Shown: positions 1 through 64,000 of the stretch, in pieces
How the letters are laid out: each line of letters starts with the position of its first letter
How positions within the stretch are numbered: position 1 is the first letter of the stretch
Assembly (NCBI GenBank): GCA_965227295.1
Contig: OZ245742.1
Span: 5,824,001 to 5,888,000 of the forward strand
DNA: 64,000 nt
Origin: Leptonemataceae bacterium
GTDB lineage: Bacteria > Spirochaetota > Leptospiria > Leptospirales > Leptonemataceae
Reading direction: 5' to 3'
Translations under genes and position numbers: made by a program
Notes under the pieces: model-generated
Told to the model about the DNA's origin: nothing
Seen by the model: the letters and a program-made list of their open reading frames with translations, nothing else
Databases searched by the model: none

Positions 1-399
1 AACCGTGTCCGGACGCGTTTCCGCAATGACCCCGCCCAATCGCTGACTTTCACCGGCCGCATCTTTAGAAGCACCGTCGTCTCCGCCGCGAAAGAGTTCC
101 ACCACCTGGCCGCTCTGGAAACGGCGCACCGCATCGCGCTCTTCTCCGGAGGCCGGCGGCAGGCGCAGACGCAGGCGCCAGCGGTCACCGAGGCTGATGC
201 GCGTATCTTCGACTTCGACGGGATGCAGCGTAATGCCGATCTCTTTGCGGCGGGCGAGCGGCAGGGACAGCCATTCCCGACGAAACTCTTCGCGCTCGGC
301 TTCTTTCTCGGCGGCCAGGAGTTCCAGGAGATGCAACAGTTCTTCGGGGGCGGAAGAAAACGGCGGTTCGGTAACAGGATCGCGATCGGCGGCGGCCAT
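1..399 (-). CDS. 5' part of a probable SF1 helicase (IGHMBP2/SMUBP-2/Hcs1-like), runs off window edge
   Basis: Manual translation from ATG 399: MAAADRDPVTEPPFSSAPEELLHLLELLAAEKEAEREEFRREWLSLPLARRKEIGITLHPVEV...FQSGQVVELF; resembles the N-terminus of bacterial IGHMBP2-family helicases; helicase motifs lie outside the window. Confidence 0.55.
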   Translation of the reverse strand, partial: MAAADRDPVTEPPFSSAPEELLHLLELLAAEKEAEREEFRREWLSLPLARRKEIGITLHPVEVEDTRISLGDRWRLRLRLPPASGEERDAVRRFQSGQVVELFRGGDDGASKDAAGESQRLGGVIAETRPDTV

Positions 400-448
400 C
401 GCAGCAGGATGCAGCACACGGCTGAACGCGCGAGTGAAAAAGTGCGCC

Positions 449-480
449 CGCCCGCCGCTCAAGCTGGAAAGCGGCGGGCG
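449..480 (-). terminator. GC-rich hairpin, possible terminator after the 516-845 gene
   Basis: cgcccgccgct/agcggcgggcg inverted repeat, followed on the minus strand by a short T run a few nt later. Confidence 0.35.
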
Positions 481-515
481 AACACAGAGGAGTAAACGCT
501 TGCATGGAGTGCGGT

Positions 516-845
516 TTAGAGCAGGCGGAACAGGCTTCCGATGACGACCTCGGTCATACGAGCGACGAAGCGCTGCGCGGCGGCCTGAGCCGCGACGCCC
601 TGGCGGACGGCTTCCATCTCGGTGAGGGTCTTCATGTCGAGAACGTTGCTCTTGAATTCTTCGCGGCTGATCTCTTCTTTCGCGAGTTGTACGAGATACG
701 TTTCCAGACGATCGGCCTGTTCTTTGACAAAGTCGATGCCCTCGTTCTTCGCTTCGTCGAGCAGATTCATAACCTCGGTTTTCGCGGTTTCTTTCGCTTC
801 TTCGACGAGGCCGTCAACGTAGGCGTTCCATTGTTCTTTTTCCAT
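516..845 (-). CDS. hypothetical helical protein (109 aa)
   Basis: Protein-like composition, SD-like ggaagga upstream, co-oriented with upstream lipoprotein. Confidence 0.75.
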   Translation of the reverse strand: MEKEQWNAYVDGLVEEAKETAKTEVMNLLDEAKNEGIDFVKEQADRLETYLVQLAKEEISREEFKSNVLDMKTLTEMEAVRQGVAAQAAAQRFVARMTEVVIGSLFRLL

Positions 846-875
846 AGTATTCCTTCCTGAATCTCAACCGCGGGC

Positions 876-1292
876 TCAGCGGTTCTTTTCCTGTTCGGTG
901 CGGACGGCCTGTTCAAAAGCGGCCGCGATCAGTTCTTTCTTGTTATTCTTGTTCGTTGCCGACCAGCGGCCCTGCTCTTTGCGATTCTCGACGTGCCGGT
1001 CGAACATTTCCAGGACGTAACCGATCTGCACGGTCATGAGCTTGTTGGCCTGACCCTTGTCGGCCTCGTAACTCTGGAGATCGACGAGCTGCTGCCGAAC
1101 GGCGGCGATCTCTTCATCGTTGACCTGCGAACCCGTGAATGTGTCGTAGAGCTTCAGCACTTCGGTGCGAGTGGCTTCCAGACGGTCGACGGTTGCCTGG
1201 TCGTAAGCCGGCAGGATGGTGCAGGCCTGTAAAAATAGAAGCAGCGCCGGAATGAGCACGGCGATGCGATACGAATTTCGAATTGGTTTCAT
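876..1292 (-). CDS. putative lipoprotein
   Basis: Basic N-terminus, hydrophobic stretch, lipobox LQAC; SD ggggag upstream. Confidence 0.75.
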   Translation of the reverse strand: MKPIRNSYRIAVLIPALLLFLQACTILPAYDQATVDRLEATRTEVLKLYDTFTGSQVNDEEIAAVRQQLVDLQSYEADKGQANKLMTVQIGYVLEMFDRHVENRKEQGRWSATNKNNKKELIAAAFEQAVRTEQEKNR

Positions 1293-1530
1293 GGACTCCC
1301 CTTGAAATCACCGCGCGGCGATACCGCGCCGGGTGTGTTGGTAAGGGGAGAATGAAAGCCTGATGAAGCGAACTCAAGCGGCTTTCGGCGAAGCGGGCAC
1401 GCGCAGGATCATTAATCTACGGAAATGTAAAGTTATGCAGCGCGGCGGAATGAAAACGTAAGATATTTTGCCGCGTCGTCGGAGGCGAAGTCCGTGGTGC
1501 CACCGACCACGGAAAACACGCCTCCTGACG

Positions 1531-2925
1531 TTACGCCTTCGGGGCGATCATATCTTCCGGCCGCACGATCTCATCGAACTTTTCTTCGGTAAGCAGACCG
1601 AGCTCAATCGCGCTCTCTTTGAGACGAATGCCTTTTTCGTGCGCATTCTTCGCGATCTTCGCGGCGTTGTCGTAGCCGATGTGATTGTTCAGCGCCGTGA
1701 CGAGCATGAGCGAGTTGTTCAGATGCGCCTGGATGTTTTCCTGATGCGGCTCGATGCCCACGGCGCAGTTGTCCGTGAACGAGTCGCAGGCGTCGGCCAG
1801 GAGGCGGATGCTGTTCAGCACGTTGAAAACGATTACGGGTTTGAAGACGTTCAGTTCGAAGTTCCCGGAGCTGCCGCCCACGTTCACGGCGACGTCGTTG
1901 CCGATGACCTGAGCGCAAACCATGGTCATGGCCTCGGACTGCGTCGGGTTGACCTTGCCCGGCATGATCGACGAACCCGGTTCGTTCGCGGGGATCGTAA
2001 TCTCGCCGATGCCGCAGCGCGGCCCGGAGGCGAGCCAGCGGATGTCGTTGGCGATTTTCATTAAGTTGCACGCAAGTGTCTTTAAGACCCCGCTCACTTC
2101 CACCAGGGCGCCGTGGGAGGCCAGGGCCTCGAACTTGTTCGGCGCGGAAACGAACGGCAGTTTCGTGATGCCGGCGATTTTTTCGGCGGCTTTCTGTGCG
2201 AACTCCGGATGCGTGTTGAGCCCGGTGCCCACCGCGGTCCCGCCCAGGGCCAGCTCGTAGACGCCCGGGAGGGAACGCTCCACGCGGGCGAGATCGTTCG
2301 TAAGCATCTGCACGTAGCCGGAAAATTCCTGGCCCAATGTCAGCGGCGTGGCGTCCATAAGATGCGTGCGGCCGATCTTAATGACGTCGTTGAATTTGTC
2401 GGATTTTTCTTTTAAGGTATCGCGCAGGCGCGTCACCGCTCCCCGCAGGCGATTGTTCAGTTGTTCGCCCACCGCGATGTGCATGGCCGTGGGAAAGGTA
2501 TCGTTTGAGGACTGGGCCTTGTTGCAGTGGTCGTTCGGATGGACGGGCTCCTTGCTGCCCAACTGACCGCCGGCGATTTCGATGGCCCGGTTGGCGATGA
2601 CCTCGTTGGAGTTCATGTTCGTTTGCGTGCCGCTGCCGGTCTGCCAGACCACCAGGGGAAAGTGATCGTCGAGTTTGCCTTCGATGACCTCGTTCGCCGC
2701 CTGGACAATGAGATCGCCCTTATCTTTCGGAAGCGTGCCCAGCTCCACGTTGGTCTCCGCGGCGGCGCGCTTGAGGATGCCCAGCGCCCGGATCATCTCG
2801 CGCGGGAAGCGATCCCCGCCGATCTTGAAGTTCTGCAACGAACGCTGCGTCTGCGCGCCCCAGTACCGGTCCGCCGGCACTTCCAATTCACCCATGGTAT
2901 CTTTTTCAATGCGATGCTCTGCCAT
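1531..2925 (-). CDS. fumC: class II fumarate hydratase
   Basis: [49 protein letters not shown] signature. Confidence 0.97.
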
Positions 2926-3310
2926 GGGGAACCGGTTCCCATGACGATGAACGGGTGTCAACTGCACAAGCTACGACTCCCCACCGGATTCGGCGGCCCG
3001 CGGGCTCTCACGGCTGCCCGCGGGTTGCATTCTCTGCCTGACGATCGGGCGAAACGCCGTTACCTCACGCAGCCTTCGTGGCTGAACGGCAGTTTGAAAC
3101 GCGGTCGTCTGTATTGTACGCCATGCTGACAATCCGCTGACAACGTATCTTCCGTAAACGTGCATGAACCTTTACACACGGGGAAGGTTTAGGCGTGCGC
3201 CGGACAGAGCAGCGTCACGTCTGCGACTTCCAAATGAATTCTACTTGATCGCTTCGCCTCCAGGACAGGATGCTCTTATTTTCATCGTTAATTTTCGGGA
3301 AACGAAGCCT

Positions 3311-3919
3311 ATGGCAACTCAGAGCAAAGACCCCGCGGTCCGTGAGACTTCCGACAAAGCCGTCGCCATTCTGGAAGCGGCGCTGGAACTCTTCGCCGCG
3401 CGCGGATACGACGGCACGCCGGTACCGCTGATCGCCGAACGCGCGGGCGTCGGCGCGGGCACCATCTACCGCTACTTTGAAAGCAAAGAAGTTTTAGTAA
3501 ACGTCCTGTATAAGAACTGGCGCATCGTATTCAGCGAAGCGCTCCTCAAAGATGTACCGGCCGAAGCCACGCCGCGGGAAACCTTCGCTCTGGTCTGGAA
3601 ACGCATGGCCGGCTTTCAGAAAGAGTTTCCCCTGGCCTTCGCGTTCCTGGAGTTCTATCATCATCCGTACTTAAACGACGAAAACCGTACATTAACGGAA
3701 AACATGGTGCAGTTCCTCGGCGGCTTCGTGCGCCGCGGCCAGGACCAGGGCATCTTTCAACAGATCGAGCCGGCCGTGTTGATCTTCATCGTCCTGGGCG
3801 CCTTCGTCGGCCTGGTGCGCGCCGAACGCGAGGGCCGCATCACGCTGTCCCCGGATACCATCGCCGAAACGGAAATCTACTGCTGGCGGGCCATCACCAC
3901 GCCGGGAACGAACGCGTAA
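3311..3919 (+). CDS. TetR/AcrR family transcriptional regulator
   Basis: ILEAALELFAARGYDGT..IAERAGVGAGTIYRYFESKE HTH. Confidence 0.92.
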   Translation: MATQSKDPAVRETSDKAVAILEAALELFAARGYDGTPVPLIAERAGVGAGTIYRYFESKEVLVNVLYKNWRIVFSEALLKDVPAEATPRETFALVWKRMAGFQKEFPLAFAFLEFYHHPYLNDENRTLTENMVQFLGGFVRRGQDQGIFQQIEPAVLIFIVLGAFVGLVRAEREGRITLSPDTIAETEIYCWRAITTPGTNA

Positions 3920-3943
3920 GATTCAGGATTATATCCCCGGCAC

Positions 3944-5065
3944 TTAAACATCTCCCGCCCGCAACTTAAGGCTTTCCATAATCTTCCACCAGGCGCCATC
4001 CGCCCCGGGCACCTCCGGACCGCCCGGGCGAAATTCAATGTACAACCCGCGCCGGCCGCGGAGCACGTAGTACTCGTAAAAATAAAAGCGCCGGTCGCGA
4101 TCGCGCAGTTCACTCCGGAGCAGCCCGCAGAATCGGCCGTTCTCCGGGTCGCCGGCGCGACGATCAAAGCTGAGCCGGCCCTGGGCGTCCGCACGGGTAT
4201 CACAGAAATCCGCGTGCTGATCGCTTAACGTACGCTGAAATGCAAGTAAGCGTTTGCGCTGCGCCGTGAGCGTGCGACGGCGATCCCAGAGACGCACGTA
4301 GTCGGGCAACTCCGGATGGTACTGCCCGTGGTCCGCGCCGATCGTAACGATCCAGTCCGCATGTCCCAGATGCACCACGTCCGGATTGTCGCGTTCTTCC
4401 GGCGGGCGATGGTCCCCCGGCGAGGTCAGCGTGTTTTTTCGCACGTGCCCGCGCAAATGATGGTCCGCCGCAAACTTCCAGGCCCCGGGCAATTCCAGGC
4501 GAAAGCCGTGGCGATCACTCAACACGATCGTGCGGCCGCGCTCGTCGTCGAAGAAGGCATACGGATCCGAACGTAAATCAACGGCGGCGAAAGACGCATC
4601 GCGTTCGGCGAGATGATTCAGCCGCGCCGTAGCTTCCCGCGCGGCGCGCCGCACGGCCGCGTTCGCCCGCGGCAACGCCACGGTCATAGACCGCAACGCC
4701 TTCCAGATGCGCAGGGCCTCTTCTTTCAGACCGCGCCCGTACAACGCCTCCGCCTCGCTGTTGTACAACGGCGCCTCGCGACTGTCCGGCAGGACCGGCA
4801 ACCAGTTCGCATCGTACAAACCCGAGGGACCGAGCGGGTTAAACGCGATCTCACCGTGACGATCGATTTCGAATTTACGTTCACGCCGGTCTTCGATCGT
4901 CCAGCGATTGCGCGGGCTTTCGATGATTTCGCCGACCGCGCTGATGACTCCGCGCGCCCGCCGGGATTCCTGACCGGTCCAGTTCTCCCGGAGCAGCGGA
5001 TCCGCACCGGCGGACGTCGCGGCGGCCAGCACCGCAAAGGTTAAGATGCGCGTAAGGATTTTCAT
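3944..5065 (-). CDS. hypothetical exported protein
   Basis: Signal-peptide-like N-terminus MKILTRILTFAVLAAATSAGA; long ORF filling the gap. Confidence 0.7.
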   Translation of the reverse strand: MKILTRILTFAVLAAATSAGADPLLRENWTGQESRRARGVISAVGEIIESPRNRWTIEDRRERKFEIDRHGEIAFNPLGPSGLYDANWLPVLPDSREAPLYNSEAEALYGRGLKEEALRIWKALRSMTVALPRANAAVRRAAREATARLNHLAERDASFAAVDLRSDPYAFFDDERGRTIVLSDRHGFRLELPGAWKFAADHHLRGHVRKNTLTSPGDHRPPEERDNPDVVHLGHADWIVTIGADHGQYHPELPDYVRLWDRRRTLTAQRKRLLAFQRTLSDQHADFCDTRADAQGRLSFDRRAGDPENGRFCGLLRSELRDRDRRFYFYEYYVLRGRRGLYIEFRPGGPEVPGADGAWWKIMESLKLRAGDV

Positions 5066-5145
5066 TGACCGGAGTGCTCCCGCGCCCTTCCCTGAAGCGC
5101 GGTTACTAATATAGTAACATCATCGGTCGTTCGCGGGAAATCGTT

Positions 5146-5865
5146 ATGGCATTGGAACAGGAGAAAGGCGTTTTCGAAAACATCAAGAACCTGGTGAAAC
5201 CGTTCTTCGACATGATGGTGGACATCAAGAAAGAAGGCCTGGAACACGTGCCCGGGGACGGCGCCGCCATCATCGTCGGCAATCATCGCTCGGACATGGA
5301 TCCGTTCATCGTCGCGTCCACCATCCCGCGGTACATTTCCTGGATCGCCGCCGAGTATACCGAGCGCATTCCCATCTTCAAAAATCTGGTCCGCGAAACC
5401 GGCGTCATCCCCATGCAGCTCGACGGTAACGTTACCGTATCTTCCATTAAGCGGCTCATGTCCGTGTTGCGCAACGGCGATCTATTGGGCATCTTTCCGG
5501 AAGGCCACGACTACATGGTGCGCAACGATTTCTCGGCGCCCATGGTGGACTTCCACAGCGGCTTCGGCACGTTCGCCTACCGCGCGAAGGCGCCCATCAT
5601 TCCGTTCGTCATCGTGCCCATCGAAGAGAACATCGAAACCATTCCCCTGCATCCACGGTTGCGGCAAATGATCGGCCTGCCCGACGAGGTCTGCCACATC
5701 CCGCATCGAGTGCAGTACCGCTCCGTGAAGATTGTATTCGCGCCGCCCGTACATGCGAAGGATTTTCGCGGCGTGCCCGAAAAAGAGGCCGTGCCGGAAA
5801 TTGTGACGAAGGTGCGCACGACCATGCACGAGTTGCAGGTTCGCAACGGCATGATCGCGAACTGA
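5146..5865 (+). CDS. 1-acyl-sn-glycerol-3-phosphate acyltransferase (PlsC family)
   Basis: NHRSDMD (HX4D) and IFPEG motifs. Confidence 0.9.
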   Translation: MALEQEKGVFENIKNLVKPFFDMMVDIKKEGLEHVPGDGAAIIVGNHRSDMDPFIVASTIPRYISWIAAEYTERIPIFKNLVRETGVIPMQLDGNVTVSSIKRLMSVLRNGDLLGIFPEGHDYMVRNDFSAPMVDFHSGFGTFAYRAKAPIIPFVIVPIEENIETIPLHPRLRQMIGLPDEVCHIPHRVQYRSVKIVFAPPVHAKDFRGVPEKEAVPEIVTKVRTTMHELQVRNGMIAN

Positions 5866-5872
5866 ACAGTTT

Positions 5873-7333
5873 TTAACTGCTGGAAGCAGCCGCGTCGTTC
5901 GCGGAATCGATGCGCAGCCGAAAAATTTCAATGATCCGATCGAACTCGACGACGCTCGCGTCGAGTTCCGACGACGAACCCGCGCCGAATGCACAGGCGT
6001 CGCGCAACTTTGCCAGGTTCGCGGCCGTCGATTCGAACATCCAGGCCGCCCCTTCGAAGAGATACAACTTGCGTAAGGCCTTGCGCGCGGTCTTCCAGTC
6101 ACCGGCGAGGGTCGCGGTTTCGAGAGCGGTGGCCACGGTCCAGTAGTCCCGCGCGTCGATGCCGCCGCGACGGGCCACGGCGAAGGCCGCGGCATGGGCG
6201 TACGTCCGCGCTTCGTCCTGCGCCTCTTCGAACTCCCAGGGATCCTGGCGGCGCAGAAAACGGTGGGCACGCACAAACATCAACGTGGCCGCGTTTACGC
6301 CGGGATAGTAATCCGACGGATCCAGATGAAAACCCTCGCGATACGCCGCGACCGCCTCGTCCAGATGCAACGAGGCTTCAAAGTCGGAACCGTTCGCCAG
6401 GGCTTCGTCGAAGTTATCTTTATGAATGCGGCCGAGCAATCCTAAAGTTTCGGAAGTATGAAGTTTATCCGCGATGAGTTGGTCCAGGACGGCCTTCGCC
6501 CGGCGGCGATCACCGTCACCCTTGCGGCGATTCAACGCGAAGGCAAACAGTTCGCGCACCGCCGGAGAAGCAGCGAGCGGACCGTCCGGCAACCGTTCCA
6601 CCGACGCAATCAACGCGTCGTAATCCTTGACGTCGCGATAGGCGCGCAAGAGATCCAGAAAAAGCTCCGTTTGATGTTCTCCGGGCCCGGCCTCGCCGAA
6701 GTGTTCGGCCGCAAACCTGGCCACGGCCTCCCGGGCGTTCGCGGCGCTGACGCTTTCGCGCAATGCCTCGCGCACGTGAGCGGCCGCGTTCAGCCGTTCG
6801 CGGAAACTCGCGGCGGTGCGCGGGTCCATCGGCACGCCGGGATAGTCCGGAATCAACCCGAACAACGGACTGTCCTGGAGATTCCGGTCCTCCAGGTATT
6901 CTTTGATCTTGCGCGTCAAGTTACTGCGCAACGATTCGGCCTCGGCGTCTTCGAGATAGCCGGCGTTGAGCTTGTACGGCAGACCGCGGAGCATGTTGAT
7001 GTCAAAGGGCGGCGGCCCCGAGGGCGCGAAGATCATGAGCGTGGAACGCGGTCGGGCGGCGTGACGTACGCCGAGTTCGTAGTATACGTTCGCGTTGGGT
7101 ATGGTGACCTCGGCGATGACGAAGTCGGCGCAGAGCAGACGCTCGAACATGGGCGTATGAATGATGCCGCCGCCCTTTTCCTCGTCGGCGCGGATCACGT
7201 CCAGTCCGGCATCCAGGCACGCCGGACGGATCCCCGCCTGGTAAATGCGATCGAAATCGATCTCGTGAATTCCGGCCGCGTCCATCTTCTTGCCGAAGGG
7301 CATTACGATAAAAGCTAAAGGATTATTCGACAT
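5873..7333 (-). CDS. N-terminal nucleoside deoxyribosyltransferase/TIR-like domain fused to DUF4071 (MAP3K TRAF-binding-like, TPR) domain
   Basis: AFIVMPFG..RADEE..ADFVIAEVTIPNANVYYELGVRHA, then FALNRR, SETLGLLGRIHKD, YYPGVNAATL, DYWTVAT. Confidence 0.82.
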   Translation of the reverse strand: MSNNPLAFIVMPFGKKMDAAGIHEIDFDRIYQAGIRPACLDAGLDVIRADEEKGGGIIHTPMFERLLCADFVIAEVTIPNANVYYELGVRHAARPRSTLMIFAPSGPPPFDINMLRGLPYKLNAGYLEDAEAESLRSNLTRKIKEYLEDRNLQDSPLFGLIPDYPGVPMDPRTAASFRERLNAAAHVREALRESVSAANAREAVARFAAEHFGEAGPGEHQTELFLDLLRAYRDVKDYDALIASVERLPDGPLAASPAVRELFAFALNRRKGDGDRRRAKAVLDQLIADKLHTSETLGLLGRIHKDNFDEALANGSDFEASLHLDEAVAAYREGFHLDPSDYYPGVNAATLMFVRAHRFLRRQDPWEFEEAQDEARTYAHAAAFAVARRGGIDARDYWTVATALETATLAGDWKTARKALRKLYLFEGAAWMFESTAANLAKLRDACAFGAGSSSELDASVVEFDRIIEIFRLRIDSANDAAASSS

Positions 7334-7342
7334 AAGTTAGAA

Positions 7343-7981
7343 TCAGCCCTGGGGGATTGCGCTTTTGTCGGAGCCGTCGTCCGTGGTCGCGGGACCGGGG
7401 CCGGTTTCGCTTTGCCCCGCGGCGGGCCTGGCGTCCGTCCCTCCGGCGACGGGCGCGTCTTCGGCTTTGTCGCTCTTCTTTGAAAGTACTTTGCGACTCG
7501 CGTTCCGGCCCCAGGCCGCCACGGTCTTTGCGATCAACCCTTCCGTGCGTTCGACGAAGAGCGGAAACGGATCCGCGCCTTCGGTGCTATCTTCGTCGTA
7601 GACTTCCGCCCGGGCCAGATAAAGAAACTTCTCGCGGGTCAGGGACTCACTGATGAGCCGGTAATCCACCCAGTTCTCGTGAAACTTAAAGAGCGATAAC
7701 ATGCCCGCAACGATTGTTAATAGGACACCGATGCCGCTCACTACCAGGGGTAGTACGAGGACGCCGAACGCCTCCGGCAAGACGATGGCGATGCCCGACA
7801 GGAACGGGATGCACGCCGCCAGGATGATGTTGAGTACCGTCAGCCAATGGTACCGGGTCTTGTTTTTCCCGCTGTTTTTGGAATGCCAGGCGATCTGTCC
7901 ATCCACGCGGTCCCGGATGTAGCCTGCCGGATCGAGATCGTCCGCCGTAAACGGCGCCGTTGAATCGGTGTAAGGGTGCAT
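7343..7981 (-). CDS. DUF4231 (SLATT family) 2-TM protein
   Basis: YIRDRVDGQIAWH..two TM helices..FKFHENWVDYRLISESLTREKFLY..FVERTE. Confidence 0.88.
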   Translation of the reverse strand: MHPYTDSTAPFTADDLDPAGYIRDRVDGQIAWHSKNSGKNKTRYHWLTVLNIILAACIPFLSGIAIVLPEAFGVLVLPLVVSGIGVLLTIVAGMLSLFKFHENWVDYRLISESLTREKFLYLARAEVYDEDSTEGADPFPLFVERTEGLIAKTVAAWGRNASRKVLSKKSDKAEDAPVAGGTDARPAAGQSETGPGPATTDDGSDKSAIPQG

Positions 7982-8201
7982 GTTACGATCCTACTCCGAT
8001 CATCGAGATTCCGCGAGCGAGATTCCAGACCGCAACGTTGCGTTGCGCGAACTTTTCAGTCATTGCGAAAGATCCTTACCATTACCACGGCCGGCCGGAA
8101 AATCTCTGAAAAGCAAGCGCCCCTCGCAACGCTCCGCTTAAGATTCCCAAAAATTCAGCTTGCGGCATGTCTTAATATCGAGGAAATTCACGGGCCCCGA
8201 A

Positions 8202-9722
8202 ATGAAAGCGCCACAGAACGACATCTTCATCAGCTACGCTCACATCGACAACGCCTCGTTTTCGGAAGATGAGGAAGGCTGGGTCACGCAGTTGCACCGC
8301 ATCCTGGAATTGCGTCTGGCGCAATTGATGGGCGAGCAGGCCCGGGTATGGCGCGATCAAAAACTAAAGGGCAATGACATATTCGACGAGACCCTGGAGG
8401 AACGTTTTCGTAACACGAAGCTTCTGATCTCCATCGTAAGCCCGCGCTACGTTAAGTCCGATTGGTGCATTCGAGAATTGAACGGTTTCAGCGAGGTGGC
8501 CCCGCCCGCCGGGGATCGTTCCCGGGTGTTTAAGGTCGTGAAGACGCCCGTGGATCTTGACCGCATGCCGGAGCAGTTCCAGCGTACGCTGGGCTACGAG
8601 TTCTACAAAAAACATCCCGAAACCGGACGCCCCCTGGAGCTCAGCCTGGACCAACCGGAGACCAGGAAGGATTTCCTGGCCCGTCTGGACGATCTGGCGT
8701 ATGAGATCGTCGAATTACTGCAGGAACTCCGCAACGGAACGCCGGCCGATCCTCATCCGGAAGGCCGTACAATCTATCTGGCAGAAACAAGTTTTGATGC
8801 AGAGGATGAACGCGACGCGTTGAAACGCGATCTCCTGGAAAAAGGCCACCGCGTCCTGCCGAACCTGGAGTTGCCCGACAACGCTCCGGGAATCGACCGG
8901 GCGGTGAACGAAGCACTGGCGGAATCCGATCTTTCGATTCATATCGTGGGCGGCTACTACGGCGTGGTGCCCGCCGCCACGGAATACTCCGTCGTCCATT
9001 TGCAGGATGACATCGCCGCGGATCATGCCGAACAATCGCCGCAGTTCATGCGTTTGATCTGGCTCCCCGCGAATCGTCCGGCCCGGGAAGAACGCCAGCA
9101 AAAGTTCCTGCACGATCTGCATAATGACCCGCGCGCCGCGGGACGAACCGATATCGTGCACGGTACATTAGAGGAATTTAAGGAAGTCGTCGAAGAAACG
9201 CTGAAGAACCTGCGCAGTCGGGAAGCCCGTGCCGAAGAACGCGGGACCACCGCGAAGGAAGGCGCGGCGTCCGCGAACGAAAACGCGGGCAGCGTCTACC
9301 TGATCTACTGCCGCGAAGATGAGGAGGAGGCCTATTCCCTGGCGGAGTACCTGTTTGAAGTACACGGCCTGAACGTTATGACGCCCCTGCTGGACGGCGC
9401 GGGCGACGAAAGCGAACTGCGCGAAGATCATCGGGAGAATCTCGTTTCCTGTGACGCCGTAATAATTTTCTACGGCTCCGCTGAAGAGACCTGGCTGCGG
9501 GAAAAACTCCGCGAACTCAAAAAGATTCCCGGCTACGGTCGCGACCGTCCGTTTTCCGGCCGCGCGGTATTTCTGGCACCGCCGGCCACGCCGCATAAAA
9601 CCAAACGCCTGCTGGTCCAGGGCGTGGAAATCATTCGCAGTACCGACGAGATCCGTCCGGAGACCCTGGAAGATTTCGCGATTCGTATCAAAGAAAAATC
9701 CGGCGCGGAGGCGTCGGCATGA
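8202..9722 (+). CDS. TIR-domain protein with additional DUF4062-like and TIR/SEFIR-like domains
   Basis: DIFISYAHID..VSPRYVKSDWCIREL (TIR with catalytic-type Glu); TIYLAETS..SDLSIHIVGGYYG; SVYLIYCRED..CDAVIIFYG. Confidence 0.85.
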   Translation: MKAPQNDIFISYAHIDNASFSEDEEGWVTQLHRILELRLAQLMGEQARVWRDQKLKGNDIFDETLEERFRNTKLLISIVSPRYVKSDWCIRELNGFSEVAPPAGDRSRVFKVVKTPVDLDRMPEQFQRTLGYEFYKKHPETGRPLELSLDQPETRKDFLARLDDLAYEIVELLQELRNGTPADPHPEGRTIYLAETSFDAEDERDALKRDLLEKGHRVLPNLELPDNAPGIDRAVNEALAESDLSIHIVGGYYGVVPAATEYSVVHLQDDIAADHAEQSPQFMRLIWLPANRPAREERQQKFLHDLHNDPRAAGRTDIVHGTLEEFKEVVEETLKNLRSREARAEERGTTAKEGAASANENAGSVYLIYCREDEEEAYSLAEYLFEVHGLNVMTPLLDGAGDESELREDHRENLVSCDAVIIFYGSAEETWLREKLRELKKIPGYGRDRPFSGRAVFLAPPATPHKTKRLLVQGVEIIRSTDEIRPETLEDFAIRIKEKSGAEASA

Positions 9723-11662
9723 ACGGGGATATTCGCAATCCCTTCCCCGGCCTGCGGCCGTTCCAGCCGCACGAAAATCATCTCTTCTTCGGTCGCGAAG
9801 ATCAGATCGACGAACTGATTTCGATTCTCCGTCGTCGGCACTTCCTGGCCGTCGTGGGTACCTCGGGCAGCGGCAAGTCTTCTCTGGTGCGCGCGGGTTT
9901 GATTCCGGCTTTGCAGAGCGGTTACATGCACGGCGAAAGCGCGAACTGGAAGATCATCCTGCTGCGTCCCGGCGACGGACCGCTGCAAAAACTCGCCCGG
10001 GGCATTAACATGGCCTTCGGCGAACGCGACGAATACTACCCCATGCGCGCTTCATTGATCGAAACCACATTGCGGCGCAGCGATCTGGGGCTGCGCGAAG
10101 CATTGCGCCAGGCACGGCCGCCGGAGAACACGAACGTGCTCATTCTCGTCGACCAATTCGAGGAGCTGTTTCGGTTTCATGAAGCGGCCAGGCATCGCAA
10201 CGCCGGCTCGGACGAGGCCTCGGCTTTCGTACGTTTGCTGTTAAAAAGCAGTGTCGAGAACCAGGATGGTTCCGTATACGTTTGCCTGACCATGCGCTCG
10301 GACTTCCTGGGCGACTGTTCGTTGTTCTCCGGACTGCCGGAGGCTCTCAACTCCGCTCAATATTTGATTCCTCGGTTGAGTCGTAATCAAAAACGCCGGG
10401 CCATCGCCGGCCCCATGGCCGTCAGCGGGGCGCGCATGAGCGCCCGCCTGTTGCGCCGACTCTTAAACGATATCGGCGACGACCAGGACCAGTTGCCGAT
10501 CTTACAACACGCGTTGATGCGCATCTTCGATCGCTGGCGCTCGACCCTTTTGTACGGGAGACGCAAAGGGGACGGCCCCGTTCCCTTCGAACAAATGCGC
10601 GAGATTGACCTGGAAGATTACGAGGCGGTGGGCGGATTTCAGGAAGCCCTTTCGCGTCACGCGGAGGAGTTGCTGGGAGTCATCGCCAGACGTCACAGCG
10701 ATGCCGGCATTGCGGTCGCCGAGGCCTTGTTCCGTCGGCTCACGGAAATGGGACCGGACAATCGCGGCGTGCGCCGCCCGGCGCGCTTCGAAGAGATCCC
10801 CGCCGTCGCCCACGCGCCGCGGGAGGTCGTCGAGGACATCGTCAACATCTACCGCCACCCCTCCTGTTCATTCATTATGCCGCCGCCCGGAACGCCCTTG
10901 AGCGACAACGTGGTAATTGATATTTCCCATGAAAGTTTGATGCGGGTGTGGAGTCGGTTAACGACCTGGGTCGCAGCCGAGGGGCGTTCGGCGCGCATCT
11001 ATCGACGCCTGGCCGAGACGGCCGGCATGCACGCCCGGGGGGAGGCGGCGCTCTACACGGGCGAGGACCTGAACGTTGCCCTGGAATGGCGGGAAAACGA
11101 ACGACCCGGTCCGGTGTGGGCCGAACGTTACGGCGGAGACTTCGAATACACCATGCAGTTCCTGGAGACGAGCCGGCGCAGTCGCGACCAGGAACAGGCG
11201 GAACGCAAGGCCAGGGAACTCGCCCTCCAGGAAGCCCGGGCCCTGGGCGAACAGAGTCTCGTTCTGCGCAACATCATCTCTACGATTCCGCACTATATCT
11301 TCTGGAAAAACCAGGACCTGATCTACCAGGGTTGCAATGAAAGTTTTGCACGCGCCGCCGGCCTGGAGGACGCTGCTCAAATCGTCGGCCGTTCCGATCT
11401 GGAGTTGTGGCCCGCGGAAGAGGCCGAGAAATATCGTGCGGACGATCGGCGCGTAATGGAGCTGGGCGAGCCGGAGTATCTCGAAGAGGCCCAGACCCAG
11501 GCGAACGGCGAGACCATCTGGGTGGCCACGAACAAGGTTCCTCTGCGTAACTCTCAGGACCAGGTGATCGGAATCCTCGGTACCTTTATGGATATTACGC
11601 ACATCAAACGCCTGGAGCTCCAGCTGGAACGTATGAGCGGTAAAACGGTGGAGGAGACATGA
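9719..11662 (+). CDS. nSTAND1-type P-loop NTPase with C-terminal PAS/PAC domain
   Basis: NPFPGLRPF..FFGRE, Walker A GTSGSGKSS, Walker B LILVDQFEELF, MRSDF, LPILQHAL, DISHESL; C-terminal IPHYIFWKN..YQGCNESFA..KVPLRN..GILGTFMDIT; ATGA overlap with TIR gene. Confidence 0.88.
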   Translation: MNGDIRNPFPGLRPFQPHENHLFFGREDQIDELISILRRRHFLAVVGTSGSGKSSLVRAGLIPALQSGYMHGESANWKIILLRPGDGPLQKLARGINMAFGERDEYYPMRASLIETTLRRSDLGLREALRQARPPENTNVLILVDQFEELFRFHEAARHRNAGSDEASAFVRLLLKSSVENQDGSVYVCLTMRSDFLGDCSLFSGLPEALNSAQYLIPRLSRNQKRRAIAGPMAVSGARMSARLLRRLLNDIGDDQDQLPILQHALMRIFDRWRSTLLYGRRKGDGPVPFEQMREIDLEDYEAVGGFQEALSRHAEELLGVIARRHSDAGIAVAEALFRRLTEMGPDNRGVRRPARFEEIPAVAHAPREVVEDIVNIYRHPSCSFIMPPPGTPLSDNVVIDISHESLMRVWSRLTTWVAAEGRSARIYRRLAETAGMHARGEAALYTGEDLNVALEWRENERPGPVWAERYGGDFEYTMQFLETSRRSRDQEQAERKARELALQEARALGEQSLVLRNIISTIPHYIFWKNQDLIYQGCNESFARAAGLEDAAQIVGRSDLELWPAEEAEKYRADDRRVMELGEPEYLEEAQTQANGETIWVATNKVPLRNSQDQVIGILGTFMDITHIKRLELQLERMSGKTVEET

Positions 11663-12000
11663 ATCAAAAGATCTTTATTTTAACAAGCGCCGCCGCCTAC
11701 GAACAAGCACGCGCGCTCGGACAGTACGCAATTCCCGATCCCACCGAGGGATTCATTCACGCCTCCCCGGCGGATCAGTTGAACCGGGTGGCCAACAAGT
11801 ACTACACGGGGGTTGAAGACCTGCTGCTGCTCATCGTGGACCCGCAGCGCGTCCACGCGGAAATCAAATGGGAACCGGCCACCGGGGGACTCTATCCGCA
11901 CATCTACGGCGATCTGAACCTCGACGCCGTAACCAAAATCGTACCAATTCAAAAAGCAGCCGACGGAACGATCGTCATTCAGCCGGAGACTCTGGAATAA
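11659..12000 (+). CDS. DUF952 domain protein
   Basis: EGFIHAS..VANKYY..LLLLIVD..IKWE..YPHIYGDLNLDAV; ATGA overlap with upstream gene. Confidence 0.9.
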   Translation: MNQKIFILTSAAAYEQARALGQYAIPDPTEGFIHASPADQLNRVANKYYTGVEDLLLLIVDPQRVHAEIKWEPATGGLYPHIYGDLNLDAVTKIVPIQKAADGTIVIQPETLE

Positions 12001-12025
12001 GCCGGAACGCGCCGCGGGGGAAGCC

Positions 12026-12319
12026 ATGGGATTCAAAGTTGAGTTTAATAACATCTTACGAACGGATGTTTTCAGATCGAAGGACTTGAACCAGGGAGAG
12101 CGCTACGGCTTCAGCAAGGCCGGGGACCGTATCTTTATGGACACGCTTCCCATCTGGCTGAGCCGTAGCGACTGGACCGCGATCGCGGAAATCCGCATTG
12201 TTACGCAGACCAGACAGGGCCGACGCGTACACGGCGAATTCGAAGTACTGCACGTCTACAACACGGCGGAGCGACGCGCCATTACAAGAATGTTTCGCCG
12301 CATGTTCGGCCGGGCGTAG
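12026..12319 (+). CDS. small hypothetical protein (DUF2584-like)
   Basis: MGFKVEFNNIL..K.G.RIF..PI.L..W.A.A pattern recalled from the DUF2584 family. Confidence 0.55.
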   Translation: MGFKVEFNNILRTDVFRSKDLNQGERYGFSKAGDRIFMDTLPIWLSRSDWTAIAEIRIVTQTRQGRRVHGEFEVLHVYNTAERRAITRMFRRMFGRA

Positions 12320-12322
12320 TCG

Positions 12323-14215
12323 TCAATCCAGCTCACGTCCCTTCGCCAGGTTATCGACGATCCAGGTACCCACGCGCAGCGCGTTGGCCATCACACTGAC
12401 CATGGGATTTACTCCCAGGCCCGTGGGCATAAAACTGGAATCCACGATGAACACGTTCCGGACCTCGTGCATGCGGCAATTGCGGTCCACCACCGACGTC
12501 AGCGGATCGTCTCCCATGCGACAGGTTCCCATCTGGTGATCGCCGATCAACGTGAGATCCGCGCTGTCGGGGACACGCAGTTCAATGCCGAGATCCTGAT
12601 AACGCGAGAAGATATCCTCCAGCCTGGAACGCAACAGCCGAAAGATCAGCCGCTCGTGTTCGCCGAAGCGCCGGGTAATGCGCGCCACCGGCAGCCCGAA
12701 TTCGTCGACATAGGTCGGATCCAGGGTCACGCGGTTGTCCGCCATGGGCAGATCGTCTCCCGTGGCCCGGAGTTCCAGGCTGCGGGCGTAACGATCCATC
12801 TCGCGCAGGAGATCCAGGCCGATCTTCGCGCCGGTACCGCTTACGAGTTCGTAAGCGTGAAAGAGCGGATCTTTGCGTTGCGTGCCCGTTAAGATTCCGC
12901 TCTTCCACCAGCGTTCGTCTTCATCTTTCAGAAAGTAGTGATCGTAAATAGCCGCCGATCCGGTGTTACCGATTTGTGAATGCAACATGCCCTGGTATTT
13001 TTCCGGCAGCACGCAACGAGCGGTCATACCGAAGAGATGAAACATGGCATAACGACCGATGTTGCCGTAACGATTGCCCAGGCCTTCCGGCGGACCTGAT
13101 AACAGCAACAAACGAGAAGTTTGTACCGCACCGCACGAAAGTATGACGAAACGCGCTCGTTCGATGCGGATCACGGGATTGTCCGGGTCCGTGAGATCGA
13201 GATACTTCACTCCGGTGGCCCGCCGCAGTCGATCGTCGTACATCACTTCGATGACTTTCGCCCCCGTTCGTACCTCGGCGAACTCCGGCAAATCGTTCAA
13301 CTCCCGAATCGTCGTGGAAAAGGTCCCGCTCTTGGGCGGCCGACTTCCCCAGCATACGTACTCGCCGCAGTAGCCGCAGAGGTTACAGGGATCCCGCCGA
13401 CGCTCCGACCACAACTCTTCCGCCGGACGCCGCCAGAAACTACCGCTTCGATCCCGCCACGACGCCTGCGCACGCGCAATCTGCTCGCGCGTATCGTACT
13501 CCGGTCCCCCGGGATGTACCAGGGCCGTCGGAAGACACACGGGATTGAGTCCGGCATGCCTCGCGCCCTGGTGAACGAAACGACCCACCGGGGTCAGAGG
13601 ATAGTCGGGGGCGGGATAGGGAAAGTCTGCGGCCCAGGCGCCGTATTCCGCAAAGTTCGGATTAATGGAACTCAGCGCTTTATACCATTCGCTTTCCACC
13701 AGCGCGCGGTTCATCGCGTCGCGATCACCGCAAACCGCCAGCAAAACCTCCGCAATGTTGAAGTACGGTTCGAATTCCGAGTACGAGACCGGCCAGTCGG
13801 GGATCGAATAGCCCCAACGTTCCAGTTCCTCCAGTTGCCCCGTACGTTGAAAGTGATCCCGCAAACGCAGGTCCACGGGCAACGGTCGCACGGCCCATCC
13901 GCCCCAGAGCATGGAGCCGCCTCCGAGCGCCGTGCCGGTATAACCCCCGGAAAACGGACGCGCGTCGACCTTTTCGGAAGGCCGAAACGTACAGTAATCT
14001 CCCCTCAGTCGACGTTTAGGGTCGGGACGTTCCAGACGAAATCGAAACTCGTCGTGCATGGTCGGATCGAAACTCCGGTCCGATTCGTGGATGGGGCGCG
14101 TCCAGTCCGCGCCCTGTTCTAATAGCAACGTTTTGTATCCGGCCCTGGCGAGCATCCAGGCGATCGTTCCGCCTCCGCCACCGCTGCCTACGACGATAAA
14201 ATCCAGATCAGCCAT
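12323..14215 (-). CDS. GMC family flavoprotein oxidoreductase
   Basis: VVGSGGGGG FAD motif, GGGSMLWG, CNLCGYCGEYVC cluster, HQMGTCRMGDDP..SVVD..NP. Confidence 0.92.
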   Translation of the reverse strand: MADLDFIVVGSGGGGGTIAWMLARAGYKTLLLEQGADWTRPIHESDRSFDPTMHDEFRFRLERPDPKRRLRGDYCTFRPSEKVDARPFSGGYTGTALGGGSMLWGGWAVRPLPVDLRLRDHFQRTGQLEELERWGYSIPDWPVSYSEFEPYFNIAEVLLAVCGDRDAMNRALVESEWYKALSSINPNFAEYGAWAADFPYPAPDYPLTPVGRFVHQGARHAGLNPVCLPTALVHPGGPEYDTREQIARAQASWRDRSGSFWRRPAEELWSERRRDPCNLCGYCGEYVCWGSRPPKSGTFSTTIRELNDLPEFAEVRTGAKVIEVMYDDRLRRATGVKYLDLTDPDNPVIRIERARFVILSCGAVQTSRLLLLSGPPEGLGNRYGNIGRYAMFHLFGMTARCVLPEKYQGMLHSQIGNTGSAAIYDHYFLKDEDERWWKSGILTGTQRKDPLFHAYELVSGTGAKIGLDLLREMDRYARSLELRATGDDLPMADNRVTLDPTYVDEFGLPVARITRRFGEHERLIFRLLRSRLEDIFSRYQDLGIELRVPDSADLTLIGDHQMGTCRMGDDPLTSVVDRNCRMHEVRNVFIVDSSFMPTGLGVNPMVSVMANALRVGTWIVDNLAKGRELD

Positions 14216-14942
14216 GATTCAAATCCTCCTCGATCGTTTTCATGAATCGATCGCATACCTCAGCCGCGAACTCCGGGGTGTAAGTATTTCCCGGGCGACG
14301 GTGTTGGCCTAACTCAATCAGCAGAGCTTCTCGAAAGGGCTGCTGCGCAGGGTTACGTCCACCCAGGGCGGAGTACAAAAGATCCGCACAATAGCGTTTC
14401 AGAAATTCCTTCGAAGTAAAATGCGTGCCCGGCCAATTCGGATTGCGATCTTCGAATAACGAAGCGGCGTAGCACTTCCAGTCGTCCGCGCTTTCCGGGG
14501 CATTCAATTCCGTGCAGTACATGAAGTCCGGCAGCGTCTTCTCGTAAAAGTCGATGCGCGAGATTTGTCGCGGACCGCTCTTCAGTACGTTGTAAGCACG
14601 TTCCGGATCGAAGGCGGGTCGATTGTACAATCCCCGGTCCGCGCGCCAGGCCCGGGCGGCTTCACTTCCGTCGGGATGACGCACCAACGGATCGTAACGA
14701 TGCTCGCGCCAGAGATACAACAAATCCTTACCGCCGGACGTTTCCCGCATTAGACCCTTGAAAAATAGTAACGCGCCGGTATGCGCAATGCGCAGAGTTT
14801 CCCCCGACTCCCGCCAGGGTGGTGAAGGTTCCGGCACCAGGAACTTTTGCTCGATCCAGTCCTCCAGTGGAAGGAGCGCGTCGGCAAGGGCCTCCAGGTT
14901 CGTCATCATATCATGATTCAGCAATTTCCCGATATAAGCCAT
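14208..14942 (-). CDS. hypothetical protein, translationally coupled upstream of GMC oxidoreductase
   Basis: 8-bp overlap with GMC start; no recognised motif. Confidence 0.7.
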   Translation of the reverse strand: MAYIGKLLNHDMMTNLEALADALLPLEDWIEQKFLVPEPSPPWRESGETLRIAHTGALLFFKGLMRETSGGKDLLYLWREHRYDPLVRHPDGSEAARAWRADRGLYNRPAFDPERAYNVLKSGPRQISRIDFYEKTLPDFMYCTELNAPESADDWKCYAASLFEDRNPNWPGTHFTSKEFLKRYCADLLYSALGGRNPAQQPFREALLIELGQHRRPGNTYTPEFAAEVCDRFMKTIEEDLNHG

Positions 14943-15119
14943 GGCCCGCTCTATGCCGAGCGCTATATTTACGCAATCTAAACTTAATAAAAGTTACAGT
15001 TACCGATTGATTTACGATCGATGCAGCATATGCAAGAAAATCGAATATTTTGCGCCCACATCGAAGGCGTACTAAAAGGAGACATGACAACCGCCGCACC
15101 GCATAGTAAGGCAATGAGC

Positions 15120-16121
15120 ATGAAAGCAATCATCATCGAAAAACGCGGCGGGCCCGAGGTTCTCCAGATCCAGGAAGTGCCGGACCCGGTACTGGTACCC
15201 GGTCACGTAATCATCAAGGTCCTGGCGTCGGGACTGAATCCCATCGATGCAAAAGTCCGGGCCCTGGACCTGCCGTTCGCGCCGAAGACGCCGGCCATTC
15301 CACATTGCGATGCCGCCGGCGTGATAAGCGCCGTAGCTGAAGATGTGCGTCACTTAAGAATCGGAGACGAGGTATACTGCTGCGCCGGCGGCATCGCGGG
15401 TACGCCGGGGGGCGCGCTCGCGGAATACATGCTCGCGGACGCGAACCTGGTCGCGCGAAAACCGAAGCGACTGAGTTTTCAGGAAGCGGCCGCCGTACCC
15501 CTGGTGGGACTCACGGCCTGGGAGGCCCTCGTCTGGAAGGCGGGGATTCGCCCCGGGGACAACGTATTGATTCACGGGGGTACCGGCGGCGTCGGCCACT
15601 TCGCCGTGCAACTCGCGCGCGCCGCGGGGGCCCGGGTTACCGCAACGGTATCGTCCGCAAAAAAAGCACGCGTGGCGAAGCAGCTCGGCGCAACGACCGC
15701 GGTAAATCGTACGAAGATGCCGCCGGAACAGTATGTCCGCGAACTTACGGACGGCCGGGGCTTCGACGTCGTCTTCGATACGGCCGGCGGAGACAATCTT
15801 GAGCGTTGCATCGAAGCGACACGACCGAACGGAACCATCGTAAGCGTCGCGGCCCGGGAGGAACATAACCTTCTTCCAATGTATGTTAAGGGCCTGAGTC
15901 TGATGAACGTACTCATGCTGGTTCCCATGCTGACCGGTGTCGGTCGGGACCGTCACGGCGCGATCCTGGGAAAGCTCGCGGCATTGATCGACGCCGGACA
16001 CCTGAAGCCGCTCTTACATAAGAAGACATTCACGTTCGCCACGGCGGCGAAGGCCCACGCCCTGCTGGAAAGCGGACGCCATACCGGCAAGATCGTACTG
16101 CAAGGCTTTCATAAGAGTTAG
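15120..16121 (+). CDS. MDR-family NADPH:quinone oxidoreductase (zinc-type alcohol dehydrogenase-like)
   Basis: MKAII..GGPEVL, LNPID, VLIHGGTGGVGHFAVQLA, GKIVL. Confidence 0.92.
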   Translation: MKAIIIEKRGGPEVLQIQEVPDPVLVPGHVIIKVLASGLNPIDAKVRALDLPFAPKTPAIPHCDAAGVISAVAEDVRHLRIGDEVYCCAGGIAGTPGGALAEYMLADANLVARKPKRLSFQEAAAVPLVGLTAWEALVWKAGIRPGDNVLIHGGTGGVGHFAVQLARAAGARVTATVSSAKKARVAKQLGATTAVNRTKMPPEQYVRELTDGRGFDVVFDTAGGDNLERCIEATRPNGTIVSVAAREEHNLLPMYVKGLSLMNVLMLVPMLTGVGRDRHGAILGKLAALIDAGHLKPLLHKKTFTFATAAKAHALLESGRHTGKIVLQGFHKS

Positions 16122-16267
16122 CCGCGGATACGCGGGGGTTCGGATTGCCCGCCGCGGAGGGGTGCTCGAGCCATCGTACTGTACTTCGGCGTCGGTAGCC
16201 TGCGCGGGTCGATTCGGCGTTCATCTTGACACACAGCGCGGGCGCGGGGCTTTTAACGCATCTCGCC

Positions 16268-17542
16268 ATGAATGTATCCCGCTCCGGCCCGGCCGTCCTC
16301 GCCTTCGTTCTACTCATCCTCCTGCCGAACCAACCATCGCTGTTCGCGCAGAGTCTTCCGACCATGCCGGCGCCCGAACCGCCGGCCGTGCTGGCCCCCG
16401 CCGCGGACCGCAACTTTCGCGTGGACGTACTCACCGTGGATCCCGGCGACGAGGCATACTCCGCCTGGGGCCACACCGCGTTGCGCATCTACGACCGCAA
16501 TTCGGGGCAGGACGTCGTTTTCGATTACGGCATGTTCGATTTCTCGGACGACTTCTTTGTGCGATTTTTGCGCAACCAGCCGGCCTATCTGCTCTGGGTC
16601 AGTTCTCTCGATCGAACGCTACGATTGTATCGCCGGCTGAACCGACGCATCTATGCGCAGCAGATTCATCTCAGCGACGAGGAAGCGCAGCGCATCTTTC
16701 GCCGCCTCGTCTTCGAGGCGCAGCCGCAAAACCGCGTCTATCTCTATCATCACTACCGCAACAACTGCACCACGAAAATCCGCGACCTCTTCGATGAAGA
16801 GCTGTGGAACAACGACCTCAAGCGCACGTACGGCGACGCGTACAACGGCAAATCCTGGCGCAGCATGGCCAACGCCATGCTCGTAGACAACCCGCCGTAC
16901 TGGATGGCCGTAACTTTAATTCAGGGATCCTTTGTGGATACACGCGTGTCGAAGTACCAGGAAATGTACCTGCCCCTGGACTTCATGCGCATCCTGGACG
17001 ACTATCGCGAGCGACACCCGGAACGACTGGGTCCCATCGTGGAGGTCCAGGACGAACGCATCCCCCGCGCCGAACCGCCCACGACCTATCGCTGGACAAT
17101 GTTGTTTTTAGTCTGGGGCGTGTTGATTCTGTTCTGTTACGGATTGCCGGCCTGGTTCGCGCAGCGCCGCCCGTTTCGCATTGCCGGGGCCGTCTTTCGT
17201 TATCTGTGGTACATCGGCGCGGGCATTACCGGTACGTTGCTCTTGCTGCTCTGGCTTTTTACGAACCACGACTCCCTCGATAACAACCTGAACGTCCTGG
17301 CATTTTTTCCGTTGCTGTTGTTCATGCCGCCGTTCCTGCTCGTGCTGCGCTACATCATGCCGGACGTCGAGGCGAGGCACGCATTGCATCTGAAACTACA
17401 CCTCGGCCTGGCCGCCGTGCCGGCCCTGGGCATTCTGCTTGCCATCACGACCATCAGCCCGCAGATCACGGCGCTGGTCTATCTCGTGCCGTCATTGATC
17501 ATACAACTGCTCATCTACGCGTATTTCCGACGAGCGAGGTAG
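16268..17542 (+). CDS. DUF4105 (Lnb-like) membrane protein
   Basis: LTVDPG.E.YSAWGHTALR..FDYG.FDF, Y.YHHYRNNCTT, C-terminal TM helices. Confidence 0.85.
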   Translation: MNVSRSGPAVLAFVLLILLPNQPSLFAQSLPTMPAPEPPAVLAPAADRNFRVDVLTVDPGDEAYSAWGHTALRIYDRNSGQDVVFDYGMFDFSDDFFVRFLRNQPAYLLWVSSLDRTLRLYRRLNRRIYAQQIHLSDEEAQRIFRRLVFEAQPQNRVYLYHHYRNNCTTKIRDLFDEELWNNDLKRTYGDAYNGKSWRSMANAMLVDNPPYWMAVTLIQGSFVDTRVSKYQEMYLPLDFMRILDDYRERHPERLGPIVEVQDERIPRAEPPTTYRWTMLFLVWGVLILFCYGLPAWFAQRRPFRIAGAVFRYLWYIGAGITGTLLLLLWLFTNHDSLDNNLNVLAFFPLLLFMPPFLLVLRYIMPDVEARHALHLKLHLGLAAVPALGILLAITTISPQITALVYLVPSLIIQLLIYAYFRRAR

Positions 17543-17554
17543 AAAGATAGACTG

Positions 17555-17664
17555 ACTCCGAGGACCGAGGTGCCGAGTAAAAAGGATTCGAGGATAATCT
17601 TAGCCCGGTCGCAGCCCGCCGAAGCAAGCCTCTTATCTTCCCTCGTACGCTCGGTCCTCGGAGT
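17555..17664. repeat. REP/MITE-like element with ACTCCGAGGACCGAG inverted termini (copy 1)
   Basis: actccgaggaccgag at 17555 and ctcggtcctcggagt ending at 17664. Confidence 0.85.
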
Positions 17665-17678
17665 AAAACACTCCCTCC

Positions 17679-18110
17679 ATGCCCTCCTTCCCGCAACTTG
17701 CCGCCGGCGCTTTCGTCGAACACAACGATCGCGTTCTCCTCATCCAACGCGGGCGGCCGCCGGCGCAGCACGAGTGGGCCCTGCCCGGCGGTAAGGTTCT
17801 CCCCGGCGAAAGTTTAGCCGACGCCGTGGAGCGCGAAGTACTCGAGGAAAGCGGCATCGGCGTGCGTGTTCCGCGCGGCGAAGGCGGCGTCTACAAACCG
17901 GTCTACACGTTCGAGAACATCGTGCGGGATCACGCCGGGGATATCCTCTTTCACTACGTCGTCATTGATCTTGCGGCGGAGTACGTGAGCGGGGAGCCGA
18001 AACCCGGCGACGACGCGGAGGACGCCGGCTGGTTTACGCGCGAAGAGCTGAGCGTTTTGCACCTCAACCACGTTACGGAACGATTCCTGCGCGAGCGCGG
18101 GTGGTTGTAA
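17679..18110 (+). CDS. NUDIX hydrolase
   Basis: WALPGGKVLPGESLADAVEREVLEESG Nudix box; GDDA. Confidence 0.93.
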   Translation: MPSFPQLAAGAFVEHNDRVLLIQRGRPPAQHEWALPGGKVLPGESLADAVEREVLEESGIGVRVPRGEGGVYKPVYTFENIVRDHAGDILFHYVVIDLAAEYVSGEPKPGDDAEDAGWFTREELSVLHLNHVTERFLRERGWL

Positions 18111-18179
18111 GATTGTACGCACATTTTTTTCCGCGACTGTAATGAAACGACTCCCGCTGTTTCGTACTCTTAATGCTGC

Positions 18180-19094
18180 ATGTCGGATCGCACGATCGGA
18201 AGTTTTTTATGTCTGCTCGGTGTCGCCTCGTTTGCGCTATCCGCGCCGTTAACCAAACTTGCCCTGGATAGATACAGCCCCGCGGAGATCGGACTGGGCC
18301 GACTCGTCATCGCCGGCAGCGGCGCTTTCATCTATTTGTTCATCCGCCGTCTCATCCATCCTTCAATGCGCATGCTGCCGCACAAAGATGAATGGATTGC
18401 GTACGGTATTGTCATTGCCGGCGTGATCTTCGGATTTCCACTTCTGTTCAGCTTCGCCATGCAGGAACTCGGCGCGGCCTACGCCTCCGTAGCTCTGGGG
18501 TTGCTGCCGCTATTCACGGCCCTCTACGCCGTGGCCATGGCCGGAGAACGCATGGCCCCGCGCTTCTGGTTCGCCGCGGTCGCGGGCAGCTTCATCGTTG
18601 CCGCACACGGATACGTTACTTCGGAATCCGGCGGCACGCACGGCGCAAGCCCGGGCGGCGTACTGATGTTGTTCGCGGCCGTCGCCATCGGCGCCGGGGG
18701 TTATGCCTGCGGCGGCCGGCTCAGTCGCTCTCAGGGCGGGCGCGGCGCCGACGTCATTTCGCGGGCACTGATCCTGGCCCTGCCGATCGCCCTGCCCTGC
18801 TTCTTAACATTCGCTCGCAATGACTTAGACAGAGTCATCGCGGAAGTGCCGTGGCAAATCAGCTCTGCGTTCCTGTATCTGGGACTCGTGAGCCAGTGGC
18901 TGGGTTTCTTTGCCTGGTACTCCGGTCTCGCCCGCGCCGGCATCGCCTCCGGAGCGCAGACACAGTTGATACAGCCGTTCTTAAGTCTCGGTTTCGTTGC
19001 GTTGATCTTCAGCACGAAGGCCCTGCAGGTCGCGGACGGCCTCGCGGCCGTAGCCGTGGTGCTGTGTATCGTGCTGGGGCGGGGACGCCGTTGA
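18180..19094 (+). CDS. DMT/EamA family transporter
   Basis: About 10 TM segments with internal duplication. Confidence 0.88.
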   Translation: MSDRTIGSFLCLLGVASFALSAPLTKLALDRYSPAEIGLGRLVIAGSGAFIYLFIRRLIHPSMRMLPHKDEWIAYGIVIAGVIFGFPLLFSFAMQELGAAYASVALGLLPLFTALYAVAMAGERMAPRFWFAAVAGSFIVAAHGYVTSESGGTHGASPGGVLMLFAAVAIGAGGYACGGRLSRSQGGRGADVISRALILALPIALPCFLTFARNDLDRVIAEVPWQISSAFLYLGLVSQWLGFFAWYSGLARAGIASGAQTQLIQPFLSLGFVALIFSTKALQVADGLAAVAVVLCIVLGRGRR

Positions 19095-19141
19095 TTCGTC
19101 TCGATGCCACGGCAGCCACCGCCTCACATCCTTCCCGACAC

Positions 19142-21055
19142 TCACATCTGCATCGCCGCGCGGGCCGCGACGGCCATCAACTTGTCGTGAAAGACCTGGG
19201 CCGCGCGGTCCGTCGGGTTTTCGGCGACGACCTTTTCGAGGACCGAAGCCGCGCCCGCGTAGTCCTTTTGTTTCGTTAAGCGAATGGCCTCTTCGAAAGA
19301 GGCGCGCGTGCGGACCTTGCCTTCGCGCTCCATCGCCGGCAATCCGTCCAGGATCTCGTGAATCGGCACGCGAGTGGTGCGACCCTTCACACGAATCTCG
19401 CCCATGTAACGCGACTCGAAGACTTCCTGCCCCTGGCGCGCGGCCTCAAGCACGCTTTCACTCACGATCATGGTAACGCCGAAGTGTTTCGTCAACGACT
19501 CGAGACGCGCGGCGACGTTCACGGCATCCGAGATTACGGTGCCGTCCATGCGCTCGTCCTCGCCCACGGTGCCTAACATCAACTTACCGAGATGTAAGCC
19601 GATGCCGAAACGTACCGGCCCAAGACCGGCGGCAGACCGGTCGGCGTTAAACAACGCCAGCTCCATCATCATCTGCACGCCGGCCAGAAGGCCGTCGCGC
19701 GCTTCGCCGGGAAAGAGCGCCATCACCGCGTCGCCGATGTACTTGTCGATGAAACCGCGATTCTCGCGAATGATAGGCGAGAGTCGCTTGAGGTACTCGT
19801 TCAGAAACTCAAAGTTCTCTTCCGGCGACATCTCCTCGGACATGGCCGTAAAGCTGCGGATATCGCAGAACATCACGGTCATTTCTTTGAGTACCTGATC
19901 TCCCAGGTTCACGGTGCGCACGCTGTCGTGGCCCATATTCCGCAAAAACTCCCGCGGCACAAAACGTTCGATGGCGGTGTTCATGGCCGCCAGTTCTTCG
20001 GAGCGTTCGCGCAGTTGCTCCAGGGTGCTGTTCAGTTCTTCGCGGCCGGCTTTGAGGTCGCTCACCATCTCGTTGAAGGCCCGGCCCAGGCGTCCGATCT
20101 CGTCGCCGGAGCGCACCTGTACCTGCGTGTCAAAATTCCCTTCGCCCAGTGCCTCGACGCCCTTCGTTAACTCCAGAATACCGAAACTTAACATGCGCGC
20201 GAACACGAATGACAATACGAAAGCGAACACGAGCCCCGCAATGATCAAGCCCACGGAAACGTTCCAGTAATAGTTCAAAAGATTCGCCTCACCGCGAATG
20301 TCGTAGTCGAGACCGAGGATCGCCAGGATGTTGCCGTCGGCGTCTTTGATCGGTACGGCCGCGGAGTACCAGGTGCCCCACGCGTCGGTGTACCACTCCC
20401 GCGAGGCCGCCGCCTGCCCGCTCTTGTAGGCGGCAATGAACTCCGGCGCGCTGACCCAGACAGTGCCGGCGGGATTACCGCTTTCGTCATCCTGGATGAT
20501 GCCGTCACCGTTCTCGTCGAACTCTTCGTAGTCGGTGTCGGCGATGAACATGGAGTGCGTCATATCCGGCGACTCCGGAATCGGCGCGACCAGGTAAACA
20601 AAACGCACCAGTGGCGGATCGTTCGGATCTTCCAGTTGTTGCGGCAACTTCTCTCGCAGCGCGATCACCGAACGGCGACTGCCTTCTTTAATACGCCGCA
20701 TGATCTGCACCAGACGCTGGAAGTTCGGTCCGTTCATGATGCGCGCCCGCGCCGGCTTCGGTACGTTCTGGATAACATCGTCTTCCGGCAGGGCCGCGAG
20801 TTCCGCCGCGGGGATCACCGGCCGCGCGGCGATGATGTTTTTGCGCAACGCGACAATGGCCTTGCGATCTCGATCCTCGAACAGATAGGCGCCGGTCCGT
20901 CCGAGTTCGGTAAGACGCTCGCCCATTTGCCGCAGCGTGGTGTTGTAGATGTTGTAGTAGTAGAAGAGTCCGCTCGCGCCGCTCAACGCCAGGGACAAAC
21001 CAAAGAGCGCCCCGGCAATCTTAGCTGTAAACGAAAGATTCTTAAAAGGTCCCAC
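19142..21055 (-). CDS. membrane adenylate/guanylate cyclase (sensor domain, HAMP, class III cyclase)
   Basis: DEIGRLGRAFNEM HAMP; MFCDIRSFT, DKYIGDAVMALF, GTVISDAVNVAARLE. Confidence 0.93.
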   Translation of the reverse strand: MGPFKNLSFTAKIAGALFGLSLALSGASGLFYYYNIYNTTLRQMGERLTELGRTGAYLFEDRDRKAIVALRKNIIAARPVIPAAELAALPEDDVIQNVPKPARARIMNGPNFQRLVQIMRRIKEGSRRSVIALREKLPQQLEDPNDPPLVRFVYLVAPIPESPDMTHSMFIADTDYEEFDENGDGIIQDDESGNPAGTVWVSAPEFIAAYKSGQAAASREWYTDAWGTWYSAAVPIKDADGNILAILGLDYDIRGEANLLNYYWNVSVGLIIAGLVFAFVLSFVFARMLSFGILELTKGVEALGEGNFDTQVQVRSGDEIGRLGRAFNEMVSDLKAGREELNSTLEQLRERSEELAAMNTAIERFVPREFLRNMGHDSVRTVNLGDQVLKEMTVMFCDIRSFTAMSEEMSPEENFEFLNEYLKRLSPIIRENRGFIDKYIGDAVMALFPGEARDGLLAGVQMMMELALFNADRSAAGLGPVRFGIGLHLGKLMLGTVGEDERMDGTVISDAVNVAARLESLTKHFGVTMIVSESVLEAARQGQEVFESRYMGEIRVKGRTTRVPIHEILDGLPAMEREGKVRTRASFEEAIRLTKQKDYAGAASVLEKVVAENPTDRAAQVFHDKLMAVAARAAMQM

Positions 21056-21205
21056 GGGCCGCCTCGTTGCATCGAAAGGGCATCACCAGGCGCCCGTGAC
21101 AATCAAAAAAGGAAGAAAAACGAAGCAGCATTTTGAGGGGGCTCCGGGGAAAATCATGCTCCTCGCCGATGCGAGGAGCCGGCGGTTCAGACCGCTCCCT
21201 CGAGC

Positions 21206-21221
21206 CCTCGGTCCTCGGAGT
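21206..21221. repeat. right arm of the ACTCCGAGGACCGAGG element (left arm degenerate)
   Basis: cctcggtcctcggagt immediately downstream of gltB. Confidence 0.75.
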
Positions 21222-21232
21222 GAAAACCTTCT

Positions 21233-24200
21233 TCAGTTCGCCCGCGTTGCTTCCATGGTCATCGACTGCGTCTCTTCCATTCTCTGGAGCGCTATTTTGT
21301 AATCGCCCGGAATGATCTTAATAAACCGGCGCACTTCCTCGTTCCAGTTGTCGAGGATCTTGCGCGCGCGCTGCGAACCGGTGTACTCGAAGTGACGCGT
21401 AACCATGTGCAGCACCAGGTCCACGTCCGCCGGATCGGCGAGGTCTTCCAGGTCTACCATCTCCGGATTCACCACGCGCCGCGCGTTGCCGTCCAGGTCC
21501 CAGATATAAGCGATGCCGCCGGACATGCCCGCTGCAAAGTTACGCCCGGTAGAACCTAAGACCACCACGCGACCGCCGGTCATGTACTCGCAGCCGTGGT
21601 CACCCACGCCTTCGACGACGGCATGGGCACCGGAGTTCCGCACCGCGAACCGTTCGCCGGCCACACCCTGGAAGTAAGCCTCCCCGGACGTGGCCCCGTA
21701 GAGACAGGTATTGCCGATGATGATGTTGTCCGCCGGATCAAACGTGCTTTCTTCCGGCACGCGAATGATGAGCCGGCCGCCGGACAGGCCTTTGCCGACA
21801 TAGTCGTTCGCCTGGCCGCTCAGGCGCAGGTCGATGCCCTTTGCCAGAAACGTACCGAAGCTCTGCCCCGCCATGCCGCGCATGTTAATGCGGATCGTTC
21901 CGTCCGGCAGGCCTTCCTCGCCGTAGCGACGCGTCACCTCACCGGAGAGCATGGTGCCCACGGTACGATTCGTGTTGAATACCGGGACGTCCATCTCCAC
22001 GGACTCCCCGCGTTCCAGAGCCGGCTGTGCTTTCTGGATGAGCTCGTTGTCGAGTTGTTTCTCCAGGCCGTGCTCCTGATCGCGCGTGCGATACAACTTC
22101 GTGTCGAAGAGCGGCTCCACGGGGGTCAGGACGCGGCTGAAGTCCAGGCCGCGCGCCTTCCAGTGATCCCGCGGGCGAATCGGTTTGATGTACTCGGTGC
22201 GCCCGATCATATCCGTAAACTTACGGAACCCGAGCCGCGCCATGTACTCCCGCACTTCCCGGGCAATGAACATCATGTAGTTCTCGACATAGTCCGCGTC
22301 GCCCATGTATTTCTTGCGCAGGCGCTCGTCCTGCGTCGCCACACCGACGGGACACGTGTTCAGGTGACACTTGCGCATCATAATGCAACCGAGGGCGATG
22401 AGCGGAATCGTGGAGAATCCGAACTCGTCGGCGCCGAGCAGCGCGCCGACGATGACGTCGCGGCCGGTCATCATCTTGCCGTCCACGCCGATCCAGACGC
22501 GGTCGCGCAGGCCGTTGGCCACTAAGGTCTGATGCGTTTCACTTAAGCCCAGCTCCCAGGGAGTGCCGGCGTGCTGAATACTGGACACCGGCGAAGCACC
22601 GGTGCCGCCGTCGTGGCCGCTAATGAGAATATGATCGCTGTGCGCCTTGGCGACACCCGCGGCCACGGTCCCCACACCGACGCCGGAGACCAGTTTCACG
22701 CTCACGCGCGAGGCCGGGTTGATGTTCTTCAGATCGAAGATCAACTGCTTGATGTCTTCGATGGAATAGATGTCGTGGTGCGGCGGCGGCGAGATGAGCG
22801 TCACCCCCGGCGTGGACAGGCGCACTTTCGCGATGACGTCGTTCACCTTGTGACCGGGCAACTGGCCGCCCTCACCGGGCTTCGCGCCCTGGGCGATCTT
22901 AATTTGAAGATCGTCGGCGTTCACCAGGTAGTTCGCCGTCACACCGAAGCGCCCGCTCGCGATTTGTTTGATGGCCGAGCGCATGCTGTCGCCGTTTTCC
23001 AGCGGCTTGTAGCGAATGGAATCCTCGCCGCCTTCCCCGGTGTTCGACTTGCCGCCGACGCGATTCATGGCGATGGCCAGGTCCGTATGCGCCTCCCAAG
23101 AAATCGAACCGAAGGACATGGCGCCGGTCTGGAAACGTTTTACGATTTCTTCGACGGTCTCGACTTCTTCGATGGGCACGGGATCGCCCGCCGGCTCGAA
23201 GTCGAAGAGCGAGCGCAATGTAATGTGATGTTTGTGCTGATCGTCGACGAGCTGCGCGAATTCTTTGTACGTGTCGTACTCGTTGCGCCGCGTCGCGACC
23301 TGGAGCTTGTGCACGGACATGGGCGTGAGCAGATGATTCTCGCCGTCCTTGCGAAAGTAATGCAGCCCGCCCGGGTCCAGGCGACCGGGATAGTAGGTGG
23401 GATCGTAAGCGTTTCGGTGGCGGCGCAGGGCCTCTTCTTCCACCATCTCCGCGGACATGCCTTCGATACGCGTGTCGGTCCCCGTGAAGTAGGTGTTCAC
23501 GAGTTCGCTGTCGAGGCCCACCGCTTCGAACAACTGACCGCCGCAGTAGGATTGCAGCGTGGAGATGCCCATTTTGCTGAAGATTTTCAGCAGGCCCTTG
23601 CCCACGGCCTTGATGTAGTTCTTGCGCGCCGTGCGCACGTCCTCGACCTCGCTGTCCGGCAGAAATCCTTCTTTCTTTAAGTCGGCGATGGTCTCGAAGG
23701 CCAGGTAGGGGTTGATGGCGTTCGCGCCGTAACCCAGCAACAGGGCGAAGTGCGTCACCTCCCGCGGCTCCCCGGACTCGATGATGAGTCCGGTCCTGGT
23801 CCGCAAACCTGCGCGCACTAAAAAGTTGTGAACGGCAGCTACGGCGAGCAGCGAGGGAATCGGCGCCATGTTGTTCGCCACACCGCGGTCCGAAAGGATG
23901 ATCAGGTTCATGCCCTTGCGTACGGCGTCGGCGGCCTCGTCGCAGACCTGGTCCAGGCGATTGCGCATGCCGTGTTTGATGTCCGGGTCGAACAGGATGT
24001 TGATGGTGCTGGTCTGGAAGTGTCCCTCCGAAAGACCGCGGATTTTCTCCAGGTCTTTGTTCGTAAGAACGGGGTGCTCCAGCTCCAGGCGATGACAGTG
24101 TTCCGGCGTTTCCGCGAGCAGGTTCTGCTCCGGCCCGATGTACGTGGTAAGTTCCATCACCAGCTCTTCCCGGATGGGATCGATGGGCGGGTTCGTCACC

Positions 24201-25825
24201 TGGGCGAAACGTTGTTTGAAGTACCGAAACAACGGCTGCGGTTTTTCGGACAACGCGGCGAGCGCGCTGTCGGTGCCCATGGAACCGACCGGCTCCTGGC
24301 CGTTGATGGACATGGGTCGCATAATCATCTGAATGTCCTCGGTGGTGTATCCGAAGACGCGCTGGCGTTCGATGATCGTTTCGTGCTGCGGTTGGTGGAC
24401 GAAGGCCGGATCCGGCAGTTGGCCGAGATGCAGCAGATTCTTTTCGAGCCACTCGCCGTAGGGCTGTTGGCGGCAGATCTCTCGTTTCACGTCGTCGTCG
24501 GAAATGATGCGCTGTTCTTTGAGGTCGATCAGCAACATACGTCCCGGTTGCAGGCGGCCGTTCACCGCAATGTTCGCCGGGTCCACCTCGATGGTGCCGA
24601 CCTCGGACGCCATAATCACTAAGTTGTCTTTGGTAACAATGTAGCGCGCCGGCCGCAGGCCGTTGCGGTCGAGCGTCGCACCGATGATGTCGCCGTCGGT
24701 GAATGCCACGGCGGCCGGGCCGTCCCAGGGTTCCATCATGGTGGCGTGGTACTCGTAGAACGCACGGATGTCCTCGCCCATGTTCTCGTTCTTCGACCAC
24801 GCCTCGGGGATCATCATCATCATGGCGTGCTGCAACGTGCGCCCGCCGTGAAAGAGCAGTTCCAGCACCGAGTCGAACGTGGCCGAATCGCTCTGCCCTT
24901 CCATAATGATGGGCAGCATGCGCTTGAGGTCTTTGCCGTAGTGCGGCGATTCCATGACCATCTGCCGCGCTTCCATCCAGTTCTTGTTCCCGCGCACGGT
25001 GTTGATCTCGCCGTTGTGCGCCATCATGCGGAAGGGCTGCGCCAGGTCCCAGGTCGGGAACGTGTTCGTGGAGTAGCGCTGGTGGATGAGCGCCAGGGCC
25101 GATTCCATATCGTCGGCACGCAGGTCGTCGTAGAAATCGATGAGCTGCGGCGCGGTCAGCATGCCTTTGTAGATGATCGTCTTACACGAAAACGACGCCA
25201 CGTAGTAGCGACTGCGGTCGAGCTGGTACTCCGCACGAACGCGACGGTCAATGACGCGACGGATTAAGTACAGGCGCTTCTCGAAGTCGTAGGAGTTCGT
25301 AATGTCCCGGGAGGCCCCCACGAAACACTGCCGGAAAAACGGCATGGTCTGCTTCGCGAAGTCGCCCGGCACTCCACCCTGCACGGGCACGTCCCGCCAG
25401 CCGAGGAACTCCTGGCCCTCGTCGACCACGACCTTCTCGATGAGATTCTCGAGGCCCTTGCGGGTGTTCGCGTTTTGCGGCAAATAAAAAAAGCCGACGG
25501 CGTAACGACCGGACTCCGGCAGCGTGATGCCCTCGTCGGACGCAACCCGACGGAAGAACCCGTCGGGGATCTGGATGAGCGCGCCGGAGCCGTCCCCGGT
25601 CTCGGGGTCCGCGCCCACGGCGCCGCGGTGCTCCAGACGGCAGACCGTATCCAGGCCCAGATCGATGATGCGGCGGGATTTCTTGCCGGTGATGTCGACG
25701 ACAAAACCGACGCCGCAAGAGTCCTGGTCCAGCGCCGGGTCGTACATGCCCTGGGCCACGGGCCCAAGCGGGCCCCCGGCCCCGAAAGCCGGGATGATCG
25801 GTGAAAAAGAGCGAGATCCGTCCAT
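21233..25825 (-). CDS. gltB: glutamate synthase large subunit
   Basis: CGVGF N-terminal amidotransferase, HNGEIN, GAMSFGSIS, QGAKPGEGGQLPG, CIMMRKCHLNTCPVG, GXGXG C-terminal domain. Confidence 0.98.
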   Translation of the reverse strand: MDGSRSFSPIIPAFGAGGPLGPVAQGMYDPALDQDSCGVGFVVDITGKKSRRIIDLGLDTVCRLEHRGAVGADPETGDGSGALIQIPDGFFRRVASDEGITLPESGRYAVGFFYLPQNANTRKGLENLIEKVVVDEGQEFLGWRDVPVQGGVPGDFAKQTMPFFRQCFVGASRDITNSYDFEKRLYLIRRVIDRRVRAEYQLDRSRYYVASFSCKTIIYKGMLTAPQLIDFYDDLRADDMESALALIHQRYSTNTFPTWDLAQPFRMMAHNGEINTVRGNKNWMEARQMVMESPHYGKDLKRMLPIIMEGQSDSATFDSVLELLFHGGRTLQHAMMMMIPEAWSKNENMGEDIRAFYEYHATMMEPWDGPAAVAFTDGDIIGATLDRNGLRPARYIVTKDNLVIMASEVGTIEVDPANIAVNGRLQPGRMLLIDLKEQRIISDDDVKREICRQQPYGEWLEKNLLHLGQLPDPAFVHQPQHETIIERQRVFGYTTEDIQMIMRPMSINGQEPVGSMGTDSALAALSEKPQPLFRYFKQRFAQVTNPPIDPIREELVMELTTYIGPEQNLLAETPEHCHRLELEHPVLTNKDLEKIRGLSEGHFQTSTINILFDPDIKHGMRNRLDQVCDEAADAVRKGMNLIILSDRGVANNMAPIPSLLAVAAVHNFLVRAGLRTRTGLIIESGEPREVTHFALLLGYGANAINPYLAFETIADLKKEGFLPDSEVEDVRTARKNYIKAVGKGLLKIFSKMGISTLQSYCGGQLFEAVGLDSELVNTYFTGTDTRIEGMSAEMVEEEALRRHRNAYDPTYYPGRLDPGGLHYFRKDGENHLLTPMSVHKLQVATRRNEYDTYKEFAQLVDDQHKHHITLRSLFDFEPAGDPVPIEEVETVEEIVKRFQTGAMSFGSISWEAHTDLAIAMNRVGGKSNTGEGGEDSIRYKPLENGDSMRSAIKQIASGRFGVTANYLVNADDLQIKIAQGAKPGEGGQLPGHKVNDVIAKVRLSTPGVTLISPPPHHDIYSIEDIKQLIFDLKNINPASRVSVKLVSGVGVGTVAAGVAKAHSDHILISGHDGGTGASPVSSIQHAGTPWELGLSETHQTLVANGLRDRVWIGVDGKMMTGRDVIVGALLGADEFGFSTIPLIALGCIMMRKCHLNTCPVGVATQDERLRKKYMGDADYVENYMMFIAREVREYMARLGFRKFTDMIGRTEYIKPIRPRDHWKARGLDFSRVLTPVEPLFDTKLYRTRDQEHGLEKQLDNELIQKAQPALERGESVEMDVPVFNTNRTVGTMLSGEVTRRYGEEGLPDGTIRINMRGMAGQSFGTFLAKGIDLRLSGQANDYVGKGLSGGRLIIRVPEESTFDPADNIIIGNTCLYGATSGEAYFQGVAGERFAVRNSGAHAVVEGVGDHGCEYMTGGRVVVLGSTGRNFAAGMSGGIAYIWDLDGNARRVVNPEMVDLEDLADPADVDLVLHMVTRHFEYTGSQRARKILDNWNEEVRRFIKIIPGDYKIALQRMEETQSMTMEATRAN

Positions 25826-26008
25826 GATAGGACCAAAATATTTTTTCAGGCCCTGTACGGCAATAGATATGACGCTCTGTGCGTCACATTAGTATTGAAG
25901 AAAGTCCCTGATTTGTCGCAGGAAACCGCTCCGGCCCCGGGAATTTCCCAGGAAAATTGTTGCCCCCTCTTTCTTCCGGACGATCTAATTTACCACAGGA
26001 GTTCCTAC

Positions 26009-26539
26009 ATGCCACGTCGTCGCCATCTCATCCGCATCATGTTCCGCGGCACCCTGGCCGCAGCCCTGTTGTTCGGCCTGGCCCTGCCCGGCTTCGCTCA
26101 GAACTTCAAGGAGAACGGCGTCAAAGTCAACATCGTCCGCGGAGAATCCGGGGCGCCCGGCTTTTCGGTATTCGAAGTCCAGGCCGTCAACGAAAGCATG
26201 GAAGTGCGCACCCTCTACGCCATCATCGAGCTGTCCTGGAAAGACGAACAGAAACCCGACGGACCGCCCCGGGCCACGTCCAACTGCATCGCCTACCTCG
26301 AAATTCCAGCCAAACACGAACTCAAAGAATCCGTACCGTGCCGGGGGGATAAGTTCAGCAGCTTTAACGTTAAGATTCAGGGCTCTTACGACTTCGTACT
26401 GCCGAAGACCCCGCTGACCTGGCAGGAAGGCAAACCCCTGCCTGGTTTCGAAAAGAAAGCCGAAGAGCAAAAACAGCCCGCGGAATCAAAGGACACCGAG
26501 GCCGAGAGCACTTCCGGTGAGAAAAGCGAAAATCCCTAA
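26009..26539 (+). CDS. hypothetical exported protein
   Basis: SD caggag, signal-peptide-like segment ending PGFA. Confidence 0.7.
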   Translation: MPRRRHLIRIMFRGTLAAALLFGLALPGFAQNFKENGVKVNIVRGESGAPGFSVFEVQAVNESMEVRTLYAIIELSWKDEQKPDGPPRATSNCIAYLEIPAKHELKESVPCRGDKFSSFNVKIQGSYDFVLPKTPLTWQEGKPLPGFEKKAEEQKQPAESKDTEAESTSGEKSENP

Positions 26540-26621
26540 AAACCGGTAGTCCTCTCACGCATCCCGTGCCGCAACGGGTGACCGGGCTCGTTTTTCCGGA
26601 ACGGTCCGGCCGGGATGCCCT

Positions 26622-27794
26622 ATGACTGAAACCAAACGACAGGAAATCATCCGCAACTGGCGCGGCCTCCTGATTTTTCTACTCATTGCCACGCCCGCGG
26701 GCTACTTCCTCATCGATACGGAGTACATCCCGGAGGACCTGCTCATCTACGCCGGCTACTTTCGCGGCGGGGTCTTCGGCCTGAGCATCATCCTGTCCGT
26801 CGTGCACTACTTCCGCGCCGAGCTGTCCCTGCATTTCTGGAGGATCGGCCTCTACTCCCTCGCGATCGCACACTACCTCTTCTTTACCTGGGAAGATCAC
26901 GTCGCCGTGGATTCGCAGGCGGCGAGTTATTACATGGGATTCATCCTGGTAACCATCGGCGTAATGTTGTTTCGCATTCACACGATGAACTGGGTCCTGC
27001 TCGCCTCGGGCATCGTCATCTACGCCGTGGTGAACTGGAACCGCCCGGTGGTCTCGGACGCCATCGTCGATCTGGCGACGCTGTCGTTTCTCTTTTACAT
27101 GATGGCGAACAACTACAACCGGGTCATGGTTCAGCTGGAGAACACGCTCCGCCAGCAGCGCAGCATCGTCGGCCGCATCAACCATGACTGGAAGATGGCG
27201 CTGCAATCCATCTCCCACGCGGCCCGGCGCCTCGGCAAAAACAGCACGGGCACGGACAAATCCGTGGCGGACATGATTGAACTGCAAACGCAGTTCATGT
27301 ACAACCAGGCCTGCGAACTCGTCGAAGACGGCTCGGAGAACGGGAAGCGCATGTCTACGAAGGGCCGCGCCAGACTGCGCGAAGTCTACGATCTCGCCTC
27401 CCGCACGGCAGAGTTCGTTCGCGAAGACGGCCGCGTGGACGGGCCGCGGCCGCCCGATATCACCGTGGCGGTCTCTGATCAGGCGTTGTTTCGCATTTTT
27501 CTGAACCTGTTCGTGAACGGTATTTCGTACTCCACCGACCAGCGGATCAAAATTCACTGGGAAAACGACGAGGATACCGTCACCTTCTTCATCAGCAATT
27601 CCACCCGGCGCCCGATCTCCGAAGAAGAACTGTTCGTAAAGTATGCGAGCCAGGAACCCGGCGGCACGGGACTCGGCCTGTGGAACACCCGGCTCCTGAT
27701 CCTGGACGCCGGCGGCGACATTCAAAGCACCACCACCGGCACGGACATTATGTTCGAACTTACGCTGCCGCTATTTTCGGAGCAAGCAACCTGA
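26622..27794 (+). CDS. membrane sensor histidine kinase (about 6 TM)
   Basis: Hydrophobic N-terminal half; H-box INHDWK, N-box FLNLFVNGISYS, G2 GTGLGL; G1 box degenerate. Confidence 0.8.
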   Translation: MTETKRQEIIRNWRGLLIFLLIATPAGYFLIDTEYIPEDLLIYAGYFRGGVFGLSIILSVVHYFRAELSLHFWRIGLYSLAIAHYLFFTWEDHVAVDSQAASYYMGFILVTIGVMLFRIHTMNWVLLASGIVIYAVVNWNRPVVSDAIVDLATLSFLFYMMANNYNRVMVQLENTLRQQRSIVGRINHDWKMALQSISHAARRLGKNSTGTDKSVADMIELQTQFMYNQACELVEDGSENGKRMSTKGRARLREVYDLASRTAEFVREDGRVDGPRPPDITVAVSDQALFRIFLNLFVNGISYSTDQRIKIHWENDEDTVTFFISNSTRRPISEEELFVKYASQEPGGTGLGLWNTRLLILDAGGDIQSTTTGTDIMFELTLPLFSEQAT

Positions 27795-28443
27795 GATACG
27801 CCGGACTGGTGATTACCGGACTCAGGTCGATCACCACCGCGCGATTCTTGCCCCAGTATTCTCCGTAACCGGTGATGGGTTCGCAGCGAAACCCGGCGGT
27901 TTCATACATGCGTTCGACGCCGGGATTCGTCTCGGCGATGCCGTAGCGCACCCCGCAGTGCTCCACGACGGCGAAGGTGGTAATCATCAGGAGGTGAGAG
28001 ATCATATCCCGCACAAACTCGATTCCGCAAGATCTTAGCATTCGAATATCAAGGGTGAATTGATCGGAATGAACAAAGCTCTCGGGCTCCACGCCGCGCT
28101 CCATCGCGAGTTCAGGGACGGAATAACCGAATACCGATTCGCCCGGAAACTCAAGTCCGCTGTCGTACTTAATGACCCGGAAAGTAGCCGCCACATCCCC
28201 CTCACTCGACTCCACCGTAAAGAATAGCCCGTTCCAGGCCAGGGCCAATTCTTCATTTAACTCGCTTAGATATGCTTCTTCGGTGAAAGCCTCGGGTGCG
28301 CGCCGTCCGTACTCGCGTTTGAATCTTTCAAAAACCAAACGTGTAAACTCCGGAACTCTACGCAATCCGATTCGCTTAATGACAAATCCGTGCTCTAACG
28401 TCCGAACCAATTGATCTTCGTTGCCTGCTGGTAGTGTAAACAT
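27760..28443 (-). CDS. GNAT-fold protein resembling LuxI/FeeM-type acyltransferases
   Basis: VAATFRVI..FPGESVFG..YGIAE..RMYETAGF..EYWG pattern; strong SD aaggagga. Confidence 0.6.
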   Translation of the reverse strand: MFTLPAGNEDQLVRTLEHGFVIKRIGLRRVPEFTRLVFERFKREYGRRAPEAFTEEAYLSELNEELALAWNGLFFTVESSEGDVAATFRVIKYDSGLEFPGESVFGYSVPELAMERGVEPESFVHSDQFTLDIRMLRSCGIEFVRDMISHLLMITTFAVVEHCGVRYGIAETNPGVERMYETAGFRCEPITGYGEYWGKNRAVVIDLSPVITSPAYLRLLAPKIAAA

Positions 28444-28633
28444 CCCTTTCCTCCTTTCTTTCAGGAACAAACAAAGGATGACCTGAAAAGCGCAGAAAGG
28501 GAATTGATTTTTTCAACATGTTAATCGGATGACGAAAAATGCGAAAAACGGACCGATTCGGTGAGTTCTAACTAATTTTCAACGAAAAAGCTCCCTCCAC
28601 AGGAATCGTTTTCGTATCTCAAAATATAATCGT

Positions 28634-29626
28634 TTACAAACCGGCGCGCACGAGGTCGTGCAGGCGCAAAAGACCGACGGGGCGGCCTTCTTCGTCGAGG
28701 ACGGGCATAACGGCAATCTGGCTGGGTCGGTTTTCCATTAACTGTAGAGCTTCGAAGGCTTTGGTCCCTTTGCGAACGGAGATGGGATCACGAGTCATGA
28801 TATCCGTAATTCTACAGTCGTGAATGTTCTTGTACTTCAACAGCGCACGCCGAATGTCGCCGTCGGTTACGATGCCCGTAAGTTTACCCGCGGCGTTGGT
28901 AATCATGACACCGCCCAGGTTCGGCCGGCTTTCTTCTTCGAGGAGCTGCATCATGGAAGCGTCTTCGCTTATGACGGGTATGCCTTTGGTATTATCCAGA
29001 ACGTCCTCGACGTCCAGAATCAACCGGCGGCCCAGCTGACCGGCGGGATGAAACATGGCGAAGTTTTCCGGCTGGAAGTTTCGCAATTCGGCCAGGGCCG
29101 CGGCCAGGGCGTCGCCGACGACGAGCGCGACGGTAGTGGAAGCCGTCGGCGCCAGATTCAGGGAATCCGCCTCCCGGCTGACGGTGGCGCGGATAATGAC
29201 ATCCGACATGCGACCGGCGGTGGAATCCGGATTGCCCAGGATCGAGATCACGGGATTGCCCATCTTGCGCACGACCTGCAACATGGCGATGACCTCGTCG
29301 GACTCGCCGCTCTTGGCGAGCACGATCATGATGTCTTCTTTCTGAAGCACGCCGAGATCGCCGTGCAGGGATTCGCCGGGATGGAGGAAAAAGGCGGGGG
29401 TTCCGGTGGACGAAAAGGTGGCCGCGAGCTTGTGCGCGATGAGGCCGGACTTGCCGATGCCGGTGAGGACGAGTTTGCCCTTGCAGTTCAGAATCAGGTC
29501 AACGGCACGCTGGACGTTCCCGGCGACGATGTGCGCCAGGTTCCCCTGCAACTCTTCGATCTGCATGCGATAGCTCTTCAGGAAGAGCTCATACGCCTCG
29601 CCGGCCTCTCGCGAATCGTTCCCCAT
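28634..29626 (-). CDS. kdsD: arabinose-5-phosphate isomerase (KpsF/GutQ family, SIS + CBS)
   Basis: TGIGKSGLIA, STGTPAFFLHPGE.LHGDLG, APTASTT, HPAG.LG, CBS pair. Confidence 0.95.
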   Translation of the reverse strand: MGNDSREAGEAYELFLKSYRMQIEELQGNLAHIVAGNVQRAVDLILNCKGKLVLTGIGKSGLIAHKLAATFSSTGTPAFFLHPGESLHGDLGVLQKEDIMIVLAKSGESDEVIAMLQVVRKMGNPVISILGNPDSTAGRMSDVIIRATVSREADSLNLAPTASTTVALVVGDALAAALAELRNFQPENFAMFHPAGQLGRRLILDVEDVLDNTKGIPVISEDASMMQLLEEESRPNLGGVMITNAAGKLTGIVTDGDIRRALLKYKNIHDCRITDIMTRDPISVRKGTKAFEALQLMENRPSQIAVMPVLDEEGRPVGLLRLHDLVRAGL

Positions 29627-29677
29627 GCCGAGGGGAGATCGATGCGCGCCAGGGCCGCCGTGTCAATCTTATAATCA

Positions 29678-29777
29678 ACTCCGAGGACCGAGGTCTCCGG
29701 GGAGGGCGCCCGTAGCCTGAACGCTTTCAGCGTGTGAAATCCCTCCCGGAACTTCTCGGCTCCTCGGTCCTCGGAGT
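29678..29777. repeat. REP/MITE-like ACTCCGAGGACCGAGG inverted-repeat element
   Basis: Perfect 16-bp arms at 29678-29693 and 29762-29777. Confidence 0.85.
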
Positions 29778-29789
29778 TATTTCTATTTT

Positions 29790-30293
29790 TTAACCCGCCC
29801 GGCGGAAGCGATCCAGCAGTCGACCGGGATGTTCGATGGTTTCGTCCACGGACTTCTCGAAGTCCTCGAATCCCTTGCGATGCTTCTGTAAGATGTAAAA
29901 CGCCAGCGGAAAGATCAGCATGAGGTTCAGCAAACCGTAGGCCGCGAAAACCACCGGCAACCAGTTCGGATGCACGTCCACGCTCTGCACCAGGTAGTGA
30001 AAGAACAACGGCGACAGCGCCGCGGAGACACAGGCCAGGGCCAGATGCCAGGCGCCGTACGCCGGACGAAAGAGCCGATCAAAGACCATCTCGCGCAAAC
30101 GCAGGGGGACGGCGGAGCGCGGGAGGTCGGCGGCACCGGCGGCGATGCTGCGGGCCACCCGGGCCTCGCTGCGGCCGCGCTGTGTGCCCAGGAAGGCGCG
30201 GGCCTCCGCGCTCAGTTCGTCCGGATTGACACCGTCGGCCCCGGTTTTTTCGTACAGCTCCTGCAGGGCTGATTGATTCGTTTCGTTCTTCAT
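29790..30293 (-). CDS. membrane protein, probable anti-sigma factor
   Basis: ATGA overlap downstream of ECF sigma; two TM helices. Confidence 0.6.
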   Translation of the reverse strand: MKNETNQSALQELYEKTGADGVNPDELSAEARAFLGTQRGRSEARVARSIAAGAADLPRSAVPLRLREMVFDRLFRPAYGAWHLALACVSAALSPLFFHYLVQSVDVHPNWLPVVFAAYGLLNLMLIFPLAFYILQKHRKGFEDFEKSVDETIEHPGRLLDRFRRAG

Positions 30294-30829
30294 AGTTCGA
30301 CCTCCCGGCGTAACAAACGTTCGCGCAGGATCATTTTGCCGCGGTGCAAATATGATTTCAGTGTTCCTTCTTTGATCTCCAGTCGTTCCGCGATGTCTTT
30401 GTAAGGCATCTTTTCAAAGTAGTACAGTATCAACGGTACCCGGTAGACGTCCGGCAAATCGCCGAGTTCTTCCCGTACCGTTCGTTCCAGCTCCGCATCG
30501 CTCAGTTGTTCGATGGGATCGGAACCGTCGTCCGGATCCTGGACGTCGTCGATGACGAAATCCTCGCCGCCGATGTGTTCGCGCATGCGCAGGCGTTTTT
30601 CTTTTTTCAGACGATTGAGCCCCAGATTCAACGCCAGCGAGTACAGCCAGGTGGAAGCCCGGGCATCGCCGCGAAAACTGGCGAGCTTATCGTACGCCCG
30701 CAGATAGACATCCTGCGCGAAGTCCAGGGCATCCTCCTCGTTCCGAAAGAAGCGCAGGCCCAGGTTGTAAATCATGGAAGAGGTGCTTGCAAAAAGCTCT
30801 TCAAAGTCTACCTGATCTTCCTCTCCCAC
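30290..30829 (-). CDS. ECF RNA polymerase sigma factor
   Basis: DALDFAQDVYLRAY..FRG.A..STWLY; YKDIAERLEIKEGTLKSYLHRGK. Confidence 0.93.
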   Translation of the reverse strand: MGEEDQVDFEELFASTSSMIYNLGLRFFRNEEDALDFAQDVYLRAYDKLASFRGDARASTWLYSLALNLGLNRLKKEKRLRMREHIGGEDFVIDDVQDPDDGSDPIEQLSDAELERTVREELGDLPDVYRVPLILYYFEKMPYKDIAERLEIKEGTLKSYLHRGKMILRERLLRREVEL

Positions 30830-30859
30830 GCTTACGCCGGCTCCCGATCCCGAGGACCG

Positions 30860-31270
30860 TCAGTTTACCTTCGCATGCGAGAAGAGATAAAACAACAGGA
30901 AACCCACGCCCGCGAACAGGGGCAGCAGTCCTCCCAGCAGGACGTAGTTCAATCCTTCCATGGCCGCAAAGAGGACCGTCATCGGCAAGCCCACGGAAAC
31001 GCTCAACAGGCCGATGAGCAGACTCACCAGGCGGATGTTCTTCGCGAACATGGGCTGGTACTGGCCGGCGCGGATCATCTCCCGCCGGAGTCGGTACTGC
31101 CATAGCAGAAAGAAGAACAACAGCACGCAGCCGAAGACCACGCCCAGCAACGGAACCAGCGCGAGCAGAATTTCCGGGGCCGTGCTTTCGCGCGGGCCGG
31201 CCTGTTCTACGAGACCGGCCAGCCGCTCCACGGCCGCCGACAATCGCTGGATTTCCAGTTCTACATCCAT
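30860..31270 (-). CDS. 3-TM membrane protein (DUF6249-like) upstream of ECF sigma
   Basis: Three hydrophobic helices, R.EMI..G motif, GLLPLFAGVGFLLFY; typical position before ECF genes. Confidence 0.65.
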   Translation of the reverse strand: MDVELEIQRLSAAVERLAGLVEQAGPRESTAPEILLALVPLLGVVFGCVLLFFFLLWQYRLRREMIRAGQYQPMFAKNIRLVSLLIGLLSVSVGLPMTVLFAAMEGLNYVLLGGLLPLFAGVGFLLFYLFSHAKVN

Positions 31271-31281
31271 TCGCTCAGTAT

Positions 31282-31308
31282 GAACACGGGCGGCCTCGAA
31301 GAGTTGCA
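31282..31308 (-). promoter_or_regulatory. candidate ECF-type promoter (TGCAAC...CGTGTTC)
   Basis: AAC-containing -35 and GT-containing -10 directly upstream of the DUF6249-ECF operon. Confidence 0.35.
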
Positions 31309-31361
31309 AAAAATCGCCGCCGACCCGAATATAAAGGGAGAATATCTAATGGCATTTGTTT

Positions 31362-31489
31362 GGGCGTGCCCCTCGCTGCGCTCGGGTCGGGCTGCTCCGG
31401 GCTCGCGCATTCGCGCTCGTTCCTTCGTTCGCTTCGCTCACTACGGAATTGCGCTTGCGCGCAACCCTGCGCATCCCTCACGCGAAGAG
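31362..31489 (+). ncRNA. structured repeat, Flavo-1-like RNA motif (copy A)
   Basis: gggcgtgcc..gtcgggc..ctccgggctc..accctgcgcatccctcacgcgaagag; homologous to 45072-45190; Flavo-1 assignment is from memory. Confidence 0.55.
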
Positions 31490-31564
31490 GCGCTCACTTG
31501 CATTCGCAAACCAGCACCATCATCTTTACTCTGTGTTCTCTGTGCCTCTGTGGCCAAAAGTACT

Positions 31565-32101
31565 TCAGATCACTTTCTCGATATCCATGGCATCGACCTC
31601 TGCCGACACCATTTGATTCAACAACGGCACGTGAATGCAGATACGCTGTTTATTTTTGACGCGGACCACGACGCCGCGGACGCCCTTTAGCGGACCGTAG
31701 CGCACTTCGATCTCCTGGCCGGGCGGGAAGTTTGCGTCGGGGTCGGCCTGTAGATCCAGGGCGTTTTCGACCAGGAGTTTCAGGTTCGCGACGTCCTCCT
31801 CACGCATGGGCTGGGGCAATCCTTCCAGGCGAATGAAGTCGAGAGCGCCGTTGTGTTGCAGGATCGTGCGAAAGCCGTCGAACCAGTCGAAGCGTACGAA
31901 GATGTAACCGGGAAACAGGGGGAAGTCGATCATCTTCACACGATCGGACCACTTGCGTTTTTTTGCAATCAGCGGCAGATAGAATTCCACGCCTTTCTTT
32001 TGTAGGTAGGCCGCCACCTTCTTTTCGTGCTGGGGCATGGTGCGCAGAGTATACCAGCGTTGGCCGGGTTGCGCGCGCTTCGTGTCCTGGTCGCCGGTCA
32101 C
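31565..32101 (-). CDS. UpxY/RfaH/LoaP-like NusG paralog (transcription antiterminator)
   Basis: WYTLRTMPQHEKKV..RKWSDRVK..PLFPGYIFV; KOW GPLKG; GTG start overlaps neuB stop. Confidence 0.9.
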   Translation of the reverse strand: MTGDQDTKRAQPGQRWYTLRTMPQHEKKVAAYLQKKGVEFYLPLIAKKRKWSDRVKMIDFPLFPGYIFVRFDWFDGFRTILQHNGALDFIRLEGLPQPMREEDVANLKLLVENALDLQADPDANFPPGQEIEVRYGPLKGVRGVVVRVKNKQRICIHVPLLNQMVSAEVDAMDIEKVI

Positions 32102-33192
32102 GGCGCGGCCCCGTCGAGCAGACTTACCGGCAGGGCATCGCCCATCGCGAAGTTTTCCGGGGCCGCCACGCCGATCAGCGCGGACAGTCGATCCGCGGGG
32201 ATGCCGCCGCCCGGACGTTGTGCGATTAACATATCTTCCGTAATTGTTTGCCCGGAGGAGATAGCGGTTCGGGCGTACACCGAACGTCGGCCGCCGGCGC
32301 GCACGGTGGCTTCGCAGGGTTGCATGGTCTTCGCGAGAGACGGCTCCTCGGTGGGTATCGGTCGCGGATGCTCTGCAAAGGCAGCGGCGACGGCATCGGC
32401 CAGGCGACGAAAGTCCGCGGGATCCAGGGAGAGTTGCTGATCCGGCCCGGGCAGATTGCGGTCGATGGTGAAGTGCCGCTCGACGGCCCGCGCTCCGTAC
32501 CGCACGGCCTCGACGCTGACCTCGTTGCCCGTGCAGTGATCGGAGATGCCGGTGAGGCATTCGTAGCGCGCAGCCCACCGCGAAACCAGGGCCGGCCGAT
32601 AGTCGGCCGGATTCGCCGGATACGAAGAAACGCATTCAAAGATCAGAAAAGCCGGCACCGCCCGACCCGCCGGCGCCCCGTCTCGCAACCAGCCGACCGC
32701 CCGGGCGACCTCCGCTTCTTCGGCCGTGCCGGTGCTGAACAAAACGTGCCAGCGCCGGTCGGCAGCGATCTTCGCAAACAGATCGCGGTGGTTAATATCA
32801 CACGAAGCAATCTTAAGCAGCCGGCAGTCCAGTTCCCGGTACAACTCCAGCGCGGCGTCGTCGAAGACCGAACAAAAGAAGTCCAGCCCCAGATCCTCGC
32901 GCACGTACGCGGCGAGTTCCTTCCACTCGCCCGGCTGTAGTTCGAACTGCCGGAAGAACTCCTGCAATGTGCCGGGCGGGCCGTCTCCCAGACGCGCGTT
33001 GGCGTTCAGGAACGCCGCGGCATCGTACAGCTGAAACTTGGCCGCGTGGGCACCGGCGTCCCGGGCCGCGGCGGCAATGCGTTTCGCCAGGGCTAAATCC
33101 CCGTTATGATTCAGGCCGATCTCGGCGATGAGATACGGCGGCGCGTCCAGGGCAATGCGATGGAATTCGCTCTGTATGACAGGGGCGGTCAT
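32098..33192 (-). CDS. N-acetylneuraminate synthase family protein (NeuB/SpsE/PseI-like, C-terminal SAF domain)
   Basis: LIAEIGLNHNGD, AKFQ, KIAS, STG, CVSSYP, GISDH, ERHFT..GPD. Confidence 0.92.
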   Translation of the reverse strand: MTAPVIQSEFHRIALDAPPYLIAEIGLNHNGDLALAKRIAAAARDAGAHAAKFQLYDAAAFLNANARLGDGPPGTLQEFFRQFELQPGEWKELAAYVREDLGLDFFCSVFDDAALELYRELDCRLLKIASCDINHRDLFAKIAADRRWHVLFSTGTAEEAEVARAVGWLRDGAPAGRAVPAFLIFECVSSYPANPADYRPALVSRWAARYECLTGISDHCTGNEVSVEAVRYGARAVERHFTIDRNLPGPDQQLSLDPADFRRLADAVAAAFAEHPRPIPTEEPSLAKTMQPCEATVRAGGRRSVYARTAISSGQTITEDMLIAQRPGGGIPADRLSALIGVAAPENFAMGDALPVSLLDGAAP

Positions 33193-33277
33193 AGTTCGAC
33201 GTTTCCACAGGATCCTGCCCCGCCCTGCCGGTCAAAATGTTATTGATCCACCGACCCGCGCGGCGGCATGTTCCGAT

Positions 33278-34780
33278 GTGCCCGACAGATTTCGGAACAT
33301 CGGCGCCTATCTGCGCTACCAGTGTAGTCTCTACGAAGACCTGACCGCGCTGCGCTTCTATCGCAACTATCGTCCCCGCGAGGTCAGCTACCGGCTCCTG
33401 GGCGAGCTGGCGTCGGCCGTGGCCCTGGGCATGCGGCGCGCCGGCAAACTGCGCAGCGGTGATCGCGTCTGTATCGTCGGTGAATCTTCGGCGGAGTGGA
33501 TCGTCGCCTTCACGGCAACGCACTTTGCCGGCGGTGTCGACGTCGCCTTTGAATCGTACGCCGACGAACGCAAGATCCGTCGCATCATGCAACGCATGAA
33601 CGCGAAAGTACTGTTCTGCGATCGCGAGGGCCTGGTGCGTGCGCTGGCGAAGGACTCCGAATTTCTATGCGTGCACTTGAGCTGGCGCATCGTTCCGGAA
33701 GGGGCGTCTTACATGAGCCTCGCGGATCTGCGTCGGGAGGGCGACAGGAGCGGCGGCGCGACGGCGGTCGCGGAGCGATTGCGGCGCGGGCGCCTGCCGG
33801 ACGATCCCGCTTCGATTCTCTTTAAGCGCAGCGACCTGCGCCGGGAGAATCCCCGGGGCATAGTGCTCACGCATCGCGCGGTGCTGACGAACGCGCGTTC
33901 CTTCAACTCCATCTTTCCCGTGCAGGCGGGCGACGCACTACTGAGCGCGCTCCCGCTGTGGCATTCCTCCGGACGGCTGGCGCTCTACTTCGCCGTCGAC
34001 TCGGGCACGCCGCTGTGTCTTTCCAACGACACGGACTTTCTTACGGACCTGAAACGATTCGCGCCGACCCTCGCCATCGCCACTCCGGAAACCATCGAAA
34101 AGGTGTTTCGGCATCTACGCGAAGGCGCGCCGGGCGAGTCCTCTTCGATCGTAATGTTACGTCGCCTGCACTTAAAGCTCTGTCGCTTTTACTATCGTTG
34201 GGAAGACCTGCTCGGGGAACTGAGCGAGGGTCGCACGGACGACGCCCTGGCCTACTTCTTCGCGCGTTTGATGATGTTCGTATTGTTTCCGGTGAAGTTC
34301 GCCGGGGATACGCTCTTGCGCATGGCGGTGCTCCGTGGATTCGGCGGGCGTCTGCGGGCCATTCTTTCCGGCGGCGGCATGCTGGCCACGGCCTACGAAG
34401 ATCTCTTTCGCATGCTGGGCATTCCGGTTTTGCAGGGTTACTGGCTGACCGAGGCCGCTCACATTGTGGCCTGCCGCACGCTGGAGTTTACGGGGCAGGA
34501 ACGCCGGCTCGCGGCGAGCACCGTGGGGCCGGCCCTTCCGGGCGTGGAACTCAAGATCGTCGATCACCGCGGCGACGACGTCTCCAACGTGCCCGGCGCC
34601 GAAGGACAAATTCTCGTGCGCTCGGGTTCGATTATGCAGGGTTATTATCGTGATCCCGCGTTGACGGGCGATGTGCTGGGCGAGAGCGGCTGGCTTCGGA
34701 CCGGCGACCGCGGTCGATTGACGCCGGGCGGCGACCTGGTGCTGCTGGGCAAAGAAGGTCGACCGGCGGGATTGGATTAA
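33278..34780 (+). CDS. degenerate long-chain acyl-CoA synthetase-like (AMP-binding) protein
   Basis: LSALPLWH, SGGG, QGYWLTE, MQGYY, GWLRTGDRG; start uncertain; P-loop degenerate and C-terminal subdomain absent. Confidence 0.8.
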   Translation: MPDRFRNIGAYLRYQCSLYEDLTALRFYRNYRPREVSYRLLGELASAVALGMRRAGKLRSGDRVCIVGESSAEWIVAFTATHFAGGVDVAFESYADERKIRRIMQRMNAKVLFCDREGLVRALAKDSEFLCVHLSWRIVPEGASYMSLADLRREGDRSGGATAVAERLRRGRLPDDPASILFKRSDLRRENPRGIVLTHRAVLTNARSFNSIFPVQAGDALLSALPLWHSSGRLALYFAVDSGTPLCLSNDTDFLTDLKRFAPTLAIATPETIEKVFRHLREGAPGESSSIVMLRRLHLKLCRFYYRWEDLLGELSEGRTDDALAYFFARLMMFVLFPVKFAGDTLLRMAVLRGFGGRLRAILSGGGMLATAYEDLFRMLGIPVLQGYWLTEAAHIVACRTLEFTGQERRLAASTVGPALPGVELKIVDHRGDDVSNVPGAEGQILVRSGSIMQGYYRDPALTGDVLGESGWLRTGDRGRLTPGGDLVLLGKEGRPAGLD

Positions 34781-34842
34781 GTCGTGCCGGGCAGAAGTTA
34801 GCAAAGATCAAAGCAGGCCGAGTTTCCGGAGTTCTTCGTCGC

Positions 34843-35060
34843 TCAGGCCCGTGATATCGCGAATGAATTCCAGGGATTGGCCTTTCTCCGCAAGACGGCG
34901 CGCGGTGGCGAGACGTTCAGCGGGCGCTCGATCGTGTCAACAACTTCCGGGCCGCCCTTGAGCAGCGGGAGTATCGGCAGGACCGCCAGGTCCTCGTCCA
35001 GGAAGTCCCGCGCATCATACTCCCACAGGCGAATCAAATCAAACTGAAAACGCAACCGGC
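34843..35060 (-). pseudogene. possible fragment of an Rpn/PD-(D/E)XK putative-transposase family gene
   Basis: FQFDLIRLWEYDARDFL..LPILPLLKGG resembles the central segment of that family; no N-terminal nuclease part. Confidence 0.45.
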
Positions 35061-35128
35061 GACAAAATCGGCACCTGCGCGTGAAAAAAACTCGCGCGGA
35101 TCGAAAAAAATGCCAGGCTGCCGCGAGA

Positions 35129-35746
35129 ATGAGCATCGAACAAAGCGCCGGATCCGGCTACCGCAACACCTACTACGTCCTGCGTCACGGCATCAGCATC
35201 GCCAACGAAGAAGAACTGATCGTCTCGCAACCGGAAAACGGCGTGGGCAACTACGGACTCAGTGCAAACGGCGTCCCGCACACCGAAGAACGACTGCGCC
35301 CGGCCTACGTGGACGCGCGCTTCGGCTTTCAGTTTTCCCGGGATACTACGATCGTTTTTACCTCGGACTTCGCCCGGGCTTCGGAAACGGCGGCCATCTT
35401 CGTACGCATGTTCGATCTCGACGAAGCACGCATCGACGAGCGCCTGCGCGAGCGTAACTTCGGGTCGCTGGAACTTAAGTCCAGCAAAGAGTACAATCGC
35501 GTGTGGGCCTTCGACGAACAGCGCGTCGATCATAGCGAGTTCGACGCCGAGTCCACGGCAAAGGTCGCCGCGCGGTTGCAGGCCTTTCTGGACGAGTGCG
35601 AGAAGAATCACGCGGGCAAACACATCGTCTGCGTTTCCCACGGGGACCCCTCGCAGATCTTTCAGACGATCTTTGCAGGTCTCGCGCCGAATAAACACCG
35701 CACTCTGCCGCACCTGGAAAACGCGGAGTTGCGGAAACTCAACTGA
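35129..35746 (+). CDS. histidine phosphatase (phosphoglycerate mutase family)
   Basis: LRHG, SDFARASETA, LRERNFG, VSHGD. Confidence 0.93.
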   Translation: MSIEQSAGSGYRNTYYVLRHGISIANEEELIVSQPENGVGNYGLSANGVPHTEERLRPAYVDARFGFQFSRDTTIVFTSDFARASETAAIFVRMFDLDEARIDERLRERNFGSLELKSSKEYNRVWAFDEQRVDHSEFDAESTAKVAARLQAFLDECEKNHAGKHIVCVSHGDPSQIFQTIFAGLAPNKHRTLPHLENAELRKLN

Positions 35747-35779
35747 CTTTCAGAAGCTTAAGAGCCGCGGGTATTGCGG

Positions 35780-35798
35780 CGAAGACGCCGTTCCGGTC
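35780..35798. repeat. short 19-bp copy of the duplicated element end (cgaagacgccgttccggtc)
   Basis: Exact match to the first 19 bp of 35883 and 36211. Confidence 0.9.
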
Positions 35799-35882
35799 GG
35801 CCGGGCGCGAAGGCGCACTCGCTCCGCCCCGCGGATAGAGCGGGGCTCCGGAGTGCGCCTTTGCTTGATGTTTTTTCCGAAG

Positions 35883-36050
35883 CGAAGACGCCGTTCCGGT
35901 CCGCCTTACCACGTTCCCCGGCATAACCTCCGCACGTCGGCTGGAACCAGCCGTACCCATCAAAGGCTTAATATAAACTGGCCTTCACTTACTTCACAAT
36001 TCGGGGCGTGTGCGAACTGCCCGGGTGTTCCCGGTAGTTCAAGAACCGCG
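35883..36050 (-). repeat. duplicated intergenic element copy 1 (78-bp core + promoter-like flank), candidate sRNA gene
   Basis: 35883-35960 identical to 36211-36288; the next 56 bp differ at 11 positions. Confidence 0.85.
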
Positions 36051-36210
36051 GTCCGTCGCGTTTGCCGCTGGAAACGTGAAGTAAATTGCGCAACCGTGAA
36101 AGGTCTTTTTGGCTACGGCTCTTCGGAGTTGTGGTGATTCGTTTTGCAAAGAATGCTGCGCTCGACCCGGACGCAGGTTTGCGACTCAGCGATCGTAACG
36201 TTTCTTACGA

Positions 36211-36379
36211 CGAAGACGCCGTTCCGGTCCGCCTTACCACGTTCCCCGGCATAACCTCCGCACGTCGGCTGGAACCAGCCGTACCCATAAAAGCCTTAAT
36301 GTATACTGACCGCCACTTACACCACGATCCGGGGCGTGTGCGAAAAAACCTGAGCGCTTTCCGTAGTTCAAGAGCTGCG
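36211..36379 (-). repeat. duplicated intergenic element copy 2
   Basis: Direct repeat of 35883-36050 at 328-bp offset. Confidence 0.85.
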
Positions 36380-36395
36380 CGTGGCGTGTCCGTAC

Positions 36396-38216
36396 TTACG
36401 TCTCCACGGCGGGATTCTTGAGGTGCTGGTGGTACGCCGCAAAGATGTCGTGGTAGCGCAGGTAGCCCTGGACCTTTTCTTCGGCATCGACGATGGCGAC
36501 TTTGTCCGTCTCGGATTCGGTGATGATGCGCAACGCCCGGGCCAGGGAATCGTCCGGGGTTACGGCGGCCACCCCGGTATCGGCGACGTCGTCGACCGTT
36601 ACGAGGCCGCGAATCGCCTGCATGTCCGAGGTAAGGCGGACCTTTTTTAACGAGAGCACGCCGTGGTACGTGCCGTCGGCGTTCGCGACGATGAAGTCGC
36701 TCGCCTGGAGTTCGAAGGAAAGTTCTTCCAGTTCCCCGAGCAACTGTGAGCGCGCAATAATGGCCCGATTGCGCAACGTCGGAAACTCGTCGCGGATGCG
36801 CAGTTGATTGAGGATGTCCAGTTGCATGTCCCAGTAGTGCGCCGGGGACTTGAAACGATTCAGGGCCTGCTCTTTATAGAGCGACCACTTGTGCGACATG
36901 ATGAACGCGATCATCGAAACGATCATCAGCGGCGGGAGCAGTGTGTACGTGCCGACGATGTCGCAGACCATGATCATCGCGGCGAAGGGCGCCCGGGCCA
37001 CGCCGGCGAAGAACGAACCCATGCCGACCACCATGAACGGGGCGATGTGTATGTCCCAACCGGGCAGCAGGTACTGACCCAGGGCGGCGACGAAACCGCC
37101 CAGCATGGCGCCGATGAACAACGACGGCGCAAACAGCCCGCCCGACCCGCCGGAGCCGATCGTAAACGAAGTCGTAAAGATCTTTAAGAACGTAATAAAC
37201 AGGAACATGCCCGCGAGGGCCAGGGTGTTTTCCGAACCCGGCAACGGACTGCGGCCGTTCAGCACCTCGTAGAGATAACCGAAGCCGCTGCCGATCGCTT
37301 CCGGAAAGATCAACGCCACCGCGCCGACGAAGACGCCGCCCACCGCCGGCTTGAGAATGCGATGGATGGGCAGCCAGGTAAAGAAATTCTCTACGGCATG
37401 GAAGATGCGCACGTAGACGTACCCCACCGAGTAACACGTTAACCCCAACAGAACGTAAATTAAGATCTCACGCAAATCGTTCAGCGCAATGATCGTACCG
37501 AGCTGGAACATCGAGCCCGGCCCCGCGATGGTCGTGAACGTGAGGTAGCCCGTAACCGAAGCGATGATGCACGGGACCAGGGAATCGCTCTCGATGTCTT
37601 CTTTGTAAATAATCTCCACCGCCACCATGGCGCCGCCGAGGGGGGCCTTAAAGATGGCGCCGAGACCGCCGGCAGTTCCCGCGAGCAAGAGCGTGCGCCG
37701 CGCCCGCGGACCGGCGCCGAGCAGATTGGCAAACCAGGAACCGAGGCCCGCACCGACGAACGCCGTAGGCCCTTCCCGTCCGGCGCTGCCGCCGGTGGAG
37801 AGCGTGCAGATTGTACCGAGCGCCTTGAACAAAGGACCGCGTCCTTTGATGCGCCCTTCTTTTTGATGAAAGGCGTGCACGAGGTTATCCGTGCCGGCGC
37901 CGGCGACTTCATCGTAGAAGAAGTGCGCGATCAATCCCACGACCAGGCCGCCGATGATCGGCAATGCGAAGAGTAAGTACGGATTCACGTGGGCCGCAGC
38001 CCCGGCCAGCTCCAGATCCAGGTGGATCTCCCCCGGCGGATGGACGCCGTGCACGCCGGCGAGATAGCGCTGGAGAAAGTATTCGGCGTACGCCAGGCCG
38101 TAACTGAAAAGCACGGCAAAGAGACCGGAGAACAGTCCGATCAGAACCGAGTAAAAGTACATCTGGCGCGGGGAACGAATGCGAAGAATATCACGGCCGC
38201 GCTGCCAGACGCTCAT
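36396..38216 (-). CDS. CLC chloride channel/antiporter with CBS domains
   Basis: GAGTD, GGSAGREGP, GGSGGLFAPSLFIG, C-terminal CBS pair. Confidence 0.95.
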   Translation of the reverse strand: MSVWQRGRDILRIRSPRQMYFYSVLIGLFSGLFAVLFSYGLAYAEYFLQRYLAGVHGVHPPGEIHLDLELAGAAAHVNPYLLFALPIIGGLVVGLIAHFFYDEVAGAGTDNLVHAFHQKEGRIKGRGPLFKALGTICTLSTGGSAGREGPTAFVGAGLGSWFANLLGAGPRARRTLLLAGTAGGLGAIFKAPLGGAMVAVEIIYKEDIESDSLVPCIIASVTGYLTFTTIAGPGSMFQLGTIIALNDLREILIYVLLGLTCYSVGYVYVRIFHAVENFFTWLPIHRILKPAVGGVFVGAVALIFPEAIGSGFGYLYEVLNGRSPLPGSENTLALAGMFLFITFLKIFTTSFTIGSGGSGGLFAPSLFIGAMLGGFVAALGQYLLPGWDIHIAPFMVVGMGSFFAGVARAPFAAMIMVCDIVGTYTLLPPLMIVSMIAFIMSHKWSLYKEQALNRFKSPAHYWDMQLDILNQLRIRDEFPTLRNRAIIARSQLLGELEELSFELQASDFIVANADGTYHGVLSLKKVRLTSDMQAIRGLVTVDDVADTGVAAVTPDDSLARALRIITESETDKVAIVDAEEKVQGYLRYHDIFAAYHQHLKNPAVET

Positions 38217-38367
38217 CCTGTCACGCTATGCGCATTGGCCAGGATGACAAATACATTCAATCTTACTGCCCGGCCGGAAACCTGGCTTGACCGGACGATC
38301 TTCCGTACGCAATCTGTAACCTGCGCCGATGGTCGGCGTTGTTCGGGACACCGCTATGCACTCCGAT

Positions 38368-39093
38368 ATGATGGACTGGGAACCGGCCGGGCCCCTGCAC
38401 CCGGAAGCGCTGACCCACGGGCCGGGCGGCGGACCGAATCTCATCGAAATCTACCAGGCCTTAAAGAACAAGTATCGCAACTACGATACGAAGCACGCCC
38501 TTCGGCGCATGCAGGCCTTTCGACGTTCCGTCGCCGAACTCAGCGAGAAGGGTTTTCCCCTGGCTCTCGAAATCCTCGGCAGTATCAACTTCGGCATCGT
38601 CGAAGAAGGCTCCGACGCCGACGTCATCATCCTGCACAACTGCGATCTGCATTTGCACGACGGCGAATGCATGCCCACCTGCTCGAACCTTAAGTTCGAA
38701 CGCGATGAACTCGTGTCTCGCATGCGCCGGCAACCGGGCAGCGAAAACTTCAACATCGAAATCCTGGACTGCGTGAACCTGCGTTACGTCGAGCAGGCCA
38801 TGGCCGACAAACGCTTCGACGACTCCATTCTGTTACGCTTTATGTTCTATCGGAACATGGGCCGGCCGGTGAACCGGCCGCTGTTCATTCACATATACGA
38901 GGCGCTCGAAAGCAACCGCGAGCTTATGGACCGCTTCCGCCCCTGGGCCTCGGAAGCACTGGCCATCTACCTCAAGACCTCGGATCACCGGCATTCGTTC
39001 AGTAAGTACAACGAACGCATTGTGAACCAGGGTATCGATCTTCCGGAAGAGCTGCGGGACGAACTGCGGTTTTACCTGGAACAACGGAAGTAA
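38368..39093 (+). CDS. hypothetical protein with Pol-beta-like nucleotidyltransferase motif
   Basis: ILGSINFG....SDADVIIL (hGS..DxD). Confidence 0.6.
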   Translation: MMDWEPAGPLHPEALTHGPGGGPNLIEIYQALKNKYRNYDTKHALRRMQAFRRSVAELSEKGFPLALEILGSINFGIVEEGSDADVIILHNCDLHLHDGECMPTCSNLKFERDELVSRMRRQPGSENFNIEILDCVNLRYVEQAMADKRFDDSILLRFMFYRNMGRPVNRPLFIHIYEALESNRELMDRFRPWASEALAIYLKTSDHRHSFSKYNERIVNQGIDLPEELRDELRFYLEQRK

Positions 39094-39095
39094 CT

Positions 39096-40526
39096 TCACT
39101 TGCCATCATCAAACACAATCGTCGTGCCTTCCACGTTGATCACGTCCCCCGACTCGAGCCGCCGCTGGCGCGCGGGTTTGTTGTTCACCAGCACGTCCTC
39201 GCGACTCACCAGCGTATACGCATCACGGCCTTTGTCGTACAACACCGCCGCGTGACGCGGTTGGAGTCGTGTGACACCGCCGTGGATCGTCAGGTCACTG
39301 CCCGCCGCGCTGCCGATGATGGTACGACCGCCGTTTAACTTCAGCGACGGCGTTACGTTGCGCGCTCCGCCGGGATCCAGGACGTAGAGACCGGCCGGGC
39401 CGGGATCGTGTTCGAAATTCAGCCGCGGCAGTAAAAAGAGCCCAAGCAATGCCAGCAAGAGCGGCAAGAGCAACAACGGCGTGAGTGAATCGAGAGGCAG
39501 ACCGAACACCGTGCCCGCGTAATAAAAACGTTCCGCTTCGGCCCGGGGTTGATCGGCGACGGTGGACTTCCGTCCGTAACTTACTTTCAGAGTACGTTTG
39601 TCCGCGGGCAGCATGGTGGCCCGATACGTAAGCAGGTACTCGTTGCGAATCTGCCCGGCAATCGACGCGTAGACGTTCGCCAGTTCGTCGCTGTTGCGCG
39701 CGTCGAAGACTGCGCCGCCGGTGCTCCGGGAAATTTCCGCGAGCCGGCGATCCTTACGAAAACGACCGGTGCCGTAGTTGATCGTAAAAACGGAAATGCC
39801 CGCGCGCTCCGCCGCACCGAGGGGCTCCGTATAGTCCCAGATCTTCGTGCCGTAACGCGGATGCGCCTGGTTCGTCAGCGTATGTAACGGACGGTTCTCG
39901 CCGTCCGAGAGGACGATGATGACCCGGCGCCCGCCGATTTTTTCCAGGTCTTCCACCGCATGATGCAACGAGGCATACAGCTCAGTATAACCGTCCACAC
40001 CGGACGGCGGCACAATATCTTTTTCCAACGCCCCGTGCAGGCCGTTCCAGTCGTCCGTGAAATCGAGGTGCCGATGGTAGTGACTGTTGTAGGAAACCAG
40101 CGAGACCCGGTCGCGCTCCGGATCGATGCGATTCAGAAAGTCCCGCACGGCCTCCCGGGCGCTGTCGATGCGGCGGCGCAGTACTCCGTTGGAATCACGA
40201 TGCCGACGATACATGCTGCCGGAGTTGTCGATCAATAGCAGAAAACGGATGCCGTCTTCGTAGTTCGTGCGATGGTCGAAGTCCGTGATCTCCACGGGCA
40301 GGTACTCCGTTTCGTCTTTAGATTCGTACAGTCTGAAGTTACGCCGGGTGAGCCCGCGCACCGGGCGGCCGGAGTCGTCCGTGACGCTGACGTAGGCCCG
40401 CACGTTTTGCTCGAAGAGTAATCCCCCGGCATCGATCTGCGAAATACGCACGGACTCCGCTCCGAGGCTTGCGGTCAGCGCCAGTCCGGCGGCGATCATC
40501 CAACACAATGTCTGTTTCATATTCAT
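39096..40526 (-). CDS. exported VWA domain + TM + cytoplasmic FHA-like domain protein
   Basis: Signal peptide, MIDAS DNSGSM..T..LSDG, TM helix, IIGS..HA..VNN..L.SGD.I FHA fold. Confidence 0.88.
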   Translation of the reverse strand: MNMKQTLCWMIAAGLALTASLGAESVRISQIDAGGLLFEQNVRAYVSVTDDSGRPVRGLTRRNFRLYESKDETEYLPVEITDFDHRTNYEDGIRFLLLIDNSGSMYRRHRDSNGVLRRRIDSAREAVRDFLNRIDPERDRVSLVSYNSHYHRHLDFTDDWNGLHGALEKDIVPPSGVDGYTELYASLHHAVEDLEKIGGRRVIIVLSDGENRPLHTLTNQAHPRYGTKIWDYTEPLGAAERAGISVFTINYGTGRFRKDRRLAEISRSTGGAVFDARNSDELANVYASIAGQIRNEYLLTYRATMLPADKRTLKVSYGRKSTVADQPRAEAERFYYAGTVFGLPLDSLTPLLLLPLLLALLGLFLLPRLNFEHDPGPAGLYVLDPGGARNVTPSLKLNGGRTIIGSAAGSDLTIHGGVTRLQPRHAAVLYDKGRDAYTLVSREDVLVNNKPARQRRLESGDVINVEGTTIVFDDGK

Positions 40527-40544
40527 GGCGTTCCTCCGCTCGTT

Positions 40545-41471
40545 TCAGTAATGAAAGATCAACTTCGCTTTGCCGATGCGCACCACGTCGTCGATTTTCA
40601 GAACGTGTTCTTTTTCAATGCGATCGTCGTTGGCATACACCCGCGGCGACTCCGTCTTACGCCGGGGCGTGCGGATCGCCACGTCTTCGCCGTGAACCTC
40701 AAGCACGGCATGTTTCGAGGCCACGCCGGCATAACCGTCGAGTACGATGTCGTTCGACGAGGCCGATCCCAGGCTCAACCGCTGCCGCGAGATCAAAAAC
40801 TCCCGCCCGCGACGGCGGCCGTTCAAAAGCGTGAGCACGCCGTACGCGAAGCGCGCTTCCACGGCACCGTAGACGAATCCCAGGCAGGCGCCGAAGACGA
40901 TCAAACCCGCGAGACGCGCCGGGGCCAGTCCCGGAATCCCTAACTGTAGGTATTCTAAGATTAACCCGCCGAGGAAACCGCCGGCGCCGCCGCCGATCAA
41001 TCCCGTGCGCAGGCGTTCCTTCGAGCGGCGCATCAATGCATCGCTGACGGCGATACCCACGAAGGCGCCGAGAATCGCCCAGCCCACGGCCCGGGCGAAG
41101 GGGAAAAGCCAGAAATCTCCGGGATAACGGCCCATCTTCAACAGCACTTCACCGACGAAGAACAACAACGCCTGACCTGAAAAACAACCCGCGAGTCCGC
41201 CGAGGGCGCCCATCAGTGCGCCGCCGGCGGCCCGGGCGAGTACCGGCCCGGATGTCAGCGTACGGTGACCGCGGCCGGCGACGATGCTCTCCCCGGAGCC
41301 GAAACATCCGCCCATCAACGCCCCGAAGACCGCGCCCAGCACGACGCTGAACGCCAGGTACGAAGGAAACGACATCTGATAAAACACCGTCACCTCCGCC
41401 GCCGGCCAGGCCGCCAGGCCCGCCAGCGCGCCGATTCCAATGAACAACATTCTTCTCTTAAATACGGACAT
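40545..41471 (-). CDS. Gly-rich multi-TM membrane protein with C-terminal FHA-like domain
   Basis: Six Gly-rich TM helices; LGS..NDIVL..VASKHA..N..L..DDVVRIG. Confidence 0.85.
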   Translation of the reverse strand: MSVFKRRMLFIGIGALAGLAAWPAAEVTVFYQMSFPSYLAFSVVLGAVFGALMGGCFGSGESIVAGRGHRTLTSGPVLARAAGGALMGALGGLAGCFSGQALLFFVGEVLLKMGRYPGDFWLFPFARAVGWAILGAFVGIAVSDALMRRSKERLRTGLIGGGAGGFLGGLILEYLQLGIPGLAPARLAGLIVFGACLGFVYGAVEARFAYGVLTLLNGRRRGREFLISRQRLSLGSASSNDIVLDGYAGVASKHAVLEVHGEDVAIRTPRRKTESPRVYANDDRIEKEHVLKIDDVVRIGKAKLIFHY

Positions 41472-41505
41472 ATAATCCTCCCGCGACGCCGAGGCGCGCT
41501 AACTT

Positions 41506-42546
41506 TCATTGAACAAAGACTACGGCCGCACAACCGGCGGCCAGTACACCGAAGGTCACCAGCGAAAGGATTCGTCCGGCGTTCCGCAACACCGGCCGCA
41601 GACGAGCGCTCAGGCCGGCCTTTTTCGGCAGGCGGCGGCCGCGGCGGCGTTCGAAGATCCAGGCCCGCAGTTCTTCTTTCAGGCGCTCCGAATTGCGATA
41701 GCGCGAGCCGTAGCGGCGCTCCAGCTTTCGCACAAGAACGTCGAGATCGTCGTAACGTTTCTTCGGCGCGCGATGCATCATCGTACGGATGATGCTTTGA
41801 ACGAACGCGGACACGCGCGGGTTGATGCGTCGCGGCGGACGATACAACCCTTTCGTAATTAATGTGATCGTCTCCGGCGTCATGTTGCCGGGATAGGGTG
41901 ACTTGCCCGTTACCATCTTGTACAGAACGACTCCCAAACTATAGATGTCCGAACGTTTGTCGACGGCGCTGGAGTTTTCGATCTGCTCCGGCGACATATA
42001 GGCCGGCGTACCGAGGGTCATGTTGCGCGTGAGGCCCTCATCGTGGCTCGCGTCCGAGGTGGCGATGCCGAAGTCGGTAAGTTTCACCGCCCCGCTCCGG
42101 GCAATCAGCACGTTTTCCGGTTTTACGTCGCGATGGATCACGCCGCGATCATGGGCGTACTTCAACGCCCGGGCGATCTCACCGAGGATCAACAACGCGA
42201 CGTCGTTCGGAAGATAGCGCTCCTTTTCGATGAGCTCCGCCAGGGAGACGCCGTCCACGTACTCCATGGCGATGTAGTACGAAGCGCCTTCACGAAAATG
42301 ATCGTACACCTGCACAATGCGGTCGTCGCGAAAATCCAGCATGAGTTCCGCCTCGCGTTGGAACCGCCTGGTGAACGTCTTATTGCCGGCCAGGGTGAGC
42401 TGCTTCAGGATGATCGCCCGATTGAGCGTGGGGTGCTTCGCTTTATATATGCGTCCCATGCCGCCTTTCGCGATCATACGAATGACGGTATATTTCCCGA
42501 TGCTCGCGCTCGATGATGTGAGTGGTTTTCGTTGTGCTGCGTTCAT
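41506..42546 (-). CDS. Hanks-type Ser/Thr protein kinase
   Basis: KGGMG.IYKA, HRDVKPEN, DFGIA, GTPAYMSPEQ, SDIYSLG; C-terminal TM. Confidence 0.95.
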   Translation of the reverse strand: MNAAQRKPLTSSSASIGKYTVIRMIAKGGMGRIYKAKHPTLNRAIILKQLTLAGNKTFTRRFQREAELMLDFRDDRIVQVYDHFREGASYYIAMEYVDGVSLAELIEKERYLPNDVALLILGEIARALKYAHDRGVIHRDVKPENVLIARSGAVKLTDFGIATSDASHDEGLTRNMTLGTPAYMSPEQIENSSAVDKRSDIYSLGVVLYKMVTGKSPYPGNMTPETITLITKGLYRPPRRINPRVSAFVQSIIRTMMHRAPKKRYDDLDVLVRKLERRYGSRYRNSERLKEELRAWIFERRRGRRLPKKAGLSARLRPVLRNAGRILSLVTFGVLAAGCAAVVFVQ

Positions 42547-42547
42547 C

Positions 42548-43612
42548 TCAATTCTCCACCAGATTTTCAATTTCAAAGACGTCGCGCTCCAGCCGCACGG
42601 GCCGATGCCGCGGAATCCAGGTCACGACGAAACGATCCGGATTGTGCACCTGAACGTAACGCCCGCCCGCGCGGCGCGAAAACAGCCCGGCGACGGGACG
42701 ATGGCCGCCGAAGTACAGCGAGCAGTTCCGAAACTTCGGATGAATGTACTCTAAGATCATGTTGTGCACGCTACCCGGTTCCGAGTAATCGTCGCCGGTC
42801 CAGGTGAGCCCCGTAACGACGTCCGGGAAGTGCCGGTAGTTCACGACCTCGCCGCGACGAAAGTGGCGCACAGGTTCGGCATGGGAAATGAGGTAGTGTT
42901 TGCCCCGGGCGAGCAACGGCAGATTCTTTTCGAAACGATCGTAGGCGCCGAGGAAGGCCGGGCCGTAGAATCGTTCGAGGTAATCCGTAACCATGGGGCC
43001 TTCGAGGGCGAACTTCATGAACGGAAAGTTGCCGTTGCCCCGCTCGTTCTTAATGTTATCATGATTGCCCTTTAGATAATGAAAGTAATCAGGGAACGCG
43101 CGCTTGAGTTCGAGGACCATCTCCATGAGCCCCAGGCTTTCGCGCATCTCCTCATCCATGTGGCGGCGCTTGCGAAAGCCTTTCATGTACTCCCGCTGGG
43201 CCAGGATCCAGCGCTCGGCGGCGCGGCGTTCGGCGTGCATGCCGTCACCGACGCACACAATCTGCAGCGAACCTTCGGCCAGGCGATCCAGGACACTGAG
43301 CGCCGGCAGGCCGGGCTGCGTCGGCGACTCGAAAAAACACAGCGAGTAGATGAAATCCATGCGCGCGTGCAGGTCCGGCACGACGATGGTATCGAGGTTC
43401 GGCCGCAGGTTCAGGAGACCGCCCGGCAAACCGTCGCGGTCCACCGGTCGCGTTTGCGGATCCTCCGAAAGCAAAATCCCGGTAACGTCTTCGACGAGAG
43501 CGCGATAGTCGGCCGGCTCCGAAAGTCCGGGACGTTCCAGGATCTCGGCGATGCGCTCGGCGATGGGTGAAATCGTTGCGGTTTGCACGGGCGGTTCTCC
43601 TGTAAGTTTCAT
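42548..43612 (-). CDS. calcineurin-like metallophosphoesterase
   Basis: PDLHA, VGDGMH, KGNHD, SHAE, GGH. Confidence 0.88.
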   Translation of the reverse strand: MKLTGEPPVQTATISPIAERIAEILERPGLSEPADYRALVEDVTGILLSEDPQTRPVDRDGLPGGLLNLRPNLDTIVVPDLHARMDFIYSLCFFESPTQPGLPALSVLDRLAEGSLQIVCVGDGMHAERRAAERWILAQREYMKGFRKRRHMDEEMRESLGLMEMVLELKRAFPDYFHYLKGNHDNIKNERGNGNFPFMKFALEGPMVTDYLERFYGPAFLGAYDRFEKNLPLLARGKHYLISHAEPVRHFRRGEVVNYRHFPDVVTGLTWTGDDYSEPGSVHNMILEYIHPKFRNCSLYFGGHRPVAGLFSRRAGGRYVQVHNPDRFVVTWIPRHRPVRLERDVFEIENLVEN

Positions 43613-43622
43613 GGATCGATAG

Positions 43623-44153
43623 TTAGTCGATCACCAGCGTCTTGTTGATGTCGGCGAACTCCTGCGTCAGCACCATGGTGACGTTCGAGAGTTCCTCTTC
43701 CTGATCTTCTACGCTGAGATCGTCTTTGCATACGGCGATTTGAAACGCCGCCGAGGTACGGGACACCGGGCCTTCGTCGAACTCGACTTCGTTCCCGTTC
43801 TCCACGTCGCGGGCGAGCATGGCCGCCTCGCAATCCAGAATGTCCGGCACGTCCGTGCGCAGTCCGATGCTCGAATAGCCGGTGCTGCGACCGTCGCCGG
43901 TGAGCGGGCCGATGTTGATCAACGAGCCGGAGTAGGTCATCACCACCGCGCCGCGGGGATCGTCCTTATCGAGGCTGTCGACGACTTCCATGTCGCGCGC
44001 GCTGATCTCCCGTTCGAAGGCTTCCTGTTTGCCCAGCCAGGCCTCGGACATCATCTCCAGGGATTCGTCGCCCGCCGGCAGGCCGGAGGATTTCGTAATT
44101 CCCTTGAGGTGATCCCGCACCGCGGCGGGGATTTGTTCGAAGTAAACTCCCAT
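43623..44153 (-). CDS. acidic hypothetical protein heading the kinase/phosphatase operon
   Basis: SD ggag, protein-like composition, 10-bp gap to next gene. Confidence 0.8.
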   Translation of the reverse strand: MGVYFEQIPAAVRDHLKGITKSSGLPAGDESLEMMSEAWLGKQEAFEREISARDMEVVDSLDKDDPRGAVVMTYSGSLINIGPLTGDGRSTGYSSIGLRTDVPDILDCEAAMLARDVENGNEVEFDEGPVSRTSAAFQIAVCKDDLSVEDQEEELSNVTMVLTQEFADINKTLVID

Positions 44154-44210
44154 CGTGTATCTCCATTTATTAAGTTCGGATGACGTTGACTTACGCTGCC
44201 CGACGCAAAC

Positions 44211-44238
44211 AAGACGGCTCGTTTATTGCGGCGGTTCC
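44211..44238 (-). promoter_or_regulatory. ECF sigma-type promoter GGAACC-N16-CGTCTT
   Basis: Matches the general ECF consensus (GGAAC/CGT) with 16-bp spacer, about 57 bp upstream of the 44153 start. Confidence 0.65.
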
Positions 44239-44270
44239 CAATGCGTAAAAAATCCGCGCACGACGGCGCA

Positions 44271-44918
44271 TCATACCGCACTCTCCGCGTGCAGGATTTC
44301 CGGCCACACGCCGAGCTGCGGAATCGTTTCGAAGTCGGCGGCGCTGACACCGCGCTGTTCCAGCTCACGTAGCAACACGTGCCGGGCGCGATTCAGGCGG
44401 GACTTAACCGTTCCCGCGGGCAAGTTAAGATCCAGGCACATCTCGGCGTAACCCAGGCCGCGATAGTAGTAGCGAATCAACACGTCCCGAAAGGCCTTCG
44501 GCCGCACGGCGAGCATGGCGTCGAGTACCGTTTCAATCGAGGCGGCCAGCTCCAGGCGATACCCGGGATCGTCGAACCGGCCGCTGGTCGGGTGAACCGA
44601 GGCGTCGTCCTCATCGGAAAACTCCGCCGGCACCTCGCGGCGATCTTTGCGCAACATGTCGATGCACTGGTGCGTAACGATGCGCGCGAGCCACGGAAAG
44701 AGTTTGTTCACATCGCGGAGTTGATGGCGACGCCGGGCGGCCTTAATGATCGCGTCACTGACGGCGTCCTCGGAGCGATCCCGATCCCTTAACCGCGCCT
44801 GAGCGACGATTAAGAGCCGCTCCCGGTGCTCGTAACAGGCTTCGAGAAATTCGGCGAAGGCCGCCCGGTCTTCGGCCAGGGCCAGGGCGCCCTGGGCTTC
44901 GCTGAGACTCTGGTTCAT
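44271..44918 (-). CDS. ECF RNA polymerase sigma factor
   Basis: SEDAVSDA..WLARIV..CIDMLRK; YAEM..LNLPAGTVKSRLNRAR; SD ggagga before ATG 44918. Confidence 0.92.
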   Translation of the reverse strand: MNQSLSEAQGALALAEDRAAFAEFLEACYEHRERLLIVAQARLRDRDRSEDAVSDAIIKAARRRHQLRDVNKLFPWLARIVTHQCIDMLRKDRREVPAEFSDEDDASVHPTSGRFDDPGYRLELAASIETVLDAMLAVRPKAFRDVLIRYYYRGLGYAEMCLDLNLPAGTVKSRLNRARHVLLRELEQRGVSAADFETIPQLGVWPEILHAESAV

Positions 44919-44944
44919 GGTGTCCTCCATCATGCAGGAGGAGT

Positions 44945-44960
44945 AGCAGGAGCCGTGCCA
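44945..44960 (-). promoter_or_regulatory. sigma54 (-24/-12) promoter TGGCACGGCTCCTGCT
   Basis: One mismatch to TGGCACG-N4-TTGCW, correct GG/GC spacing, 26 bp upstream of the ECF start. Confidence 0.65.
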
Positions 44961-45041
44961 GGGTCGGCGACGGGCGTAGAAGGGCGCAAATCGGCGATTG
45001 ACGGGGGAATCGGAAAAAGTCAAGGGCCTGCCTGGTATATA

Positions 45042-45064
45042 TTTATATCGCACCCTGATATAAA
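45042..45064. promoter_or_regulatory. AT-rich palindrome TTTATATC-N7-GATATAAA, candidate activator site
   Basis: Perfect 8-bp inverted repeat 80-105 bp upstream of the sigma54 motif. Confidence 0.4.
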
Positions 45065-45071
45065 AAGTGGA

Positions 45072-45190
45072 GGGCGTTCCGGACGGCGCCAGGCCCAGGC
45101 GCCGTCCGTCGGGCCACTCCGGGCTCCGCGTTCGCTTCGGTCCTTCGGACTCGCGCTGCGCGCGACCCTGCGTGTCCCTAACGCGAAGAG
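45072..45190 (+). ncRNA. structured repeat, Flavo-1-like RNA motif (copy B)
   Basis: Homologous to 31362-31489 with a compensatory change and a variable hairpin. Confidence 0.55.
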
Positions 45191-45227
45191 TGGTGATCCG
45201 TGACACGAATTATGATCATGTCCCGAC

Positions 45228-45770
45228 ATGAAGGACCAACCGCCCATCATCATCCGCGAAACCACCGCCGCCGATTCCGAAACGATCGCGCGCATCCACC
45301 GCGCAGCCTTCGGCCAACCGGACGAGGCCGATCTGACGCTGGCGTTGTTGGATGATCCCACGGCATCGCCGCTGCTTTCGCTGCTGGCATTCGACGGCAA
45401 CACGGCCGTCGGCCACGTTCTATTCACGCGCGTGCGCATGACAGATCAGGACGTCCTCGCGCACATACTGGCACCGCTGGCCGTGGTACCCGAGCACCAG
45501 CGCCACGGCGTGGGCGGGCAGTTGATTCGCGCGGGCCTGCAAATCTTACAACAACGCGGCAGCGCCCTGGTCTTTGTGCTGGGTTCGCCGGAATACTATC
45601 CGAAATTCGGCTTCGTCCCGGACGCTGCGGCGCAGGGCTTTACGACGCCGTATGCACTTCCCGCGGAGTATCGCGAGGCGTGGATGGTGCTTAAGTTACA
45701 CGATGCGAACATTAGCGGACGTGTGATTTGCGCGGATGCGTTGATGCAGCCGGAAGCGTGGCAGGGCTAG
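45228..45770 (+). CDS. GNAT N-acetyltransferase (YhbS-like)
   Basis: VGHVLFT, LAPLAVVPEHQRHGVGGQLI, VLGSPEYYPKFGF. Confidence 0.92.
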   Translation: MKDQPPIIIRETTAADSETIARIHRAAFGQPDEADLTLALLDDPTASPLLSLLAFDGNTAVGHVLFTRVRMTDQDVLAHILAPLAVVPEHQRHGVGGQLIRAGLQILQQRGSALVFVLGSPEYYPKFGFVPDAAAQGFTTPYALPAEYREAWMVLKLHDANISGRVICADALMQPEAWQG

Positions 45771-45773
45771 ACG

Positions 45774-46193
45774 ATGGCGCACGCAATCTTCGAAATCACC
45801 GATCGCATTCAGGCCGCCGGGGAGCCGGTGGTGCACGTTCTTAAGGGACGCTGGGCCGGACTTACCACGCCGCGGATGCACGCTGTGTTGTGGCCGATCT
45901 GGGAACGGCAAATCAGCGGCGAACTTACGAAGGAAACTGCCCCGCAACTGACTGTCTGGCGCGCCGCGAACGGGGCGGCGTTTGTCGAGGGCCGCGAGTG
46001 GTTCGGCGCGATTCCGGGCGATGCGGTGCGCTCGGTGTTTCTGCTGCTGTTCGACGACGGGAGCTTGCTTGAGTTCAGTTGCGTGGATTCTTGTACGGAA
46101 ACGGAGCTGGATGTGCGCGTGTGGGATGATGGGGCGGCGGCGGCGGGCGTGGATGCTTTAATTATTTTGATAGAGAAAATAATTCTTGATTAA
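45774..46193 (+). CDS. hypothetical protein
   Basis: ORF 3 bp after GNAT stop; no motif recognised. Confidence 0.6.
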   Translation: MAHAIFEITDRIQAAGEPVVHVLKGRWAGLTTPRMHAVLWPIWERQISGELTKETAPQLTVWRAANGAAFVEGREWFGAIPGDAVRSVFLLLFDDGSLLEFSCVDSCTETELDVRVWDDGAAAAGVDALIILIEKIILD

Positions 46194-46225
46194 CCGGACC
46201 GCCCCATATCAAGAGGAACCTCGCT

Positions 46226-47227
46226 ATGTCAGATAACGCGACCTCGTGGTTACAGCCGAACATAGTCTTTATCCTGGGCTCAGGGTTCTCAAGGGCTTTT
46301 CATGATAGCATGCCGTTGACCTCGGGACTGCACAGTTATCTCGATCCGACAACGCGCACAATGATCGAGGACGAAGGCTATACTAACATTCTGGAGGATT
46401 TTGAGAGCTTATTCTCGATGTGCTTCAGCGACTATCCCTGGCTAATCCCTGAAGAAAAATTTCGCCTGAGGGCGCTCTATTATCGTCTCAGCGCTAGAAT
46501 TGCCCGAGGTCTTTATGATACCATGTCGTCACTTCCCATAACAGCTCCATCTCACATGACTAACCTGGCCTCTTTCTGGGAGGATCGCAGGTCATACGTT
46601 ATTACTTTCAACTACGACACTATAGTCGAGAGACTACTGCCCCCAAGGCCGGATAGAGACGACAACGACCTTTGGAAACTAACAATGCGTGGTCTAGATC
46701 ATAGGTTTTCGGGCGGCCTGATTGGCGGAGGTCCTCCACGGCAAGATGGGCCGACATTAATCAAGCTCCACGGCTCAATTAACTGGTGGCATTCAGGCGA
46801 TTTTGAAGATCATAGCGAGGAGATTTATTATGGAGATGCTCGCCGCAATGACGTAGTGGTCGCAGATCTTGTTCAAATGCTGATCCCTCCCACCATTGAG
46901 AAGACGCAGTTCTATCGGCATAGAATCATTCAATTGCTCTGGAGACGTGCGCGCTTTCTACTAGATACTGCCCAAATAGTAGTAGTGATTGGTTATTCAC
47001 TTCCGCCTTCTGATACACCGATACGACTACTCATGAGGCAAACGCTACGCGGAAAAAATATCATCTTCGTAAACCCGTCAACCAGCCAGTCATTTCGCCG
47101 GGACATTGTAGGTTTCTTCGAATCGGCCGGCGCCACGCTGAATCAGGATTACTTCGGGGTCGAGAACGCTGTGGGAGAATTTATCAATGAAGAATTACCG
47201 ACACTGAGAGGCCTGAAATTCCACTGA
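46226..47227 (+). CDS. SIR2-like domain protein (SIR2_2 type)
   Basis: FILGSGFS, ITFNYD, IKLHGSINW, IPP, VIGYSLP..D. Confidence 0.85.
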   Translation: MSDNATSWLQPNIVFILGSGFSRAFHDSMPLTSGLHSYLDPTTRTMIEDEGYTNILEDFESLFSMCFSDYPWLIPEEKFRLRALYYRLSARIARGLYDTMSSLPITAPSHMTNLASFWEDRRSYVITFNYDTIVERLLPPRPDRDDNDLWKLTMRGLDHRFSGGLIGGGPPRQDGPTLIKLHGSINWWHSGDFEDHSEEIYYGDARRNDVVVADLVQMLIPPTIEKTQFYRHRIIQLLWRRARFLLDTAQIVVVIGYSLPPSDTPIRLLMRQTLRGKNIIFVNPSTSQSFRRDIVGFFESAGATLNQDYFGVENAVGEFINEELPTLRGLKFH

Positions 47228-47231
47228 TCCC

Positions 47232-47942
47232 CTACTCCACATTATCCATATGCCTCACGTCTTCGCCGGTACTCAACCGCACAAGTTCTTCCCCGACGTT
47301 CACCGCTAAATCCCCCACCCGTTCCATGCTCACGATAATTCGGTACAAATCCGCAAACTGCCGGCGGGTCATCGACTCATCGTCGACGTACTTTTGAAAC
47401 GCACGATCGCACAGGCGGTCCAGTTCTTCGTCCACGGCCTGGATGGAACCGAAGAAACGGTTCTTTTCTTCGACCAGGGACTCCACCGCCATGCCGACGA
47501 TGGTGGTCATCCGCGATTGAATGAGACACATGATCTCGTCGTCGTGGAAGATGCCGGGGCGAATGAGGCCGTTGCGAAAGGAAGACGCGGCGTTGACAAC
47601 GTTGTCGCCCAGACGTTCGAGGTTCCGCGTAATGCGGATGGCCGAAAGCGCGAACCGCAGCGGGTCCCGCAGCAGAATGCGGTTCTCGTCCAGGTTCTCC
47701 ATGCCCATGGCCCGCCGCGTGGCGACGGCCTCCAGGATGGCGTTCTGGGAAATGTTGTCGTTTTCCTTTTCGAGGCGGTCCAGCTCATCGTCACGATCGA
47801 TGACTTCCTGCGCCATGTCGTAGTCGTCTTTCTCAAGACTGTCACCGAGCATCAAAACCTGTTCGAGCACCAGCTCCGCCATGCTGGACAGGTTGCGCTT
47901 GAGGTAGTCGAACTTGGGATGAGTGGCAACGGCGGGGGACAT
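47232..47942 (-). CDS. phoU: phosphate signalling protein PhoU
   Basis: Duplicated D..LD.L / LER.GD...N repeats. Confidence 0.88.
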
Positions 47943-48039
47943 GACAGGCCTCGACGACCGGATTCCACACCACCGCCCCTGATTTGTATAGCACGATTTT
48001 ATGTCGGCCTGCAAAAAACCGACGAACACCGTTCACGAG

Positions 48040-48246
48040 CTAGGCAAATCGCCTTAACGTCTCCGGGTCCGTCTCTACGGCAAACTTGCGGCCGTTCTTG
48101 CATTCATACGTGACTTTTTTCGGCACCACGGTCACGCCGAAGGCCAGCAAAAACCAGCCCCACAACGAATACTCCGGATGCGGCGTGACGCCCTCGCTCC
48201 CCGGCGTACTGCCGCAACACGCACAAGTAATTACTGACTCATTCAT
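48040..48246 (-). CDS. small Cys-containing membrane-associated protein (LITAF-like zinc ribbon)
   Basis: CACC..hydrophobic stretch..YEC. Confidence 0.55.
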   Translation of the reverse strand: MNESVITCACCGSTPGSEGVTPHPEYSLWGWFLLAFGVTVVPKKVTYECKNGRKFAVETDPETLRRFA

Positions 48247-48323
48247 AGTATTATCTGACAGCATCGCTAACGCGTAAGACCAAAACAAACTCCTTCTTCT
48301 CTCGAAGCCTCGGAGCCTCGGTG

Positions 48324-49625
48324 TCAATCTTCCTTTTTCCCATAATCCCGCCCCGGCCACAAACTCCGCAAGCGATCGCGTAACCGCATCTCCTGGCCCT
48401 GGTCGGTCGGTCGGTAGAACTGCATCTTACGAAAGTCGTCCGGTAAGTACTCCGCGCGCACGAAGTGGCCCGCGAAATCATGCGGATACTGATAGCCCTG
48501 GCCGGCGCCCTCCGCGCGATGCGTGGCCGTCGGCGCGTTACGCAAATGATTCGGCACGCGCACCTCACGATGACGCACGGCGGAAAGCGCGGCGTCGATG
48601 CCGAGATACGCGGCGTTGCTCTTCGGACAACCCGCGAGAAACGTAGCCGTCTGACCGAGGACGATGCGCCCCTCCGGCATGCCGATGCGTTCGATCGCCT
48701 GGAAGGCCGACGTCGCCACACCCACCGCCTGGGGATACGCGTTGCCCACGTCCTCGGCCGCAAAGATCACCATGCGCCGCGCAATAAAGAGCGGATCCTC
48801 TCCGCCTTCGATCATGCACGCCAGGTACAATAGCGCCGCGTCCGGGTCCGAACCGCGCATGCTCTTAATGAACGCGGAGATGTAATCATAGTGATTCTCC
48901 CCGCCCTTATCGTAATGACGAATGCGTCCCTCTAATGCCAGGCGCGCGTCGTCCGCGGAGATCGACTGCGCCTCGCGCTGCGCGGCAATGCCCGCGGCGA
49001 GTTCCAGACAGAGCAGCAAACGCCGGCCGTCACCGCCGGCCGCTTCGAGGAGCACATCGCGCGCGTTGTCTTCCAAAGAATAGCGCGAGAGCATGGAGTC
49101 ATCGCGCAGAGTACGCTCCAGCAGATGGCGCAGGTCTTCTTCCGTAAGATTCTCCAGGCGATAGACCTGGCAGCGCGAGAGCAACGGGCCCACCACTTCG
49201 AACGACGGGTTTTCCGTGGTCGCGCCGATCAGCGTCAGCCAGCCGGACTCCACTGCTTCAAGCAGCGCGTCCTGTTGCGATTTCGAGAAGCGATGGATCT
49301 CGTCGAGGAACAACACCACGCCCCGTCCCTGATTCAGGAAACGCTCTTTGCCGGTTTCGATCACCGCCCGCACGTCTTTGACGCCGGACGACACCGCACT
49401 CAGATGATGAAAGGGCAACCCCGCGTTACGCGCCAGGATGCCGGCCAGGGTCGTCTTGCCGCAGCCCGGCGGGCCGTAAAGGATCATGGAGTGGATGGGC
49501 CGGCCCTCGAGTTTTTTCCGCAGCTTCGCCTGGCCCACGAAGCCGTCCCAGTTCCACGGGCGCATGCGCGCCGCGAGCGGAGAACCAGCGGAGCGTTCCT
49601 GATCGAATAAACCGGGGCCGGTCAT
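48324..49625 (-). CDS. rarA: replication-associated recombination protein A
   Basis: [51 protein letters not shown]. Confidence 0.96.
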
Positions 49626-49644
49626 AACTGCGAATCACCGAAAG

Positions 49645-51069
49645 TTAGCCGCGGCGCTCGACCACGGACTTCACCTGATCCTGCATGCCTTCGAGCAACT
49701 TCGCGATGTTGCGTTCCATGACGGCGATGTTCTCTTCTTTGGCCAGCTCTTCCATGAGCACATGCACGAAGGTCCGCTGGATTTCGCTGAGCCGCTTCAC
49801 GCCCTCCGGCGAGTTCATGGAACTCTCGAGGCCCATGCGCACGTGCGCGTGCACGTTCGCGAGCACCGGCTTCAGCGCCACGGCCAGGGGCGAATTGAGT
49901 TCCTTCTGCATCGAAGCGTCGATGGACATGGCCACCAGATCGCTCACCTGGGGCTGAATCTGCGGCACGACTTTTTTGCTGATGAGTTCGGTCTGGCTCT
50001 CCAGAAACTCCTGGACCTCGTCCAGCACGCCTTCCTCGGACGCGGTGAGAATCTCCTTGAGCCCGCGGTTCTCGACAATGCCCTTGCTCTGCCGCAGAAT
50101 ATTCAACAACACCATGCCCGAAATTTCCTCGGCGATGATGCCGGCGTTTTCGTGGATGATCTGCGGAGCCAGACCGCTGTCCGGCAAAAACCCGTTGTCG
50201 CCCATGCGATACAGAAACGGAATCACGCGCAGCATGCGAAACCAGGCGGCGTGTTGCACGGGAATCAGCAGAAACAACTCGTACCAGTGCCGCACGACGA
50301 AAACGTACCACAGGCGATAGCGTTTCGTTGCAATGGCGTGAACCCAGCGCACGAGAAAGTCCACCAGAAAGAACAGCACGAACCAGAGGTCGTAGCGATA
50401 AAAGAAGTCCGTGGGTTCTCCGTCCTCGCCGATCCAGCGAAAGTAGTTCTGCTCCATGAGCGGGCGAATCTCAGCCTCGAACCAGGCGATTTCCGAAACG
50501 ACGCGCTCTTCCGTAAGATGCTCCACGCTCCAGAATTCCCGAAAGGAATCCTTGCCGGACTCGTTGTCCATGTGCGCACGCATGCGATTCTTGATCATCT
50601 CGAGCGTGCCGGACTTGCGCGCAATCTGGAACGGATCGTCGTTGACCATCTCCGCGCTTAAGTTGCGCAACTCGTCCAACACCGGGGCGGCAGAGCGCAC
50701 ATCTCCCGCGGCCAGCAGTTCTTCGGCCCGGTCCACGGTGTCCAGGTAACTCACGGTAAAACGATGCGGCTTGATGCCCTTAACATCGTCGTAAATGAGC
50801 AGCAGCGGGTCGTACTCGCCGTCATCGCCCCGGGCATGTAACTCCGGCGGACCGTAAGTTAAGTAGACATCCCGCATGGTGAGCCCGGTGAACGGAACGC
50901 GCATGAGGTAGGTGGCGTCGAAGAAGACGAGCAGCAGATTCACACCGAGGACGGTGCAGTACAGTATTTCATAAATGAGCGACGCAATGCGTGCGAGACC
51001 ACGCGGACGGGGATCATCGAGACTCTTCATAAGCAAGGCCAGTTCCTGATTTTCGACGGAGGGTTTCAT
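49645..51069 (-). CDS. hypothetical membrane protein with voltage-sensor-like helices
   Basis: TM segments including FLVDFLVRW, WYELFLLIP, WFRMLRVIPFLYR. Confidence 0.7.
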   Translation of the reverse strand: MKPSVENQELALLMKSLDDPRPRGLARIASLIYEILYCTVLGVNLLLVFFDATYLMRVPFTGLTMRDVYLTYGPPELHARGDDGEYDPLLLIYDDVKGIKPHRFTVSYLDTVDRAEELLAAGDVRSAAPVLDELRNLSAEMVNDDPFQIARKSGTLEMIKNRMRAHMDNESGKDSFREFWSVEHLTEERVVSEIAWFEAEIRPLMEQNYFRWIGEDGEPTDFFYRYDLWFVLFFLVDFLVRWVHAIATKRYRLWYVFVVRHWYELFLLIPVQHAAWFRMLRVIPFLYRMGDNGFLPDSGLAPQIIHENAGIIAEEISGMVLLNILRQSKGIVENRGLKEILTASEEGVLDEVQEFLESQTELISKKVVPQIQPQVSDLVAMSIDASMQKELNSPLAVALKPVLANVHAHVRMGLESSMNSPEGVKRLSEIQRTFVHVLMEELAKEENIAVMERNIAKLLEGMQDQVKSVVERRG

Positions 51070-51220
51070 GCGAACATCGCGGGCGAAGGACGCGAACGCA
51101 CCTTAGCGCCCCGGGGCATTCCGTCATGTAATTTTTGGCCGGCCCGCTCCGCGACGTGTCTACAAACACTCCATTAACAATTCCGCATGACAGCACGGCC
51201 GCGCGGATCGATACGGACGC

Positions 51221-51859
51221 GTGCGAGGATTCTTTTGCGTCGTAGAGGGCATCGACGGCTCCGGTAAGAGCACGCTCATCGAAGGCCTGGACGTGCGCCT
51301 GCGTGAATTCGTGCAGGCCGGTAGCTTTACAGGCTGCGATCGTCTGCGCGAACCCACGGACGGAACCTACGGCCGCCGCATTCGCGAGCATCTCCGCAAC
51401 CGCGACGATCTCGCGCGCAAGGCCTGGCTCGAACTGTTCCTGCTCGATCGCGCGGAAAACGTCGAAGCCAACATTCAACCGGCGTTGCGCGACGGCCGGT
51501 TCATCTTACAGGATCGCTACTTCTACTCCACCGCCGCTTACCAGGGATTTGTGAACGACTCGCCGACACCGGCGGACATCGTCGCCGTCAGCCTCGGTCG
51601 TGGTTTTCCGGAGCCGGACCTTGTACTGTATCTCGACCTCGCACCGGAGCTGGCCCTGGAACGCATCACCGGCAATCGCGCGAGCACTGAAAGCTTCGAA
51701 ACGCACGAACAACTACAACGTATTCATGCGAACTACGCGAGCATACTGCCGAACGTCACAGTGAAGCTCGATGCTACACGGTCTCCGCAAGATGTTTGTG
51801 ATCAGGCCTGTGCCGCGGTCCTTGCGGCGGTACAAAAACGCGCCCGCGCCGAATCTTAA
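51221..51859 (+). CDS. tmk: thymidylate kinase
   Basis: EGIDGSGKST, REPT, DRYFYSTAAYQG, PDLVLYLD. Confidence 0.95.
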   Translation: MRGFFCVVEGIDGSGKSTLIEGLDVRLREFVQAGSFTGCDRLREPTDGTYGRRIREHLRNRDDLARKAWLELFLLDRAENVEANIQPALRDGRFILQDRYFYSTAAYQGFVNDSPTPADIVAVSLGRGFPEPDLVLYLDLAPELALERITGNRASTESFETHEQLQRIHANYASILPNVTVKLDATRSPQDVCDQACAAVLAAVQKRARAES

Positions 51860-52953
51860 GGTACGATCGACGCTTCGCTGACTTCCACCGACCAGGCGCC
51901 ATCGGATTGGTGTTCGAAGCGGATCGTACAATCCAGGAACTTCGCAATCACGTCGGCGTTGGTCCGTGTATGCAGCGACAACTCCGTCGTCGTAAAACGG
52001 CCGCCGCCGCACAATGCCAGGGGCAGCAGCAGTTGATCGGCCAGGTGTTCACCGACGGCGCCCGCGCCGTGTTCATAGTCCTGCGCCTCCTTCACCGCCG
52101 CCGCGGCCACGGCCTCCGCCGGGCGGCCCTTTTCGCCGATCACGGCGAAGACTTCGGTCACGCGCGCGTACTCAACGTCCAGCAACACCACGTTCCCCGG
52201 TCCGGCGCAGTCTTTCAGGTGACGTACCACCACATGCTCCGGCCCGGCCCCGAACTCCTGCCAGGCCTTTGCGATGGTTCCGGCCTCGCGTTCGGCCACG
52301 TGCGTCGGCAATCGCGACGAGAGCACCGTCGCCCGGCGTCCCCGCAGCGGCCCTCGCTCCACTAAGGCAAACTTGCTGACTTCTTGCGAGATGTGATTAT
52401 CACACGGCGCAATCCGCGCCCGCAGCCTGCCCCCGCCGGCCGGATAAAAGCCGTGCCGCCCCAGCTCGATTCCCACCGTCCCGTCGCGACCACCGGCAAT
52501 GGTATTCAGCAACGGCAGAAAAGATCGTTCCAGAAAATCGAACGAGGGCGCCAGGGGATTGTGCGTGCCACCGCGAATGTCCACCCGGAACGGCGGGCCC
52601 GCGCCCCGGCCGAACAACAGCGGCGGCAGCACCGTCTGCAAGACCAGCGCCGCACTGCCCGCGGTGCCGATGTCGAACTGAAACTCGCGCCGGTGTACGT
52701 CCTGGACACCGGGCCTGAACTCCAGGGTCATCGAAGAAATCGCGTCGCCGCTCAGGGTTCCGCCGCCCACGACAGCGGCGGCGCGTACCGCGGCGAGATG
52801 TTGCGGACGCAACCCGGGCTTCGATCGCCGGGCACGCACGTTTTCGATGCGCACCGGGCGCCCGCTTAAAATTGAAAGTGCCAGGGAAGAACGGAGGATT
52901 TGCCCTCCACCTTCCCCCTCACTGCCGTCGATAATGATCATAGAACTTTGCAC
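51856..52953 (-). CDS. rtcA: RNA 3'-terminal phosphate cyclase
   Basis: IDGSEGEGGGQILRSSL, PGLRPQH, GFYPAGGG, HLADQLL. Confidence 0.96.
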   Translation of the reverse strand: MQSSMIIIDGSEGEGGGQILRSSLALSILSGRPVRIENVRARRSKPGLRPQHLAAVRAAAVVGGGTLSGDAISSMTLEFRPGVQDVHRREFQFDIGTAGSAALVLQTVLPPLLFGRGAGPPFRVDIRGGTHNPLAPSFDFLERSFLPLLNTIAGGRDGTVGIELGRHGFYPAGGGRLRARIAPCDNHISQEVSKFALVERGPLRGRRATVLSSRLPTHVAEREAGTIAKAWQEFGAGPEHVVVRHLKDCAGPGNVVLLDVEYARVTEVFAVIGEKGRPAEAVAAAAVKEAQDYEHGAGAVGEHLADQLLLPLALCGGGRFTTTELSLHTRTNADVIAKFLDCTIRFEHQSDGAWSVEVSEASIVP

Positions 52954-53062
52954 CGGTCCTGCACGGGTTTCACACCACGTTCACCAGGCTGTCACATATT
53001 TTTAACTTTGTCCGGGCACCTTTCGCCAACACTGGAGATTGCGCAAGCCTGCGCGTGCACCT

Positions 53063-53743
53063 ATGATCGTTTACGCCCACCGCGGCGACAACCGCCACTT
53101 CCAGGAAAACACGAAGGCCGCCTTCGATAGCTCGGTGGCCCGCGGCTTCCGCGCCCTGGAACTGGACCTGCGCCGCCTCGGCGACGATTCGGTGGTCGTC
53201 TTTCATGACGCCGACTTCCTGCGCATGGCCGGCCTCGACCGGGATCTCGAGGAACTGGATCTCGCCACTGCCCGGGAACATTTGCCCGAACTGCTGAGCG
53301 CTTACGAATTCATCGCGATGTACGGCCGCACGGACGATCTCAGCATCAACTTCGAAATCAAGGACGATCTGCACACGCTGGATCTCGTCGAGCCGTTCCT
53401 GCGCCTCTGCCCAGGAGCGGTGGTCTCCTCGTTCCGGCACGAGATCGTGGACGCCGCCCTGGATCGCGGCTTCGACGCCGCCTACCTGGTGGAAACGGAA
53501 CAGGTACTCTTCGACGGCCTGCGCCGATTCCGCGGTGACCGCGTCCACGTTTCCACTCAGCTCATCCCGATCATCGCGGAGCAGCCCTCACGCTTTCTCT
53601 ATCACGATCTTTACGTGTACACCATCAATGCAGCGGAGATGGCGGCCCAACTCTTTGAGCACGCCTTCTTCCGCGGCTTCTTTACGGACAATCCGGAACT
53701 GCTGAGCTTCGATACCGGCGTCTCCCTGGAACGCGCGTCGTAA
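53063..53743 (+). CDS. glycerophosphodiester phosphodiesterase
   Basis: AHRG, ENT, ELD, VFHD, EIK, SSF, TDNP. Confidence 0.9.
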   Translation: MIVYAHRGDNRHFQENTKAAFDSSVARGFRALELDLRRLGDDSVVVFHDADFLRMAGLDRDLEELDLATAREHLPELLSAYEFIAMYGRTDDLSINFEIKDDLHTLDLVEPFLRLCPGAVVSSFRHEIVDAALDRGFDAAYLVETEQVLFDGLRRFRGDRVHVSTQLIPIIAEQPSRFLYHDLYVYTINAAEMAAQLFEHAFFRGFFTDNPELLSFDTGVSLERAS

Positions 53744-53754
53744 ACATTGCATGA

Positions 53755-55053
53755 CTAACTGTTTGCGAAGACTTCCGTAAGGAACGTCTTCACAAACTGC
53801 GCCGCCCCGCCCTCTCGGGCCTTGAGGTACTCTTCCGCCCGACGACCGGCCTGGCGCCGCGTTTCGTCGTCACTCATCCAGGCCCGGGCCGTGTCGCGAA
53901 TCTGCGCGCCGTGCTCACAGCGCACCAGGCAGCCCTCGCTTTCCAGTTCCAGCGCCACCGGCGACGTATCGATGCGCGGGCCGGTAATGACCGGACGCGC
54001 GAGAGCCGCGGGCTCCGCCGTGTTGTGAATGCGATGATGAAAACCTCCGCCGACGTAACAAAAGTCCGCGTTGCGATAGGCCAGGGCCAGAATGCCCATG
54101 CGGTCCACCAGGACCAGGCGTTCTTTGCCGAGATCGTCCCCGGCCCGGGTAAAACGCGCGCAGGACAGGCCGACTCCGGCGAGGCCGTCTTCGACTTCGC
54201 GCAGGCGTCCCTCGTCGATCTTATGCGGAAAGATCAGCACCTGCCAGCGCGGAAACTCATCCAGCAGCGCGGGCAGCGCCGGGAAGATCTCCGCGTCGTC
54301 CGCCGCGTAGGTGGATGCGAGGATCCACACCGGATTGCGCAGCCGGCGAATGCGCGCCAGCAGGCGTTTGTCGTCGGAGCCCGGTGAGCCGTGGCGAATG
54401 CGAAAGAGGATGGTATCGTAGCGGGTGTCCCCGGTAACCTGCACACGCTCGGGCCGGCTTACGAGTCTACGAAACGTGTCGCGGTTCTCGTCGTTCACGA
54501 CGCCGATGCCGGTGAAGCGATCGTAAGTTGGTCCCCACAAACTTTTAGCGAAGGTACGTGTGCGCCAGGAGTCCGCGGCAAGGGCCGCGCTGCACAGAAA
54601 GCGCGGTACATTTTCTCGTTCCATGCGATACAGCAAATTCGGAAAGACATCCCAGGTCATGGTGGCGAAGGCGCGCACCCGGGCCAGGCGCACCACGTCG
54701 GTCCAGTTCCAGAACAAATCCAGCGGCAAATAAAACATGAGATCGACGCCGGGCAGACGACGCAGGCGCACGCTCAAGCTGAACACGCTGATGATGATGC
54801 GCTGGTTCGGATAACGCACGCGGATTTCCCGGGCGAGGGCCAGGGCCTGGTCCAGCTCCCCGGCGGAGGAACCGTGCAGCCAGATGACACCGTTGTCGTG
54901 GTTGCTGCGATGCAGGCGGGCATAGTCCCGGAGCAAACGATAGCCCTCGCGGCGCGAACGCATGAAGAGGCGCAACTTCGGATGAAGCCTGCCGAAGGTC
55001 TGGTACACCGGCCAGAGTAACAACAGCAGGATATTATAAAAGAAGAGCGCCAT
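53755..55053 (-). CDS. waaA: 3-deoxy-D-manno-octulosonic acid transferase
   Basis: IWLHGSSAGE, YLPLD, TGDTRYD, MGILA..Y, VGGGF..HNTAEPA. Confidence 0.9.
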   Translation of the reverse strand: MALFFYNILLLLLWPVYQTFGRLHPKLRLFMRSRREGYRLLRDYARLHRSNHDNGVIWLHGSSAGELDQALALAREIRVRYPNQRIIISVFSLSVRLRRLPGVDLMFYLPLDLFWNWTDVVRLARVRAFATMTWDVFPNLLYRMERENVPRFLCSAALAADSWRTRTFAKSLWGPTYDRFTGIGVVNDENRDTFRRLVSRPERVQVTGDTRYDTILFRIRHGSPGSDDKRLLARIRRLRNPVWILASTYAADDAEIFPALPALLDEFPRWQVLIFPHKIDEGRLREVEDGLAGVGLSCARFTRAGDDLGKERLVLVDRMGILALAYRNADFCYVGGGFHHRIHNTAEPAALARPVITGPRIDTSPVALELESEGCLVRCEHGAQIRDTARAWMSDDETRRQAGRRAEEYLKAREGGAAQFVKTFLTEVFANS

Positions 55054-55127
55054 GAGACGGAGATCCGACAATGTCCTCGCCGGAGCGCGGAGAGTCATCC
55101 GAAAACCAGGCAGTCGGGACTACACAA

Positions 55128-55769
55128 ATGAAAGTCATACTCTTCGACATGATGCAAACGCTGATCCATGAGCCGTACTTTGCGGCCATCGGTCGGTTGC
55201 TGCCGGCGGATCTGGACGCGAAAACCTACTTTCACTGGCGCGACAAAGAATCCTTCATCCGCTTCGAGCGCGGTGAGATCGCCGAACACGAACACCTGCA
55301 GCAATTCTATCTACCCGATACACCGGCGGACTTGCTCGAGCGCTTTCCCCGGCCGGAGAAAGTCCGCAAAGCTCTCTTCCAGCAGCTCCGCTACATCGAG
55401 GGCATTCCCGAACTCCTGGCCGAACTCCAGCGCCGGGACGACGTGCGCACGGGCATCGCTTCGAATTACGCGGAGTGGTACACGGAAATCCTGAAGCGCC
55501 TCCCGCGCATTCACGAGGGCATGGACTATCTCTTTTTTTCGTGTGAGATGGGCGTGCGTAAACCCGACGCGTCTTACTATGAGTTGATCGAAACCGCGCT
55601 TCGCAAGGGGCTGCCGCAGTTGAAGGCGTCCGAGATCTTCTTCACGGACGACCGGCAGATCAACCTGGACGCGGCGCAGGAACGTGGCTGGGCGACGTTC
55701 CGGATGCAGGACGATGCGGCAGCGCTACAATCTGCAATCCGGAGATTTCTGAAGGAGCCGGCGTCTTAG
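55128..55769 (+). CDS. HAD family hydrolase
   Basis: ILFDMMQTL, ASN, RKPD, FTDD..N. Confidence 0.9.
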   Translation: MKVILFDMMQTLIHEPYFAAIGRLLPADLDAKTYFHWRDKESFIRFERGEIAEHEHLQQFYLPDTPADLLERFPRPEKVRKALFQQLRYIEGIPELLAELQRRDDVRTGIASNYAEWYTEILKRLPRIHEGMDYLFFSCEMGVRKPDASYYELIETALRKGLPQLKASEIFFTDDRQINLDAAQERGWATFRMQDDAAALQSAIRRFLKEPAS

Positions 55770-56524
55770 CCGTTGCGGAGCTGCCCTTCCAGTTCGCGGA
55801 TGCGGAATTCCGCGCGCCGACGGGCCGCGCGTTCTTCGTCGTAGTCCGCAAAGGCCTCGCCTCCGTACCGGATTTCGATTTTCCGGCCGGCGGACCAGCC
55901 GGAGCGCGGCAGCACGCGCATGGCCAGGCCCGGCAACACGATGCTTTCGATCCAGCCGTTTGGCCCCGGCTCCCGTTCCAGGTAGGCGCCGTGGACCTGC
56001 TCTCCCGGAACCAGGCTGTACCATTGCAACGAACGCTCGTCGCTGAGCTCCGGAAAGTACAGCAGGAACTCGGGAACACCGTGGCGTTCGTGAAGTTCTT
56101 TCATGAATACCGTGTCTTTCTCTTCTTTGCGGCGATCGTGGATGCTCACGACCTCCAGGGCCAGCAAGAGATCGTTGGCCGTAACGCTGGCGGGTTCGTC
56201 GGTCCAGGCGAGGGCTACATCCGGAGCGAAGACCTTGCGATCCAGAGAACCTCCGGCACCGGCATACCAGACCGGATGATCCGTAAAGAAGCTCAGTCCC
56301 TGCGCTCCCGCAATCGAAGAGAACGCGTTCGAGAGGAAACGAACGGCGTCGTTGTGAGCTCCGCGGTTCACGAAACCCAGTTCCTCATCGAAGTACGGGA
56401 TGCCGGAACCGAAGTCCCGGTGCTCCGCATGCGAGATAGGCTGTGTGCGGTACTGACGAAAGAGCGTTTGATTCAACACGAGCGGCCTCCGGGGCGCGTG
56501 CGGGAACGCTTCTGCGCTTTGCAT
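55766..56524 (-). CDS. Uma2 family (PD-(D/E)XK) endonuclease-like protein
   Basis: H..FAPDV..LALEVVS..K....GVPEFLLY; SD caggagg. Confidence 0.85.
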   Translation of the reverse strand: MQSAEAFPHAPRRPLVLNQTLFRQYRTQPISHAEHRDFGSGIPYFDEELGFVNRGAHNDAVRFLSNAFSSIAGAQGLSFFTDHPVWYAGAGGSLDRKVFAPDVALAWTDEPASVTANDLLLALEVVSIHDRRKEEKDTVFMKELHERHGVPEFLLYFPELSDERSLQWYSLVPGEQVHGAYLEREPGPNGWIESIVLPGLAMRVLPRSGWSAGRKIEIRYGGEAFADYDEERAARRRAEFRIRELEGQLRNG

Positions 56525-56730
56525 GGTTTCCACCTCCTGAATTGGGAAAGAGCAAGCATTGGAGTAGCATGCTCGTGGAGGTAGACCCGCACGCGGATCG
56601 TTCCGCACGATTTTCCAAAAATCGAGAGAAAATTCAGAATTTCGCCAAATCGCCCGGATGGATGGGGGATTTCAGGCTCCGGTGTCCTCGCTCAGGGGGA
56701 CGGCAGCTCTTCCGGATCTACGCGAGTACG

Positions 56731-56760
56731 AAAAAAAACCCCGGGGGGGAATCCGGGGTT
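56731..56760 (-). terminator. Rho-independent terminator downstream of AAA ATPase
   Basis: Minus strand AACCCCGG-loop-CCGGGGTT followed by T run. Confidence 0.75.
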
Positions 56761-56855
56761 ACAGAAGAGTGTTCATGCGAAAAGCGTCTTACGCGGACCG
56801 GCCAGGCCGATCCAGACGCAGACACAAGAATTCGCCCCTGTTTGAAAGTGTCAAT

Positions 56856-58205
56856 TCAGAAATCCGCCGATTGCGCAGATTTTTCCCGGGCCAGCTCCAG
56901 ATAGAACTCCGCCGGGGGGGCCGAGGCCTCTCCGCCGTTCGCAATCAGGTGCCGCGCCCAGCGCCGCTCGGCATACTCGCAAACATCCTGGATGCTCCGC
57001 CCGGACAGCCCGTCGGAAGATCGCGCCAGGGCCTCTAAATCTTCCCGTTCCAGGTGCCGGGCGTAGCGACGGAAAATGGAAGCCCGCTCGCTCGCATTCG
57101 GCAGGGGAAAGCTGATGATGGTATCGAAACGGGACAGCAGCGCCCGGTCCAGGTCCTGGGCCCGGTTGGTGGCGCCGATGGTCAGGATGCCCTCGTGACT
57201 GTCCAGGCCGTCGATTTTACGGAGCAGCACCGAGAGGATGCGCCGCGTGGCCTCGAAGAGGCCGCCCTCCCGGGAGCCGGCCAGGGAATCGATCTCATCG
57301 AGGAACAGAATCGCGCGATCGTAACGGGCGGAGATGTCGAAGATCTGCGCCATGTTCTGGGCCGACTCGCCGTAGTACTTGCTGACGATGTTTTCCACCG
57401 GGACGTAGACCATGGGAATGCCCGTCTCGGACGCGATGATGCGGGCCATGCTGGTCTTGCCGACCCCCGGCGGGCCCTCAAACAGGACCGCTCGCGGGAC
57501 AGTCCCCTGGCTGGTGCCCCGGGCCAGCTTTGCCACGTCGGCGTAGACGCCGGGATGTTTCAACGGGAGAATCACACTCTCGAGGACTTCCTGCTTGGTC
57601 TTTTTGTATCCGGCGAAGCCGTGTTTCTTTACAAAACCGGCCTTTTTTGCGTCGGCGTCTTCCTCGGCCGCCTCGCTGGCCGGGGCCTCCTCCTCGCTGC
57701 GGTAGACCTGCACGCCGATTTCGGCGAGCTTGCGCGTGGGATCGTCCGTGACGGCCCGGGGGTGGAAGAGCTTGAACAGGCTGATCTGGGCCTGGAGTTC
57801 GTCCTGGGTAAGATTGCCCTTGCGGCTCACCTCGATGCGATGACTCGTGGAAATGGAGATGAACTTGAACTTGATGCCCTCGGTGATCTTGCCGCTGAAG
57901 GGATTGCCGGCGTCCTGGAAGATGACGTAGCCGGGCTCCAGGGTATGCACCCGGATGTGATCGACGTGATTCTTGATGAGATTCAGAGCATCGAAGACGC
58001 GTTCTTTGTCGATGTGGGCCACGGGGAACGTGAATTTCGTTTCCCCGCGTTCGAAGACGAAGTTCGGCACCTCACTGAGGCCGCCGCCGACGGCGCTGAG
58101 ATGCGACTCCACCTCGGCCTCCAACTGGGCCCGGGCCCGGGGGAATTCCAGTTCTCCGGAGCGGGCGGTGTCGCTGTCGTTCGTCATAAGCGTTGCTGCG
58201 GTCAT
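56856..58205 (-). CDS. AAA+ ATPase (classic AAA clade)
   Basis: GPPGVGKT, SKYYGES, FLDEID, GATN..LD.ALLSRF SRH. Confidence 0.9.
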   Translation of the reverse strand: MTAATLMTNDSDTARSGELEFPRARAQLEAEVESHLSAVGGGLSEVPNFVFERGETKFTFPVAHIDKERVFDALNLIKNHVDHIRVHTLEPGYVIFQDAGNPFSGKITEGIKFKFISISTSHRIEVSRKGNLTQDELQAQISLFKLFHPRAVTDDPTRKLAEIGVQVYRSEEEAPASEAAEEDADAKKAGFVKKHGFAGYKKTKQEVLESVILPLKHPGVYADVAKLARGTSQGTVPRAVLFEGPPGVGKTSMARIIASETGIPMVYVPVENIVSKYYGESAQNMAQIFDISARYDRAILFLDEIDSLAGSREGGLFEATRRILSVLLRKIDGLDSHEGILTIGATNRAQDLDRALLSRFDTIISFPLPNASERASIFRRYARHLEREDLEALARSSDGLSGRSIQDVCEYAERRWARHLIANGGEASAPPAEFYLELAREKSAQSADF

Positions 58206-58323
58206 ACTATCTCTTTCGGCGCGGTTGAAAAATGAATTTGCCCGTTTTTTTCGTTCGAAGAGCCTGTCCGGATGGCCGCGGCGCCCCCGCGCCCGGCCCG
58301 GATACACTCCGTAGATCTCACGC

Positions 58324-58857
58324 ATGAGCGCGAAATGGAAGGCACCCCTGGGCTCCGGCCCCTCCCCGGCCCGTCCGTACCTGCTGGCGGCCTTCGACGA
58401 CGCCGACGCGTTCTTGAGCCTGCGCAAGGACGTGGAGAAGCGCTTCGGCCAGGCCGACTACGAAAGCGAGGCCGTCTCCGGCGATACCCGGGAATCCCTC
58501 TACGGCTTCCTGCCCCGGCGCATGGTCCGTGTGCTGAGCTTCCAGCGCCCGGTCTCCCGGGAGGAGTTGGTCGACATCCGCCAGAGCTGCATCGCCATCG
58601 AGACGAAACACCAGGTGCACGGCCGGCCGATTGTGGAACTGGACCCGGGCTATGTGAGCGAGTTCACCGTGGTTCGCACGTCGCTGGCCGAGGACTTTCA
58701 CCGGATCTATCTCTACGGCGGCGTATTCGCCGAAACGCTCTTCTTCTTTGAACGTCTGTCGTTCCGCCCGCAAATCCACACGCCGCAGTTCTTCCGGAAA
58801 AAAGAAGTGGTCTCCGTCTTCAACGACCTGCGTTTGATTCACATGGCGGACGGATAA
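58324..58857 (+). CDS. DUF4416 family protein
   Basis: R..ELDPGY, HRIYL..GVFAE. Confidence 0.8.
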   Translation: MSAKWKAPLGSGPSPARPYLLAAFDDADAFLSLRKDVEKRFGQADYESEAVSGDTRESLYGFLPRRMVRVLSFQRPVSREELVDIRQSCIAIETKHQVHGRPIVELDPGYVSEFTVVRTSLAEDFHRIYLYGGVFAETLFFFERLSFRPQIHTPQFFRKKEVVSVFNDLRLIHMADG

Positions 58858-58864
58858 GATTTTG

Positions 58865-58880
58865 ACTCCGAGGACCGAGG
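58865..58880. repeat. left arm of the ACTCCGAGGACCGAGG element
   Basis: Exact 16-mer 7 bp after the DUF4416 stop. Confidence 0.8.
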
Positions 58881-58887
58881 TACCGAG

Positions 58888-59577
58888 ATGAAGACAAGTC
58901 TTGAGGGGGTAGCGGAGGACCGGGAGCGCGAGTCAGCGCTGCCCGGAGGGTGGCGCGGTCGCCGCAGGCGAGACTCGCGCGTTCGCGCAGCGACCCGGGC
59001 CGGAGCGAGGGGGAGCGTAGCTCCCCCCTTAAAATATGTTTTACTCTTCTTTCTTCTTCTCGGAACGGCGCATTGCCACTGGTTTGTGCCGCTCGAAATC
59101 GAAGCGGTGTCATTTTGTGATCTGTACGAAGAGAACGGTTGCGTGGAACCCTGGAACGGAACGCGGCGGACTTACTCGCCTGAGATCCCGGAGTACAAGC
59201 AGGATTCGTGGTACGATCTCGGCTATCACATGTACTTTCACACACGCGAGACGCCGGGCGTGCGTGTGAAATTCAATCGCGGCCTCAGTTCCGGCGAAAT
59301 CGCCGGTCTGGAAAAAAACCTGCACTGCGAGTACGAACTGGAACGCGATGGCAAGATCGTAAGCGGGCACCTGGAAGGCACGCGGGTGGACGCCGACGGC
59401 ATCTGGTGCTTCGATTACCTCGGCACCATGCTCGTGAACTGGCACAAAGAGAACGGCTCGGAACAACAGCGGCCGTCCGCGGACTTTTTTCCGGTGCAGT
59501 TACGCCTGTTTTTCGCCGCGGGGCAGCCGGCCATCGACGGTGAGATCGAAGGCGCGGTAGTCGTGAATTTCGAGTAG
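58888..59577 (+). CDS. hypothetical protein, probable lipoprotein; true start uncertain
   Basis: Signal/lipobox-like KYVLLFFLLLGTAHC begins near 59030; preceding ~47 codons look repeat-derived. Confidence 0.6.
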   Translation: MKTSLEGVAEDRERESALPGGWRGRRRRDSRVRAATRAGARGSVAPPLKYVLLFFLLLGTAHCHWFVPLEIEAVSFCDLYEENGCVEPWNGTRRTYSPEIPEYKQDSWYDLGYHMYFHTRETPGVRVKFNRGLSSGEIAGLEKNLHCEYELERDGKIVSGHLEGTRVDADGIWCFDYLGTMLVNWHKENGSEQQRPSADFFPVQLRLFFAAGQPAIDGEIEGAVVVNFE

Positions 59578-59668
59578 CCGGCCGCCGCGAAGCGCGATTC
59601 GACGCGGTGATTCTGAAAAAAAACAGTTTCATTCACGGCCGGAGCGTTTATCCTGGCGGCAAGCGCCG

Positions 59669-60292
59669 ATGTTGCCGGATAATCTACTCGAAGTTACTAT
59701 CTCCGACGTATCGATCACGAATGTGGGCTTTGCCATCTTCCTGAAGCCCTCCGATTCGACGTCCAGCAAAGTCGTACCCATCTTCATCGGGCCGCTCGAA
59801 ACCTACTCCATCTCCAGCGCCCTGGACGGTGTCACCCCGCCGCGGCCGAACACCCACGACCTCATCGTAAACATGTTACAGGAGATGGAGGCGCGCATCC
59901 TGCACATCATCATCAACGACATCATCGGCTCCATCTTCTACGCGCGCATCGTTATTCAAACGAACGAAGGCATCGTGGAACTGGACGCGCGGCCGTCGGA
60001 CTCGGTGGCGGTGGCCATTCGCACGCGCTGCCCCATGTACATGCACGAAAAGGTCTACAAAGAAGCCGCCGTGGTCATCGGGGAAGAGGGTTCCGCCCAG
60101 GCCGCTCCGGAAAACGAAAGCGAAGAGGAAGAGGTCGCCGAGGCCCCGCCGCAACAGGACCTGCTGCTTTCCGAACCCCGCTCCGAACTGGAAGAACTCA
60201 AACAAGAGTTAAACAAGGCCGTCGAGGCCGAGAACTTCGAACGCGCGGCCATGCTGCGGGATAAGATCAAGCAAATCCTTCAGGAAAACTGA
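59669..60292 (+). CDS. bifunctional nuclease (DUF151) with C-terminal UVR domain
   Basis: VPIFIG..E, RPNTHDL, LDARPSD, AVEAENFERAAMLRDKI. Confidence 0.93.
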   Translation: MLPDNLLEVTISDVSITNVGFAIFLKPSDSTSSKVVPIFIGPLETYSISSALDGVTPPRPNTHDLIVNMLQEMEARILHIIINDIIGSIFYARIVIQTNEGIVELDARPSDSVAVAIRTRCPMYMHEKVYKEAAVVIGEEGSAQAAPENESEEEEVAEAPPQQDLLLSEPRSELEELKQELNKAVEAENFERAAMLRDKIKQILQEN

Positions 60293-60302
60293 AGAGTTTT
60301 TA

Positions 60303-60432
60303 ACTCCGAGGACCGAGGTGCCGAGGAGAAGACGAGTTTGCTTTTCATCGGCGCATGAATGCAGGCGTAGCCGGAAAGCATTCTAACACGAAGACCCTTC
60401 CGAAAAAACCTCGCTACCTCGGTCCTCGGAGT
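60303..60432. repeat. REP/MITE-like ACTCCGAGGACCGAGG inverted-repeat element between convergent genes
   Basis: Perfect 16-bp arms at 60303-60318 and 60417-60432. Confidence 0.85.
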
Positions 60433-60443
60433 AACACTTCTTC

Positions 60444-61034
60444 TCAAGCATCTCCTTTCGCCCGCGACGTCCACTTGATGTCTTCCACACCCTCCACATG
60501 GTTGCAGTACCGCGCTGCAACGAAGAGATAATCCGACAATCGATTGATGTACTGTAACGCCGTCGCGCTGACGATGTCGGTGCCCGTGGCGTCTTTGTTG
60601 CCGTGTGCGTCCATGACCTCCACGCAGCGACGTTCCAGGCGCCGGCAGATGGTGCGGCAAACGTGCAGATGCGCCGAGGCGCCGGTGCCGCCGGGCAGGA
60701 TGAACGCCTTCATGGGTTCCAGTTCGTCGTTCATGCGATCCATGGCGGCCTCGAGCGCCGTGACGTCTTCGTCGCGAATGACCGGAACGCCGTCGGGTTT
60801 GTAGCCGGCAAGTTCGCTGCCGAGTTCGAACAGCAGGTTCTGCTGGGTTATGAGTTCTCCGCGCAACTGCGCGTAGGCCGAGCCGCCGGTGGCGGTGAGC
60901 GCCACGCCGATGTATGAGTTCAGTTCGTCGGCGATGCCGTAGAGGTCCACCCGGGGATGATGTTTCGCCACCCGGGAGTCGCCGACGAGGATGTGCGTTT
61001 TGCCGTCGTCGCCTTTCTTCGTGTAGATCTTCAT
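60444..61034 (-). CDS. pduO: PduO-type cob(I)alamin adenosyltransferase
   Basis: MKIYTKKGDDGKT, G.ADELNS.IG, FILPGG, RTICRR.ER, YINRLSDYLF. Confidence 0.94.
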   Translation of the reverse strand: MKIYTKKGDDGKTHILVGDSRVAKHHPRVDLYGIADELNSYIGVALTATGGSAYAQLRGELITQQNLLFELGSELAGYKPDGVPVIRDEDVTALEAAMDRMNDELEPMKAFILPGGTGASAHLHVCRTICRRLERRCVEVMDAHGNKDATGTDIVSATALQYINRLSDYLFVAARYCNHVEGVEDIKWTSRAKGDA

Positions 61035-61121
61035 GGCAGGAAAACTGCAGCGCCACCATTTGCCCGCATAGGATTTTTTAGATGACAACGTCCCCGGCGA
61101 TGCGGTAGGGTCGGGGCCTGC

Positions 61122-61604
61122 ATGGCCGAAGTAGAACGCATCAACCTGGCGGAATTCTACAAGCGCTTCGCCGTTAATGCCGCACGCAAGAAGCTGTACC
61201 GTAAGTTCGTGGCGGAGCTCGCCATGCTGCGCCGCCAGAGCGAAGAGATCCGCATCGTCGTCTTCGGCAGCTACGTTACCGATAAAGAAACGCCGGGCGA
61301 CATCGACGTGCTCGCTTCGATCATTGTGGACGACGACAACTTCCTGGACCTGGTGCAGAACGGCGTGCGCCAGCGCTTCCCCGACGCGGTGGACTTTCAC
61401 ATGCATCGCGCGAGTCGTTTCCTGAAAACCGGCGAGAAGCTCGTCGAGAACTTCAATGAGTTTTCGTTGAATCGCGAGAAGGGCATCCGCATCGAAACCG
61501 GCGGCGCCGTGGAAATCGTAGATGCCGGCCTTGTGAAGTTACGCAATCGCGACGGCGAACCGGTGCCGCCGGCTCCCCCGTCCGATATCGACGGCCCGGC
61601 CTGA
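61122..61604 (+). CDS. minimal nucleotidyltransferase-like protein (DUF6932-like)
   Basis: VVFGSYVTDKETPGDIDVL. Confidence 0.75.
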   Translation: MAEVERINLAEFYKRFAVNAARKKLYRKFVAELAMLRRQSEEIRIVVFGSYVTDKETPGDIDVLASIIVDDDNFLDLVQNGVRQRFPDAVDFHMHRASRFLKTGEKLVENFNEFSLNREKGIRIETGGAVEIVDAGLVKLRNRDGEPVPPAPPSDIDGPA

Positions 61605-61746
61605 GCCGTGTCCCGTCGCCTTCCATCGGCTGGAACGCCGTCCGACTCTTCGGCGACGATGACCGTGCGGCCCGGTACCGCATTGACACGCAGGTCGCCC
61701 CGCGTTATGAATGCAGTGAGGAACGCGCCGAATGTATGATCGATTC

Positions 61747-62472
61747 ATGATACCCTCCGTGTTTGCGTGCGTCGCGGCCGCCATGCTGGCCGTACTCGGA
61801 TCATCACCGGCGCTGGCCGGTCCCGGTGACGGCTATGAAGAACTGCGCACCTGTCAGAACCGCGAGTACATCCGCTCCGTCGCCTCGCACGAGTCGAAGC
61901 AAAACTCCGACGCCGCCGAGGTGAAACAACGTTACACGAACGTACCGGCGGCCAACGTGGTGTACTCGGTCAGCATGGAACGGCTGATCGTACTGGAGAT
62001 GGAAAACATCGAGCAGAGCCTGAAGACCATCGCCGAAAAGTACGCCGAACTTCAAGAAGTTACGGGACGCCGCCCTTCGCCGTACACCATGGTCCTGGAA
62101 AAATTTCCAGGGGTGTGGCGCGACGGCCAGTTCGTGCGCGCCGAGAAGGCCATGCATCTGCACTTCGACGAAGCCGGCCAGGTTACCTGCGTGGTCCTCG
62201 AAGCCATGAACGTTCCGGTGAATCTGCCCGCCCACTGGACGCGTAAGTACATCCGCCTGTATCTTCCCCACGTGCGCATCCTCGAAATGGAAACCTTCCG
62301 CAAGAACTACCGCCTCTACAATACCCTGAACGAGGCGTCCATCGCCCACCGCCTGGACGGACTCCGGGTGATGAACGAACACGTGCGCACAGTGGTCTAT
62401 CGCATGGACATGGAAATCGCTTCGTTTTACGATCGGCGTGAAAACCGGGCCGGCTGGCAGACCGACATCTAA
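61747..62472 (+). CDS. hypothetical exported protein
   Basis: Signal-peptide-like segment ending ALA. Confidence 0.7.
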   Translation: MIPSVFACVAAAMLAVLGSSPALAGPGDGYEELRTCQNREYIRSVASHESKQNSDAAEVKQRYTNVPAANVVYSVSMERLIVLEMENIEQSLKTIAEKYAELQEVTGRRPSPYTMVLEKFPGVWRDGQFVRAEKAMHLHFDEAGQVTCVVLEAMNVPVNLPAHWTRKYIRLYLPHVRILEMETFRKNYRLYNTLNEASIAHRLDGLRVMNEHVRTVVYRMDMEIASFYDRRENRAGWQTDI

Positions 62473-62580
62473 GCGGCAAACCGATCTTCGATTTTACGCG
62501 TGAATGAAACACGCGCCCATTCCGCGATTTCGAGTGGACAGCTTCCCGGTGGTCGGATGTGATCGTGCGCAGCATTCATC

Positions 62581-63180
62581 TTGCGGAGGATTCCTTTGAA
62601 ACGTTTCTGTGTTTTTCTTGTATGTGCAAGCCTGAGTATGTTCGCGGCCTGCGGCGACGGCGGTTCCGGCATCAGCATGTACGTAACGGCGAAGTCCGGC
62701 CTGTTGATTCGCGCGGACGCCAACACCAACGCCTCGAAGCTCGGCCTGGCACCCTACGGAGCGCGCGTCGAGGTCCTGGAACAATCGGACCAGACCATGA
62801 CCATCGGCGGTAAGACCGGTCACTGGACCCGCGTGAACTACGAGGGCACCGAGGGCTGGTCCTTCGGCGGATTTCTATCGGCTACGCCGCCGGAAGAAAA
62901 CAGCGGGCTCTCCGAAGCCGAGGCGCGGGCGTTCTTGATGAAGCCGGAGTACGGCTGGGTGCAACAGGGTGAGCAATTCTACATCGCGTTCTTTCCCGAC
63001 GGACGTCTGTCCATCCAGGGCGACGACGGGGAAGCCACGATGTGGGAAGGCACCTGGAAGCTCAACGGCAACAAAGTGACGATGATCTGCCAGGACATCA
63101 ACATGAACGAAACCCACGAAGTGAAGAAGGACGGCCACACGCTCATCCTCGGTAACAAAAAATACGACATGTCGTCGTAA
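62581..63180 (+). CDS. SH3b-domain lipoprotein
   Basis: Lipobox FAAC; YVTAKSGL.IR..W..V.Y...EGWSFGGFL; start may be TTG 62596. Confidence 0.82.
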   Translation: MRRIPLKRFCVFLVCASLSMFAACGDGGSGISMYVTAKSGLLIRADANTNASKLGLAPYGARVEVLEQSDQTMTIGGKTGHWTRVNYEGTEGWSFGGFLSATPPEENSGLSEAEARAFLMKPEYGWVQQGEQFYIAFFPDGRLSIQGDDGEATMWEGTWKLNGNKVTMICQDINMNETHEVKKDGHTLILGNKKYDMSS

Positions 63181-63296
63181 GTTGAAATTCGCGCGGGGCA
63201 GCACGCGGCTCCCGAATCCAGCGCGAATTTTTTCAACCTCTGTGTCGATTTGTGCTCCTGTGGTTTGCCTTCGCCGTAGACCAACCACAGGAGCAT
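63181..63296. repeat. two adjacent inverted repeats after the SH3 gene (terminator/REP-like)
   Basis: gttgaaattcgcgc/gcgcgaattttttcaac and tgctcctgtggtt/aaccacaggagca. Confidence 0.55.
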
Positions 63297-63526
63297 TTCA
63301 TGCGCATCTTACTCAAAAAGCTCGACGACAATCGCACGGAATTCGAATCAAAACGATAGTTTGACTAAACTATATTGTGTAATCAACGGCAAAATGTCAT
63401 TAGTGGTGCGCCGTTTAAAATAGACCCCAAATAAAAAGTGCTCGACAGCCTCCACTCCCCTCTCCTTGCTCAAACATTGCTAATTATTAGTGATCTACAC
63501 TTAGTAGTCACAATTAAGGAGAACGC

Positions 63527-64000
63527 ATGAGGCATTTCTTAGTCGCATTCCTCGCGGCGACGCTAACCATAGTGACAACGGCGTGCGCAGACGGTTCCGG
63601 CAACGCCGACGACGGCAGCGCCGTGCTGCTCGCTCTGGCGGCGGCGGACCGCACTCCTCCCGTGGACCTGAGTCCGCTGATGGACCCGAACGCTGCGCCG
63701 GTAGCCCCGCGCTCGACTCCGCCCGCCGTCTGGATTCACAGCCCGCCGAGCGGTTCGTCGTTTCTGAACCTGAACCCCATCTACATCATTTTCACGGAGA
63801 GCATGGACCCGGCAACGCTCTCCCTCGGCGGCACCATGGCGTCCCAGGCTTCGGCTTTGTGGTATCCGTATCAGTTTGCGGATCAGTACCTGATACTCCT
63901 GCCCACGAGCGGCTGGCCCGTCGGCCCCGGGCAAACCCTCACGATTGACGCGGACGACCTCAGCGGCGATCCCCTGCCTACCTTCTCGCTGACCTATACC
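63527..64000 (+). CDS. lipoprotein with Ig-like (Big_5-type) domain, 5' part only
   Basis: SD taaggag; MRHFLVAFLAATLTIVTTAC lipobox; I.IIFTESMDPATL..L.P...W....TLTI; open to window end. Confidence 0.75.
   Translation, partial: MRHFLVAFLAATLTIVTTACADGSGNADDGSAVLLALAAADRTPPVDLSPLMDPNAAPVAPRSTPPAVWIHSPPSGSSFLNLNPIYIIFTESMDPATLSLGGTMASQASALWYPYQFADQYLILLPTSGWPVGPGQTLTIDADDLSGDPLPTFSLTYT

Follow-up and report, generated by a model that had tools for sequence, protein, structure and literature searches.

How is an immune-receptor-like ATPase switched on when a single small domain takes the place of its sensor array? This question is raised by a gene in the 64,000-nucleotide stretch of a Leptonemataceae genome analysed here (the window), whose product, an nSTAND1 protein, carries a cytoplasmic PAS domain in place of the usual membrane-anchored repeat sensor. 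In the portion of the literature covered by our search, the bacterial STAND or NLR-like receptors with known triggers recognise phage proteins via large repeat arrays; the window holds the same chassis with, as its sole sensor, a 110-residue PAS of a tightly conserved kinase-sensor subfamily. If functional, this protein would offer a small and experimentally accessible example of an NLR-like switch gated by a small molecule or by metabolism, and if the PAS were only a dimeriser, it would still be a natural experiment in sensor swapping.

An nSTAND1 NTPase with a lone PAS domain

The nSTAND1-PAS gene (9719..11662, + strand) is a single ORF with an ATG start, encoding 647 residues whose full-length AlphaFold model has a pLDDT of 88.8. 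Residues 8-438 (9740..11032, +) constitute the nSTAND1 NTPase module, with a P-loop core and a putative helical domain and winged-helix region, and match Pfam PF20703 over model positions 1-371 of 379 (E 2.2e-88; 297.9 bits against a cut-off of 27.1). In that model the NTPase shows helical bundles next to an alpha/beta core, with a small beta unit formed by residues 342-402, and in Foldseek searches it matched only Cdc6/Orc1-type AAA+ proteins, with TM scores of 0.26-0.32. Walker A and B are intact: in an alignment of 59 nSTAND1 proteins at least 8 of their 18 positions are invariant and 2 more are conserved in at least 90%. In Walker A (GTSGSGKSS, residues 47-55; 9857..9883, +), G47, S49, S51, G52, S54 and S55 are invariant, with G50 and K53 at 90% or more, and in Walker B (LILVDQFEE, residues 141-149; 10139..10165, +) the invariant residues are L141, D145, Q146, F147, E148 and E149. 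The N-terminal NPFxGLxPF motif is present as NPFPGLRPF (residues 7-15), and across the three motifs most positions are invariant or at least 90% conserved in the 59 sequences.

After the NTPase module, a long linker helix (residues 475-521; 11141..11281, +; full-length model m9b2647435979), which corresponds to helix 2-37 in the model of the PAS region (pLDDT 94.2), leads into a PAS_4 domain (residues 523-628; 11285..11602, +; Pfam E 7.3e-18) and a C-terminal helix (627-646). The original prediction had proposed an nSTAND1 ATPase with a short coiled coil before a lone PAS domain, and with neither repeats nor a transmembrane helix, and this architecture is real: the single ORF matches both PF20703 and PAS_4; the coiled-coil peptide (residues 489-505, nt 11183-11233) is there, lying in both AlphaFold models within the one longer helix 475-521; WD40, TPR and FGE families are absent from the protein in a Pfam scan at E≤0.01; and the best 19-residue Kyte-Doolittle mean, 0.92, speaks for the absence of a transmembrane helix.

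A misassembly or a one-off chimera, a worry that had been voiced from the start, might mimic such a fusion. The genome is a single 5.94-Mb contig, and one contig from run X1, which may be the source assembly, covers window positions 2000-17000 without a single difference. A second sample from the same study (X2) has contigs at 7694-10392 and 10941-11930 that likewise show 0 differences to the window and that between them cross the two gene junctions as well as the join of NTPase and PAS, and the same architecture recurs in six other proteins from three further lineages, at 41-48% identity along 98-99% of their length. Misassembly and a chimera are thereby excluded. A run with the same species label from another study (X3) covers none of 2501-17000, and no inference was drawn from it.

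Across the four lineages the nSTAND1-PAS architecture is kept at 41-57% identity. All 7 PAS-type NTPases form one group in a 135-row NTPase tree (SH-aLRT 93), the six other than that of the window grouping at SH-aLRT 100, and monophyly of the PAS domains of the 7 proteins was not rejected (p-AU 0.73). The PAS swap is rare and probably of single origin. Among the C-terminal regions downstream of NTPases linked to the TIR partner described below, 32 of 45 are WD40-type and 1 of 45 is a PAS, in agreement with the earlier proposal that a lone PAS stands where nSTAND1 proteins usually bear repeats. The family is large, with 27,531 representative proteins matching the nSTAND1 profile at E<1e-30; in a wide search with the PAS region, non-exhaustive because five known nSTAND1-PAS proteins are missing from its matches, only the window protein carries PF20703 among the 120 of 221 matches listed. 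A transmembrane-like segment occurs in 41 of the 45 and in 225 of 243 nSTAND1 relatives, and in the window protein there is none. Since the usual members of the family are membrane-anchored, the PAS swap would also shift sensing from outside the cell, its presumed site in those relatives, to inside.

Typical nSTAND1 relatives are about 1000-1500 residues long, against the 647 of the window protein, which also lacks the ~60-residue tail that follows the PAS in the other six. Both features would fit a decayed or truncated remnant of a nSTAND1 protein with transmembrane helix and propeller, left without a working sensor. We regard decay as extremely improbable: the frame is intact, all NTPase motifs are present, the architecture is held in four lineages, the PAS model reaches a pLDDT of 94 and the coupling to the upstream gene is conserved.

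The PAS domain and its resemblance to VqmA

Sequence (E 4e-4) and fold (Foldseek E 7.7e-10, 24-25% identity, rmsd 2.0 Å over 117-119 columns) both make VqmA the nearest relative of the PAS domain with a solved structure. VqmA, known from Vibrio cholerae and phage VP882, is a PAS-LuxR receptor of the autoinducer DPO (PDB 6ugl, 6ide, 6kju and 7dwm). VqmA and the window PAS share K23/K530, N33/N540, D53/D560, D71/D576, K101/K606 and P103/P608, together with an aromatic at F67/Y572. The residues of VqmA that contact DPO are F67, F99 and K101 (preprint 10.1101/2019.12.19.881847); in the window K101 is kept as K606 and F67 as the aromatic Y572, whereas F99 is lost, being replaced by a threonine (T604). 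The alignment suggests a VqmA-type pocket as a resemblance to VqmA, not as membership, and the outputs differ, with an HTH domain in VqmA and an NTPase switch in the window protein.

As for its descent, the PAS domain derives from a histidine-kinase subfamily, whose signature is IPHxxFWKD ... GKTDxDLPW ... KVPLRD; its best NCBIfam match is region 137-280 of the ArcB model (E 7e-15). Sensor histidine kinases with the same PAS, 34-52% identical to that of the window in the best segment, are encoded at 77 other loci drawn from species-representative genomes. HATPase_c is present in 23 of 25 scanned proteins with this PAS subfamily, and nSTAND1 in only 3 of its 80 host ORFs. The PAS of the sensor kinases feeds a kinase; in the window it follows a STAND NTPase. 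Within the subfamily H525, W529, K530 and N540 are invariant and D560, D576 and K606 at least 90% conserved, while the window has N531 at a position occupied by Asp in at least 90% of members.

The original prediction held that activation may be by a small molecule or by redox or metabolic state, rather than by a phage protein. The first part gains indirect support from VqmA as top match by sequence and by fold, and from K606 and Y572. We found no cofactor or redox motif in the PAS domain and no conserved cysteine in the PAS region of six aligned proteins; LOV-type or ArcB-type cysteine chemistry was rejected for want of an invariant Cys in these six.

PAS domains also serve as plain dimerisation or protein-binding modules, which, like N531, T604 and the missing cofactor motif, counts against the small-molecule reading. 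This one might instead recognise a protein, be it from a phage or a mobile element or a host protein altered by infection, as a compact sensor in the manner of Avs and bNACHT, with no metabolite involved; PAS domains can mediate protein-protein contacts. The experimentally characterised antiviral STANDs of bacteria, in the part of the literature that was searched, all sense phage proteins, and the partner and NTPase chassis is common to versions with WD40 sensors. We nonetheless hold protein sensing to be unlikely, given that the histidine-kinase subfamily of this PAS is tightly conserved and keeps pocket-type residues invariant, the opposite of the fast-evolving surfaces that an antigen sensor should have, and that VqmA, the closest relative of known structure, has a small molecule as its ligand.

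The upstream TIR partner, a candidate mechanism and the genomic setting

The account given by the original prediction, although correct for the ATPase itself, was incomplete, since a separate, putative TIR effector is encoded directly upstream. The partner gene (8202..9722, +), comprising a TIR domain, a DUF4062 and a TIR-like third domain, lies in an ORF that opens at TTG 8160, with ATG 8202 as its likely start. The partner stop codon and the nSTAND1 start codon overlap in an ATGA (9719-9722), downstream of a GGAGG-like site, and from this arrangement we take the two genes to be translationally coupled. The TIR domain (8223..8546, +; TIR_2, E 1.7e-16) carries a catalytic-type glutamate, E106 in the numbering of the TTG ORF, which aligns with the W..E motif of PdTIR in a conserved W-C-x-x-E context: all 76 homologues out of 76 have E106, W102 and C103. 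The partner is predicted to be an NAD-cleaving TIR protein.

The second domain, a DUF4062 of the NIR/DrHyd type with a TIR-like character (8772..9008, +; Pfam 28.3 bits against a cut-off of 24.7), may be inactive. According to two 2026 preprints, DUF4062 domains are TIR-like NADases that serve as STAND effectors, and the catalytic Glu of the DUF4062/NIR NADases of Swarozyc and PsAvs2 is E97 in KpSwz and E108 in PsAvs2. The family profile matches the DUF4062 of KpSwz (PDB 10wc, E 0.0016), in an alignment that stops 7 residues before the expected E97; the window domain alone matched nothing useful in the PDB. At one candidate position, 280, Glu is found in 24 of 76 partners and His in the window; another is the invariant Q282 (76 of 76 partners), which in our own placement lies near the expected catalytic Glu and may mean a loss of activity. 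We found no second DUF4062 protein in the same genome. The third domain (9282..9719, +) is weakly TIR-like: 29 of 73 members match TIR_2 at E≤1, the best of them at 1e-4 and still short of the cut-off, with an hhalign probability of 38% against domain 2 of the partner; a profile search of the PDB gave nothing below E 0.2.

The pairing of partner and NTPase is conserved. In each of the four other loci for which DNA was available (L010, L011, L016 and L153), nSTAND1-PAS is immediately preceded by a partner homologue, with E values of 1e-96 to 1e-115 for the first three. Conversely, nSTAND1 is directly downstream of the partner in 65 of 80 metagenome loci, and 13 of the remaining 15 have at most 267 nt of downstream DNA. 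There is even a natural fusion, P0150 (1880 aa), with the partner at 6-490 and nSTAND1 at 497-959. Prediction of the complex between partner and NTPase gave a score of 0.68, a model confidence and not a measurement, against 0.00 for the best of 3 controls; a score this high was attained in 116 of 157 solved complexes and in 2 of 215 mismatched pairs, counts that are only rough because the alignments were our own. At least 94% of the contacts are the same between runs, the partner pLDDT is at least 79, and the predicted interface joins partner residues 307-336 and 370-446, the latter in the third domain, to NTPase residues 18-35, 63-77, 135-137 and 221-250. This supports a model in which the partner docks on the NTPase via its third domain, and names concrete residues to mutate.

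The observed domain content of the pair and the conservation of its catalytic-type residues are compatible with a two-gene NLR-like conflict module, probably of the abortive-infection type, to which we give an even chance as a whole: an nSTAND1 switch, a PAS small-molecule gate and a docked TIR effector whose NAD+ cleavage ends in arrest or death. The nSTAND1 NTPase would be the switch and the upstream TIR protein a detachable effector, docked through its third, TIR-like domain on the N-terminal and P-loop region of the NTPase. At rest, the C-terminal helix and the PAS would autoinhibit the NTPase by holding it closed. A cytoplasmic cue, most likely a small molecule bound in the VqmA-like pocket around K606 and Y572, would act on the PAS and release the NTPase for nucleotide exchange and oligomerisation; the oligomer would then cluster the bound TIR domains, so that NAD+ might be cleaved using E106, with cell arrest or death, and presumably defence, as the outcome. 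How nSTAND1 systems are activated and how a detached TIR effector is recruited become directly testable with this pair.

FAD oxidoreductase genes near the cassette, in the window and in two other lineages, are as compatible with metabolism or signalling as with defence. The cassette lies in a variable block of ~10.3 kb (5873..16121). Two genomes of the same genus lack this block at the syntenic position, their flanks (window 5145-5747 and 16418-16800) being 372 nt (G002) and 1227 nt (G001) apart. We found no phage, integrase or tRNA hallmark in the block, no tRNA in the window, no compositional shift (GC 0.593 in the block and 0.598 and 0.596 in the flanks) and no direct or inverted repeat of at least 10 nt between 5741-5960 and 16051-16300. 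A gene for a DUF952 protein of the ADP-ribosyltransferase clan (11659..12000, +) overlaps with its start the nSTAND1-PAS stop (ATGA), and is absent from the other PAS-type cassettes. A second conflict-type pair, SLATT and TPR-S, directly adjoins the cassette, and a GMC oxidoreductase gene lies within the same block. Loci L011 and L016, from different phyla, have five further downstream genes in common at 42-61% identity (X, Y, a GMC oxidoreductase, a BBE-like oxidase and an ABM-like protein), and L010 carries BBE-like and ABM genes. A 244-aa ORF of the window (14208-14942) has no similarity to gene Y of L016 and no Pfam or NCBIfam family.

The FAD oxidoreductase genes beside the cassette in the window and two other lineages, together with a PAS of the ArcB/VqmA type, are what would be expected if the pair were not anti-phage and formed instead a physiological signalling or programmed-dormancy module, reading a redox, metabolite or quorum-type signal, perhaps linked to the neighbouring secreted FAD oxidases, with TIR-made NAD products or NAD+ depletion as its output. 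We find this rather unlikely. GMC enzymes are common, and the one in the window shows just 23.6% identity to its counterparts in L011 and L016; L010 and L011, being closely related, provide a single observation; for L153 the downstream sequence amounts to no more than 900 nt; and the SLATT and TPR-S pair is typical of defence islets. The 80-locus control set is itself unbalanced, as it rarely extends past the long nSTAND1 gene. It is quite improbable, in our estimation, that the pair is a cytoplasmic NLR-like death switch set off by a diffusible or metabolic small molecule in place of a viral protein, where a PAS of the VqmA/ArcB type, on reading an oxidised or autoinducer-like metabolite, drives the nSTAND1 oligomer and the docked TIR NADase, and where the secreted FAD oxidases that accompany the cassette in the window and two other lineages possibly produce or degrade that metabolite; if true, it would join quorum or metabolite sensing to NAD+-depletion immunity or programmed dormancy.

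Comparison with known systems

In MalT-type STAND regulators, NTPase oligomerisation is gated by a metabolite, with a helical-repeat sensor and a DNA-binding output; we know of no TIR partner or PAS domain in MalT. Cyanobacterial AAA_35 + PAS and AAA_35 + GAF proteins (163 and 62 members in ESM Atlas clusters, with a feature score of 0.93 for the first) have a P-loop 'AAA-like' NTPase followed by a small-molecule-type sensor, a lead only, as AAA_35 (PF14516) is a different NTPase family that the window protein does not match at E≤0.01; a literature search for AAA_35/PF14516 gave only unrelated matches.

Known defence systems show both similarities and divergences: (i) Avs and bNACHT antiviral STANDs likewise combine three elements, an effector, a STAND NTPase and a sensor at the C terminus, and, according to a preprint (10.64898/2026.09.04.749371), NAD-cleaving effectors occur in Avs, including the DUF4062/NIR of PsAvs2. 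However, Avs are single polypeptides with a TPR-like array binding phage proteins, whereas the window has a separate effector and a PAS sensor, and its NTPase is of the nSTAND1 family rather than of an Avs clade. None of the PADLOC Avs models matches, the only hits being weak P-loop matches to mad3 and mad8, and PADLOC v2 gives no system match, nor a model for either protein beyond weak P-loop or TIR matches. (ii) Thoeris pairs the TIR protein ThsB with ThsA (SIR2, or Macro with SLOG); the window matches ThsB only at E 7.5e-4, and Thoeris is ruled out, as there is no ThsA-like gene among the annotated ORFs of the block. (iii) Seven supplementary files of a 2026 Nature survey of STANDs contain 0 occurrences of PAS, nSTAND1, PF08448, PF20703 or DUF4062, and in the literature searched we found no experimental phenotype for any nSTAND1 system.

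The closest system is that of the 'TIR+DrHyd -> nSTAND1+TM+BetaPropeller' pairs catalogued by Kaur, Iyer, Burroughs & Aravind in 2021, in which a gene for an NTPase of the same family (PF20703) comes, as in the window, directly after a gene in the same orientation for the same three-domain TIR/DUF4062 protein. In that work (eLife, PMC8195603), supplementary file 1 contains 'TIR+DrHyd' 103 times and 'nSTAND1+TM' 461 times, and 'nSTAND1+PAS' has 0 occurrences in 12 of the 13 supplementary files, where the terminal '+PAS->' form is swamped by CASPASE and PNPase. The Kaur pairs carry a transmembrane helix and a propeller or TPR array, whereas the window protein lacks the membrane helix and the extracytoplasmic repeat sensor, and has a helix and one cytoplasmic PAS. 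The system described here is a rare sensor-swap variant of this catalogued two-gene TIR/nSTAND1 conflict system.

Architecture and authenticity of the nSTAND1-PAS protein

The ORF at 9719-11662 (+ strand) encodes a protein of 647 aa, here called nSTAND1-PAS, in which an nSTAND1 domain (residues 8-438; Pfam E 2.2e-88) is followed by a PAS_4 domain (residues 523-628; Pfam E 7.3e-18). The Pfam scan reported no repeat families, and no TM-like segment was present, the highest 19-mer hydropathy mean being 0.92. The full-length AlphaFold model (pLDDT 88.8, pTM 0.75) comprises a P-loop core, helical and small beta modules, a PAS core at 526-625 and a last, C-terminal helix; residues 486-647 modelled alone reached a pLDDT of 94.2. 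Pfam, hydropathy and the model thus bear out the original prediction of an nSTAND1 NTPase that ends in a lone PAS domain, with neither repeats nor a TM helix. The peptide proposed as a short coiled coil after the NTPase region is, in the model, part of one helix of 47 residues (475-521). Both the Walker A (GTSGSGKSS) and Walker B (LILVDQFEE) motifs are intact, and their positions are mostly invariant or at least 90% conserved among 59 aligned nSTAND1 proteins.

A misassembly or a one-off chimera had been envisaged as the alternative, and two lines of evidence dispose of it. (i) The genome is a single contig of 5.94 Mb, and Logan contigs of the sequencing run X1, which may itself be the source of the assembly, cover 2000-17000 with 0 differences. 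Contigs from a second sample of the same study (7694-10392 and 10941-11930, again with 0 differences) cross both the junction between the upstream partner gene and the NTPase and that between NTPase and PAS. (ii) The architecture is common to six other proteins, with 41-48% identity over 98-99% of the length: P0002-P0005, from Thermoanaerobaculia MAGs and JGI metagenomes, P0008, from a Phenylobacterium MAG, and an ORF on the metagenome locus L153. The nSTAND1-PAS protein is therefore no artefact.

Rarity, origin and nature of the PAS sensor

PAS families were found in 6 of the 120 best among 7,998 nSTAND1 matches, this and the following counts being lower bounds, as nSTAND1 proteins with an unrelated type of PAS could escape. 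When a profile of six PAS-type proteins was run against 1.84 billion representative proteins it gave 27,531 matches at E<1e-30, and among the best 150 of these the full-length combination was seen only in P0008 and the window protein. Searching widely with just the PAS region brought up no additional nSTAND1+PAS protein among the matches listed. From a scan of 185,579 species-representative genomes, run with patterns chosen to be specific for the PAS subfamily, we kept 80 loci, of which 3 had nSTAND1 in the host ORF; 23 of 25 Pfam-scanned host ORFs drawn from the other 77 were histidine kinases with HATPase_c. Since the scanned hosts of the subfamily are mostly histidine kinases, we conclude that the PAS domain was recruited from two-component sensors. 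In the literature on STAND NTPases, PAS sensors and anti-phage defence we found no description of the architecture among the papers listed, and a literature search returned no experimental paper on the nSTAND1 family. The sensors named in the text of a 2026 Nature survey of prokaryotic STANDs are TPR-like, WD40 and FGE-sulfatase domains, and neither PAS nor nSTAND1 occurs as a term in 7 of its supplementary files. In cyanobacteria, the ESM Atlas holds AAA_35 NTPases fused to PAS (a 163-member cluster) or to GAF (a 62-member cluster), so that analogous sensor fusions probably exist on another NTPase family; in these clusters, sensor domains of the small-molecule type may have been joined to STAND-like NTPases in parallel.

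The combination probably arose once. In a tree of 135 NTPase rows (IQ-TREE quick, LG+G4), the seven PAS-type NTPases formed one group (SH-aLRT 93, rising to 100 for the six without the window protein), of which the window NTPase is the deepest and longest branch, and the NTPases known to follow a TIR partner were scattered over the tree. In a PAS tree of 57 rows the window domain had the other four nSTAND1-linked domains as its nearest rows, and a topology that unites all five was not rejected (p-AU 0.73).

Across 57 sequences of the PAS subfamily, I523, P524, H525, F528, W529, K530, G538 and N540 are invariant, and conservation is 90% or higher at D560, D576, K606 and P608; with N531 the window departs from the Asp found in at least 90% of the subfamily. 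The best solved relative by sequence is VqmA, the PAS receptor of the autoinducer DPO (E 4e-4), which also came first, independently, by fold (E 7.7e-10, rmsd 2.0 A), with phage VqmA at rank 12. The likeness amounts to 24-25% identity, however, and is incomplete at the ligand contacts: F67, F99 and K101, which contact DPO according to the VqmA preprint (10.1101/2019.12.19.881847), align with Y572, T604 and K606, so that F99 is replaced by Thr. The best NCBIfam match was to the ArcB model, in its PAS region (E 7e-15, falling far short of the cut-off set for the whole protein), and no conserved cysteine was found in the PAS region of six aligned proteins. The resemblances to VqmA and ArcB are leads towards a putative small-molecule pocket.

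A genome-specific block and its neighbours

In two genomes of the same genus, the flanks 5145-5747 and 16418-16800 lie 372 nt and 1227 nt apart by DNA comparison; by this measure the window genome has about 10.3 kb (5873-16121) of its own. No nSTAND1 was found in those two genomes, and it occurred in 1 of 40 related genomes searched. We looked for terminal repeats, a tRNA and a GC shift at this block and found none. Besides the cassette, formed by the partner gene and the nSTAND1-PAS gene, the block holds a second conflict-type pair, divergent from it: a DUF4231/SLATT_1 protein with two TM segments (7343-7981, - strand) and a 486-aa MAP3K_TRAF_bd + TPR-S protein (5873-7333, - strand) with a weak TIR-effector PADLOC match at its N-terminus. 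This pair is not conserved beside the other nSTAND1-PAS cassettes. Downstream, a DUF952 gene (11659-12000, + strand) has its start codon overlapping the nSTAND1-PAS stop (ATGA), and is followed in the block's inventory by a 97-aa ORF, a GMC oxidoreductase with a 244-aa ORF upstream of it, and a zinc ADH. The DUF952 protein belongs to the ADP-ribosyltransferase clan, is Tpt1-like and has a PDB relative in CC0527 (E 3.5e-13). That an NAD-linked fold should be coupled to a TIR system is suggestive, but none of the other four cassettes has this gene. Outside the variable block, a HAMP protein of 637 aa with a class III adenylate/guanylate cyclase domain is encoded at 19142-21055 (- strand).

In the window, and likewise in two other lineages, the cassette is accompanied by FAD oxidoreductase genes. 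The loci L011 (Thermoanaerobaculia; 7123-13088) and L016 (Phenylobacterium; 8628-14837) have five more downstream genes in common, at 42-61% identity, which encode X, a secreted protein with a single CxxCH motif, Y, a protein of 165 aa, and three others: a GMC oxidoreductase, a BBE-like FAD oxidase and an ABM-like protein. Of that set L010 (6706-9014) carries the BBE-like and ABM-like genes. At 12323-16121, inside the same block, the window has its own, distant GMC oxidoreductase, together with the zinc ADH and the 244-aa ORF, which is of no family. One weak GMC match was seen among 80 partner loci, whose flanks rarely extend beyond the NTPase gene; the association may or may not be functional.

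The partner gene and the ordinary two-gene system

The partner gene (+ strand) opens at a TTG (8160), and has a conserved ATG start at 8202. Its end overlaps the nSTAND1-PAS start in an ATGA, upstream of which lies a GGAGG-like site. Its product carries a TIR domain (TIR_2, Pfam E 1.7e-16), a DUF4062 domain (8772-9008; 28.3 bits, above the cut-off) and a third, weakly TIR-like domain. In 29 of 73 members the third domain gave a TIR_2 match at E<=1, in no case passing the cut-off, and hhalign related it to the second domain with a probability of 38%. In the TIR domain, W102, C103 and E106 are invariant over 76 partner sequences, E106 aligning with the Glu of the PdTIR W..E motif. The DUF4062 family is described in two 2026 preprints as TIR-like NADases that include the effector of one Avs2 protein. 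In the region of the expected catalytic Glu, position 280 is Glu in 24 of the 76 partners and His in the window, and Q282 is invariant (76/76), so that the domain may be inactive; a 'PEG' motif whose Glu is kept by at least 90% of homologues has Ala at that position in the window copy. The match with the solved KpSwz domain breaks off before KpSwz E97.

Complex prediction for NTPase residues 1-480 with the whole partner scored 0.68, against 0.00 for the best of 3 controls. Among 157 solved complexes 116 score as high, as do 2 among 215 mismatched pairs; these figures apply roughly, since the prediction was run on alignments of our own. The runs agreed in at least 94% of contacts (partner pLDDT at least 79), and the predicted interface is formed on the partner side by residues 307-336 and 370-446, which belong to the linker and the third domain, and on the NTPase side by residues 18-35, 63-77, 135-137 and 221-250. 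The prediction supports binding of the partner to the NTPase, and fits a partner that would act as a detached N-terminal effector with its last domain as the docking part. The account with the best support is that of a two-gene NLR-like module: the PAS domain, in response to a cue, would gate the nSTAND1 oligomer, and this would switch on the docked TIR NADase. Its role could be in defence or in physiological signalling.

A partner homologue lies directly upstream of nSTAND1-PAS in L010, L011, L016 and L153. As a metagenome query the partner gave 435 confirmed relatives, and in 65 of the 80 loci kept an nSTAND1 gene lies directly downstream; among the other 15 the DNA ends too soon in 13, leaving L131 and L149 as true exceptions. 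Two further nSTAND1 proteins show other arrangements: P0150 (1880 aa) is a natural single-chain fusion of partner (6-490) and nSTAND1 (497-959), and P0121 (1138 aa) has two complete nSTAND1 NTPase modules in tandem, with hydrophobic segments after each. The C-terminal region downstream of the partner was a WD40-type propeller in 32 of 45 cases and PAS in one (L153). In 41 of 45 partner-linked nSTAND1 proteins, and in 225 of 243 database relatives, the NTPase is followed by a TM-like helix, which all seven PAS-type proteins lack.

Since most loci thus have the partner followed by an nSTAND1 protein with TM and WD40, the ordinary system is the pair catalogued in the source data of Kaur et al. 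2021 as 'TIR+DrHyd -> nSTAND1+TM+BetaPropeller', DrHyd being the name of a DUF4062-type domain. In their supplementary file 1 the terms 'nSTAND1+TM' and 'TIR+DrHyd' occur 461 and 103 times, and 'nSTAND1+PAS' 0 times. Compared with this pair, the window gene has swapped its sensor: partner and NTPase are of the same families, whereas the TM helix and propeller give way to a cytoplasmic PAS domain, a swap that, we infer, would shift sensing from outside the membrane into the cytoplasm.
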